Shown here piece after piece: positions 1-64,000 of a DNA stretch of 64,000 bases. The DNA is taken from the NCBI RefSeq assembly GCF_030684315.1, contig NC_081379.1, forward strand, positions 42,096,381-42,160,380. The letters run 5' to 3'. The DNA is from Stegostoma tigrinum. Taxonomy: Eukaryota. The number at the start of each line of letters is the position of its first letter. Position 1 is the stretch's first letter. The notes below the pieces were generated by a model. That model saw only the letters and a program-made list of their open reading frames with translations. It was not told the origin of the DNA and did no database searches. Position numbers and translations under genes: made by a program.

Positions 1-160
1 TTCCTGACAATTGACAGTGGTCATCATTAGACACTTAATTCCATTTTTTTTTGTTGAATTCAAATTCCACCGTTTTCCGTGGCTGGATTCGAACCCGTGT
101 CCGCAGAACATTATCTGCATCTCTAGATTAACAGCTCAGTGATAATGCCACTAGGCCATT
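1..160 (-). mobile_element. tRNA-derived SINE, 5' part (same family as 40035-40350)
   Basis: Reverse complement begins TGGCCTAGTGG (A box) ... GGGTTCGAATCC (B box), followed by ggtggaatttgaattcaa. Confidence 0.7.
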
Positions 161-221
161 CAGGAGGAAGTGGCTCTGAGAGTCCTCAACATTGACTGTT
201 CATCCTTCTACGCCTCACAAA

Positions 222-1090
222 AACATAGAAAATAGGAGCAGGAGTAGGCCATTAAATCTTTATGCCAACTGTGCTATTCATAGCATTGAAGCTAATCATT
301 CAATCCAATACCGTGTTCTCACTTTCATCCCATATCCTTTGATCCCTCTAGCCCTAAAAAGCTATATCTAACTCCTTAAAAACATTTAATATTTTGTTCT
401 CAGTCTCATTCTTTGACAGAGAATTCTACAGGCTCACCACTCTGAGTTTGACCTTAACTCAGCCCATAATGGCCTACTCTAGGTCCTTAAACTGTGGCCC
501 TCATTTCTGGACCCTTCGTCCTTGGGAATATCTTTTCTGCATTTACCCTGCTTAATCTTATGCGAATGAAATGAACATTTCTTTGAAAAGCCTCCTCATT
601 ATTCTAAACTCCAGTGAATGTATGCCTAACTGATTCAGTTTGTCTTTGTATGTCAGCCCTGCCATCCCAGGCGCCAGCCTGGTCGACCTTTGTTGCACTC
701 ACTCCGTAGCTAGAATATCTTTCCACAGATAAGTAGACCAAAACTGCACAAAATACTCCAGGTGTGATCTCACCCTATACTTGAATCCTGTCACTAACAG
801 ATCATTTGACTTCTTCACCGGCTGCACTTGCATGCTTACTTTCAGTGACCGGCATACAAGGACACCCAGGTCTCATTGCACTTCCCTCTTTCCCAAACGG
901 TTGCCATTTGGATAATAACCTGCTTCCTGTTTTTGCCACCAAAGTGGGTAACCTCACATTTATCGGCATTCTACTTCATCTACCATGTATTTGCCCACTC
1001 ATTTAACTTATCCAAATCACACTGAAGCACCTCTGCACCCTCCTCGCAGTTCATCCTCCCACCCAGCTTTGTTTTGTCTGCAAACATCTT
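222..1090 (-). mobile_element. CR1-type LINE, decayed 3' end
   Basis: Minus-strand FADKTKLGG...LQCDLDKLNEWANTW reverse transcriptase motif; CR1 tail (catagaaaataggagcaggagtaggccatt) at the left end. Confidence 0.85.
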
Positions 1091-1675
1091 CGTTCTGGAA
1101 CATGTGAGAACATTAGGCACCACAGGTTTTAAAGTCAGCCCTGGGTGGCGTTCCAAGTTTATGAAAATAAACAATTTTGTATTGTGATAGAAGACTAAGA
1201 TTTCACAGGATCTCCCAGCAAAACTCAGTCATTTCTCACAGTTCAGCAGTTTATCATCAAACATTGACACAGTAGTTTTCTGTACAGTGTAAAGAACTGA
1301 ATGACGCTGTAAACTTGTATATATGACCATTGTTTTTGATGATTTGGATTCATCCAGTGTACAAAAAGTACCCTACTGTCTCAAATACATCACCTTGCAA
1401 GGACATTAATCCTGTTTGAGAGCCAGTCCTATATGACATGTACATGTACCACGTATTCCAGAACTAGTTTCAGTGTCCCAAGAATCTAAAGCCCCTCTTC
1501 CAGCACCATCGCTTCAGCTGCAGATTTATATGCTGTTTCCATTCCATATCTGTACTTACTAATGTATGGCACTGGAAGTAATTTGGAGATCACTACTTTT
1601 TGAGATGCTGCTCTACCATTTCTTTGTTAGCTCCCTCAAAACTGCCTGCAGGAGGCTCTCATCTCAGTTTCCATC

Positions 1676-3681
1676 TACTGTGTATGCTGGAGTAAAAATG
1701 AATCTCATGTAAAGTCAACCCCCTATTTTTGGCTAAAAAATCTTGAATTTTCTATATATCTCCTGTGAACGTTGACCCTAGTTCTTCACAGCGGATCAAC
1801 ATTTGTGAGTCAATGTATTATCCTGAACAAAAATGTTGTGATGAGGAAATGATTGTTAAGGCTATATGAGAATCAATTGTGTAACTTATTTATTGGAGAT
1901 AAAAGCTTGCAATGTTACTTTGAAAAACTAAACAACAATTGACAAGAGAAAATGGAGGGAATTGGAAGAATTTGGCATGTTAGTTTAAGTTGCATCAAGT
2001 CAGTGTCAGGTATTTGTGGAATACAGTCATGTATCTAGCTGAGGTTTTGAAATTTCTTCTTCTTTTTGTGTAAAAATGTCCTTAAGAGAAAACAAAAAAT
2101 ATACAGCAGCGTTTACACTGAAAGTCATTGAAGTTGCAGAGAAGGCAAATAACTGTCGCAGCAAGAGAATTTTGTGTTTCGGAGAAACTTGTGTGAGCTG
2201 GAGAAAGCTATTGAACCAACTTCAGACAATGCCAAAATGAAAGTGAGCCAACAGAGGTAAATCTAGCAAGGGGCCTCAACTGGAGAAAAAAAGTTGCTGA
2301 GCTGATACTTGAAAATCGTCACATTGGAAAATTTGTTAGTCATGAAGCCACCTGAATCCATGCACGAAATGAATCAAAGAAGGATGGATTTTTGGATTTT
2401 AAGACGAGTGCTGGATGGTGTACGAGGTTCATGAGAAGGCATGACTTAGTGCTTTGGCAGATAACTAAGATTGAACAAAAGCTGCTTGTTGAACTCATAG
2501 CTAAGATTTTACAGTTCTACCAGTTGTAAATCAGAAATCAGCAGAAGGAAGGCTACAAGTCCATACATTGGAAGCATGGACAAACTGCCTATTACTCTCC
2601 ACATGCCGGAGAATCAAACTATGAGCCAAAAAGGAGAAAAGCAGTATTGGTGAAAAGTACTGGCCATGAGAAAAGTAGGATTACTTTAGTTCTTTCTTGT
2701 ATGGCTGATGGCACGGGGTTAAAACCGATGTCTGTTTTTAAGAGAAAAACTTTGCCAAAGGAGAAATTTCCAAACAGAATTGTTGACCGTATGCATCCAA
2801 AAAACTGGATGGACAAAGATGGAGAGAGAATGGATAAAGGAAGTTTGAAATTTATGACCTGGTGGACTATGAAAGGAAAAGAGTTTGCTCATCTGGGACC
2901 AGTTTAGACCACATCTCGTGAAGAATGTTGTGATCACATAACACTGACATAACTGTAATTGCTGGCAAACTTACAAGTGTTTTCCAACCAGCAGATGTTA
3001 GCATAAATAAGCCTTTTAAGGACATGATGTGAATGAAGTGGACAAACTGGATGTGTGATGGAGAAAAAACATACACAAATGGAGGCTCCATCACTGCCAC
3101 TGATGTGTGAATGGATCATTGATTCGTGGAAAGAAATAAAAGCTGACACTATTTTTAAATCATTCCAAGAAATGTGAAATTTTGAATGCTTTAGACGGTG
3201 CAGAGGACAGTTATCTATGGGATGACATAGATGAAGAAGTGGATGATGTGCTACTTCTAACTACAGACAGTGAAGATGAAGAGAATCCATGTGATGATAG
3301 CATTCATCCTAATGATTATGAAGCTTTGTTTGGTGCTGAAGATATTGAACATATGTGGCCTTGCAGGATTTTAATGAACTTTTGTATTTGACATATTTAA
3401 GATGCACCATGTAACTGTAATTTAAAGCCATATTATATTTCTGCTTCACTTTTTGTATGTATAAATAAAAGCTTACTAATTCATTTCTGTTTCTGTTGTC
3501 TTTATCTGGTAATTACTGTAATTCGTGGTGTCTTTATTTGTTCATTTTGAGATCAACGGTAATTTGGACTGTGGCGTGAATTTCAGCCCCTCAAAAGTGG
3601 TATCCATATAATAGTCGACCCCATAAATTTAACCTTAAAGCATAGTCTAAAAATTCAACTCTTGCACAAGTAAATGTGCTA
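1676..3681 (+). mobile_element. Decayed pogo/Tigger DNA transposon with POGK-like transposase, nested in a CR1 ORF1 remnant
   Basis: TA at both ends with degenerate TIRs (TACTGTGTATGCTGGAGTAAAA / TTCAACTCTTGCACAAGTAAATGTGCTA); frameshifted transposase from ATG 2076 (MSLRENKKYTAAFTLKVIEVAEK, VKSTGHEKSRITLVLSCMADG, LIWDQFRPH, QPADVSINKPFK, acidic tail). Confidence 0.88.
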
Positions 3682-4295
3682 TGTTGTCAGTACTGATATA
3701 CATATCAATACAGTGGCTACTGGCTGTTCATCATCAGTGATCTGAAGCCACTCAGTGACATCCTAGATCATGGCACCAGGGAAACAACTTACAGTCCTAG
3801 ATTCATGCCTTCAAAAATCCCAGTCTGTTTCCTGAATTATAGAATTCTTTTATCCTATTGCTTTCTCCTAACTTGTGTACAACGACGCCTGCTGAGAATG
3901 GGGAATGAAAGTGAACCCAGTTGAAATGCTAGGGCAGAATCTCCTCTTCTGTGCATTATAGATAAGTATTGCTGCTTTAATCAGTCTCATTTCTGTGGGT
4001 CTTGTCCTGTGCACATCGTGGGTTGAGTACCTTATAAAGCATAGTATTAGAGTGTTCAACTCTTCTAACAGATGCCAAAACTTTTCTTGATTATTTTGAA
4101 AAGAATATTAAGTGAATGTCCCACTCGTCAAAATGAGCAATGGTGACAGCGTATGGAATTTTTTTCTCTGCTTTTTTTTACTGTCAACATAAAGCACTTC
4201 CATATCAGAAACGGTATGGGCTAAGCGTCATTTCTAATTCCTGAATAGTATTTTCATGTTTGAAATGCTGAGATGTCGCCTTCTTTGTCACGTAG

Positions 4296-4465
4296 GTCAC
4301 GTGCAGGATGTCTTGCTGATAATGGATGTTTACAAGCTTGCCTTGAGCTTTCATCTGGCTCGGCTAGAACAGCTGTGCCTGCAGTACATTGAGGCTTCCG
4401 TAGACCTTCAAAACGTGCTCACTGTATGTGAGAATGCCAATAAACTGCAGCTGGACCAACTAAAG
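4296..4465 (+). CDS. LZTR1: LZTR1 coding exon (170 bp; matches human exon 15), BTB1/BACK region
   Basis: tag|GT CAC ... CTA AAG|gtatgt; encodes (G)[56 protein letters not shown], recognisably LZTR1. Confidence 0.96.
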
Positions 4466-4917
4466 GTATGTACACCGCTCTGAGAGGACAAAATGACCAA
4501 ATACCTTTAACTAAGAATGCTGTTTACAATCAGTGTTCCTATCACAGAGGTAACCTCTTTAAACCACACATTGCATTCTGTTTGAGCTACTTGGCAAATA
4601 CTGAGCTACTGCCCAACTGCGAAATTAATACCATCGCTGTTCAATTAATTAGCTTCTGAACAAGCTGCGTAGTGATTAACTTCATAGCTGAATCAGAGAC
4701 TGCTTGATGATAGCACTTGTTGCCAAAAGTAGAAAGGTGCCCCATTCCTAAATGCTGACTTCATTTTCCTTGGATGTGTAGCATGCATTTTCTGGAGCAG
4801 TTCTGTTCTTGCATTTGGTAGCTTTAGAAGTGGAAGAAGTGGTGCTTCCCACTCATTCACCAAAATGAAAGAATTTTGAGAGAAACTGGAATGATTTTAG
4901 TTCTTCTTCTGTTTCAG

Positions 4918-5074
4918 GAATACTGCCTAAATTTTGTGGTCAAAGAATCTCACTTTAACCAGGTGATAATGACCAAAGAGTTTGAGTATCTTTCACCCTG
5001 CTTAATTGTGGAGATTGTAAGAAGAAAGCATCAGCCTCCGACACGGGTAAATTCCGATCAGCCTGTTGATATAG
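4918..5074 (+). CDS. LZTR1: LZTR1 coding exon (157 bp; human exon 16 equivalent)
   Basis: tttcag|GAA ... ATA G|gtaatt; [52 protein letters not shown](G); phases fit neighbouring exons. Confidence 0.96.
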
Positions 5075-5144
5075 GTAATTAGTGTGAAATGAACATTACT
5101 TAAACTAGTACAAGGAATTATTCTGTGTGAAGCAAATATACTGA

Positions 5145-5360
5145 ACCAAAAGCAGAAATGCTGGAGGACCTCAGCAGGTCTGGCAGCATCTGTGGAGAGA
5201 AATCAGAGTTAATGTTTTGGGTCCAGTGACCCTCTTTCAGAGTTCTAAAGAAGGGTTACTGGTCCCAAAACATTAACAATGATTTCTCGCCACAGATGCT
5301 GCCAGCCCTGCTGAGATTTTCCAGCAATTTCTACTTTTGTTTCTGGTTTCCAGCATTAAA
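5145..5360. mobile_element. Fold-back mini-PLE with two back-to-back degenerate hammerhead motifs
   Basis: Arms gctgg..ctcagcaggtctggcagcatctgtggagaga / tctcgccacagatgctgccagccctgctgag..ccagc are reverse complements around a centre at ~5240. Confidence 0.8.
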
Positions 5361-5569
5361 AATTCTGACTTTTTTTTATACTTGTTTTGGTTAACCACTT
5401 CTGTGAAGATGTCTAAAACATTCCCAAGCTACTGCTTTCTGAGGCCTGTTGGTATAAACCAACTGTTTATTTTGCAATGGTGAGGTAGTTCTCGATATTT
5501 CTTCCTGAAGGTCCAATTTGTGTCTCACACACTCTTTAGGTTGGATGAACTTGGTTTGGCCCCAAATTT

Positions 5570-5800
5570 ACCTTTGACCACTCCTTTGTCTATCCAACTG
5601 TTTCTCCCTCTCTTTGAGCTCAACCTCCACCTATCTTTTACCCATTTCCCCACCCCATCTTCTGTTTAAACGCAATCCTTTTCCTAGCTACCGTTAGTTC
5701 TGAAGAAGGGTCACTGGACCCGAAATGTTAACTCTGATGTTTCTCCACAGATGCTACCACGCTTGTTGAGCTTTTCCAGCGATTTCTGTTTTTGTTTTGA
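5570..5800 (+). mobile_element. PLE 3' end (pseudo-LTR) fragment
   Basis: Pyrimidine-rich leader, then hammerhead core, then acagatgct..cttttccagc tail; homologous to the minus-strand copy at 41600-41800. Confidence 0.8.
5696..5733 (+). ncRNA. Minimal type I hammerhead ribozyme motif
   Basis: AGUU-CUGAAGA-A-GGGUC(ACUG)GACCC-GAAA-UG-UU-AACU: conserved core, 5-bp stem II, stem I AGUU/AACU. Confidence 0.7.
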
Positions 5801-6190
5801 ATAGACTGAGGTTATTTTTCATTGCAAAATCAAAGATTGAGGGGCTCACTAATTAGGGGTCATGAAGATAATGACAGAGTTTGATAGGGTCAGCAAGGAG
5901 TGGAAGTGCCTATATGTGACTGGGATAGACCAGAATAAATATAAGCAGTAATCACTAAGAAATTTAAGAGAAGCAACTTTACCTAGAGAGTGGTTATGTT
6001 GTGATAATTGTTACCACAAGGACTAGTTGAGGCGAATATATTAAATACATTCAGAGAAGAGCCAAATACACATGAGGGAAAATAGACATTTGTGTTGATG
6101 GCTGTGGTTAAAGAGTAGGAGGAGGCTGAGACGGTGCATTAATAGCATAGATCTGTAGGTTTGAATGGCCTGCTTGAATGCTGTAATTCC
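5800..6190 (+). mobile_element. Highly decayed CR1 3' end
   Basis: agattgagggg...tttgatagggt...tttacctagagagtggtta...gaatggcctg, the usual order of CR1 3' motifs. Confidence 0.6.
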
Positions 6191-6429
6191 TATCTTAGAT
6201 CATGGAATAGAAGATAATTTTACTTTTTGACATTAAACTTGATGTTTAGGATTACAGTTGGCATATATGTTGATCCTGCTTTACTTCAAAAAAAATGCAG
6301 TACTTGAATTTAGAGTTGATCGTCATTTTCATCGCAAATGCACATTTTACTCACCTTTATAAGCAAGCATATGGAATTAAGTCAGTGAACTGGACTGCAT
6401 TGCCAAGATGGTGTGTGGGGATTTACAAT

Positions 6430-7440
6430 ACACCAAGCAAGGAATGGACTTGCTGGCAAAAAAAATGAAATATGAAGGTGGTGTCAAGCTAAAAGACATA
6501 ACATTTACTTACTCATCAAATAACCATGCTACAGCAAGGGAACTCACTGTTGTATAAATCAGAAAGAATCACATCAAAGAAGATTCTCCAGACCAAATGA
6601 ATCATGAGAACATGTATGCACTTAAATCAACCAAAAACAATGAGCCCAACAAAGTTGGTGTAGCCCCTTTATGGAATGAAATGTTTGCAGCAGAAGACCT
6701 AAAGACCTTATTGCCAAAATGACCGGTTTGTTATCAGACGACAAAAATATCTCTCTCCTTCAGGTCAATCAGCAATCTGGATGAAGTCTCTATGAATTTT
6801 GATGAACCTGGAAACTAAACTGTGGATTTGAAATGTTCGAAAATAGTTCGAGTTTTATTGTAAACCACAGGATATGAAAAAATGAGATTAAAGACAATAC
6901 TAGCCTGCATGCTCAATAGCAATTTTCAAGTATAAAGCATGCCTAAGATCAGGTTCTGTGCTGGATCTTTTGTGCACGCCTATGACCAGAGTTAGATGGA
7001 TACGAATGAAGTGAAGTTATGGTTTGATAATGTATGGAATGTGTATCCTAGTGGCCTGAGTAAGGAATCTGGATTATTAGCATGAGGCATTTTCAGATGC
7101 CAGATAACCAATAAGGTCACCGGGCACCTGCAATGACATAACACTCCAATTGATCTTATATGAGAAGCTTTAAAGTTTTCATTTCAATCTTGGAAAAGTG
7201 CATCAGCATGCCATTCAGAAACAACGTTCATGCTGAATTGAATATGTGAATGGTTGACAGAAAAATACCTTTGCAAAAAATGGAAATCCGCGCACTGTAC
7301 CACTTGATGTTTTGTGTGCTTTCGTCATCAAACTTGGGATGCTGTCAATTACAAATTGTATCAGATCATTCAAGAAAAGGGTAACTGCAACAGTGTGCCA
7401 AATCTGATCCAGAATGGGATCCTGATGATGGTCAAAACTA
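6430..7440 (+). mobile_element. Second, more decayed pogo/POGK-like transposase relic
   Basis: Fragments such as KKMKYEGGVKLK, ISNLDEVSMNFDEPGN*TVD, TTGYEKMR, LACMLN, collinear with the 1676-3681 element. Confidence 0.7.
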
Positions 7441-7677
7441 AGTCAAAACTAAAATGTGCAACTGATTAAAATTGATTCTTTTTTCTGCATTTCAAAATGG
7501 TGACCACGAATACACACCAACACCAGCATTTGGAAGATGTTTTCAGTGTTTCAAGGGTTGACTTGAATTCTGTAGTATGCAGCAAATATTAGTCTTGCTG
7601 TGTCTTTCCAATGTATATCAAGAAACGTAAGTGCTCGTGATTGATTATATACTCTGTCAGTCGAAGGGAATTTTTAA

Positions 7678-7893
<216 letters not shown>

Positions 7894-9499
7894 TAACACC
7901 TCCACCCATTGCTTTGCAGGTGCCTGCTAAACTTTCTCTTGGTAAGTTAGATGATGCTCAGAGCTGAGGTCATTGCATTTGTCTTACTGGTGTCTTAAAT
8001 ATATAGAAACATGGAAATTAGGAACAGAGCAGGCTATTTGGCCCATCAAGCCTGTCCTGTCAGTGAAAATCTCGACCCCCGGTGGGGTGTCTCGATTCCG
8101 CAATCGGTTGATGAACACTCGCAATCGGTCTGGCTGTTTAAGACTGTACTCTTTTTTTTATTTCTTTATACAGCCGGGTACAGATCATCTGGAAACGCAG
8201 AAGTTGAGCACTTCCATATTCCTCAGAGGAGCTGCACACACAACTTAATACAAAAACATTTTTATACTTTTCTTAAAGCAGGGTACATGGCGTGATCGCA
8301 TGGTATATTCAAACAATTACCAATCAATACATGATATTGCTTCATTGACAGTTACTTAATCCAATAATATTAACTGGTAAACAACTTACGTCACAGCGCT
8401 TAGGTTACTTTTTATCTCATCACATAGTGCTGCAACATTGGCACTCGAAGGTCAGTTAGAACGGTTAGTACTGCATTATCTTATCAAGTTACCTCTGTAT
8501 TCTAAAGGGCACATTGTCTGCTAATCTTTCTTTGCAACAGTCTGAGGGTTAGTTATTTATGCAGCTCTAGCAGAATTAGTTCCCAGGCTAGAAGCCATTT
8601 TTGTTGTGCTAACTTGCATCAAGAAGTCATCTTTTTGCCGTCTAAGTTACCAAGAGCTTTCGGCAGTTGCTCCTAGTTGCAACTAGTCACGCAGGCGCAG
8701 GTCATGAGCCTCCATATCCTAGCCTAGGCTGTATCCAAGTTTCAGACTCTCATCAGTTGCTCACTATGTCTGTGGCATGATATTTTAACCTGTTTGTATC
8801 TCCAGAAGAAAGATGAAACTTCAAATGGATAGTTTAATCTTCACTCAGAACTGGGCTCAATCCTCCTTTGCTATTTATCACATTTTAAGAAGTCTTTGTT
8901 AAATGCATGCATATATAATTGGGAACTTTTTCCACTGCTTTGTTTATCAAATGTCTCAGCAACTCGGTGGGATTATGTAAACGAAAAATTTTGGCATACT
9001 GTTGTAATTGTACATTTCTATTCAACATATTATTCAAAGGTATAAGTCGCAGAAAAGTGAAACGCAAAGTCCATCTCACTCTAACTTTATTTTGCATATT
9101 GTTTACGTTACAAGAAAAATAATGTGGCTTAAATCTGATCAACTAAGGTACTAACATTGAATCAAATCTTTCGACGTTGGGATCATCTTGATATGTAACC
9201 AAAGGAGTCAGTGGAAGTGTGGACCCACATGGCAGTTGTTCAGGAAGTTCCAATGGGCATTTCCCTGATTCCGGGACTCTCCATAAGCGTCTCCAAGCTA
9301 GGGTCAGAACCTTTAAGCTTTGATCAGGAATTACTCAGTTAGCAGGAAATGTTGGCCAGATCTAACATCTGGGTAGCTAGACACAATGCACCTCCCACCC
9401 AACACTATGATTCCTAGCAACCACATAACTACCATTTGAACCACCCAACCATCCTTGTGAGCCAACCTAACTACTGTTGTATCCACTCGCTACCCCTGT

Positions 9500-9665
9500 A
9501 ATGTCCTTTAAGGACGGAAGCTGCCATTCTTAACTGGTCTGGCTTACATGTCACTCCAGACCCACAGCAATGTGGTTGACTCTGAACTGCCCTCTGGGCA
9601 GTTAGGAATGGGCAATAAATGCTACCTACCAAGCAACGCCCTCATCCCGCTAATGAATTAAAAAC
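9500..9665 (+). mobile_element. SINE 3' half (family of 40035 and 48470)
   Basis: ctgccattcttaactggtctggc..cacagcaatgtggttgactct..gggcaataaatgct tail. Confidence 0.7.
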
Positions 9666-10457
9666 TCTTCATATTTGCCTACTTTGCACATCTACTGCCC
9701 TACCCTATCTCCTCCCTCACCCATTCACTAATATTCAAAGACTGGAAGGTCCAACTTTAGGAAATATGCTCAAATCGTAAGAAGTGATCATCTTTAAGAT
9801 GAAGGGCACCTGGATTGCGGAATCGACAGAATCTACAGTTTATGCACTTGGAAGCAAATTAAAATGATTTGGAGGTGTGAGGAGCAGGAAACTTTTTTTT
9901 TAATAATTCACTTGAACAGTATTTTGTGTTCAAAAAAGTCAAATTCCAAGAACTGTTGCAGTAGTTAGTCTCTGCTTACCATATGTGGCCATTTTCTTTG
10001 TACATTGACGTCACTCTGTTCAGGTTATGGGTAGTCAGTTTTTAAAGAGTCGCTAGTACAGGTTTCTTTTTCTGTCTTTCTTCACTAAAGAACATTGTCC
10101 TGTTCTTCAGTGTTCCTGTGGCATGCAGGTCACAATTTTAAATCTTGCGACTGCAACATTCTAGAAGCTGGAGTGGTTCAATTAGATTGCTGACAAGTTG
10201 GGAGGGAGACTCCAGAGAAAAGCTGTCTTTGTGGTATCCCAAGCATGGAATTGTTTCTGCAGCATCGGTGAAAAATGATGAGGGACAGTGACTGAAGCAG
10301 TTGTGGGATTCTGAACAACTTGTTTCTGTAATTTGGGACTGGAGTGGCACAAATTATATAAATGTACGCGTAGATTGGTGCAGACATACGCACATTTCAT
10401 TATTTTGTGTTTATTTTTTAATTTGTGAACCTCATATAAAACAAACTGCTTTGAATA

Positions 10458-10561
10458 TTTCTTTTTCCTGAGGAAGGGTCTCGACCCGAAACATCAACTA
10501 TACCGCTGCTCTGATGCTGGTTGGCCTGCTGCGTTCATCCAGCTTCACACCATGTTATCTC
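10458..10561 (+). mobile_element. ~100 bp PLE-derived insertion with hammerhead-like core and 12-bp TSD
   Basis: CTGCTTTGAATA at 10446-10457 and 10562-10573; CUGAGGA-A-GGGUC(UC)GACCC-GAAA at 10468-10491. Confidence 0.8.
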
Positions 10562-10922
10562 CTGCTTTGAATAATGTACTGTTTGTTACTGGGGAGTAAT
10601 GGTCTTGGCCTGAATCTCCATTCTTTCCCCAAAAATGTATTGCCAAGCTAACCATGCAGCTGTAGTAATGAATCCAGCATGTACAGATTTATAAAAGGAA
10701 ACAAATGGAGATCCACTAAAATAAAAATGCAGTTAACAGTGAGCTTTATAATATTAGTCATAAAGTCCCAACCTCCTCAAAAATATACATTTTGTATATT
10801 ACTTGCCTCCAGTGATTGTACCAGTGATTTTACCTTTGAACTGAATTCTCAAAGATGCTTGGATTGCTGTGCTTGAACACAATGATTCTACTGTTGACCT
10901 TGAAATTTCAAATAAAACAGCT

Positions 10923-11280
10923 GCAGTACCACGTGGCTCAGTGGTTGACACTACTGCCTCACAGTGCCAGGGACCCAGGTTTGATTCCAGCCTTGTGCAA
11001 ACTCCGCACAGGCAGTTACCCATTCTCCCCGTATCTGCATGGGTTTCCTCAGGGTGTTCCAGTTTCTTCCCACAGTCCAGAAATGTGCAGGCTGGGCGGA
11101 CTTGGCCGTGCTAAATTGCATGTTGTTGTGCCCAGGGTTGTGCAGACTAGGTGGCCTAACTATGGTAAGTGTGGGGTTATAGGGTAGGGGGCTGGATCTG
11201 TGTGGGATGCTCTTTAGAGGGTCAGTGCACGCTCGATGGGCCAAATGGCCTGCTTCCACACTGTAAGAATTCTATTCTAT
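10923..11280 (+). mobile_element. HE1-type shark SINE
   Basis: GTGGCTCAGTGG A box, B-box-like GGTTTGATTCC, V-SINE core (ccattctccccgtatctgcatgggtttcctc), CR1-derived tail ending (attct)n. Confidence 0.85.
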
Positions 11281-11500
11281 ATTTAGGAACACACTGTTAA
11301 AACATAACCAAACACACAATTCAGATTTAATAAAGTTGTGTCAAAATTAGCTATTTCATATTCTCAATGACAGAATTAAAGCATTGGAGATTTTGTAAAT
11401 TAAACAGCAAGTTAAAACATATACTAGCAGATTGGATTTGATTTATTTATTGTGTTATATATGAAACTTTTGACCTGACACTGAATGTACAGATATATAA

Positions 11501-12920
<1,420 letters not shown>

Positions 12921-13026
12921 ATATTTGTTTTCAGCACCTTATTATTACGGCTTCACAAACAACAGACTACAAGCATACTGTAAGCAGAACCTGGAGATGA
13001 ATGTAACAGTGGAAAATGTTTTGCAG
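12921..13026 (+). CDS. LZTR1: LZTR1 coding exon (106 bp; human exon 19 equivalent)
   Basis: gccag|A TAT TTG ... TTG CAG|gtaact; [35 protein letters not shown]. Confidence 0.96.
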
Positions 13027-13249
13027 GTAACTTGCCCTTTCTACTTTCACTGTGTAATCTATCATGTCCTGGTTGGACTATTGTACAGCTTTAGATGAAA
13101 ATCCAAATGGATATTTTTGTTGAGAATATTGAAAATGAGAAGTGTTCTTACCATCTCATTGCCCATGTAATTTGGAACTTTGTCTCTTTATTTAAGAGAG
13201 AACGAGTTATTTGTGTCTCCTAGCAGTTCTCCTATCTATACTGCCATTG

Positions 13250-15460
13250 TCAAGTTTGTCTTGTCTTTGAAACTCATGCTTTCTTGTTTCTCCTCTCAGT
13301 AAAGTGCTAATTGTTTCAGTTTCCCTTCGTGATGTCTGTGCTAACTGGTGGTTTAAATGGTTTCCTCTTCTAAACTTTTGTCCCTTTGCCTATCAAAACA
13401 GCTGTCAGCACAGCTTTCTTCAAAACATTCACTCTTAAGCCTTCTGTTGATGTAAATTTCCGCCCATTCTCCAACATTCCTTTCTTCAAAAGTCCTGGCA
13501 TGTGTTACCATGTAACCTTTGCCCATTACTCCTGAAATTTCTTCTTCTAATCTCTTCACTTCGGTTTCCATATACGTAACACCACTGAAATAGCCCCAGC
13601 CAGAGTCAAGAACAATATTTTTAATGCCTGTGACCGTGGTACCGTTTATAGAACATTACAGCACATTACAGGCCTTTCGGCCCTCGATGTTGTGCCAACC
13701 TGCCATACCAATCTGAAGCTCATCTAACCTACACTATTCCACGTACGTCCATACGCTTGTCCAATGACGACTTAAATGTACTTAAAAGTTGACGAATCTA
13801 CTACCATTGCAGGCAAAGCGTTCCATTCCCTTACTACTCTCTGAGTAAAGACACTACCTCTGACATCTGTCCTATATCTTTCACCCCTCAATTTAAAGCT
13901 ATGCCCCCTCGTGCTCGCCGTCACCGTCCTAGGAAAAAGGCTCTCTCTATCCACCCTATCTAACCCTCTGATTATCTTATATGTTTCAATTAAGTCACCT
14001 CTCAATCTTCGTCTCTCTAATGAAAACAGCCTCAAGTCCCTCAGCCTTTCCTCGTAAGACCTTCCCTCCATACCAGGCAACATGCTGGTAAATCTCCTCT
14101 GCACCCTTTCCAAAGCTTCCACATCCTTCTTATAATGCGGTGACCAGAACTGTACACGATACTTCAAGTGCAGCCGCACCAGAGTTTTGTACAGCTGCAG
14201 CATAACCTCTTGGTTCCAGAACTCGATCCTTCTAGTAATAAAAGCTAAAACACTGTATGCCTTCTTAACAGCCCTGTCAACCTGGGTGGCAACTTTCAAG
14301 GATCTGTGTACATGGACCCCGAGATCTCTCTGCTCACCTCCACTACCAAGAATTTTACCATTAGCCCAGTACTTTGCATTCCGGTTACTCCTACCAAAGT
14401 GCATCACCTCACTCTTGTCCGCCTTAAATTCCGTTTGCCCCATCTCAGCCCAACTCTGCAACTTTTCTTTCCTTCTCTGAAGTCTCTGTCCTGGGCAACC
14501 ACACCAATCAATCTGAAGCTTCTCTTCCATCATCCAGATCAGTGTGTCAGCCTTTGCTTGATTCCACTCTTTCCTCTTTTTCTGCTTGTAGCCAGAGCCA
14601 GAGTCTCTCCTCCTGTCTCTCACTATCACTTTGGAATCCTGCAAGGACCTATCCCTGAGCCCCTTTACTTATTTCTTCTCCTTGATATAATTGTTTCACG
14701 TATGCACTCACGCCATCTACTTGTAATTCCATCGTTTTTCATGAACCTTTCAGTGTCTCTCTTTTCAGACTTCTGATCAAGCATCAGATTGGGAAGAATT
14801 ATAATTTAGGGAAGATTGCAGTGATCAGTTTCAGCCCTTGCCAATAATTCCCAAATTGCTTCTTACTGACTTCATGAAATTCAGCTACTAACCTTCACTT
14901 CCAATTGCATTTCTTTTCTCTCAAACTCTGCCTACTTCAACTTCAACCTCATTCTGAACTCACTCTGTCCAGAGTTTTGATCTTTGACACCTGTCTCAAT
15001 GCTAAATGTCAGCTTCCCATTATCTGTGAAGTACATGTTTATCCAGATCATTGGTACCTAAATCTTGTCTTGCTCCACGTAACCCCATTTGCTGATGTAT
15101 TTTGGCTGTCAGTTCTCTGTTGGGTCAAGTTTTTAATTCTGGCCTCGATGTTCCTTATTCATATTACTTCAATTGATCCCTCAATAGCCAACACCACCAA
15201 ACTGTCTTCTTTCAGTTTTGATTCAGCCTCTTGTCCATTTCCTTCTAACTTTGTTACATTGGTCTCTGCCTTCAGCTGCATAGATTCTCTGCTTTGCTTT
15301 GGAAATTTTTCCCTGTACTTTTTTAAGACATTGCTTGCTTCCCACATCTCTACACAGCCTTTTGGTCCTTGCTCCTTCTAACTCTTCCTTTATCCTGTCT
15401 GCTTTTTCATTGCACTCTGGATGTTTTCTGACATTCAGGAACTGTGTAGAAACAAGTGGT
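13250..15460 (+). mobile_element. Old L2-type LINE fragments, interrupted by a younger CR1 (13648-14461)
   Basis: LA*FHSFL and GILQGPIPEPLYLF (a decayed GVPQGSILGPLLF) at ~14550-14680; L2-like 3' end at ~15410-15460. Confidence 0.55.
13648..14461 (-). mobile_element. Young 5'-truncated CR1/HER1-like LINE
   Basis: Open RT C-terminus (KSEVMHFGRSN, RDLGVHVH, YKTLVRLHLKYRVQFWSPH, RRRLRGDLIETYKI, FTQRVVREWNALP) and CR1 3' tail. Confidence 0.95.
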
Positions 15461-15521
15461 TCAGTTTATAAAACCACAAATAATCCCATAGTTATTCTAA
15501 AATGTTTTCTTGTCTCTTCAG

Positions 15522-15602
15522 ATTCTGGAAGCAGCTGATAAGACTCAGGCTTTAGACATGAAGAAGCACTGCCTCCACATCATTGTACATCATTTCACCA
15601 AG
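15522..15602 (+). CDS. LZTR1: LZTR1 coding exon (81 bp)
   Basis: cttcag|ATT CTG ... ACC AAG|gtaggt; [27 protein letters not shown]. Confidence 0.96.
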
Positions 15603-15951
15603 GTAGGTAGGACTCTGTTTGGCTCAGTGAGAGTCTGTTGTCCTTTTATACCATCGTGGTTGTAGCAGCAAAAGGCCTATCCTTTCAATTCTGGACAGAC
15701 TGCGATCTGCCTGCTTGGATGAAGCTGGAATAGAATGTCACCATGAGTTGAAAAATAATCTGGCAAAAAGCGTGCCACTGCTTTAATTGTTGTGTACTTT
15801 ATCCTAAGTTCATAATATGGCTTTGAGTTTGTCCCCCAACTTCTGCCCTCCTCCTCCCTGCTGTGCTTGTCTGACTGCCAGCCTAGTATCAATTGTTGAA
15901 ACTTCCTGTCTCCACTCACTTCCTGTCTCCACTTCCTATCTAACATGAAGG

Positions 15952-16240
15952 GCTGCATGGTGGCTCAGTGGTCAGCACTGCAGCCTTACAGCGCCAGAGA
16001 CCCGATTCTAGCCACGGGTATGTCTGTGCGGAGTTTGCACATTCTCCCCGTGTCTGCGTGGGTTTCCTCTCACAGTCCAAAGATGTGCAGGTTAGGTGGA
16101 TTGGCCATGCTAAATTGCCTGTAGTGCTCAGGGGTATGTGGGTTATAGGGGGATAAGTTTGGGTGGGATGCTCTAAGGACCAGTGTGCACTTGTTGGGCC
16201 GAAGGGCCTATTTCCACACTGTAGGGAATCTCATCTAATC
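15952..16240 (+). mobile_element. HE1-type SINE with 8-bp TSD
   Basis: GTGGCTCAGTGG head and HE1 body; CATGAAGG at 15944-15951 and 16240-16247. Confidence 0.85.
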
Positions 16241-16250
16241 ATGAAGGATT

Positions 16251-16803
16251 TAAGACCATAAGACAGGAGTGGAAGTAAGACCATTCAGCCCATCGAGTCC
16301 ACTCCGCCATTAAAATCATGGCTGATGGGCATTTCAACTCCACTCCCTTGCACGCTCCCTGTAGCCCTTGATTCCTTTGTGAGATCAAGAATTTATCAAT
16401 CTCTGCCTTGAAGACATTTAACGTCCCGGCCTCCACTGCACTCTGTGGCAGTGAATTCCACACGCCCACCACTCTCTGGCTGAAGAAATGTCTCCTCAAT
16501 TCCGTTTTAAATTTACCCCTCTTATTCTAAGGCTGTGCCCATCGGTCCTAGTCTCCCAGCCTAATGGAAACAACTTCCCAGCATCCACCCTTTCTAAGCC
16601 ATACATTATCTTGTAAGTTTCTATTAGATCTCCCCTCAACCTCCTAAACTCTAATGAGTACAATCCCAGGATCCTTAGCGGTTCATTGTACGTTAAACCT
16701 ACCATTCCAGGGATCATCCGTGTGAATCTCCACTGGACGTGCTCCAGTGCCAGTATGCCCTTCTGAGGTGTGGGGCCCAAAATTGGACACAGTATTCTAA
16801 ATG
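16251..16803 (-). mobile_element. CR1 LINE 3' fragment
   Basis: RRLRGDLIETYKIM, HFFSQRVVGVWNSLP; near-identical to the 3' end of 25233-27280. Confidence 0.93.
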
Positions 16804-16964
16804 GATGAATCTGGAATAGAACAGTATTCTAATTCTAATTCTTTAACTTTCACAGATGTGCATCTGGCACTCATTTCCTTAAATATCTGTAGCTGCTTGG
16901 TTTGAGTCCAACTGTGCCCGATCTCAAACTATCAACACAAGCACCTTCGAGTTCTAGATGTAAG

Positions 16965-17283
16965 AATCATAGTATCCCGCCCACATGGAAAGAGGCTATT
17001 TGGCCCATTGAATCTGCACCAACCCTCCGAAGACCCGGCATCCCACACTATGCCCATAACCCTACAATAATCTTCACATCTCTGGATACAATGGGAAATC
17101 TAGCATGGCCAATCCAATTAACCTGCACATCTTTGGACTGTGAAAGGAAACCAGAGCACCCAAGGACAAACACACAGACACGGGGATAATACGCAAATTC
17201 TGCACACAGTCACCTGAGGCTGGAATTGAACCCAGATCCCTGGAGCTGAGGCAGCAGTGCTAACTACTGAGCCACCATGCCAC
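16965..17283 (-). mobile_element. HE1-type SINE
   Basis: Reverse complement starts GGCATGGTGGCTCAGTAGTTAGCACTGCTGCCTCA...GGGTTCAATTCC. Confidence 0.85.
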
Positions 17284-18819
17284 TTCATGTCGCCCGTATG
17301 TCTTTTCCTCTTCTCCACCCCCATCCTGTTATGCCCACTCGCGCGTGCTCAGGTTCTCTCCTCATGTGCCACAATAAAATCCACACCCTCATTCAGTTCA
17401 GTATGTCTCTAGTATGATTCCTGCCCGATCTCAATCTATCAACGCAAGCACCTTCAAGTTCCAGATGTTAAAATCATAGAATCCTGACTGTGCGGAAAGA
17501 GGCTATTTGGCCCATTGAGTCCGCACCAACTCCTTGAAGAGCATCCCACCCAGCAATCCACCCTGAATGCAGCTACCCAGAATTCTGCGGCTGAATACTT
17601 TTTCACACATTTGTCATCCTCTGTGGTTTTGGTGCCTCTTTTGTATCAACTTTAAAGCTCTTGGAAATAAATCCTTCCCAACTCAGCAGCCCTTGCATGA
17701 GGGAACGATAATTTGAGAGGAGGAATTGGCACTTGGGTTGCGCAAAATGCATTCAAGCCACAGCTTCAAACCAGTCTGGCCGAAGTCAAGTTGCTTCCAT
17801 GTTTTTGTGTAGCTTTTGAGTATGGCTGAGACAGATGAGGTGAAGGCATTTAGTATTAGCAAATATCATTATATATTGGACAAAAAACACAAACATCCAT
17901 AACATTTCCATGTATCAAGCAACAAACATGTCAGGTTATGTTAATCTGACACTGTTTCGGGTCTTGAATCAGTCATTTTTGTCAGCGGCTTTCACAACAC
18001 CTTTGGCACCAAACAAAACTCATCTGTATTTGCCCCTACCAGCAGTCTTGACTTTTATCCCCTCTAATAGATGCGCCTTTATACCAATTCACATGGAGTG
18101 CCCTTTGTTGCGATCTATTCCACTCCAAACTAGGTCTAAATGCAACAGCAAGAAACCACACTTTTCTCCATGTTTACCTTCATGTGCGAAATTCCCCAGT
18201 TTTGTGCCTGGCTCAGGTCAACTGGACACTACTTCTACTCCACCAATTGCTCTGTAATTGTACATTTGCCAGCAGTATCCATTCTTGTTGCCTTTTCTTA
18301 TTTGTCTCTGATCTAACTCCCAAACAGCTCAAGCTGAAATTAAGAATTGACAGTTTGCAGGAGCTTGAGTTCTGTTGCACAGTGATATTACACTCGAGTT
18401 CCTCTCCACTTCCGTTTCCTATTCTCCATAGAGAGAGGTGACATCAAAGATTCTTAATAATGAAAGAGAAATATGCTGCGGTTTACTCCATGTAGTATGA
18501 CAATAATATTAAGATTTGCACCCAAGACAGTGCTTTAAGAAAATGGGCCCAAATATTGAGAGATGAGTATTCCATTGAGCAGTAGAGTTGTCACACTGAC
18601 TGTTCCAGATATAAGGGTAGAGTCAATGAAGGTCTTATTCCACTATCCTGAAATGCTGAAATTGCAATGCACTTATTTAGAATTCAGTTTAACTATATGG
18701 ATTTTTTTAAATTTGAAATTTGTTTGAGAATGCAATAGACATATTTGGTGCAAAAGTCAGCTGTATTCAGCACCAGAGTTTTACAAATTTAACTAGTATT
18801 CTCTTTAGTCATTTGATGG

Positions 18820-19290
18820 TACAGAACTTGAGTATTGCTGAAATAGGCATGTTTTGTTGAAGCACATCAGGATACATTGCAAGGGGATAACCAAAATTAC
18901 TGCTGCATGGGAAGATAGTGCTGATTGGTTGGCAAGTGGATTATCATGTAGGGAGGAATTTCCATGGAAAATGATCTCTTTAACGCTGATTGGTAGTTAA
19001 CAGTCGGGCTGGATTACAATTTTAAATTCGGCTGATAGGTTGGAGCAATGCCGTGAGAAATGAACCAGTGAATTGCTGTCAACTTTTTAAACCATCATTT
19101 GGCATTAATGGGTGCATTCTCATGGCAACAGTGCTACCAATCAGAATCTACTCCCTGCATTCTCCCTTTATAATAATATAAACGATAGTTTTTCTCCTCT
19201 TCAATTTGTGATCCGGTGAAATATGCTGATGGGTTCAAGATGAAAAGATTTGACGAGGCGTATCTTACTTTTAGCAATACCTAAGTATCC
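18820..19290 (+). mobile_element. Old PLE-like fragment with inverted terminal copy and decayed hammerhead
   Basis: cttgagtattgctgaaa (~18827) is the reverse complement of tttagcaatacctaag (~19270); CTGATGG..GATGAAAA at ~19227 resembles a mutated hammerhead core. Confidence 0.45.
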
Positions 19291-20099
19291 ATTGGTCTTA
19301 TCTCTGTTCAGATCAGGACCTCATTGAATCAATTTGATTAAAATTTATAATTTTTCTCCTCATCAGTATCAAATGGTATTGTGACATTTGTATGTTAATG
19401 TGAAACAAAATATTCATTAAAACTAAACACTTCAAGACACAAGTACGTTTTCATAAACATACTATCTGTGAATTTTGAAGGCTTAAATATGTACTTTTTT
19501 AAAAGTTCCTGAAACATTCTGAAGGTGTATACATGACTGACGCAAACCCTTGAATGTTTAAGCCAAAATATTTGATTTTGCAGCATTGTATTTTGCCACA
19601 GGGAAAGATGTATCTTCGATCTCATTAGCATCACTGTTCTGAAATTGATGTATAATCTGATATTGGTGCAATTATTGACTTCCTATTTCAAAGTGAAACA
19701 TATTTTCAACATGTTATTTGTAAATCTCTGTGACTTGCTATGCGATTCTTCAGCAGAAGCATTTCAACTGCAGGATGTACAGCCTGCTCCATCAAAGCAC
19801 ATATGGTTTTAATGAAATGAGGAAAAGAACGTCATGTAATTAAATTGCCCTGTTTTTCGCTCTTTAACTCTGAGGTAAATCAGTGTCTGCTGTCGAATGC
19901 TTCTGCTCAGGTTAAGTGTCTTATGAATTTGGAATAATAACAAAAGGTTATTCAAGAAACCTGAGAGAATATTGAGCACATTGCAGAAAATTTGAGGTTA
20001 GATAACTGGATAGTGAGACCATGTTGAAAGTGTCCTGTTTCACTCTTTTAAAGAAAGAATAAAGTCAGTGAACAATGGAAAATTAACAATATCCAGACT

Positions 20100-21537
20100 T
20101 TTACTGGTCTCAAACCCTTACTGCATCCCTCTAGCCTTGTAAGCTACACACCTATCATCATCCTCCCTTCCTTCTCCAAAGTCCTTGAATCTGTTTGAAA
20201 TGTGTCCCCATCATTTCTGTACGTCATGGGCTGAATTTCCATCTTGGATGTGGGAACATGAGCCAGGTCCATTACTGTGTCCTCGGCCCACTCTGAGACA
20301 CGGCTGTTGGGAGAAGCCATTAATCACCTGCAATTTTGCATCATTTAATTAACACGGAGGCAAGTTCCTTGCACAGTTGTAGGCGATGGGTGCAATCTCA
20401 AAGCTGGACGGCCAATCAGAAGAGTTCCTGGCTGCATATAAAGGTAGTAACTGGGAGGGCACGCCAATGAGAAGGTGCCCAATCAAACACTTTTTAAGGC
20501 ATTCTTGCCTAAAAAATAGGCACAATGTTGCCAGGCCACCGAAATGTAGTAGTCTGTGGATAGACATAGTTTCCACTATACAGGTGGCCTTTGGCTGCAT
20601 CCTCAACCAGCACGTCCGCCACCCTGGCCTGTTCCAATAGCAGCAAGGCTCAAATTCAACCCATGTTTAAATTCCTCTGGTCAAATATCCATCACTTTGC
20701 AATGTTGAAATGGCTGTCATTAATGTCACAAATTGTATCTTTTGTGATTTTTCTCTCTTTGTGATCTGTATGTAGCCTTTGATATCGTTGATCGCAGCAT
20801 CTCCTCCTTTGTCATTCTATCTTTATTGTTATAACTGAAAAATCATCTACAAAGCCTTCTCTACCTGCTCCTACAACATTACCTCTGAAGTCCCCATGGT
20901 ATCTACCTTTGACCACCACCTTTCTCGTCTACGTATTGCCCATTGGTCACATCAGATTCTACATTTATGCTGAGAAATCACAGCTCTACCTTGGTACCAG
21001 CTCACTTGGTATTCAGCCCCTCCATAGCTTCTGATTTCTTATGCTGCTTGTCTGATTCTGGATGTACAAGCATTTCTGATTAAATGTTTGAAGGCCAAAA
21101 CCTGTTTCCTAAGTGAACTCTGTTTGCAAACCACTGACTCCGTCCTACCATCTAACAATTTGAGAGTAAACAATCCTGACATCACAATTTTAAAATTTTC
21201 GTCCGATTTTCAAAACTTATTTCTACTTTCTTTCAAGTCTGCAACCCTTGAGCTTTCTGCACTTTTTCAGTTCTGGCCTCTTGCACAATCCCTATTTTAA
21301 TACTTCCCCCATTACCTCAGTCACCTAGATTCTTAGTTCTAGAACTCCCCCATTCACCTGTCTAATGCTGAAATCATATTAGGGCATTTCATAAAACCTA
21401 CCCCTTTTGAACAAGTTTTCATCATCTGTGCTAATATCTCATGTTGTGCAGTATCAAGTTCCGTTTAACAATAATTCTGTAAAGCACCTTGGGATGTTTT
21501 ATTACTTTAGAAGTGCAATAAAAATTTGAGTTGTTGG
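20100..21537 (+). mobile_element. L2-type LINE fragments
   Basis: IYAEKSQLYL (decayed YADD region) near 20960; L2 3' end gtaaagcaccttgggatgttttattact...gttgttg. Confidence 0.6.
20228..20662. mobile_element. MITE, possibly PIF/Harbinger type, inserted in the L2
   Basis: Terminal inverted repeats CATGGGCTGAATTT (20225) and AAATTCAACCCATG (20652), one mismatch. Confidence 0.6.
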
Positions 21538-22185
21538 CCACAAATATTTACATGAACCTCCTGACACCGATTTCTGATACTGTTCAGTAGTTCATTTTGT
21601 TGTGTTGTAAATAAATATTATGCCTTGTTAAACAAATGCTGTATGTAATAAATTTGAAACAAAAATGACACCAACAAAATACTGTATTGAATCCTTGAGA
21701 AACTTTACAATTGTGTGACTACTCTGCAAAGGCAGCTTTAGAATTGATTTGTATTCCTATCGTGAATATGCATCAAGTAGGAGTTCACGTACCACTATTT
21801 TGTACTGCAGATGACTACACACTGTTTAGCTATACCAAAAGCTATTGGATTCTCTAAGATCTTATTGCATAGTTTTTTCATATTCCTTGCTTTAAAGCTG
21901 TCCTAACAGGAAACAATTTGAGGGATTCACACTAGCCTGTCATTCAACTCTGTGTAAGATTTTCCTCTAAATAATATCAGGTTATCTATACAGTTGTCAT
22001 GATGCCAAACTAGTGAACTGCCCCATTTTCTCATTGTTTCATATGATTCAATAGTGCAAAAGTCTGTCCAAGAATAAATTAGTTAGGAGAAATCATTAAG
22101 ATTTCTTCTGGAAATGTGACCAGGCAAGAATTTTACTCAGGTTTGAATGTTAAGGAAGTTTTCTCCTAAATAAGTACCAAGGGAA

Positions 22186-22365
22186 GAATGGATGCTGTAA
22201 ATCAGAAACAAAGACAGAAATTGCAGGAAAAGCTCAGCAGGTCTGGCTGCATCTGTGAAGAAAAGTCAGTCAACATTTTGGGTCGAGTGACCCTTCCTCA
22301 GAGTCTTCTCTCCATGGATGCTGCCAGACCTGCTGAGCTTTTCCAGCAATTTCTGTTTCTGTTTT
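22186..22365. mobile_element. Fold-back mini-PLE with internal deletion
   Basis: cagaaattgcaggaaaagctcagcaggtctggc / gccagacctgctgagctttttccagcaatttctg inverted arms; minus-strand CUGAGGA-A-GGGUC..GACCC at ~22270-22302. Confidence 0.8.
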
Positions 22366-23730
22366 ATCCGAATTCTGTAGTTGATTATTTGCTGCACAAG
22401 GTCATGATTTCAATTCCTTCATTTTTTTTACGACCAATGGTCCATAATAAACAATCATTAAACAACTGCAAGAATTCTTTACCTAAAAGTAAACTACATC
22501 TTAATGTATGACCGCTTCCCTCCATAGAATACCCATATAGCCTCTGTCTTGGTTTCTTTATATGATATTCTTTCTTGATATTGCTTTCTATAGGTGTTGG
22601 TGAGTGAAAAGTATGCTTGGGGGAAAAAAACTCATCTGCATTGAATTGTCAGACAGTCACCTTTTGATTTTGTAACAAATAGTTTTCTAATAAATGTTCC
22701 AAGGAAAATGCAGAACATCAACCTGAATGACAAAGAGTGATCACAACATTCTGCTCTGACCGCTATTGCTTTTGGAAGGATTGGGAAAAATTGTTTCAAC
22801 CAGATTAATTGCCAACCATTGAGCTTTGACAAACCCTACAAATAATTTCTCCATCCGTTTTGAGGATCCTGTTTACTAATTTCTTTCATACTGTCAGGTT
22901 GAAACAAGAATCTCCAATAAGAACTCAGAAAATTAGCTCAATGACCTGTAAAATGATTGGTTGGTGAAATATATCAGTAATTATTAAGACTAGTGGAAAG
23001 GAAAATGTAATCACGCATCAAAATCTGCAGTGAAGGCGAGACAGACTTGCAGTTGTATTGCTTAAACAGACTTCTGTGGATGCAGTAGTCTAATTCGTCA
23101 CCAAATACTACATTTCTTGCAGTTGTATGACAGTGCAATCCAAGTCTTTGATTCTTTGGTGGACAGATTTTAGGAAAGTCCCCTTAGTTATTACTGTACT
23201 TTGAGAATGAATGAGATAAAAGATAGATTTCTTCACTGAGGGGGTTATTAGTTCCCCTATGGTGGTGTATGTTAGAATTCGAAATTGTATCATTTTATGC
23301 TTCATAAAATCACAATAGCCTTTGTTTCCCTTGCGTCCACCTTTTTGATTTCTCACGAGACCTAATGAGGAGTCAACTTTGATGGGAACATATATGACTG
23401 CTTCCCCACCCCCTTATAAATTTTCGGATACATTGACCTGTTTTATGCCAGACAAGAATTTGTTTAGTTGTTGGAGGATTATCTGAAAAATTTGGCAGAG
23501 GTCCTGAAATCTTCTACTGAACAACTACTTTTTGTTTTACTGTGGTATGTCACATCGATGCATATGTGAGATATAATCCATTGTAGATCATTGTCCCATC
23601 TGTATCTCTTGTATTAGTAATTGAAGAGTGGGTATTTCCTGGTGTTGCTAAAGAATATTTCAGTTTTAATTTTTGCTACGTGCCCCGCTTGTTTTCCAAT
23701 TTCTTAAATTGATTTTTTTCTTCCCTTAAG

Positions 23731-23847
23731 GTCTCCAAGTTGCCCAACCTACGATCCCTAAGTCAAGCACTACTTCTAGACATCATCGAGTCATTAGCCA
23801 ATCATATTTCAGACAAGCAGTGTGCAGAGCTGGGCTCAGATATGTGA
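23731..23847 (+). CDS. LZTR1: LZTR1 terminal coding exon (117 bp including TGA)
   Basis: cttaag|GTC TCC AAG ... GAT ATG TGA; [38 protein letters not shown]. Confidence 0.96.
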
Positions 23848-23935
23848 CAATTAATCTTAAACATTAATTCTCAAATTGTTTTAGAAACTTCGCTCTCTTG
23901 TGATTCAGACTTGTAGTATTTATTATAAATATTTA

Positions 23936-24190
23936 AATAAAATTATTTTAAGTAGGACCATTAAGATATTAAGTTCAACAATTTAAAGTTAGTGTTTGAG
24001 TCAGGTCTTTGGCTGGTGATAATGGCTGGATAAGTAAACGAAGTGTTCCACCTTTTTGTTTGCTGGCTCGAACACAATAAAGGTGAAAGTAGCTACTTTT
24101 TTAAGAAAACTAAAATGACATGGAGAAATTATCATCCTTCACTTGTAAGAGGACTTTGACAATTAAGTCATGAAATGTTTTAAAAATAAA
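23936..24190 (+). terminator. Candidate LZTR1 polyadenylation signals
   Basis: AATAAA at 23936, 24076 and 24185 in the AT-rich 3' UTR; the site actually used cannot be determined from sequence. Confidence 0.4.
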
Positions 24191-25177
24191 CCTTTAGCGC
24201 TTGTTAATTTCTGTGCTACAAAGTAATTATTTAGCAATCTTATTTCACTTGCTCATATATATTCTTATATTCTCTCTTTTTCACACCTAAAACTGGCAAA
24301 AAAAAATTCTAAAATTAGAATGAATAAGACTGACATTCCAAGTTGCATTCAAATGTCACAGAGGTATCAGTCTCAAGGCCTGGTAGCTTTGAGTTTCTCT
24401 AGTTCTCTGCTTATTGTCAGGTGATTATCTGAAGATGCAAACAGATTCCAGGATTTTAACTGAAGCACTTCCAGCAATGTCAGCCAGAATGTTACTCGAT
24501 TAATACTGTGCAAGTGGTTTAGTTTAATGGGACCTGATGTCAAAAAAAATGCCACTTGGTTCTCACCAGGCTTCTCGATTGGCAGCCTTTTATACAAAAC
24601 TTGAATGAGCCATGACGTTCATTATCATGACTGTTGTAACAATGTTTACAGGAATTGTATAAAGGTGTGTTCATATGAAATGTGATGACTGGTGTTCTGA
24701 AAGTGTAAAACAAATTGCATGATTTCATTAATTTTACACATGTAAAAATCTGAAAATAGAATCATTAATGCGGATTAGGTTGGAGGTTTCATGTCCTCTT
24801 CTGGCAGCAAATTGCATTGCATCTTGGTCATGTTCAGAAAACTTAATATAAAGCATCACTCTACTGTTAAATATGTAAAAACTTATACAAAGAGGTTTCT
24901 TTATAATCCATCTGTTAGAGCTGAAGCATAATCATTGTCGAAGATCTTAATTTTAAAAAAGTATGCAAATAAACACTTGTACAAACCATTTGTAGCAGAT
25001 TTGGAAAGGTTGTACGGTTCACTTGTTCATTAAGCTGTACCATCTGCATCTGAGGCCAACTAAAATTCCCAAGTTTTAATTCACCAAAAGCAGTCTTCAA
25101 ACAACCTTCTTGTGTTCTTAATTGTCAACCTTGGTGTGGGAATGATTAGATGGTATGCGTGTTGATTATTAAATACA

Positions 25178-27440
25178 TTTGGGTCAATTAGCTCAGTTGG
25201 ATGGATGATTGGTTTGTAATGCAGTGTGATCATAAGACATAGAAGTGGAAGTAAGGCCATTCGGCCCATCGGGTTCACTGCACCATTTAAATCATGGCTG
25301 ATGGACATTTCAACTCCACTTCCCTGCACTCTCCCCGTAGCCCTTGATTCCTTGTGAGATCAAGAATTTACCGATCTCTGCCTTGAAGACATTTAACATC
25401 CTGGCCTCCACTGCACTCCGTGGCAATGAATTCCACAGGCTCACCACTCTCTGGCTGAAGAAATGTGTCCTCATTTCCATTTTAAATTTACCCCCTCTAA
25501 TTCTAAGGCTGTGCCCATGGGTCCTAGTCTCCCTGCCTAACGGAAACAACTTCCCAGCATCCACCCTTTCCTAGCCATACATTATCTTGTAAGTTTCTAT
25601 TAGATCTCCCCTTAACCTTCTAAACTCTTAATGAGTACAATCCCAGAATCCTTAGCGGTTCATCATATGTTAAACCTACCATTCGAGGGATCATCCGTGT
25701 GAATCTCCGCTGGACACGGTCTAGCGCCAGTATGTCCTTCCTGAGGTGTGGGGCCCAAAATTGGACACAGTATTCTAAATGGGGCCGAACTAGAACTTCA
25801 TAAAGTCTCAGAAGCACATCACTGCTTTCATATTCCAATCCTCTTGAGATAAACGACAACATTGCATTCGCTTTCTTAATCATGGACTCTACCTGTAAGT
25901 TAACTTTTAGAGAATCCTGGACCAACACTCCCAGATCCCTTTGTACTTCTGCTTTACGAATTTTCTCACCATTGAGAAAATAGTCCATGCCTGTATTCTT
26001 TTTGGCAAAGTGCAAAACCTAGCATTTGCTCATGTTGAATTTCATCAACCATTTCCTGGACCACTCTCCTAAACTGTCTAAATCTTTCTGCAGCCTCCCA
26101 ACCTCCTCAGTACTATCTGCCTGTCCACCTATCTTTGTATCATCGGCAAACTTCACCAAAATGCCCCCAGCCCCTTCATCCAGATCATAAATATATAAAA
26201 TGAACAGTTGTGGCCCCAATACTGAACCCTGCGGGGCACCACTCGTCACTGGTTGCAATTCTGAAAAAGAGCCTTTTATTCCCAACTCTCTGCCTTCTGT
26301 CAGACAGCCAATCCTCAATCCAAGCTAGTAGCTCATCTCGAACACCATGGGCCCTCACCTTACTCAGCAGCCTCCCGTGAGGCACCTTATCAAAGGCCTT
26401 TTGGAAGTCTAGATAGATAACATCCACTGGGTTTCCCTGGTCTAACCTACTTGTTATCTCTTCAAAGAATTCTAACAGGTTTGTCAGGCATGACCTCCAC
26501 TTACTAAATCCATGTTGACTTGTTCTAACCCGACCCTGCACTTCCAAGAGTTTAGAAATCTCATCCTTAACAATGGATTCAGAATTTACCAAATACCAAG
26601 GTTAGGCTAATCGGCCTATAATTTTCCATCTTTTGCCTTGATCCTTTCTTAAACAAGGGGGTTACAACAGCAATTTTCCAATCATCTGGGACTTTCCCAG
26701 ACTCCAGTGACTTTTGAAAGATCACAACCAAAGCCTCCGCTATTTCCTCAGCCACCTCCCTCAGAACTCTAGGATGCAGCCCATCAGGGTCAGGAGATTT
26801 ATCAATTTTTAGACCTTTTAGCTTTTCTAGCACTTTCTCTTTTGTAATGCCTACCGTGCTCAACTCTGCCCCCGACTCTCTTTAATTGTTGGCATACTAC
26901 TCATGTCCTCTACTCCTGAAGACTGACGCAAAGTACTTATTAAGTTCTTCAGCTATTTCCTTATCTCCCATCACTAGCCTTCCAGCATCAATTTGGAGCG
27001 GCCAAATGTCTACTTTTGCCTCACGTTTGTTTCTTTTGAAAGGAACTTTTACTATCATTTCTAATATTACTAGCTAGCCTACCTTCGTATTTGATCCTCT
27101 CCTTCCTTATTTCTCTCTTTGTTATCCTCTGTTTGTTTTTATAGCCTTCCCAATCTTCTGATTTCCCAGTCCTCTTGGTCACTTTATAGACTGTCTCTTT
27201 TCCTTTGATACATTTCCTGACTTCCTTTGTCAGCCATAGCTGTCTAATCCCACCCCGCATAATTTTTCTTTTCTTTGGGATGATCACAACAACGTAGGTT
27301 CAATTCTGACACTGGCTGAGGTTACTATGAAAGGACTGTCCTTCAACCCTCCCCTTGCCTACGGCATGGTGACCCTCAGATTAAACTACTACCAGTCTTC
27401 TCCCTCTAATGAAAGAGCAGCATTATGGCAGTTTTACTTA
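25178..27440 (+). mobile_element. tRNA-derived SINE split by a CR1 insertion (halves 25178-25232 and 27281-27440)
   Basis: Head gggtcaattagctcagttggatgg continues after the CR1 as acaacgtaggttcaattc..; an intact relative lies at 29727-29930. Confidence 0.75.
25233..27280 (-). mobile_element. ~2 kb 5'-truncated CR1 LINE ORF2 with frameshifts
   Basis: KSPDPDGLHPRVLRE, NYRPISLT, QHGFSKWRSCLTNL, VIYLDFQKAFDKVPH, GAPQGSVLGPQLF, KFADDTKIGG; TSD TGATCA at 25227 and 27281. Confidence 0.96.
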
Positions 27441-28912
27441 TTTACATCATCTTGCTTTCACACAATTTACAGTTTGCCATAATTACATCATGTAGTTGAA
27501 AGTTAGATCCTAAAGTGAATGAAAAAAAGTCCATGCCTACAACCTACAAACATGGTCACAATGGCTGTGTCACTGAGTAAGAGGCTGTGACCTCTCTAAC
27601 AGTGCATCCCTCTGAACACTTAATTGCTGCAAAACTGATCACTTTTTGAGGCAAAGGGAGAGGGAAGTTGAGACCAAAGTGAATGTTTTCTGAGACTTAT
27701 TGAATGAAGTGATCAAAAATTCACTTTTATATTTGCTTTATATGTTACAAAATATTTAATTGTGTAACTGTAATAAAACTATGAAAGTGTATCGTGTAAC
27801 CTGCACACATTAATGTTGCATTATTCTGCTATTAGTGCTTCATGCAAATTCTCTTGTGTAGTATTCCTATAATTATAAATTAAGCTGTTATCAATTTATA
27901 TTTAATTGTGTTTTTTCTCGTACAGTACAATGATAAATCGGAAATATGAGTGTACTCTACAGCAGTGAAACCATGAGACTGAACATGTAGCAACATATAT
28001 TTATCTTTATGGAGCAATGACTAGAACAAAAGATTAACCAACAGGTTGAGACTAAAATACACATGCTGCATATTGCAATGATGATCAGTCTACAGTTATG
28101 TTTCTCTGTATGGTGTTACGTCAGCTCTGCCTTATGAGATATAGGACCGTGCAAAAGAGTTCATTCTAAAAGACTGAAGAAATAAGGTTGAATTACCCTG
28201 GATTGCTGTCACACAGAAGCAGATGACAAAGACCAAGGACAGGAATGCTCCATGTTTCCAGGGTTTTCTGATAGAAACCCTTTTTATTTCAAATTTGTAG
28301 ATTACAAATTGATAACTTAGTACTATGGGATCCTTAGTTGTGCCTGAACCAGCAAGGAATGAACAACTAGTACGTATGCAATAAGTAAGTGTTTATTAAG
28401 TAAAATGTCAGACATGGGTGAAGTCTTTGTGTGACATTATCATCAGAAAAGGTCTCAGGATTCCTTGAATGCTGCCAGTGCAGACCATTTCTGTCTTCTC
28501 TAAAATGACTTTACATTGAATTGTGTGACACCACATCAGCAATGGTGAAAGTGTGCCAGTGAAGATTCTTAAGATATTAACTTCTGTCTTTAATTATGAC
28601 GATCTGATTATTTAATTTGAAGTGACCTCTTTTATTGTTTATGGATGAGGCTGAAGTCATATCATCCCACCTCTATCACATGAGTTAAGTAGGCTGAGAC
28701 AAAAGTCCATCACTTTTTTTGGTAAGGTAGAGAGCAATTTTATAAACAATGTAACAATCCCTTATCAATAATATAAATTGTAAACATTTTACACAAAACT
28801 TGCTAATCTACTTCCATGGTATCAAGGTAATTAAGAACATATTGGAATAATTCCTAGCATACTTTCAGTAAAATAACGTATTTAAAATATAGATGTTGCC
28901 TACAGATATGAT

Positions 28913-29195
28913 CAATGTAATTGCAATTGCAAACCTGAGTCCAATTCAAAGACACAAAGTTATTGTTTAAATGTACGGTGTCGTGCTAAGCTCAAGCTGC
29001 TGAGTTCAAACCTTTTTTTTAAAGTTGACAAAACTATTAAATTGCACACAATGTAATTATTGCAAACCTGAGTCCAATTCAAAGACACAAAGTTATTGTT
29101 TAAATGTACGGTGTCGTGCTAAGCTCAAGCTGCTGAGTTCAAACCTGCTTTTTTTTTAAAGTTGACAAAACTATTAAATTGCACACAATGTAATT
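28913..29195. repeat. Near-perfect tandem duplication, unit ~133-137 bp
   Basis: attgcaaacctgagtccaattcaaagacac...gcacacaatgtaatt occurs twice; CAATGTAATT at 28913, 29049 and 29186. Confidence 0.95.
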
Positions 29196-29726
29196 TTTAA
29201 AAGTTTGTTTTGAACTTGACAAATTCTCATCCAGATAATTGCTGTGACAGTTCACAGCCTGTTTTGACTATTACTTGTGATGCTCTGCAAACATAACTTC
29301 AAACTGCACAATTTAAAAGAGTAACTAAGTTAAAGTCCTAAAGGATTACTTCAAGCCAACATAGAACCCTGAAGATTTGTAGCAGGTCAATATTTTAAGT
29401 GTCTGAATTTATGGTACTAATGACTGTCTGTTAACTTATGATGCTTTGGAAATCCCCAGTTGAAACAGCAATACTAACCTCACCTACACTCTAAAGCAGA
29501 GGTTACAGCATCACTAATGTTTGGCATTATGGTCTATCATAAATCATCAGTTCTGTCAGAGACAGGTGGTTTGAAGGAGTATAAAACAGTAAAACTCAAA
29601 ATAATTTCTCCACCTTGAATGACGGGGTGTACAAATTCCAAATTGTCAGCAAATTTGCAACTATATACAAGTTTGTGTTGAGCTTCAAGTGTTATGAACC
29701 TGTACCACTTGAATGCTGGGATTCCC

Positions 29727-29930
29727 AGGGTCAATTAGTTCAGTTGGCTGGATGGTTGGTTTCGGTGCAGAATGATGCCAGTAGCAATTCCCACACCAGC
29801 TGAGGTTCCCATGAAAGAATCTCCTTTCTTCACCTGAGGCATGTAACTCTTAGGTTAAACCACCATTAGTTGTCTCTCTAATGAGAAGCACTCATATGGT
29901 CCTCTGGGACTATGGCAACTTTACCTTTAG
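29727..29930 (+). mobile_element. tRNA-derived SINE
   Basis: agggtcaattagttcagttggctggatggttgg head; tail ggactatggcaactttaccttt. Confidence 0.7.
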
Positions 29931-30429
29931 TAGGACAATCATATATCCTGGATGGTAGCAAATTATAAAGTAATCTTTCATGGTGGCATGCTAATAGTTT
30001 GAATAAAAAGATAAAAACCATGATTTGGTGCAGATTTGGATGTTGTTGGCGCATCAATTCCAATTAAGGGACCAACAGAATCAAATCACTGTCTCTCTAG
30101 TAACAAATGCCTTTAAATTCAGGTACAAATTGTTAAAGCTGTTTGATGATTTGTTGAGAAAAAAGCAAAAGACAGGCTACTGTGCTGTTTGGTAATAAGT
30201 TAATGAAGATATGTGTTGAGACCTTCGAAGGAAAAGGGCATGTGCGTATCTACTAAAGATACTGTATAGGGATTGAAGGAATTCAAAGTGTAAATATGGA
30301 AATATTCATTTTAATTAATGGCCATCCAAACAATTTTTTCATTTATGTTTGTGTATTCATGTTGAGTCTGGCTGTGTTACAGCACACGTGAGCACAAGCA
30401 CAATTTCACAAGTAATCATCTAGATCTTG

Positions 30430-31520
30430 GTAAGCGGAGAACAATTTCAAAGTTTGCAGACAACATGGAACATGGAGGATTGTATACTGTGAGGAGGACA
30501 GTGTAGAACTTGAAAGGACATAGACAGTTTGGTGGATAAGTGGCAGATGAGTCTCAATGCAGAGAATTGTGAGATAATGCAGTCTGATAGGAAGGATGTT
30601 GAAAGAAAATACAAAATAGGGAACACAATACTAAAGTGCATGTAGGAGTAAAGAGACCCCCCTGTTGTTGAATACGTGATTGAAGGTGTTGAGACAGGTG
30701 AAGGACTGTAAGTACAGCATACAGTATCCTCAGCCTTATTAATAGGAGCACAGTATATGAGCAAGGGGGCAATGCTGATCTTGTAAAGATGATTCTTAGA
30801 CCATATTTTAGGAAGGATGTAAATGCATTAGAGACAATGCAGAAGCAACTTATATGAATGGTTCTAGGAATAAGACATTTCATGTGATGATAGATTGAAG
30901 AAATTGGGACTCGTCCTTGGAGATGAGAAGGAGATCTGATGAAGATTTTCAAAATCATGAGTCAGGGTGGATGGGGGAGGAACAACTTGCACAAAAATAA
31001 ACAATAATTAGCATACATTTAAACTGATTTGCGAAATAAAGGATGGTATGAGGTAATTAGTAAGAGTATGAGTAGCATCATCCAGAAGTATTGTAGAAGC
31101 AGTTCAATTGAAGCACTCGAAAACATTGGGTTATTAATGTGTAAAGATCGGGCGGCACAGTGGCTAGCACTGCAGCCTCACAGCACCAGACACCCGGGTT
31201 TGATTCCAGCCTCGGCAACTGTCTGTGTGGAGTTTGCACATTTTCCCTGAGTCTACGTGGGTTTCGGTTGCGTGCTCCGGTTTCCTCCCACAGTCCAAAG
31301 ATGTGCAGCATAGGTGGATTGGCCATGCTAAATTGCCTGTAGTGTTCAGGGATGGGTCTGGGTGGGATGCTCCAAGGGGCGGTGTGGACTTGTTGGGCTG
31401 AAGGGCCTGTTTCCACACTGTAGGGAATCTAATGTAATCTGAATCGACACGAGGTACTAATGCTCATTTACAGAGTTTGTGCAGGCATGATGGGCTGAAT
31501 GGCCCCTTGAGCTGTAACAA
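30430..31520 (+). mobile_element. Decayed CR1 3' region, split by an HE1 SINE
   Basis: aagtttgcagacaac (KFADD), gtggcagatga, ggagatctgat, gggctgaatggcc motifs in CR1 order. Confidence 0.7.
31150..31440 (+). mobile_element. HE1-type SINE
   Basis: gggcggcacagtgg..gcctcacagcaccagacacccggg..gtgtggagtttgcacatt..ccacactgtaggg. Confidence 0.88.
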
Positions 31521-31806
31521 TTTTGATTAGCTGTGGCGAACACACTTAGAATGTGCTAAGAATTCACAAAGCATCAGTACGTATTTTTTCTTTTTTTTGA
31601 TTTATTATCATGAAGTGATTATTAAACACTATTACAAATCAAAGAACGCTAGAATTGTCCTGCACTGGATATTTAACTAGCCCCTTTAGGCTCTGTCCGC
31701 GCTGTGGTCTAGCACTAATTCTCCGTTGCCTCCCAATTGATTTGTAAGGAAAGGGGAGGGAGGAGCAAACAAATAATGCTGGAGATACAGTATCAATGTT
31801 TCCAGG

Positions 31807-31942
31807 ATAATAAAATGTGAGGCTGGATGAACACAGCAGGCCAAGCAGCATCTCAGGAGCACAAAAGCTGACGTTTCGGGCCTAGACCCTTGAAGGGAAT
31901 ATCTTGGAATTCTCCAGCATCTGCAGTTCCCATTATCTCATC
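31807..31942. mobile_element. Mini-PLE with 15-bp TSD, immediately upstream of the promoter GC box
   Basis: ATCAATGTTTCCAGG at 31792-31806 and 31943-31957; inverted arm with partial hammerhead (gacgtttcgggcctagaccct) joined to the 3' tail ctccagcatctgcagttcccattatctc. Confidence 0.85.
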
Positions 31943-31974
31943 ATCAATGTTTCCAGGCTGGGAGCACGCTGTTC

Positions 31975-32310
31975 ACACAGGGGCGGGGCGGCATGACCTT
32001 ACCAAGATGGCTGTCCAGTGGGGTCCGCCCCGAGCACCGAAGACCTCACACAACAAGCCCTCTTCCGATTGGTGGGTGTGTGGTTGTCAACGCCTGATTG
32101 ATCGGTCGCGTTATGAGCCACGTCTTATTGGTTCGTTCTGCGAGGAGGGAGATTTGATTTTGGGTTTTTGAAGAAAACGGAAAGAGAAGGTTCGGGAACG
32201 TCCGAGCGGGAGGAGAGCCCGACGCCTGGGGCCTTGTTGGAGCGGAACCGGAGCCGTAGGTTCGGGCCCTGTGGGAGCTGGAGCTGCCGCCGCTCTCTGC
32301 AGAGGTGATG
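31975..32310 (+). promoter_or_regulatory. CpG-rich promoter and probable non-coding first exon of the PRR11/MTFR-like gene
   Basis: GC box GGGGCGGGGC at ~31980; reverse CCAAT boxes ATTGG at 32068 and 32127 (imperfect ATTGA at 32097); CHR element TTTGAA at 32167-32172; candidate donor GAG|gtgatg at 32304. Confidence 0.75.
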
Positions 32311-32437
32311 AGCGGACCTGACCCGGCGGGGCCAGCGTGAAGCTGGTGCGGATCAGGCCCCTGATTTCACTGGGCCTTCTGTATGGTCACGCCGCTTGTG
32401 GTGGGAACCACTTACTGAGTATTATCACCGCAGAAAG

Positions 32438-32617
32438 AGAGATAATGGGAACCGCAGATGCTGGAGAATCCGAGATAACAAAGTGTGGGGCTGGATGAAC
32501 ACGGCAGGCCAAGCAGCATCTTAGGGGCACAAAAGCTGACGTTTCGGGCCTAGACCCTTGATTAATTTTTTTTCTGCTTGGCCTGTTGTGTTCGTCCAGC
32601 TCCATGCCTTGTTATCT
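32438..32617. mobile_element. Fold-back mini-PLE in the first intron
   Basis: gagataacaaagtgtggggctggatgaacacggcaggccaagcag / ctgcttggcctgttgtgttcgtccagctccatgccttgttatctc; possible TSD CAGAAAG at 32431 and 32618. Confidence 0.82.
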
Positions 32618-33269
32618 CAGAAAGTGTCTGTGTGCTCCAGAACATTGGTCCGAATACTGTTTTCAGGATAACTCGGAACTCAGCTGTTTGTGCTGTGATA
32701 TATTTAGCCGCGGCTTCGTCTGTAATTATGGAGCAAAGCTTCACCATTGCGATGTCTCCAGTGTTGTCATACCAGCAGCAATAGTCCTCGCAGCCCCGCG
32801 AGCCAATAAGATCATAGTCGATCTGCTTTAACCCCATATTCACGTCTACCCCGAAACCTTTCGCCCCCTTTCCTAACAAGAATTAAACAACTTCAGCTTT
32901 AAAAATATTCAAAGATTCTGCTTTTCAGGGTGAGATTTTCAAAGACTCCGGGCTCTCTGAAAGCGCCCAATTTCTGTTTTAAATGGATCACTCCTGTTTT
33001 TTTGTTGAAGTGTTTGTTTCAGTTCTGTTTTGCACTTTCTCAAACTGCTGCAGTCCACCTGCTGTGAGTATGGCTCTATGTATAAAGACACCCAGATCGC
33101 TTGCTGTTTAGCCAGTTTTATTTATTCTTCCTGCCAAAATAGACAATTTCACATTTTCCCACATTATTCTCCTTTTGCCACATCTTTGCCCACTCTCAAC
33201 TTATCAATATCTTTTCTTGGTATTACTTCCAGCTTTATTTTTCAGTGGTTTGTATATTGGGTCCAGAAT

Positions 33270-33600
33270 TGGTCTCAATATACACTGACAAAGAAGGACA
33301 CAAATTTGACTGGGGCAACTCATAGTAGCACAAGCCAAACAGAGACAAACCATGGAATTCCTGGAGATCTGGCAGTCCAATTCAAATTCCATCAACGAAT
33401 GCATTGAAGTGGACCTGATATACAAACCACTGAATAGCAAAACGGGAAGTAATACCAACTACCTCAACAAACTGAGGCATATAAACGACGAGGGACAGAA
33501 CACCAACGCTTTGCTGGAGACGCACTGATGATGTTACCTAGCAGGGTGATGAAACGTCTGCAAAAATACTGACTTGGTGAGCAAGTTTGCAACCTAACCT
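33270..33600 (+). mobile_element. Penelope (Poseidon-like) 3' end
   Basis: GIY-YIG tail similar to 51190-51514 and 57010-57350 (aatttgactggg..ggaattcctggaga); hammerhead at 33522. Confidence 0.75.
33522..33561 (+). ncRNA. Minimal hammerhead ribozyme motif (second PLE family)
   Basis: GCA-CUGAUGA-U-GUUACC(UAGCAG)GGUGAU-GAAA-CG-UC-UGC: intact core, palindromic ACGU stem III, GUC cleavage triplet. Confidence 0.7.
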
Positions 33601-35326
33601 TGCAGTCTTATTTTTCATGTCGTCCTCTTGCAGGGGGAGCCCTGGGTTAGCAGCAAGGGGAATCTGATCATTCACTGTTGATAATGAGTCATAATTTTAT
33701 TTGACATTAGCTGGCAGAAAAGGAAAGCATTTAATCTGACTAGTCAGATTAGTCTGTTTATGTCACTCAATATAGAAGTTAGTTGCAGGTGTCTTCCATT
33801 TTGTAAGACTATGATTTTGCATTATGGTAGTCACCTCTGTGCTAAACATTGCCATGTGTGACCCAGGAGTCCATTCTTCATTGCAGAGGAAGACATTGAG
33901 TTAGAAAGATGCAGGATTCATTGATCTATGTTTTCTCTGGTCCTCTTATTGACCAAATGAACTTTCCATTTCTGGTCGCCTTTTTTAATGTGCCACTAGT
34001 CAGCATTCAGAAGTCAGGGCCATCAGAACTGTCTCCCAGGTGCTTTTGTTTTTCTGACTGTTAACTCTGTGATCTATTGAGATTCTGAAGTATCGCTAGC
34101 ATTTGCAAAGCCTGCATTGTGAACTCCAATTTGTCCATGTACAATAACATTTTAAAAAATTTTTAGTCTTAAAGTTTTAAACACAGCATTTAAGCAAGCA
34201 TTTAAAATCCCATCCTTCCTTCTGCATTTTAAAAATTAAATTTTGCAACTTCAAGAACATATACACTCATCTTTTGAAATGTTGTAAGTCTTTTGTCTTG
34301 CAAATAATGTCATGGTTTATTGCTGGGAATCTGGTGTGCTCCCAAGTATTTATTGCTCAGACATGTTCAGTTTAATCTGAAATCTCAATTCCTATTTTCC
34401 TACTCAAGTGAATTCAACATAAAGTCTGTTGTTCCACCTTCCTTTGGCATTGGTACATCAAATTGTGCAGTTTGGCATGAGTATTTTGTTTATTACCTTG
34501 TTAACAACTTGGAATATCTTCAATAAATTATATCATATACACTTTCTACCCTCTCCATGCCTGCATTCCATCCAACTTCTATATTGTCTTCACCTTGGAT
34601 CAAATTTGTTTGTAATTCCAACTCATCAAGAACTTGCTACCCAAGGACTTGCCCAAACAAAAGTGCTAATTGTCACTTTTGTGGTCACCCATAAAAGTTG
34701 TATCATTATTGCCCTTCAGGTCTGATAGCACTTTTTTTTACCCGCTGGCCACATGTTGAAACCTACACTTTCAGTTCTTTTGATGGTTGCTTCTTTGCCC
34801 CACAGTTGGAGATTCATCTTTCAGCTACCATGCTCCCTTGCAAATTTTCTTCCAAAATAGTTTTTGCTTTCTGCCTTCAGAAACTTCCCGGATGTCTATC
34901 CTTGAGTTAGCCCTGGTCTCCTCTGAATTCCTTTTATTTACTGTACAAAAGTTCCTTTATTCCATTACTGACAGCACAGAAGGCCCTCTTTCCCTTTATA
35001 AATGCTCTCTGAGACTTGCTTTGTATCAGCAAACAATGAAATATATTTTGCCAATTTCATCTGAATGATGGTTTCACACGTAAAGGGCAGAGTTCTGCAA
35101 TTTGTGGGAGTCACTTCACTCAATGTATAAAGAAGACATTACAGAATGGTGAATCTTGCTGTCTCTATCCCCATCCCCTGGCCCAAATCTATTCTAGTCT
35201 AATGTGTCTACTGCTTCTTAGTTTTATCATATGGCCAAATGATGTCCTATAAACAAGAAATATGTGTCTGTGCATGTGTATAATAAATTGATCAGTAAAT
35301 CATCTTTGCTTTCCTGTTCCAGAGTT

Positions 35327-35551
35327 ATGATGGAAACACTAGAGGAATTTGATCAAGAATATCCTCTAAGCAAGATGTTCTGTAAACGCATAACCAAAGA
35401 AGAATTTGAGTCTGAAGCCCTGACCTATACTGAAAAGGCACTGCAGGACTTATTTCACACTATGGATCAGAACCCATCACTGTGTGAGAGAGTAGTCCGC
35501 AAACGAAAACAGGCTGAACTTGAAAAGGCTGGGTTGAAATCCTTTATTAAG
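35327..35551 (+). CDS. Uncharacterised PRR11/MTFR-like protein, coding exon 1 (NEMP-like helix, basic patch)
   Basis: ttccag|AGTT ATG ATG ... ATT AAG|gtactg; MMETLEEFDQEYPLSKMFCKRITKEEFESEALTYTEKALQDLFHTMDQNPSLCERVVRKRKQAELEKAGLKSFIK. Confidence 0.85.
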
Positions 35552-36098
35552 GTACTGTCAGCCCCACAAGATAGGAGAAATTGGGCCTCAGAATTCAACC
35601 TTTTTCTCATCATCAACCAAAACACAATTTTTGTGTTTTATCCTGGCTTCAATTTTGATTTTGCTGGCAGTGCTGTTTTCCTGATGAGCTAAGTTATTGC
35701 ATATATTAATCAATATATAGCAGCCAATTGCAAGAACAAAGTCGCCTATTTCAGATTACTTAGAAGTGCGATGAATTGCTAGAAAATGTTTTTAAGGCTA
35801 GGTACTGTCTGTAGATTCTGTCCTTGTTCTTGCAGTTTATACTATTCATTGTTAGGTGGAGCTCTAGATCAGGGAAACAGCTGATATGAGAGCATGGTTA
35901 TGTTAGCAAGTACAAAGGGAATTTTATTAAAGCCACAAATTGATGAGTGTAGTTTTGTTTTGAGGCTACTGCATAAAATTTAGCTACTTTCTTTGTGTGC
36001 CAGTGTCCTAAAAATAAAAGCCAAACTATTATCTTCAAAGTACCAATTTTGGTTCAGGTCAAGTCAATGTTTAGTACATATGAGCATTGTCTTTGCAG

Positions 36099-36222
36099 GC
36101 TAAATTTTTCACAGCTGTAGATGGTCGGCTGAACCGCTGTAATGCTGTTGGAATAGATGAATTACAAGAAAGACTCCAACACTTGAAGAACGAGATGAGA
36201 AAAGTTCAGATGTACGCTTGCG
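36099..36222 (+). CDS. Uncharacterised PRR11/MTFR-like protein, coding exon 2 (coiled coil)
   Basis: ttgcag|GCT ... TGC G|gtaaga; AKFFTAVDGRLNRCNAVGIDELQERLQHLKNEMRKVQMYAC; phase 0 in, phase 1 out. Confidence 0.85.
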
Positions 36223-38461
36223 GTAAGATTACCATTTTTAAAACAAGGCCAAAGTTGCAACTAGTGCTGGTTGAATGAGGAGTTGGGTGGGCAACTATGA
36301 GGCAACTGCAGAGTGTATTGAGGCAGTGTGAGTGGTTTCTCTTACATTTGACTTTTAAGGTTATTACTTGCCCACTTCAATCAACAACTGACTGAGAGTT
36401 TCAACTATATGGTAATGACAAATTTGTGAGAGTAGGACGAGAGCTGAGTTAGCATGCCGCAGGAATGCATCTTGTTGGACTGCGGTATTACTCCAGAATT
36501 TATTCTACTATGGATCTGGCATACAGCTGTTTGGTCCCCATAGATATCCATAATGCAAAGTTGTGGGATGTTTGTGACAACAGCATTGGAATGGTTTACA
36601 ATTTAGAAGTGAGTAGAGCAATAGTTAGAATGATGTTTTGGACAGATATAAAATGGCCATGTCTTAAATGAGTATTTGTGCAGTGCACATCAGTTTGAGC
36701 AGGTTTTTTGGGTCAGTAAATAGTACAATTTTCTCTGAGCAAGATTGCAGGATTTGTAGACCGTGGAAGGAGCATTCTTGATGTTGCCCAAACCCCATTC
36801 CAAAACTTCCAATAAAATCATGATAGCAGGAGAGACTCTGGTCAGTCAGGCTTGATGCACTGTGGTGCGTCTTAAATTATAACCACTTGTCTCCCTCTGA
36901 AGCAGGGAAACATACCTGTAGTCCCATCCGGGCTATAGTTGATGGTAGATGGACATCCATATAGGGAGCAAGCGGTTTCTTTATGGCCATATCCTTGTGC
37001 TGATTTGGCTCAGCTTTCCTGTAAGTGGTGCAAATCTGAACCAGTAAAAACAAAACTGCTGGGATACACAGCAGGTCTGGAAGCATCAATGGAAAAGGAA
37101 ACTGTGGAGGTTTTGCGTTCTTCATTAGAACTGGGAAAAGTTAGGAAGAGGGTAGAAGCAGAACAAGTAAAGGAAGGTCAGATTGGACGGAAAGAAGTTA
37201 ATAGGTTAAATAACGGAAGGTTAATGGTACAAGTCAACCATGTGGTAATAGTACAAATGAAAAGAAACCAAAGGTGTGACTAGAGGAGTTATGAATGACA
37301 GAAGAATTGCAACAAGATGAAAAATAATTTCTCCTGCCTTTGGATGGATGTTATATTTGAACTGGAATTTGGGTGTCCACATCAAATCTCATTATTGGTC
37401 ATCTTACCTCCAGTTCAAGATGGTGCAATAGGTTTGTGAGAGACAATGCAATAAAGTAGAAAATCCTATCCCTTGTGATGATTTGTTTTAAGCACCCTTG
37501 GTAACATGTTATATAACACCTATTGTAACTGTGTTCTCTTCCCTCAATCTCAATTAAATTATTGCATTGTGGAGAGAGATTGCATTTGGCTTTGGGAAGA
37601 AATTCCTTGCTTGCCTCTTGGTGAGGAAGTGTCATTTGCTCCTTGCAGGATTGGTGGTTTCAGTGATAAAGAAGCTGGGCAAGATTGGATATAACATGTC
37701 ACTGGCTCTTATTAGTGGATTTGCCTGGTTTTAAGCATTATTTTGCTATGCACTGTTGGGAATGCAAACAAAGCAAATACTGAAATCTTCCTTCACTAGT
37801 GTAACTACCCTGTTTCAAGCTGGTTTGCTCTTACTTGGACACATTTCCAAAATGTGGAATTTTGTAGTTGGCAATACCATACATTGTAATTAACTTGGCT
37901 TCAGTGTTGATCCAATTTGAAACACATTTTGTCACTGGGACATTAACAAGGACAACAATAGAATCTGGAGCAGTACTAAAATAATTAGTCAACAAAATGG
38001 CTAGTTTCTCAATATGATATGGTCCTAGTGTGGATTTAATTTCGTTTTTTTCTTAACTTTTTATAGCACCTCGGTATATCTTTTGAAACAAAAAAAACAC
38101 GGTAGCCACTACATATGAATATGTTAAGAACAGGAGTAGGCCCTTCCACCCTTTTGGCCTACTCCTCCATTTGATAAGATTATGATTGAGGCCTCAACTC
38201 CACTTTCCTGCCTACTTTCAATAACTATTGACTTCATTGTTAGTTGAGAATCTATCTACCTCTGTCTTAAAAATATCTGATGACCCTCAGCAGTTCACAA
38301 GAATCATGTCACAGTTAAATCTGACTTTTGTAACTTGGATGATGTGAGAATCTGGGGTGAAAAATAATCCATTGCTATGCTGATTTCAATTTCAGTGTTC
38401 TGTAGAAGTCAAGCTGTTGCATTTAAGGTTTAGTGTTCTTTGTGATATTTGTGCTTTATAG

Positions 38462-38670
38462 AGGCTAAAGAAAGTGCACAAAGGACCTCCAAGCGACTGG
38501 CTGAAAAGAGACAGAAGGAGCAGTGTGAGGTTTCTATGAATGAAGATTCCACGCTACCTTCAGTCACTGCCATTCCTCCTCCACCACCACCACTACCACC
38601 ACCATCTGTTTCAGCTCCCAGTAATCCAGCGTTTAAAACTCCTCTGAGAGGCAAATTGAACCTTCACACA
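38462..38670 (+). CDS. Uncharacterised PRR11/MTFR-like protein, coding exon 3 (polyproline)
   Basis: ttatag|AG GCT ... CAC ACA|gtgagt; (E)AKESAQRTSKRLAEKRQKEQCEVSMNEDSTLPSVTAIPPPPPPLPPPSVSAPSNPAFKTPLRGKLNLHT. Confidence 0.85.
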
Positions 38671-39020
38671 GTGAGTAATCAGCTTCAAAGGAAGCATGGC
38701 TAGAGTGGTAAGCTTGACGTCTGCTTTATTGTTTGTAGGTGCAACAGACTTGTGGGCTGGAGAAAGAGACTATCACTGAATGGAAAGTGCTCGGGAGAAC
38801 AGTATACAAAATCAGATGGACAAAGGAAGGTCTGAGTTTTTTCATGTATAAGGAAAAAAAAGGAAGAATTGCATCTACATAACCCCTTTCGCAAGTTCAG
38901 TAAACCTCAATGTACTTTACAAACGACAATGTATGTTGAAGTGTAGTCATTGTTTTAATGTAGGAATTAGTGCAGCTGATTTGAGCAACGGAAGGTTAAG
39001 ATTTGTTTTCTGTGTTGCAG

Positions 39021-39097
39021 AGAGAAGCAAAGGTTTTGGCAACTCCAGCTCTGTTGGACAGCTACGGACTGGGCAGGCTCAATCGACGCTGTAAAAG
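39021..39097 (+). CDS. Uncharacterised PRR11/MTFR-like protein, probable coding exon 4
   Basis: tgttgcag|AGA GAA ... AAA AG|gtgagg; REAKVLATPALLDSYGLGRLNRRCK; strong splice sites, open in phase 0. Confidence 0.65.
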
Positions 39098-39550
39098 GTG
39101 AGGAGATGGTATATTTAATTTGAAGCGTACTGATTAAAATTTAGAATTTGGCCTTGACTTTTGATAGCATTTCTCAATCCTGTTCAGTCTGCCTGGTGGT
39201 TAGCTATGTTAGTTTGTAGAGTGATAAATGGGGGCATCTAGCATTTTTGACTGAGAGCTCCACCTTTTATCCTCCTTCCTATTGATCCTAGTTCGGGGTG
39301 GCAATAAGACTGTGGATGCTGCTACTGACTTTTGGGGTGGGGAAATAGATTATCACCAAATTGAAAGCAGGAGGGAAAGTAGTTGGGAGGTAACAGAAAG
39401 CTATACGTCCTTACAGTTTGTGAACTGTATAGGTATGCTCCACACAACATTCAGAATTATGTTCAGCATTTAGTATGTCCACATTTTCCAGATATCAAGT
39501 TGCTAGCACTAAGATATCTTAGTATCCTACTTTTTGGGTTCATCTGACAA

Positions 39551-39752
39551 TAGAACATAGAACATTACAGCACAGTACATGCCCTTCGGCCCTCGATGTT
39601 GTGCCAACCTGTCATACCGATCTGAAGCCCATCTAACCTACACTATTCCATGTACGTCCATATGCTCATCCAATGATGACTTAAATGTACCTAAAATTGG
39701 TGAATCTACAACTGTTGCAGGCAAAGCGTTCCGTTCCCTTGCTACTCTGAGT
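39551..39752 (-). mobile_element. CR1 3' tail (same subfamily as 13648)
   Basis: tagaacatagaacattacagcacagtac..ggccctcgatgttgtgccaacc matches 13648-13840. Confidence 0.85.
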
Positions 39753-40034
39753 AAAGATAAGGCAATAATCTGGTTGTATTAGTGAAAGGATTTAAGGAAA
39801 GTTACAGAAAGAAAAATAGACTCAGATTCTTCTTTGCTGGATGGTTTTAAAATAGCTTCATTGTATTAAGTATTCAACACACTAAATAGATATTGCACTA
39901 AAAGAGAAGGATAAAATTACTTGAAAAAATTGACTATGTAGTTACATGTCAACCATTTGAGATCACATGTTCCAGTTTTGTAATGAAAAAGGAAATAAGG
40001 AAGAATGAGATTTCTAGAATGTGCTATATGGGGA

Positions 40035-40350
40035 GTCAACAGCCTAGTGGTACTTTCAGTAGACTGTTACTCTGTTCTGGAGACCTGGGTTCGAATTATG
40101 TCATGGCAGATGGTGGAATTTGAATTCAGTAAAAAGAAAATCTGGAATTAAGAGGCTAATGACCCTGAATCCATTGCCTTTTAATCCTTTAGGGAGGGAA
40201 ACTGCCATCCTTGTCAGGTCTGTACTTCATATGACTCTAGACAGCCACTGATGTATTTGACTCATAACTGCCTTCTGACCAATTAGGAATGGGCAATAAA
40301 TGCTGGCCTAGACAGCAATGCCATCATCCCATGAATGAATTAAAAATAAA
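40035..40350 (+). mobile_element. tRNA-derived SINE
   Basis: gcctagtggta A box, GGGTTCGAAT B box, gggcaataaatgctggcc..cccatgaatgaattaaaa tail. Confidence 0.75.
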
Positions 40351-40946
40351 CAATGTGTTTGCCTAAATGAGTATACCAGTAGTCACTGTACATTCTATGT
40401 ATTAGTTTCTGCTCAAAGATGGTCACTTAGACCACCATGAGATATGAACTCTTTGCATTTAAAGGTTTTATAAATCTCCTTCTTGGTTTGGTTTTTCTAG
40501 TGAGATCACGAAATGATTTTCTTCTGAATTTTCTATTCGTCATAATAGAGGCAGTTTCACAATGTAACAGGCTAAAATTCCCACTACCATAAAGAGGCCT
40601 AGGTTCACGTGATAAAGATGACTTAGAGCTTGTCTGAGCAGTAATTTGGGAGTACTGGGTGGAAGTTCATTAGTACGCTAAGGAAATGCAGCACAAAATA
40701 TTCATTCATTTTCATTTGGACTAGTGCAAATGTTGGAGTAACTTCATTCTGTGCCTGGCAAGTTTGGAAATTCTTGGAACTTTTTCTGGAAAAAACTTTG
40801 GTAGCCTAAATAGGAAAGGTGCCACTCTCATGTACATAACAGAAAACCTAAATCTAGAATTTGCATATGAAATAAATCGCACTAATTGAGCACTCTGTGC
40901 TTTTAATCTCTTTTTATGGATTTCCTTATAAGTGGTGTGCATCTAG

Positions 40947-41063
40947 TATTGCAGATCTGAGAGTTCCTGAAGGTGACAATAGCACTGAACCTGTCCAAAG
41001 TATCCACTCTGAACTTCTGGCTGCAAACCATTTTGAGAGACTACGATCAACAGGCATCCATCG
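40947..41063 (+). CDS. Uncharacterised PRR11/MTFR-like protein, coding exon 5 (WH2-like motif); acceptor position uncertain (40933 or 40947)
   Basis: (S)IADLRVPEGDNSTEPVQSIHSELLAANHFERLRSTGIH(R), donor CAT CG|gtatgt. Confidence 0.75.
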
Positions 41064-41599
41064 GTATGTCAAAAGCTTTGTTACGGTGTCTACCTGAAGA
41101 TGTGATCTCATAGTTACTACTGTTCTTCTAATTAGTGACATAGGAAAACCATTTTCAGAAATGGTTCCTCAGGACAAAGTCCCAGAGGTTTTCAGGGCAT
41201 TCCCAATGCAGTACGCTTGATACTTACACCTCCATTTGACCTGCTACGTAGAAAAGACTCAATCCTTGCACATCTCTATGCTGTCTGTTGCCGTATTGCA
41301 AACAGCTGTTAGTTTTTTTTTCTGATGTGGATCAGAATTCATTCTGAAGTAGGAGATCACAAAGATTAGGAAAGATATGAATAAAGCTAAGTTGATTGAG
41401 AAAGCCATAAGTGCTTCATTTAAACCAAAATGGAGTTGGGTAAAATAAGATGTAATGTAATGCCCAGTTTCAGAAGGAAGAGGGGCAGAAGATAGGGAAA
41501 CTATAGGCCAGCTAGCTTGACCTTGGTTATTGGTAAGATTTTAGAGCGCATTGAGGATGGGATTGCAGGGTGCTTGGAAGTGCATGACAAAATAGGACA

Positions 41600-41800
41600 G
41601 AGTCAGCAGGCCTGGCAGCATCTGTGAAGGAGTAGACAGAGTTAACGTTTCGGGTCCGGTGACCCTTCTTCAGAACTGACGGTGGCTGGGAAAACATCAG
41701 TTTATATGCAGAAAATAGGGAGGTGGGTGGGGTAGGGAGTAAATGATAGGATATAGCCCAAAGAGAGAGAAAGACAGTTGGACAGACAAAGGAGGTCTTG
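41600..41800 (-). mobile_element. PLE pseudo-LTR fragment nested in CR1
   Basis: Homologous to 5570-5800 in reverse orientation. Confidence 0.82.
41640..41677 (-). ncRNA. Minimal type I hammerhead ribozyme motif (best-preserved copy)
   Basis: Minus strand AGUU-CUGAAGA-A-GGGUC(ACCG)GACCC-GAAA-CG-UU-AACU; stem III self-complementary AACGUU. Confidence 0.75.
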
Positions 41801-43039
41801 GACAGACGAGGAGTGTGGGCAAAGAAGTGGCAGGTGAAATACAATTTGGGAAAGTCTAAAGTTATGCACTTTGGCTGGAAGGAGAGAGGCATAGTCTGTT
41901 TTCTGAAGCACAGAGGGACTTGGGAGTCCTAGTTTAGGATTCCTTTAAGGTTAACATGCAGGTTCAGTTGACTGTTAGGAAGGCAAATGTTAGCATTCAT
42001 TTCATGAGTGATATTATACAAGAGCAGAGATCTACTGAGTCTTTATAAAGCTCTGGTCAGACCTCATTTGGAATATTGTAGCATTTTGGGCTGCATATCC
42101 AACGAAGGATGTGCTGGCGTTGGGAGAGCGTCCAGAAGTGAATTACAACAGTGATCCTGGGATGAAGGGCTTGTCATGTGAGGTACAGTTGAGGACTCTG
42201 GGTCTGTAGTTGATGGAATTTACGATGAGGGGGAATCTGATCAAAACTTAGAATAATGAGAAGTCTGAAAAGCATGTAAGTGAAGAGAGACTAGGATCTG
42301 AGGGCACAGCCTGAAAGCGAAGGGATGTCCCTTTAGAACTGTGATGATTTTCTTCAGCCTGAGGGTAGTGAATCTGTGGAACTCATTGCCACAGAGGATT
42401 GTGGAGGCCAAATCACTATTTAAGACAAAGGTAGATGAGTTCTTACTTTTTAAAGGGGATCAAGGCTTATGAGGAGAAGGCAGGTGAGTGGGGTTGAGAA
42501 GTATATCAGCCATGATTGAATAGCAGAGTAGACTCGATGGGCTGAATGGCCCAATTCTACTTCTCTATCTTATGATCTAAAAGAGCACTTCGACCTAAAT
42601 AAGCCAGCATTGTGCACAATTGTTTGCTGGATTATTCCCAACTCTCTTAAATGCTGCACATATTTATGTAATTTTGAAGTTGTTTTCTGTTAATAAAACT
42701 AGATCTTAATAATTCCATCTAGTTTTGTGTTTATTGGTTATTGATGAAAATGAGGAATAGTTGCAGGTTGATTGTTTGAGTATGCACCTTTGTGACATAA
42801 TCTTAAACCAGTGATTAATATTCAACTAATTTTGTCTTTTCAATAGTGTTGTAAGAGTTGCTGAACATTTGATGTCAATGTCATAAAACAGTTCAAAGAG
42901 TCTGCTTTAATGTGGTACACAATCTGCAACACTGTCAACTAATCAACTTTACTGCTTCAGTTCCTACTGCATTATACCAACAATATGTCACTACCAAGAT
43001 TCTGCATTTAATTTCTAAACTGGAGTACTCTAGCATTTA

Positions 43040-43255
43040 TTAAAACAACAAAAGTGCTGATGGAACTCTGGTCAAGTTGCATCTGTGGAGGTATACACAG
43101 AGTTAACATTGCAAATTGAATATGACTTGAATTCTGTAGAAGATTAATATTGGATATCAAATGTTAACTCTGTTTCTCTCTCCAGCAATGTTATGGGACC
43201 TGTAGAGTGTCTCCAGCACCTTGTTTTCATTTGATTTTCAGCATCTGTAAAACTT
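43040..43255. mobile_element. Old fold-back mini-PLE
   Basis: gcatctgtggag..cagagttaaca / tgttaactctgtttctctctcca..cagcatctg inverted arms; cores decayed. Confidence 0.6.
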
Positions 43256-43445
43256 TATTTTTAATCTTGTAGTAAATTCATTTTATGTATTGTAAAATTA
43301 ACCACTTAAACTCTCCTTGATACCATTGGTTTCATTGCCTGTTGATCTCATGATGTTAACACTTATAATATCTTTCTTTACTAATTAAATCATAAAATAC
43401 ATATGTTTGTACTGAGTAACAATCTCCTGCTTGCTCCTTTTGTAG

Positions 43446-43647
43446 GTCTCCAGGTGGCACTCCATCCAAAATCCCCAAAAGTCAGCGAGTACAGGAAGGG
43501 GAAGTATGTTCTCCTGCATCTGCCTTTAATACAACATTATTGAATAAATTTCGCAATACAAAGAGCCCAATTGAGAGTGTTCCACGATCACCATCCAGCA
43601 GTGACAGTGAGAGTTCTGGATTCGCTACACCTCCAGGCAGCCCATGA
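43446..43647 (+). CDS. Uncharacterised PRR11/MTFR-like protein, terminal coding exon
   Basis: ttgtag|G TCT CCA GGT GGC ACT CCA; (R)SPGGTPSKIPKSQRVQEGEVCSPASAFNTTLLNKFRNTKSPIESVPRSPSSSDSESSGFATPPGSP*; RSPGGTP...LxxKF resembles the PRR11/MTFR2 C-terminus. Confidence 0.85.
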
Positions 43648-46199
43648 GTGAGGAACCCTGTAACTTCAACTCCCAAGAGTGACTGAAATCTCCAGCTCTG
43701 TCTGCCTCTTAAAGGGTTTTAACTTAAATGTCTGGTCTTAGTCAAATATTGACATGAAGAAGATGTGATCTGATGTAATATTACCTGAGTAATAAGTGCT
43801 TCTGATCCAAAATCATCTTTTTGAAAAAGAATCCTTATCTTTTAAACAGTCAGCAAAAATAATTTCATTCACTTGTTCCTGCCTATACTTCCACTATTTT
43901 TTAATGTTTGCAAATCTCAAAATTGACAAGGTTGTGGGACAATCTCTATTGCACTTTATATAATTCAATTCTTGAAATGATTGTGAGTTCTACCTTTTTT
44001 GAGACCGTGGCAACTGGGTGCAAATCAGTTTAATATCGGGTGCTTCTTAGCTGTTATTTTATCAAGAAATGTACAAAGTGCAAGAAAATGTTTTTGTTTT
44101 TAATTGAGCAGAATGTGTACTTCCAAATATATTTTGCAATGTCAGTCACCACAAAGGTGCCATGTTTTAACTAACATGGAATCTGTATATAAATCTGGAA
44201 GCATTGGTTTTACAAAGTGAGGAACTCCGATTAGCTTTCACTTCTGCAGCCCTTTTGCATGAACCCAGAAAAATGTGATGCAAATTGTGCCTCTATTCCT
44301 TATTAATGTCATTTAATATTTTCCTTCTGTTATTTAGCTACAGAGATGATAAAATTTTTTGAGTGGTAAAATTTCTACAACATATCATAGCCATAAGCTG
44401 TTGAACATGTATAAATTCGCTTGATGTTCCTTGTTTCTGACTTACTGTAATTTTACGAGTATTGTTTGTTCATTTGAAAACAAAAAAAATGGAATTTTTA
44501 TGAAGCAATGATGATAATACCAGAAGTGCTAGTTTTCTATTCCTAGCTTTTCAAACTGAAGAGGATTGTGTCTGATTGTATGTAACACAAATTAGGGTAT
44601 GAATTTATTGCTGGGATGCACCTACTAAGTGAAATCAAAGGCATTCTCCCAGGACCTGGGCTGCCAATAATTGTTAAAGGACAACAAGGCTATCTGAACA
44701 GTACACGATAGTTCAAGGCACTTGTTGAAACCCATTTAGAGTCTGTCTTGGCCAACAGACTAATTCACTTCTTGTTACAATCTCAAAGGTGCTTCTCAGA
44801 TATTTTCTTTCACTGCTTGCCTTGAAAAGCTCTTTGGAATAAGGCACAAATTTCTAAAGGATTTACACATCTCAGTTGAAACTACTGCCTTTGAGATAGG
44901 TGCTATAAAAGATCTTGCGTTGTTGCCTGTTGCATTAAGCAAGACCATTAAATCAGTGATAAATGTAAATGTTTTTAGTAGGAATTACAAATGGATTGTG
45001 GACTTTCTAAGCAAGCTTAAATATGTAAACATAATTATTCTTTTATTTGGGGGGTTTATGCCAAAGTGTTTATTCTAAATTAATGGATGAAATTCTGCTT
45101 TATGTTCCGCTGTCGTGCATTTCGGTATATCTGCCTCATTTAATCACCTTTATTTTAGCATCATTTATGTATTCATATTAGTTAAACATCCATGCAGCAC
45201 TGTGCAGTTTTTAATATACGTATGATACCCTCTGTGCATCTATCACAGTATTGAGAGTTCGCTTGTTCTGATCACAGGCCCCTATAGTAAAGAACTGTTT
45301 CCCCACCTCCCTCTTGTTTCAAAGATTGCTCGGTATTTCTTTTACCATTACAGAATCTCCAGGAGCACATGACAGTGTTGGAAGGCAGCTGGATCACTCG
45401 TGGATCCTCTCCAGAAGAGGTGTCTTTGGGGGAAGAAAAAGCAGACAGACACAGGATTTCTCCAGTGTAAACTGCAGGCTTTATTCCATGTAAATACTTA
45501 CTTGTGTGTCCTTTAATTCCCTTCATGTTTGTAATGCTGATGACAGTGGAATAAAGGACACCTACTTCATGCTCTTTTCGTGCGTTTAAACTTTGTTTCT
45601 TTTCTGGGGTAGTCAGTAAGGTTCTGCAGAACGGGCAACAAGTCAGGGCAAATAAGGTTGAAAGGTCAAGATGTAGGGAAGATGGTGGCTACATCACGTG
45701 CTCCCTATCTGTCCCACATCATGCTTCTCAGTTTGGAGTATCTGACCTAATCAATGCACTACTAGAAGCAAGAAAGTTATACTCATGGTGTTGGGGTCAA
45801 ATATGTTGAGAGATATCTAGGCCTCCTTGGAAAGCATGTATAGTGAATATTCCATTGAGATCATGAGGTAGTGCACAGGATCAATCTGCCTGTACAGGAT
45901 CTCAAGTTGGTGGGGAATCAGGCTGATTTTTTTTTTTTTAAAAACCTGCCTACACCACTTCTTGAAGGCTGGCTCCAATGGTTAACATTAGACCTTGCTA
46001 GACCATCGTGTGTCTTATTGGGGCAATTGGTGTAACTCAGGATGGGGAGGAACCTATGAAATTGTACAAGAAAGTGGTAGAGTATCCATGCAGATTGCCA
46101 AGTTAAACAACAAAATGTTTACCTCCAACCTAGAACATTCATAGGTATCCTTAAACATGCCCCTGATATGGAGACATCTCTAATCTCATTTCAGATATG

Positions 46200-48900
46200 G
46201 TCTTTGGTGAGATGTGTGAGACCTAGAGGAGGCATTCTGTTTCTTCTCTCAGAACATACAAGACAATGTTCAGTAAATATGATAACATTGAATGTTGTGA
46301 CCTAATAACCCACAGGGTTGTAACTAGAGATGACCATTTCGTAAAAGTTCTATTCCATAGGATCCCACCCCATCACTGAGGAAGACCAGGACTACCTGCA
46401 GAATTCTTTGGAGTGGGGTGTCATCTGAGAGTCAAGTGCCTATGCCTCCCGCATAGTCCTTGTGAAGGAGAAAAATGTAAAAGTTGAGGATCTGTGTCAA
46501 TTACCTGGCACTTGAGGCAAACACTCACAAGGATATTTATCATCTCCCTAGGATTGAGGAAGCTTGCAAATTCTCAAAGATGCAAGGAGACTTTCTGAGA
46601 TCTCAAAATGGTTCAGTTATAACAAGCTGCAAATTGTTGAATAAGACATTGAAAATGTGGCATTCCAAACAGGGGACTTTACAAATACATGAGAATGCCC
46701 TTTGAGACCTGCAAAGCCTCTGCCACTTACATGTGAGTGGTGGATGAAGTTTTTGACGACCTATATTTCCAGTCGCCCTTTGTTTTTCTAGAAAATATAC
46801 TCATTTTCATCTTGACATTTAGGGATCCCCTAGTAAGATCAGACACTCTTAGCTTGCTTGTCACAGTTTTTAAAATTTGAAAGAGCAGTGACAACTTCTC
46901 AGGACAAACTTATGGTGCCTTGGACATTTGGTTACCATGGAGGGCACCTCCCCTGACTGTCAGAAATTTCCAAGCGGTAGAGGAGTGGCCCTGCCCTAAC
47001 TGGAAAGGGATCAAGGCAGTTTCAATAGAAGCGTTGAGCAAAGCTATGCACAATAAACTGACCCACTCCACAATTTCCTGAGGAAATCATAGAATGCTGA
47101 AGAAGTGATTGAACAAGAATAAATGAGGTGTGATCATTCACAGAGCAGTACGGTGAATTAGACCCCAGCATGTGAAGACTCTTTGCACCTTCAAGCAGAA
47201 GCTTGTTTCATCACCTGTCCTTGGCTACCCAGGTTTTCAACTCATTTTCATTCCAGAAACTGCCTCCAGTTTCCTTGGCTTTGGTGCAGTGCTGTCATAG
47301 GTTTAAATGTAGAAAAGATAATAGGAATATGGAGAATTACCCCAGTTTGAAACTCAAACTGCTAGCTTTGAGGTGAACTATTTCCCAGAAAATCAGAGAC
47401 ATTCTTGTCACTGCTAAGTTTGAAGTGTTTACTGACAACATCCCACTCAGTGACTTTAATTTATCCGCCAAGCTGGAAACTGCAGGAACCAACTGGGACA
47501 CTGGACTCATGCAGTTTTGATTCTGTATCCAGTACATGCCAGGCAGAAGTAATGCAAATAGTGATGCCCTTAGATGGAAGACTAACCAGGGGAGGAGACT
47601 CATCTCTGGTCAGCTTAACAAAATAGGACCTCAGACAGCTTCAACTGATTGATGTGGGGATCAGAAGACTACACATTACTGGGACACCCATTATTGACTA
47701 ACCAAGCTTGAGACACAAGAATTGTTGCACTTCTGGGAGAATGTTGGGAAGGATGGAGTCCTCTATTAGCTGGTGTACACAAGAGGAGAAAGGGATGAAA
47801 CAATTTATTCTTCCCAACAGCCTAAAGTGTTATGCATTGTTATCAGCTGAGCAGAGGAGCTTGAGCAATAGTACTGGCAGCTCCAACGACAATTTACATC
47901 AGAACAGACAGCTGAACTGGATAGATGCTGATGGTTATTGGCCAAGGATGGCTGCTGATATTAACGACCACTGTTAAAATTGTGAGAAAATTACTTTACC
48001 CGAAGTAGGGAAATTACTCCACTCCAGCTTGGGATCCCTGGTCACTAAGAGACTCTGGAGTTTCTTGCAATGGATTTTATGGTGCTTGACTCTAGTAGTA
48101 ATAGGACTGGGCATGTTCTCATACTCATGGATGTCTTCACCATGTTCACACAGGACATTCCGACCAATGTCCAAAAGACCGATAGCCACAGTGTTAATAT
48201 GTGATTGGTTTGTCTGTTTCATTCATCATCCACTATGGTTTCATAGGGGTGCAACCTTGAGAGCAAAATCTTACAGCAGCTTTGCAAAGTCTATGCACGG
48301 GCAAAAGCTTCAGCACTGCAATCACCAAGAGGGTAATGGTCAGTGTGAACAATCAAACCAAACTCTGCAAGATCATCTGCACACCTTGCCTCTTGACAGC
48401 AAACAAGAGGGACCCGAATATCTTCTGGATTATGCCTACAATAGCATACCACACTCAGCTATGTGAGAAGTAGTAGCATCACTGAACTTGTAATCCAGAA
48501 TCCAGGTTAAAGCTCTGGGGGAATGGGTTCAAATCCCACCATGGTAGATGATGAAATTTAAATTTAATTAAAGAATCTAAGGGGGTGGGGGAAGGGAAGG
48601 CTAGCACAATGGTGATTGTGGAAACCCATCTGATTGACTAATGTCCTACTGGGTAGGAAATCTGCTATCCTTACTTGGTCTGGCCTACATATAATGCCAG
48701 ACTCTTCGCAATGTGGCTGACTCTTAACTGCCTTCTGTTTAGTTAGGGATGGGTAACAGATGCCAGCAAATGCCAACATTCAGTCAGCGAACATGAAAAA
48801 TAAAAATTCTCCACACTATCTCTTCTTTAGAAGATACCCAGTCCTTCCTGTGTATCAATTGTGCCAAGACTTCCAGCAACAGGTGTCAATGGTGGGGAGA
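46200..48900 (+). mobile_element. Decayed Gypsy/Ty3 LTR-retrotransposon pol (RT-RNaseH-integrase), interrupted by a SINE at 48470-48805
   Basis: SAYASRIVLVKEK, LRICVNYLAL..KDIYHLPRIEE, LGFGAVLS, KLKLLALR..FEVFTDNIPL, HQEGNGQCEQSNQTLQDHL, SPHYLFFRRYPVLP in Gypsy domain order. Confidence 0.88.
48470..48805 (+). mobile_element. tRNA-derived SINE
   Basis: gggttcaaatcccaccatggtagatg, ctgctatccttacttggtctggcctac, matches the 40035 family. Confidence 0.72.
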
Positions 48901-49019
48901 CAGCAGCTGAAGCAGTTGAACAGACCTGCACTGGGGGAAGAAAGAAAAGGTATTTCGGGTAAGGAAACTTTGTGGGATAAAGGAACAAATCCTCAGCTTT
49001 GTATTTAGATTAAAGCAGT

Positions 49020-49270
49020 ATTCCCAGGTCCACTGCCCCTTGACATTCAATGGTGTTACCATCACTGAATCTCCCACAATCAACATCCTGGTAGTTACCA
49101 TTGACCAGAAACTCAACTTGACTCACCATGTAAATACAGTGGTTAAACGTGCAAGTCTGAGGCTAGGAATACTGCAGTAAATAACCCAGCTCCTGCCTCC
49201 CCAAAGCCTGTCCATCGTCGACAAGGCACAAGTCAGGAGTGTGATGGATTACTCACCAGTTGTCTGGACG
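49020..49270 (+). mobile_element. LINE RT C-terminal fragment (family undetermined)
   Basis: PLTFNGVTITESPTINILVVTIDQKLNLTHHV..YKAQVRSVMDYSP-like translation. Confidence 0.6.
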
Positions 49271-50025
49271 ATTGTCTGGATTTATGGAACAACTCTCATG
49301 CTCCCTTCAGGTGAAGCTGCAGAGCATATTCCTATTGATAAATGATTGCTCTGTTCTTCATAGTAAAACTAATTTATTTAATATTATCATTATTGTGGAA
49401 TTCTCTTTTTTCAAATTGTGGGGTTTAGTTATTATTTTACGGGTGCAAGTGCTCGTGAAAGTCAGAATTGATTGCCATTCTTAATTATGTTTGAGAAGGT
49501 GGTGGTCAACAGTTGCAGTGTGGGTAGTTCCATGGTGCTGTAAGGGAGGCAATCCTAGGCATGCAACAGAACCAACAGTGAAGGATTGGTAACATGTTTG
49601 AAAAAAAGGTGTGGTAACAGACTTGGACAAGAATTTGCATCTAATAAAAATAATAGCACCTTGTTAATTTTGGAGCAAAAATAGGTACTTTCATGAAAAA
49701 ATTCACACGGAGTACATTTTGTAGACTTCATACCAAACAACAGCAAAGTTGACAGAATAGTCTGTGCACCTGAAGGTTGAAATTTGAATGTGTTTGTTAT
49801 CTAGTATTTTAAATCAACACGAGATACAAGGTATTAGCAAATATTTCAAGCAGCCTTTATTACAGTAGTAGAGAGACAAACTCAAAAGGGGGATAAGTGT
49901 TTTATATACCTTTTATTCATATTAGACCTTGTGCTGTCCGCAAAGCATATCATGTTACACTCAGTCACATTTTCATTCAATTACCAATTTAAATGTAAAG
50001 CATTGGCCTTGACCAATAAGATCTT

Positions 50026-51514
50026 TAAGGTTCTTGAGTAGATCTGCAGCTTGGGTTGTGGATGCTGTGGTTGGTTTGCTCGTCAAAATGGTTCATTGCT
50101 TGGTAGACATTTCATTACCCGCCTGGGTAGCATAATCAGTGCAGCCTCTGATGAAGCACCGTTGGTGTTTTCCTGCCTGGTATTTAAAACTCTGGGGTCC
50201 ACTGGATTTGATTACCTCATTTCTGGTTTTCCTTCACAGGTGGTGTACAGGTATGGTCTTGTTCTATGTGTTTGTTGATGGCCTTCTTTGTGGAGAACTA
50301 GGCCTCTAGTAATTTCCGTACTTGTTTCCAGTTGGCCTATCCTAGGATCCTGGTGTTGTCCCAAGCGAACTGGTGGTTCCCCTAATCCGTGTGAATGGAG
50401 ATCGGTGACCCCACAGCTGTCCCAATACTCACTTATCTCCAGATTAATAGCAGAAGCGGTGATGCAGAGACTCGAAAGCCTTGCCCTCCTACAAATCCAA
50501 CCCAAACTACGGATCTGATATATGTGGATGACAATTCCATCATCAAACACGCCAAACCAGAGGAGACATACCAACTAGTGAACAACGCTCTCACCGGCAT
50601 CAAATTCACCAGGGAAGAGGGAGGGAAAAAAAAACGAACAGCTCCCATTCCTGGATATCATGGCAGAATGCAGGGCCAACAGGGATGAAGGTGTACAGAA
50701 AAGCCACACACACTGATCAAGTGCTGAATTTCAACAGTGACCACTCCCACACCCACAAACGAAGTGAAAACACTATTTAAACAAACGACAACACACTGTA
50801 GCAACCCACAACTACACCAAAAAAGAAGAGGGGTACCTCCACCAAGTATTTAAGGACAATGGATACCCGAACACCCGGACCCGACGATGCCTATCACACA
50901 AACAACAGGAAGATACTGCACGCCCTAACACACTCGTCACACTACCATACAATCAAGAACATATCTGAACTGACCACAAGACTCCTACGATCATTGGGCA
51001 GAGTAGCACACAAAGCCACATCAATCCTACGCCAATGACGAACTTGCAAAGACCCCTTGCCCACTATGGATGGAACCAACGTAATATACAAAATTCCATG
51101 CAAGGACTGCGACAAACATTACATTAGACAGCCAGGAAGAAAATTGGCCACAAGGAGTACATGAACACCAACGAGCAACAAAAAAAAACAACTAATACTC
51201 ACTTATCTCAATTCACATGGATAAGGAGAACCATCAGTTCAATTGGGACAAATGGAGACAAGCACCAGAATTCCTAGAGGCCTGGTTCTACACCAAGAAA
51301 GCCATCAACAAACACAGAACTAGACCCTATACATGCACCACAGTGAAGGAAAACCAGAAATGAGGTAATCAAATCCAACTGACTCTCCAGAGTTTAAATA
51401 CCAGGCAGGGAAACACAACAGTGTTTATCGGAGGCTGCACTGATGATGTTACCCAGCAGACTAATGACAAGCCTGTGAACTAACGAACCAGCTTGGCAAG
51501 AGAACCAATCACAG
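50026..51514 (+). mobile_element. Penelope element: inverted 5' pLTR (50026-50410), then RT C-terminus, GIY-YIG endonuclease and pLTR; 12-bp TSD
   Basis: LIAEAVMQRLE..YVDD, GIKFTREE, VYRKATHTDQVLNF, NVIYKIPCKDCDKHYI; TSD CAATAAGATCTT at 50014 and 51515. Confidence 0.92.
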
Positions 51515-52509
51515 CAATAAGATCTTGTCCATGGATACTGGATATATCTATGATTCACAGCATAACATCTGCCATCTGAAGATTGTTTATTGTTCTGGCC
51601 ATCAAAGGCATATTTGTTCTTCAAGTAGTCAACATGTAACGTTTTACAAATTTGAGTAAATTCCAATATTGATGGGTTACAATGTATACATTTTGTAACC
51701 ATTGATTGGCATAACTCCTCAAAGATGTAGCAAAGACCTGAGCTGTGCAGATTGAGAAGCATTCCTGGCCTTAACCTCAACCTTAAAAAAAGTTCGAGAA
51801 ATAGAATTTGTCTGTTATGAGGCAGAAAAAATTAAGTAGGATTGCCATTGAGAGATCCTGCCGTAAAAGTGAATGTTCATCTGACACTTCAGCTTAGTCA
51901 ATGATTCTTGTAAAATTAATCTTATATTCCTGTTCCTTTTGCTGAATCTCAAGTTATGTTGGTATATGTAAATACACAAAACTGTGCAGCTTATTCACAT
52001 CTAGTCCAGGTGTTAAAGTGCAAAATAAAAACCACAGGAGTAAGCTTCTTGATTTTTAAAAAAATCAGCTTATTTCACTTCTGAATAAAATGCATGTTAA
52101 CTCCCATTTAATATTTATACTTGTCCTGGGAAGTATAAAGAATATATCCACAGTTGATCAAATATTCTTCACTAAATGCTCCTGTCTGGAACATGAGAAA
52201 ACTGTAGAATTACTTTGTACAAAACATTGCTGCTGACGGTTGAAATAGTTTTTGATGCTGGATTGTGTTTAGATCCCAGTAACTGATTTGAGTCTTTCTT
52301 TAAGGAAGTCCTTAGGATTATTAAATGTATGTATTTGGAGGCCATTTATGATGATGTGATCTGTGTGATTTGTTTTAAAAGTGGTTTATGCACTACATCT
52401 ATTTTCATCCTGTAACTCGAAATAGAAATTTCTAAAAGCTTGATAGTGATTATTCTTGTATCACTAGGATCTATGGATTTTCATCTGTAATGTCTATATA
52501 CTAGCATAT

Positions 52510-52660
52510 ACAGAGATTGATAAATTCTTGATCTCACAAGGAATTAAGGGCTACGAGGAGACTGCAGGGAAGCAGAGTTGAAATGCCCATCAGCCATGAT
52601 TAAATGGCGGAGTGGACTCAATGGGCTGAATGGCCTTACTTCCACTCCTATGTCTTATGA
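52510..52660 (+). mobile_element. CR1 3' tail inside an inverted repeat
   Basis: Reverse complement of 25233-25380 (gcagagattgataaattcttgatctcacaagg..gtcttatga). Confidence 0.85.
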
Positions 52661-53362
52661 TTATGCTCACTTTTAATAAGAAAACATGGTAGTGTATAGA
52701 CGTTACAGATAAAAATCCATAGATCCTAGTGATACAAGAAATGTCACATTTTCTGTCTAATCTCACCTTACCACCTTGCCCTACAAATCTCTCGTGTTTT
52801 TTCAATACTCCCCAGGCACTGCTAACAGTTCATCATGACAAGTACTGTCAGCTCAGATGGAATGTTTAATGAGGCCAGTCTAGTAAAGTTTGCGCAGATA
52901 AGCAAATGTATTCCACTAACTGGATACGATGTGTACTGTGATTTCATTCTGCTGTGTTTTAACATGCTATAACTATCATATTTCACACAAGGTAGGTCTT
53001 TCAAGTGTATGGTATAATCCAGCACCTCAGATTACTGTCTTAATATTTGCATGCCGAGTCAGAAATGTGAATATTAAAACAGATGAACTTGCTTGTAAGT
53101 GCCAACAGTTAAAGAACAAAAGACTATTTGACTCATTAAAATCACTCTAATAAGAGTCTTATTTATGACCGTTATATTATTGAATCCTCTACCCATTTCC
53201 ATCAGCCCCAACTTTTATTTTATGAATCAACCGTAATGGTCCCTTAAGGAGACGCTGCAGAACATATTCCTATTGATAAATGATGGATCTGTTCTTTGTG
53301 GAAAAACTATGTTGTTTAATATTATCATTATTTGGAATATCCTAGTTTGCAACAATACCCTC

Positions 53363-53515
53363 TCAAAGGTGAAGAATATCGGACAGCACCTCTCCACATC
53401 GAGCACTGATTTTCAGACTGGCCAGTGCATCTGCTCTGGTAACTCCAATATTCAGCAGTGCAATTGGTATCTTCATTTCATATGCTGCAATAACGAACCT
53501 ATATCCAGAATACAC
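53363..53515 (-). CDS. SIRT4: SIRT4 terminal coding exon (153 bp including TGA)
   Basis: aatag|GTG TAT TCT GGA TAT AGG TTC; [50 protein letters not shown]. Confidence 0.96.
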
Positions 53516-56117
53516 CTATTTATGGAGAACAAAAAGAATCAGCAATATTAGTTTATAAATCAGTCCATGAATGTGAAAAGTGGTTCTGAGTTTCACCTAA
53601 AACACAGAGATTCAACCTGTTCCCTTTTGGAATTTATTACTGTTTTGACTTCCACCACTCTTGGCAACGATAAATAATCATAACAACTCTATGTTTAAAA
53701 TTAAAAGTGCTCATCTCTGCTTTGGATCATCTGCAAATTGCCTTAAATCTGTAAGTCCCTCATTCTAGTTTACCTTTGAGTAAATCTCTTCTGCACTTTC
53801 TCCAAGGCCTTGACATTGTTCCTGAAATACGGTGTCCAGAATTGGTATAATAATTCAACTGATGCTTAAGCAGCAATTGTTAATGGTTTAGCATAACAAT
53901 TGCATTTCTTGCTTATAGGTAAGACTGCATCATTACCAGCAGAGTACAGTTTTCCAGGTCAGTGTCCATTTTATACAATTTTTACTTTTGCACAGAACGG
54001 GCCCTTCGGCCCACGATGTTGTGCCAAACATGAACCAAATAGAATTAATCCCTTCCACCTGCCATTGGTCCATGTGTCTCTATTTCTTGCATATTCATGC
54101 ATTTATATAAAAGTCCCTTAAATGCCCCTACTGTACCTATCTCCACCACCACCACCCCTGGCAGTGTGTTCCAGACTCCTAACACTAAAAATAAACTTGT
54201 CCCTCATCCCCTTTGCGCTTTCATCCTCGGTTTGTTCTTAAATTGGTGGGACTTTGTAGTTTGTGCTTGTGTGTCACAAGACAGAGAGCCCAAAACATCA
54301 AGTGGATACAATGTGTACTGTGATTTCATTCTGCTGCATTTTAACTTGCTATAACTATCATATTTCACCTGAGGTAGGTCTTTTAAGTGTACGGAATAAA
54401 TGTCTCAGAAAGTACTTAGCCATAGTGAAAGAGGAGCTGATAAGTGTGTAAAGAGGACTGAGGTGGATAATTGGGTGTTAGGGAGGAACAGCTGATTATT
54501 CTGCATGACAGACCGGGAATACAAGAATACAAGATACAAACACATGATTACTTTGTTTGAGAGAGAGTCTGATTACTATATTTGTCAGGGTGCAGGGCAG
54601 AGGATGGCAGAAGAACTGTTAGCTGCATATGTGGGTGGGATGATTACTGTGTTTGTCAGTGAATGAGACTAATTACTGAAAGAGGTGGTGGGGACAATGG
54701 AGTAGCTGATTACTAGGAGAAAGAGAGATGAGAGGCGATTATTACAGTGTGTTGTGGGATAGGAGCTTCACAGTCTTCTGTCAATGGGGAATATACAGAG
54801 CTTGGTTGAAATCCACAAAAGAACATGAAGTGTTAATATTTTACAAAATAGTACAGTAAAACATTCCATATTTACATGATATAATCATTCATTCTATGTT
54901 GATCTATGGTATATGAACTGAATGTTACAATTGATTATTGCTATTTTCTGGGGTCATGTTAATTTTAAAGAAAATAACTAGCTTTTATCATCTGCCACAG
55001 AATTAGATGGTGAGAAGTATGCACATTTTAAGAAAAAAAGTCATTAATTGATAGTTAATCCCCCACAATAGAATTTTGTTTTATTCGGTTTTCATTGATA
55101 TTCAGGCGAATGTTTCATATTATGTGAAACAATTTTGGAAGGATGGGAATGGATACAAGTATGGGGACTGATTTGATAATCCTGGGGGAGCAGCAATCTC
55201 ATTGAAAGGCACAGTGCAGTCTTAACACTCACAGTGCCCAGAATCCATTACAATAAGCAACATGGAAAACAGGTAACTTATTTTATAATGGGAGTCGATA
55301 GGACATGTTTGAACCATCTGACATTTTGAAAGTAAAGCACAACGTGCAAGAAAAAACCCAATGAAATATTTTGAAATCTCATCAATTGTTTCCAGTGGCT
55401 GGGGAATGCAAATATAAAAAGAGTGTATTTTCAAACCAAGGGCTGATCAATTAAGTCCGAGTGAGGTTACTCCCCTCTCAGGAATGCCTCATACCAGAGA
55501 ACTGTAACTCCTGTAGCATTCAATATATTTATTAAAGTTTGGATAGATGAATTTTTTAGCTCTCAAGGAATTAAGGGATATGGGGAATGGACAAGAGCTA
55601 AAGCCTGATATTGTACTAAATGTTGGAGCAGCCTCAATAGGCTGCACGGTCATCTACTCTTTTATTTATTGTGTCTGTGTCATGATCTCACATCAATCGG
55701 TGAGTTACAGAAAGATTGAAGTTAGACAATAGAAAAGGGGGGAGCCTGAACGTATAGTTTCTTTAACTTACATGGGCAACGTGAGTCTTGAACCAGCACA
55801 AAACATTGAGGGGAAATGTGACTTCATTTTACCAGATTACCCTGATATTGACAATTACAAACCCAACTGCAAGAATGTTAGAATTATTCTTCCATTAATT
55901 TGCATTATCTGAAGTTGTACTTACTAACATACTAAGATTTCTAATTAGTTAACAAAGAAGTAGCTCTTTAAGCCTGTGAAATTCAGACAAGGCAAACCAA
56001 AGAACTTTAAGAAATGTGTGACTGAGCTTATCCTGGTTTCCAGGCCACACTGTCATAGCAAAGTGATCATAATTTGAGCTTCCCTATTGGAAAATCATCA
56101 ATAACCTATTCACTCAC

Positions 56118-56912
56118 CTGCAAAGAAGAACCAGCCACCAGAATAGCATCAGATTCAGCCACACGCTCGTAGACAAAATTCACTTTCTCCTTATTCACTG
56201 TGTCTCCGAAAAAGGTGACATCAGGTTTCAGGATACCACCACAACTCTCACAAGAAGGAACAATAAAATTTTTAACTTGATCATCAGTCAAGAAAACATC
56301 TCCATCCGGAGCTATTCCGTGTGCTTCTTCAGTCCAGCCAGGATTCAGAGCTGCAAATGTTTCTTGGAGATGACGCCTAGGTGTTACATCTCCGCACCCA
56401 AGACAGATCACTCTGTGAGAACAGCCATGAAGCTCAGTCACATGCTGGCTTCCTGCTTTTGCATGTAAAGCATCCACATTTTGAGTCACCAGCCAGTGAA
56501 GCTTCCCAAGTTTCTCCCATTTACTCAAAACATTGTGCGCCACATTTGGCTGACGAGAACAAAACTGTGGCCAACCAACATAATTCCGTGCCCAGTACCT
56601 CTGCCTGCCCTTAACACTGCGGATGAACTCGGAGTGCTGAATGGGACGCCTTTCTGTCCTTGCATAGAGCCCCACACCTTCTGAACGATAATCTGGAATA
56701 CCAGACTCTGTTGATACCCCTGCTCCAGTCAGCACAAATAGTTTCTTGGACTGAAGCACAAAATCCTGAAGTTCCTTCAACTCGATTGAATCCAAAGGCG
56801 TGCTTGAAGGAACAAATGCTAAATTGGAAGTGGTGACTGAACTGTAGTTCCTGCAGGTCCATTTCAGAAACAGGCATTTCTTAGCAACTGCAAATACAGA
56901 CATCAGCCGCAT
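56118..56912 (-). CDS. SIRT4: SIRT4 (mitochondrial NAD-dependent deacylase/lipoamidase), first coding exon, 265 codons
   Basis: tttctag|ATG; motifs [46 protein letters not shown], CxxC...APDGDV...[17 protein letters not shown], GSSLQ|gtgagt. Confidence 0.97.
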
Positions 56913-57009
56913 CTAGAAATAAACATAATCAGCTATAATAATAATAAAAGAACATACTTCAGGAAAGCAATTTAGAAACATCCTGATAAAATAGACATAG
57001 CAAATACTG

Positions 57010-58655
57010 AGGTTATTGACTTGCTCACCGAGCTGGCTAGTTGCAGTTCAGACATTTCATCACCATGCTAGGTAACATCATCAGTGCGGTCTCCGATGAA
57101 GCGATGTTATTCTCCTCCACTTGGTATTTATATGATCTGGTCTGTTAAGTTGGGTTGTCTCATTTTCAGTTCTGCTCTGCACGGGTTTGTATATGAGATC
57201 TAATTCTACATGTTTGTTGATTGCATTGCGGGTTGAAAACCAGGCCTCTAGGAATTCCTGTCCGTGTCTGTGGTCGGCTTAAGCCAAGATGGTCACATTG
57301 TCCCAGTTAAGTTGATGGTCTTCATTGTTCAAGTGCACTGAGATGAGGGAAATTTTGTTGCGTCATTTTGCTACTAGCCAGTGTTCGTGTATCCTGATGG
57401 CTAGTTCCTTCCAGTCTGGCCGATGTAATATTTGTTGCAGTCAGTGCAAAGGTATTTTGTAAACTATATTGGTCCTGCATGTCATGGGTATGGGGTTTTT
57501 GGTCCTTGTGATTGTTTATCACAATGTGGTTGTGGGTTTGTGTGCTACCATGATTCCTAGTGGTCATAGGAGCCTCGTTGTCAGTCTGACATGTTCTTGG
57601 CATAGGGTAGTGTGGCCAGTGCATTGGGGCATACTGTGTTCTCTTGGCATTGTCTATGTAGTAGGCACCTGTGGAGGAACTTGTCAGGATACTGCTTGTT
57701 AGCAAAGATCTTGTATAGGTGCTCTTCCTCCTTCCTGTGTAGTTCTAGTGTGTTGTGACCCATTTGAAGAGTCCTAAGTGAGTTTTGTTTGTGGATGTTG
57801 GGGTGATTACTGTGGAAAATTGAGGATTTGGTCTGTGTGAGTTGCCTTCCTATATACTGTGGTTTGGAACTCCCCACTAGTTATTTGTTCTACCCTGATG
57901 TGTAGAAACAGAAGTTGATTGTTGTCTTCCTCTTCTCTTGTAAATTTGATCCCAGTGAAAACATTGTCAATGAGATGGTGTGTCTCTTTCGACTTGTGTA
58001 ATGATGACAAACATGTCATCCATGTATTGGATCCACAGTTTTGGCTGTATAAGGGGGGGGATAGTGTGCTCCAGTCTTTGCATGACTGCCTCTGCAATAA
58101 GTCCTGAGACGAGTGACCCCAGAGGTGTGCCATTGATTTGTTTGTATGTTTGGCCATTAAAGATGAAGTGTGTGGTGAGGCATAGGTCCAGCAGTCAGAG
58201 CATGTTGTCCTTGCTGATGGAGCTGTTTGGAGTTGGTGTTTCTGTTGCGTCCAGTAATGTGGCAAGTGTTTCTTTGGCTAGTGGTACATCAATAGACATG
58301 AATAGTGCTGTGATGTCAAAGGATGCCATAATCTCATCATTGTTTTTAATGTTCTTGAGGTTTTTAAGGAATTCTTGGATTGAGTAGATGGAATGGGGTG
58401 ATCCATTGACTAGATGTTTCCGTTTCTGTCGTAAGTCCTTGGCTAGTTTGTGCGTAGGTGTGCCTAGTAGAGAGACTATGGATCTGAGGGGAATGTCTGG
58501 TTTGTGTACTTTGGATAGTCCCAAATACCAATCAGTATAGACAACATTGCTTCAGAGGCCACACTGACGGTCTAACGTGGTGACAAAACATCTGTACGGT
58601 AACTAGCCAGCTCGGCAAGCAGGTCAACAACCTCATCCACAACTCAAGCTACAAA
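57010..58655 (-). mobile_element. Penelope element in the SIRT4 5' intron, with inverted partial pLTR at 58525-58655
   Basis: GLSKVHKPDIPLRSIVS, MASFDITALF, GIKFTREEEDNNQLLFL, VYRKATHTDQILNF; pLTR with hammerhead core at 57048-57087 (CUGAUGA..GAAA). Confidence 0.92.
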
Positions 58656-58806
58656 TCTTAAATAGCAAGGACTACCCGTATCTATTCCTGAAAGAGGATA
58701 TTCTCTGCAGGCAGGGATCCACACAAACTTTAGGTGCGATCACCTTATACTTCTGTGGTTGCTCACTTATAACATCACCGTTCAAATTTCAATTCTTTAA
58801 CCTTAC

Positions 58807-59160
58807 CTGGTCTGGAAGGGTGAAGATTTGTTTATGGATTATAGGCAGAACGAGAAAGCACATTTGACAAAGAGTACGAATTTCTTCTTGGAATCAAGAA
58901 GTAGCAAGTTTGATTCAGCACCTATTTTACTTCCTAAATTGAGTGTCACAGAACCTGACAGTTACCGCTCGGACCGTGCCTTGCAATCTTACCTTATCCA
59001 GCTGGGTTCCACAAGCTGGCAGGACAAACCCAGTGTTACAAAAACAATGTTATGAAAGCAATTTTACGAGCGGCTGTGGGCTGCTGCTATTGGTCAAACA
59101 GTTCCGATTACGTAAACAGGATGACACGTGATTTAGGCGCAAGGTTTGATCATTGAAGAA
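58807..59160 (-). promoter_or_regulatory. Probable SIRT4 promoter and non-coding first exon
   Basis: Local CpG enrichment; CCAAT (ATTGG on + at 59089), TTACGTAA 59108-59115, CACGTG 59125-59130; minus-strand donors AAG|gtaaga (58993) and CAG|gtaagg (58807). Confidence 0.55.
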
Positions 59161-59174
59161 TCTTACTGCACATG

Positions 59175-59590
59175 CTGAGATAACAAGGTGTGGAGCTGGA
59201 TGAACACAGCAGGAAGGCTGACGTTTCGGGTTTGGACCCTTCTTCGGAAATGGGGGAGGGGAGGGGGAGGGGAGGGGGAGGGGAGGGGGAGGGGAAAGCG
59301 GATGAAGGAGCAGACAGACAGATCAAAGAGGCGGGGATGGAGCCAGTAAAGGTGAGGAGACATCAGTGCAGGGAGGATGGACAGGTCAAGGAGGCAGGAT
59401 GAGGCTGGTAGGTAGGAGTGGGTAGGTGGGAGGAAGGACGGACAGACAGTTTAGGGAAGCGGTGACGAGCTGGGCTGGTTTTGGGATGCGGTCGGGGGGA
59501 GGAGATTTTGAAGCTCCACGTTGATACCATTGGCCTGCAGGGTTCCCAAGCGAAGGACAAGGTGTTGTTCCTGCAACCTTCGGGTGGCTA
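59175..59590 (-). mobile_element. PLE (Neptune-like) 3' fragment: GIY-YIG C-terminus, CT-rich spacer and hammerhead-like arm
   Basis: Minus strand ATRRLQEQHLVLRLGTLQANGINVEL at 59510-59590; CCGAAGA-A-GGGUC..ACCC-GAAA-CGUC at ~59218-59246. Confidence 0.8.
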
Positions 59591-59831
59591 ACTCTGAGAA
59601 ACAGCGCAGTCGTATCTAATCCGGTATTCTTGATAAACAAGAGCCCGAATAACGTTCAATTATTTGCTCCGACAGTAGGGGCCGAGAAGAGAAACAGTTT
59701 CAGGTTAACGTCCTTTTGTTATCGTTGGAAATGCTGGGACATTTTAGACGTTTTCAACGAGTACGGAGGATTATAAGAGGTCTACGATGGGGTGGGATTC
59801 AGGAGAGATTAAGTAACAAACGAATGATCAT

Positions 59832-60057
59832 AGATAACACTGTGCAGCTGGATGAACACAGCAGGCCAAGCAGCATCTTAGGAGCACAAGCTGACGTTTC
59901 GGGCCTAGACCCTTCATCAGAGTGTTTTCCGATGAAGGGTCGAGGCCCAAAACGTCAGCTTTTGTGCTCCTGAGATGCTGCTTGGCCTGCTGTGTTCGTC
60001 CAGCTCCGCACTTAGTTACCTCGGATTCTCCAGCATCTGCAGTTCCCATTATCTCTG
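59832..60057. mobile_element. Complete fold-back mini-PLE with two hammerhead-like cores and 14-bp TSD
   Basis: TSD AAACGAATGATCAT at 59818-59831 and 60058-60071; ~90-bp inverted arms; minus-strand core CUGAUGA-A-GGGUCUAGGCCC-GAAA-CG-UC intact, plus-strand core mutated (CCGAUGA, AAAA). Confidence 0.88.
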
Positions 60058-60384
60058 AAACGAATGATCATTGTTGGCACAGAAGCCTTTCTGCTGATTA
60101 GACCCATGCTGGCGTCCCATGGAGCTGCTGCAAAGTAAAAAGTCAATAACCAGAAGACATTTCAAGATCTAGGTAGGATTTAGCAGATTTATGGCTAACT
60201 GCCACTGACTGAAAGAAGTGGGGATAGATATGGGGGTGATCTGAAAATTATAGAACTTTAATATTAGCTCCTGAAGGCTGTTAAACATTTAAATAGGGTG
60301 GGAGGGGTGAGGTGTTGTCATAGCCGTAGATAAAATGTTTTGGAACAATGGAGGAGGCTGAGATGGGAGTATGGTGTAGAAGAC

Positions 60385-63150
60385 GTCAAGCCAGTCAGCC
60401 ATTGAGTCTGTTCTGTCACTTAATGTGATCTTAGCTGATCTTATTCATCCTCAACACCACTTTCCTGCCTTTTGCTTATGATTTCTGATTCCCTCTTTGA
60501 TTAAAAATATCTATCAATCAATCACTTGATGACCCAGAATTAAGAGCCCTCTGCAGTAAAGAACTCTACAGATTCACAAAACCCTCATTCTTCCTCACCT
60601 GACCAACTGGGCAATCGCCCACTGAGGGTATGCCCTCTGGTGTTACACTTTGCTGCAAGGGGTAACAACATCTCTACAATTACCCTGTTAAGTGCCCTCA
60701 AACTTGTATTAATAGCTTGTAATGTGTGGCATATGTTTGAAAGGAATGTTACTTTCTTTGCTCATAGAACAGGCATATGGAGCCTTGCTTCACGAAGGAA
60801 TTTTAGTTGGGCTTCTGTGCAGTTGGGTTGATTTGAGGGAATGGAAGGAAGTACCTGAATCAAGTGAAGATTGCGCTCCTGGTTTTTAAAAAAAATTTCC
60901 ACAGATTTATGATCTCAGAAGTTGCTCCTCATGTCAAATGTGTGACCTGTTGTTTTGAGATTTATGGCCTCTGGTTTCCCACAAAGGGGGAAATAACCTC
61001 TCACACCTGCCTGGTCAAATCAAGCTCACTATTCCAATGAGCACAGGCCCAAATGACAGTGTCCTTACAAGAGAGTCCCCTCATATCTAGTATCAACCAA
61101 GTAAGACTTTCACTTGACTGCCTCCAATGCAAGTGTAACTTACCTTAGATAAAAGGGTCCAACGTTCACAAGATTTCAGCTGTAGTCTGACCAGTGCTTT
61201 GTACGGTTTTAGCAAAACCTGCGTACTTCTTATTTCTTTTCCTCTGTAATAAAGGCCAATATCCTGTTTACTTTTCCATTACCTACTGAACTTGGATGCA
61301 AGCTTTTTGTGATTCATGGATGAGGCCTGCCAAATCGCTGTGTTTTGTGGCTTTCTGAAGATTTTCTCCATTAGATTAATATTAAATTCTTCTGTTTTAT
61401 CATGAAGGCAAACAAAGTATTTATTTTGACTCCTCTGCTATTTCCTGCTGCTTCATTATCATTTCTGAAGCCTCATTCTCTGCGTTCACGTTGGCTTCTC
61501 TCTTCCTTTTTAGAGACGCTCTTGTCCTTCTGTTCACCCTCAGTTTATTTCTGTCCTCTTATTTTTAAGATCCTTTCGTTTGGCTTTAAAACTTTCCCAA
61601 TTCTCTGGCTTACCACTAATCTTTGCCGTATGTTTTTTTCTTTCAGTCCGATGCTACACTTAACTTCCCTGGTTAACCACGGTTAGCTTTTTCCCTCCTT
61701 AGAATCTTTCTCGCTCACTACAGTGTCTTTTCTGTGAGCCATGCACTGTTTTCTGAAACATCTGCCTTTGATCCTGAACTGTTTTAGCTATGAAACTCAT
61801 TTCCCAGTCTACTCAAGCCAACCCTGCAATCATTCTTTTCAAGTCACCCTTTAAAGATTGTTTTTGACCTAGGTTGCTCCCTCTTAAACTGAATACTCAA
61901 TTCTACCATGTTATGGTCACCATTTCCAAGGAGATCTTTTCCCCTGAAATCCTTTATTAGGCTTGCCTCATTCCACTTCACCAGATCCAAAATAGCCTTT
62001 ATCCATAGTATATTGTTCTAGGAACTATCCCAAATATACTGTGTACATTATTTCACATGGCTTCCTCTACCACTCTGACTAACCCAATCTATACGAAGAG
62101 TAAATTCATATGATTAATGTACTGCCCTTGTTAAATGCAGTCATTACCTTTTTTTTTCTGTCCCACCGAAAAGCTACTGTTAGGGACCTATAGACAATTA
62201 ATAGGGAGTTCCTGTGTTTCTCACTTGTTACCTTAAACCATCTGGATTCTGCATCTTGAGTCAAGGTCATTTCTTGCTATTGTACTTAATTGTCCCTTAC
62301 CAACAAGGCTACCTCACCCAAGTGTCCTTCCTGCTTTTCCTTTTAAAAAGTGACACATCCTTTAAATATTTGGTTCCCAGATCTGATCTCCTTCAAACCA
62401 TGTCTTTGTAACTTAAGATCACATCCATTAACCTGTATTTGTGCTGATAATTCAATTATTTTGTTCTGAATGTGTATTGAAGTAACGAGCCTTAATCTTG
62501 TGTTATACGATTGTTTTCTGCCTTCGACCCAATTTATTGCTTTTTATCTGTCAGTACCCTTCATCCTTTCCCGGCCCAGAGTTTTGCTATTCAAATAGCT
62601 GCCCCGAATTCTACCATATCATCTTACTTTGTAATTCTACATTTCCATCTCTCAAACTCTCCCTGTCTAGTTTAAAGCCCAATCTACAGTCTTAATTATT
62701 TGATTTGCCAGGACACTGGTTTCAGCACAGTTCAAGTGAAACCCATCCCACAAAAATAGCTTCCTTTCACTTCAACACTGATGCCATCGCCCCATAAGCT
62801 GAAAGCTATTCCATTCACACTAATCTTTGAGCCACACATTCATCTCTCACTGTATTTACCTTGTATTAGTTTACTTGTGGCAATCCCAGAAATTACTTTC
62901 GAGGTTGTTCTTTTGAATTAAGCTCCTAACTATTCAACGTCTTTCCCAACACCTCCGTTCTAGTCTTACCAATGTCATTGGTACTAACAGGGATAACGAC
63001 TACTGAATCTATCCTAATTCTCCTTCTGTCCCGAGATGTCATGATCCCTGGCACCAGACAGGCAACGCAGCCTTCAAGATTCCTATTCATAGTTGCATGT
63101 AACAGTATCTACCCTCCTAATTATACTATCCCTTGCAACAACCACATTCG
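60385..63150 (-). mobile_element. Old, fragmented CR1 (3' tail through ORF2 remnants to ORF1 esterase-like region)
   Basis: CR1 tail at 60390, later ccctggttaaccacggtt, accatgttatggtcac (SDHNMV), gatccctggcaccag (PGARD-like). Confidence 0.7.
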
Positions 63151-63746
63151 CATTGAACTGAATTGAATTATTTATTGTCACGCGTGTTCAATGTAATACA
63201 GAGCAAAGTGTGTGTCTTCGCCGTACATACATAGCGCCACTCACGTTAACTTAGAATAAGATTACAAAACAAAACTTGACAGTCCAACTATCCTTTCCAC
63301 TGCTGCAGTCTCGCTCTGGCCCTCACCAGCCCACTCTTGATTCGCTGACGCTGGACACAACCTGCGCATTCAGCTCCTGCCAAGTGGTTCCCGGTTGCGA
63401 CCCGGCTCCTTAAGGAAGGTAGTTAAAGGGGGTAGGGGGATAGAATTACTACAGAGGGGGGGGGAAAGGACAAAGGAAGAGAAATTCCTATTTCCTCTCC
63501 CTATTTGAATGACTCTCGGCACCAAGTTGTCATAAACACTTTCTCCTCTGTCTCGTCTGCACAACTTGCAAGAACCTTTTAACAGCGAGACAACCACAAG
63601 GGCCGAGGCTCCTCAGTTTTAACCTCCTGGAGTCTCACACCTGTCTGTTTCTCCTCCTCCGCATACAGCTGGACTTAAACACTTTAGACGTTTTACTTGA
63701 GATGTGGAGCACCCGCAGTGTTTTTTTTTGGTGTGTGTATGTGTAC

Positions 63747-64000
63747 CTTCACAGTTACAGGGACCGAGTGAAGAATGTTCCCTATCCTCCGCCGCCCTCC
63801 ATGATCCTTCTGGGTTGAGCCGGTCCCGTTGCTGCCGTGGAAACACTACAAATCCCATCGTGCACCGCGGGCGACAGTAACACGCTGCTATTGGTAGGTT
63901 TGGGCGTGGTTGTGTGGGGCACGTGGTGCGGCGCCGACCAATTGGAAGGCAGTACGGCTGGCTGTTTGAGGTGCTGGTACGAGGACCCCCTCAGGTATGG
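63747..64000. promoter_or_regulatory. CpG-rich, probably bidirectional promoter; first exon of the next plus-strand gene ends at 63994
   Basis: ZNF143/THAP11-type ACTACAAATCCCATCGTGCA at 63845; ATTGG 63890; GGGCGTGG 63902; CACGTG 63920; CCAATTGG 63938; donors CAG|gtatgg (+, 63994) and AAG|gtacac (-, 63747). Confidence 0.75.

Follow-up and report, generated by a model that had tools for sequence, protein, structure and literature searches.

What does the uncharacterised plus-strand gene in a 64,000-nucleotide stretch of the Stegostoma tigrinum genome (the window) encode, and what might its product do? The original prediction described a soluble mitotic protein joining a NEMP-like helix to a polyproline run, a WH2-like motif and a PRR11/MTFR-type tail, which may link nuclear-envelope factors to actin. 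We find that the gene belongs to an animal-wide family for which neither a Pfam model nor a dedicated paper was found, and that it resembles known proteins in an N-terminal helix and in the tail.

Gene structure and candidate promoter

The gene consists of six coding exons, all with GT-AG junctions, that together give a coding sequence of 954 nt and a product of 317 amino acids. This structure, as predicted, equals RefSeq LOC125464359 (Stegostoma tigrinum), the spliced product being letter-for-letter identical to its protein P0001; of the exon-4/exon-5 boundary combinations listed, one equals P0001. Exon 1 (35323..35551; coding 35327–35551, ATG at 35327), which is single copy in the genome, encodes residues 1–75, and exon 2 (36099..36222) encodes residues 76–116 with the end of the N-terminal domain and a long coiled-coil-like helix. 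The basic RxSxRL motif (38482–38499), the polyproline run (38572–38604) and the CDK site T176 are located in exon 3 (38462..38670). Exon 4 (39021..39097) encodes a linker with a short helix that is kept in sharks, ray-finned fish and a caecilian, and exon 5 (40947..41063) the WH2-like helix plus LRST motif (residues 227–247; 40990–41052). Exon 6 (43446..43647; stop 43645–43647) contributes SPGGTP (43447–43464), an amphipathic helix ending in KF (residues 274–288; 43513–43557) and a Ser/acidic C-terminal end, whose aromatic residue is kept in the family alignment. All six exons are on the plus strand. The motifs quoted in the original prediction are all present in the shark protein; LRSTGIHRSPGGTP is present in the product, and intron 5 splits its coding sequence.

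Eleven other cartilaginous-fish proteins are orthologous across all six exons, with 69–82% identity. Among relatives, complete reading frames of 324 and 348 amino acids are found on contigs of at most 1789 nt and of 1248 nt, respectively, and a pig cluster has 213 amino acids on a contig of at most 1069 nt. Such short full-frame contigs, which leave no room for introns, are taken as spliced transcripts. Two read sets aligned to the window behave as DNA and have no exon junction among the 15 junctions listed, which speaks neither for nor against splicing. In 60 of the 150 listed relatives the match ends at one of the first two intron positions of the shark gene (34 plus 26), as is expected if these introns are old. 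The neighbouring gene on the minus strand is a Sir2-family member (Pfam E = 1e-48), presumably SIRT4, and the BTB/BACK-type exons upstream of the gene are assumed to be those of LZTR1.

A CpG island at 31901..32400 (plus strand; GC 0.53–0.61, CpG o/e 0.65–0.99) probably comprises a promoter and a non-coding first exon, and we infer that it serves as the promoter of the shark gene. It contains three GC boxes (31981, 31986 and 32030), two reverse CCAAT boxes (32068–32072 and 32127–32131) and one TTTGAA hexamer (32167), which we take to be a CHR-type cell-cycle element. In the Hemiscyllium RefSeq model P0004 the protein is extended at its N-terminus, and tblastn aligns this extension with 32120–32272 (E = 7e-6).

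In the protein, the N-domain is followed by the basic RxSxRL motif, polyproline, the WH2-like helix, SPGGTP and the second helix. AlphaFold2 predicted helices at residues 70–83 and 94–141, with pLDDT values of 83–97 across residues 11–120; R124 and R128 are conserved in at least 90% of 50 aligned members. In line with the prediction of a soluble protein, no transmembrane segment was detected by Kyte-Doolittle analysis of the 317 residues (best 19-residue mean 0.43). The abundance of S/T-P sites was likewise borne out: there are nine, and T176 and T256 are full CDK sites.

An animal-wide family with an eroded tail in amniotes

The unnamed family comprises 173 clusters at 50% identity. Its members occur in a sponge and in cnidarians at one end of the animal range, and in lamprey, birds and mammals such as koala, pig and donkey at the other. 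The gene had been suggested to be lost in mammals, which is wrong because members exist in donkey, pig, rabbit, koala and echidna; in the tree these nest inside the jawed-vertebrate clade. The five ape and macaque gene models examined look broken, and the family may therefore have escaped work on model organisms. Searches with locus identifiers of family members, mainly in the main texts of the open literature, found no paper. A word-index search with the tail matched only 13 cartilaginous-fish proteins; in the genome search, weakly similar polyproline matches were set aside.

Seventy-four of 164 family proteins have at least 240 amino acids, and among these the SPG-TP motif is present in 47, the KF helix motif in 50 and a run of at least five prolines in 43. 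By these counts, the architecture has been maintained in animals as far apart as sponges and amphibians. By contrast, all eight named amniote proteins of at least 240 amino acids are devoid of SPG-TP, and their tails score -5 to 17 bits with a profile made from motif-bearing members. By this comparison the reptile, bird and mammal members that were analysed have an eroded tail but have retained the N-domain, which suggests that the N-domain may have a task of its own.

Probable kinship of the tail with PRR11 and MTFR proteins

The predicted relationship of the tail with those of PRR11 and the MTFRs is likely. The shark gene, shark PRR11 and the C4 MTFR have in common an intron of phase 2 that interrupts the Arg codon preceding SPGG, and the tail profile scores 26.4 bits with shark PRR11 and 22.5 bits with the C4 MTFR. 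Atlas feature neighbours, which are leads only, include a WH2-domain cluster, MTFR2 and PRR11 (0.86–0.88). That the gene is the PRR11 orthologue itself was rejected, as the original prediction had anticipated, because the same genome has a separate gene at G000:C35:42172866 with a tail that we take to be of the PRR11 type. The family N-domain profile had no match in 30 kb of that locus, and the PRR11 N-terminal domains PF28520 and PF28521 gave no match in Pfam scans, the version of which may omit both. According to PMC8720695, PRR11 promotes F-actin assembly through Arp2/3, which it recruits, and its proline-rich region is required for filopodia. The term WH2 does not occur in that paper or in the other literature matches listed, and among the matches listed for PRR11 and MTFR1 no paper names both.

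Three true MTFR loci are located elsewhere in the shark genome. The MTFR family PF05308 is not matched by P0001 at all, and even the best of the matches among 124 members (E = 7e-4) does not come close to the cut-off; shark PF05308 matches are confined to the surroundings of the polyproline run. The motif [FL]AD[IV], given as the Miro-binding motif of MTFRs in PMC10897228, occurs in one of 164 family proteins and not in the shark query. MTFRs localize to the mitochondrial surface and bind ARMC1 according to PMC11980836, where their mechanism is called unclear.

A predicted actin-binding segment

The claim of a WH2 motif stands in part. When the family profile was compared with PDB sequences, the motif lined up with the WH2 at the C-terminus of leiomodin-2 (E = 0.0059); polyproline accounts for part of this match (bias 13.5), which ranked under a huntingtin fusion. 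Both the leiomodin-2 and the family alignments show an amphipathic helix with an L-basic-basic-T/V-type motif after it, and the helix preceding LRST is maintained from sponge to amphibian. Pfam WH2 itself, however, had no match in the exons, the 13 cartilaginous-fish proteins or 16 chosen proteins and exons at E ≤10, and it is outside the 25 commonest families among 124 members. One sea-star member has a weak Pfam Thymosin match at the WH2-like motif (E = 0.093). When a tail-only profile built from 20 members was compared with the PDB at E ≤10, the one match was to an unrelated protein and none was to a WH2 protein.

The complex predicted for tail residues 222–296 with actin scored 0.72, compared with 0.01 for the best of three controls, these being folded proteins rather than amphipathic disordered peptides and the actin a 96%-identical stand-in. 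In calibration, 51 of 78 solved complexes and 2 of 108 mismatched pairs reached the score mark (71 of 105 and 2 of 126 for eukaryotes); the prediction runs have at least 22% of contacts in common, and the pLDDT of the partner is at least 38. The model confidently places residues 227–238, but not LRST or the second helix, in the cleft that separates subdomains 1 and 3 of actin. The predicted contacts on actin (144–149, 168–169, 346–356 and 376) correspond to the known WH2 site. Since WH2 and actin are a textbook pair, the predicted complex may owe its score to memorisation by the predictor. With this reservation, the tail is predicted to bind actin via the WH2 cleft. The order of tail elements also fits that of the VCA regions of Arp2/3 activators such as WASP, JMY and WHAMM, but the tail-only profile gave no supporting PDB sequence match, and the acidic Trp motif of canonical VCA regions is absent from the shark protein.

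The N-terminal helix

Residues 14–56 (35366..35494, plus strand) form a helix motif that matches three DEPDC-type last exons over 43 columns (hhalign probability 95.7%) and NEMP over 29 columns at residues 20–48 (93.0%). Profile scores are 28.7–32.1 bits for the DEPDC type and 19.3–20.5 bits for NEMP, and none of 1000 shuffles reached either. At the sequence level, the helix thus fits DEPDC-type last exons better than NEMP. We assume that the matched DEP-domain genes represent the DEPDC1/1B/4/7 and LET-99 family; to our knowledge, such proteins are not known as nuclear-envelope proteins. For a fourth DEP gene (C1), no motif exon was found in the 60 kb analysed. Direct comparison of DEPDC with NEMP yielded a probability of 3.5% with profiles of only three and two sequences, although a Pfam NEMP match with E = 0.076 was obtained for one DEPDC exon. 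Literature searches found no binding partner of the DEPDC helix and, among the matches listed, no paper combining NEMP1, DEPDC1 and LET-99.

NEMP is the Pfam family touched most often (36 of 124 members at E ≤1, best 3.4e-4), and it is its first nucleoplasmic helix that the family matches, under the Pfam cut-off. Extension of the likeness across the whole of NEMP region B was tried and rejected: the second half scores -2.0 bits, and 470 of 1000 shuffles were equally good. A loose BAF-site pattern matches only the variable linker past SPGGTP. The N-domain had no Foldseek match in the PDB at E ≤0.001 and no significant sequence match; its best VIA match (Z 6.8, rmsd 9.7, 113 residues aligned) was to generic helical hairpins, and an Atlas search with residues 1–120 returned no usable feature match and weak structure rows only.

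Proposed function and alternatives

We consider it slightly more probable than not that the protein is an adaptor for actin monomers that is targeted within the cell and likely regulated by the cell cycle. Its helical N-terminal domain would anchor it to a defined place in the cell, and the PRR11/MTFR-type tail would bind actin through the leiomodin-like WH2 helix. Polyproline runs hand over monomers to WH2 motifs in leiomodin and WASP-family proteins; the run in the shark protein may similarly gather profilin-actin or SH3/EVH1 partners and pass monomers to the helix. The second helix and the Ser/acidic end might take the roles that the C and A segments of VCA have toward Arp2/3, and phosphorylation of the SP/TP sites directly after LRST could switch activity in the cell cycle. 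The signs of a mitotic role are indirect, consisting of S/T-P sites and one hexamer (TTTGAA) that is unconserved as far as seen.

The tail could, however, be a phospho-regulated dock for a non-actin partner common to PRR11 and the MTFRs, in a cell-division scaffold that uses its DEPDC1/LET-99-type helix in spindle orientation and at the cortex. That SPGGTP and KF, rather than the WH2-like helix, are the most conserved tail columns speaks for such a dock, as do the three matching DEPDC-type last exons, the loss of the WH2-like part in amniote copies in which the N-domain persists, and the report that Depdc1b and LET-99 orient cell divisions (PMC12705688). Against it are the long conservation of the helix before LRST, its docking on actin in the model, and the failure of literature searches to reveal a DEPDC helix partner; we regard this reading as fairly unlikely, and it can hold together with the actin adaptor.

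Recruitment by the NEMP-like helix to nuclear-envelope factors (RanGTP, BAF, lamin), linking them to actin in mitosis, is considerably less probable. The frequent NEMP matches and the hhalign result argue for it, and the basic clusters could be import signals; yet the protein has no transmembrane segment, and PMC4422613 states that Ran is not bound by either half of region B in isolation and that Ran/BAF binding needs the complete region including the BAF site. With a likeness limited to a single helix and a better match to DEPDC-type proteins, the nuclear-envelope role of the original prediction is unsupported. Least probable of all is a diverged fourth MTFR working at mitochondria. Such a protein would explain the common tail and intron and the automatic RefSeq/UniRef name 'mitochondrial fission regulator 1-like' of 4 of the 13 cartilaginous-fish proteins and a hemichordate, but not the poor PF05308 matches, the near absence of [FL]AD[IV] and the presence of three true MTFR loci elsewhere.

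Returning to the actin adaptor, the tail and intron common to the family, PRR11 and MTFRs suggest that an ancestral tail was joined to differing targeting heads, i.e. the family N-domain, the Miro-binding MTFR head and the PRR11 head. It is tempting to speculate further, although we find it rather doubtful, that the three MTFRs, PRR11 and the family described here belong to a single, so far unrecognised clan of actin regulators of the WH2/VCA type, each with its own targeting head. The mitochondrial fission driven by MTFRs and the cancer effects of PRR11 would then both depend on direct contact with actin, and the N-terminal helix would serve the family, DEPDC1/LET-99 and NEMP as an unnamed docking motif for one cell-division partner. 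The family gene would be ancient in animals, with its actin tail lost in amniotes, and broken in Old World monkeys and apes. If actin-binding, the common tail would make PRR11 and MTFR1/2 direct actin binders, and the common helix may link the family, the DEPDC/LET-99 proteins that orient the spindle, and NEMP, a fertility protein, to one partner.

Comparison with known systems

Likeness to NEMP1 and NEMP2 (PF10225), of which the shark genome has two true loci elsewhere, is limited to one helix of 26–29 residues, and their transmembrane region A has no counterpart in the shark protein. In DEPDC1/1B/4/7, about 43 last-exon residues match, among them the F/Y-C lead-in and the helix after it, yet the motif is C-terminal there and N-terminal here, and the DEP and RhoGAP-like domains of these proteins are absent from the shark protein in the Pfam scan. 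Leiomodin-2 has polyproline followed by WH2, as in the family, and the same predicted actin cleft; its tropomodulin and LRR actin-binding domains are not found in the family, which has one motif only. MTFR1, MTFR2 and MTFR1L (PF05308) have the same tail order, the C4 paralogue also SPGGTP and the intron position, whereas the shark protein has the N-domain of its own family and neither a PF05308 N-terminal match nor the Miro-binding motif. PRR11, a separate gene on another contig, has three WH2-like repeats in shark compared with one in the family protein, and has in common with it the polyproline run, the WH2-like helix with basic motif, SPGGTP and the second helix ending in KF.

Results

Gene structure and surroundings

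Six coding exons (35327-35551, 36099-36222, 38462-38670, 39021-39097, 40947-41063 and 43446-43647), when spliced in silico, add up to 954 nt and encode 317 aa, exactly the protein of RefSeq LOC125464359 (Stegostoma tigrinum), which bears out the single six-exon reading frame of the original prediction. A genome search found exon 1 in one copy only. Over the full length, identity to 11 further proteins from cartilaginous fish is 69-82%. Complete reading frames of relatives were found on contigs too short to hold introns, and these contigs are therefore read as spliced transcripts. The CpG island at 31.9-32.4 kb is likely to mark the 5' end because the gene model of a relative begins in the corresponding DNA. 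Short candidate elements in the putative promoter, CCAAT boxes and one TTTGAA hexamer, would fit a G2/M gene. At position 43580, both sequencing runs examined have C, not T, at full depth, so that residue 296 becomes Ala rather than Val, matching the other sharks.

The gene is flanked by BTB/BACK-type exons of a neighbouring gene (4238-23845, plus strand), which we take to be LZTR1, and by a Sir2-family gene (53366-56912, minus strand; Pfam SIR2, E 1e-48), presumably SIRT4. Intronic and intergenic transposon-like fragments, which resemble a DDE transposase and LINE-type reverse transcriptases, lie at 2530-3388, 13775-16828, 25084-26881, 41530-42540 and 57325-58551; repeat depth is very high at 39.4-42.6 kb. 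Elsewhere, contig C5 carries at least six actin genes (L054-L059) in two clusters, at 96.2 Mb and 127.6-127.7 Mb, with residues 42-375 within a single exon, and several intronless actin-related frames occur outside these clusters.

An animal-wide family retained in mammals

A 9-sequence profile covering residues 1-135 matched 173 clusters (50% identity) at E ≤0.001 and 125 at ≤1e-10. Species names were looked up for 30 of the 150 clusters listed. They include sponge (Sycon), Nematostella, Hydractinia, chiton, Lingula, sea star, acorn worm and amphioxus; lamprey, gar and newt; lizard, kiwi/emu, condor, echidna, koala, rabbit, pig and donkey; and, among primates, two macaques, two gibbons and orangutan. 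A separate search added paddlefish, sturgeon, arowana and caecilian. The names looked up do not cover insects, nematodes, rodents or most teleosts, which does not imply absence there. Nearly all of those named are labelled 'uncharacterized'. In a midpoint-drawn tree of 37 N-terminal domains, hand-picked from 124 aligned and including one long branch, vertebrates (95/93), jawed vertebrates (98/97) and mammals (97/92) form starred clades. Given the mammalian members and their starred clade, the gene is still present in mammals, contrary to the suggestion that it may have been lost there. In newt P0021 (924 aa) the WH2-like motif is duplicated, and about 600 additional residues are rich in Pro and Ser. 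P0163 and P0187 (from a cluster of 28) show a long branch, Asn/Thr runs and two WH2-like motifs; this member may be non-animal.

The SPG-TP motif is missing from all eight named amniote proteins of at least 240 aa. These proteins score -5 to 17 bits with the tail profile, compared with 55-88 for the motif-bearing non-amniotes tested (Hydractinia, 17.5), a gap inflated by the profile having been built from motif-bearing members. Five catarrhine models from gibbon, siamang, orangutan and macaque (P0077, P0092, P0125, P0140 and P0143) are short (111-234 aa) and frame-broken; comparison with donkey, by alignment for three of them and by eye for two, shows that they diverge no earlier than the end of exon 1. 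These gene models suggest that the gene decayed in Old World primates, with the caveat that odd models tend to be chosen as cluster representatives and that the pig or donkey cluster could conceal an intact copy.

The helical head

AlphaFold2 (124 sequences) predicts four helices in the N-terminal head (24-48, 50-67, 70-83 and 94-141; pLDDT mostly 83-97) and disorder elsewhere, apart from two short helical stretches, 231-237 and 274-287; the model has a mean pLDDT of 71 and a pTM of 0.46. A fold search with the predicted head gave no match. Among weak Pfam matches, NEMP came up most often (in 36 of 124 members, best E 3.4e-4), but it spanned only 26-29 residues. The proposed NEMP likeness holds for this one segment and does not extend into the following part of NEMP region B, which did not match the head. 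According to PMC4422613, Ran binding by NEMP requires the entire region B and the BAF site.

A weak genome match (E 6) pointed to the final exon of a gene that also has a DEP-domain exon, 36 kb upstream, and two paralogous exons lie 23 and 21 kb downstream of DEP exons (the three motif exons are L037:1480-1707 and, both on the minus strand, L038:1501-1755 and L039:1516-1764). We take these genes to be DEPDC7/4/1. Their exons match the head over a longer stretch and with higher scores than NEMP does: the N-terminal profile gives 31.0, 32.1 and 28.7 bits (NEMP, 20.5 and 19.3) and hhalign 95.7% over 43 columns (NEMP, 93.0% over 29). Rescaled to all six frames of the genome, a search space about 19,000 times larger, the E-values are about 0.001-0.01 for the DEPDC-type exons and about 5-8 for NEMP. 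None of 1000 shuffles reached the DEPDC-type or NEMP scores in either case, a control for composition alone as the exons were picked by likeness. Past the common helix, the DEPDC-type exons weakly resemble the very start of the family (profile positions 4-12), which could be circular permutation or chance.

The tail and its likeness to PRR11, MTFR and actin binders

An acceptor plus SPGGTP pattern occurs at 14 sites genome-wide, compared with 2 for a control pattern; of the 13 sites outside the gene under study, that on contig C35 alone was examined further. It runs into a last exon of PRR11 type, upstream of which are a polyproline exon and three exons of helix-plus-LKK type (L031:3958-4428, 5653-5847, 5831-6034, 7586-7708 and 9323-9529), and we presume this gene to be PRR11. 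As the original prediction had considered, the gene under study is thus not the ordinary PRR11 orthologue. With three MTFR loci (C4, C5 and C28) and two NEMP loci (C9 and C64) also present, orthology to PRR11, MTFR or NEMP was rejected. None of the 13 shark, ray and chimaera members scanned has a Pfam match above the family cut-off.

A phase-2 intron within the Arg codon preceding SPGG is common to the gene under study, shark PRR11 and the C4 MTFR. Among 8449 translated segments of the fetched loci, the tail profile matched two exons of the gene under study and, apart from these, only PRR11 at 26.4 bits and the MTFR on C4 at 22.5 bits. Common descent of the three tails would account for this most simply. 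The likeness is not wholly new, as automatic pipelines label some members 'MTFR-like'.

The original prediction had also proposed an actin-binding WH2 motif after the polyproline run. In its favour, WH2 of leiomodin-2 aligns with the helix preceding LRST (E 0.0059, to which polyproline contributes in part), and residues 222-296 scored 0.72 in complex prediction with a stand-in actin 96% identical to that of the shark (best control, 0.01). The threshold is reached by 51 of 78 solved complexes and 2 of 108 mismatched pairs; contact agreement between runs was at least 22% and partner pLDDT at least 38. Residues 227-238 are placed on actin 144-149, 168-169 and 346-356, presumably the WH2 cleft. 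Against it, Pfam WH2 was never reported for the family exons and proteins scanned, and the tail-only profile found no WH2 protein. Since similar complexes have already been solved, the predicted complex demonstrates likeness rather than binding.

Discussion

The product is most likely a soluble adaptor whose helical head would dock it in the cell, while the polyproline run and WH2-like helix, for which actin binding is predicted, would bind actin monomers or hand them on, possibly with profilin. The second helix may assist Arp2/3, and proline-directed phosphorylation beside the actin site, perhaps by CDK, might act as a switch. The analysis establishes the gene, its family, the order of elements and the common intron; actin binding is a prediction, and the parts assigned to profilin, Arp2/3, CDK and a partner of the head are inferred. 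The literature searched, with most subscription papers beyond reach, yielded no description of the family and its N-terminal domain, of the link between head and DEPDC C-terminus, or of a WH2 reading of the PRR11/MTFR tail.

Among the systems that the two halves resemble, Depdc1b and LET-99 set the orientation of cell divisions (PMC12705688). MTFRs reach mitochondria via a Miro-binding motif and ARMC1 (PMC10897228 and PMC11980836); the gene under study differs in lacking this motif. In each of the three MTFR loci (L010, L017 and L053) the polyproline run is followed by a single helix-plus-basic motif that resembles the predicted actin-binding motif described here; shark PRR11 has three such motifs. 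PRR11 is reported to recruit Arp2/3, its proline-rich region being required for filopodia (PMC8720695).
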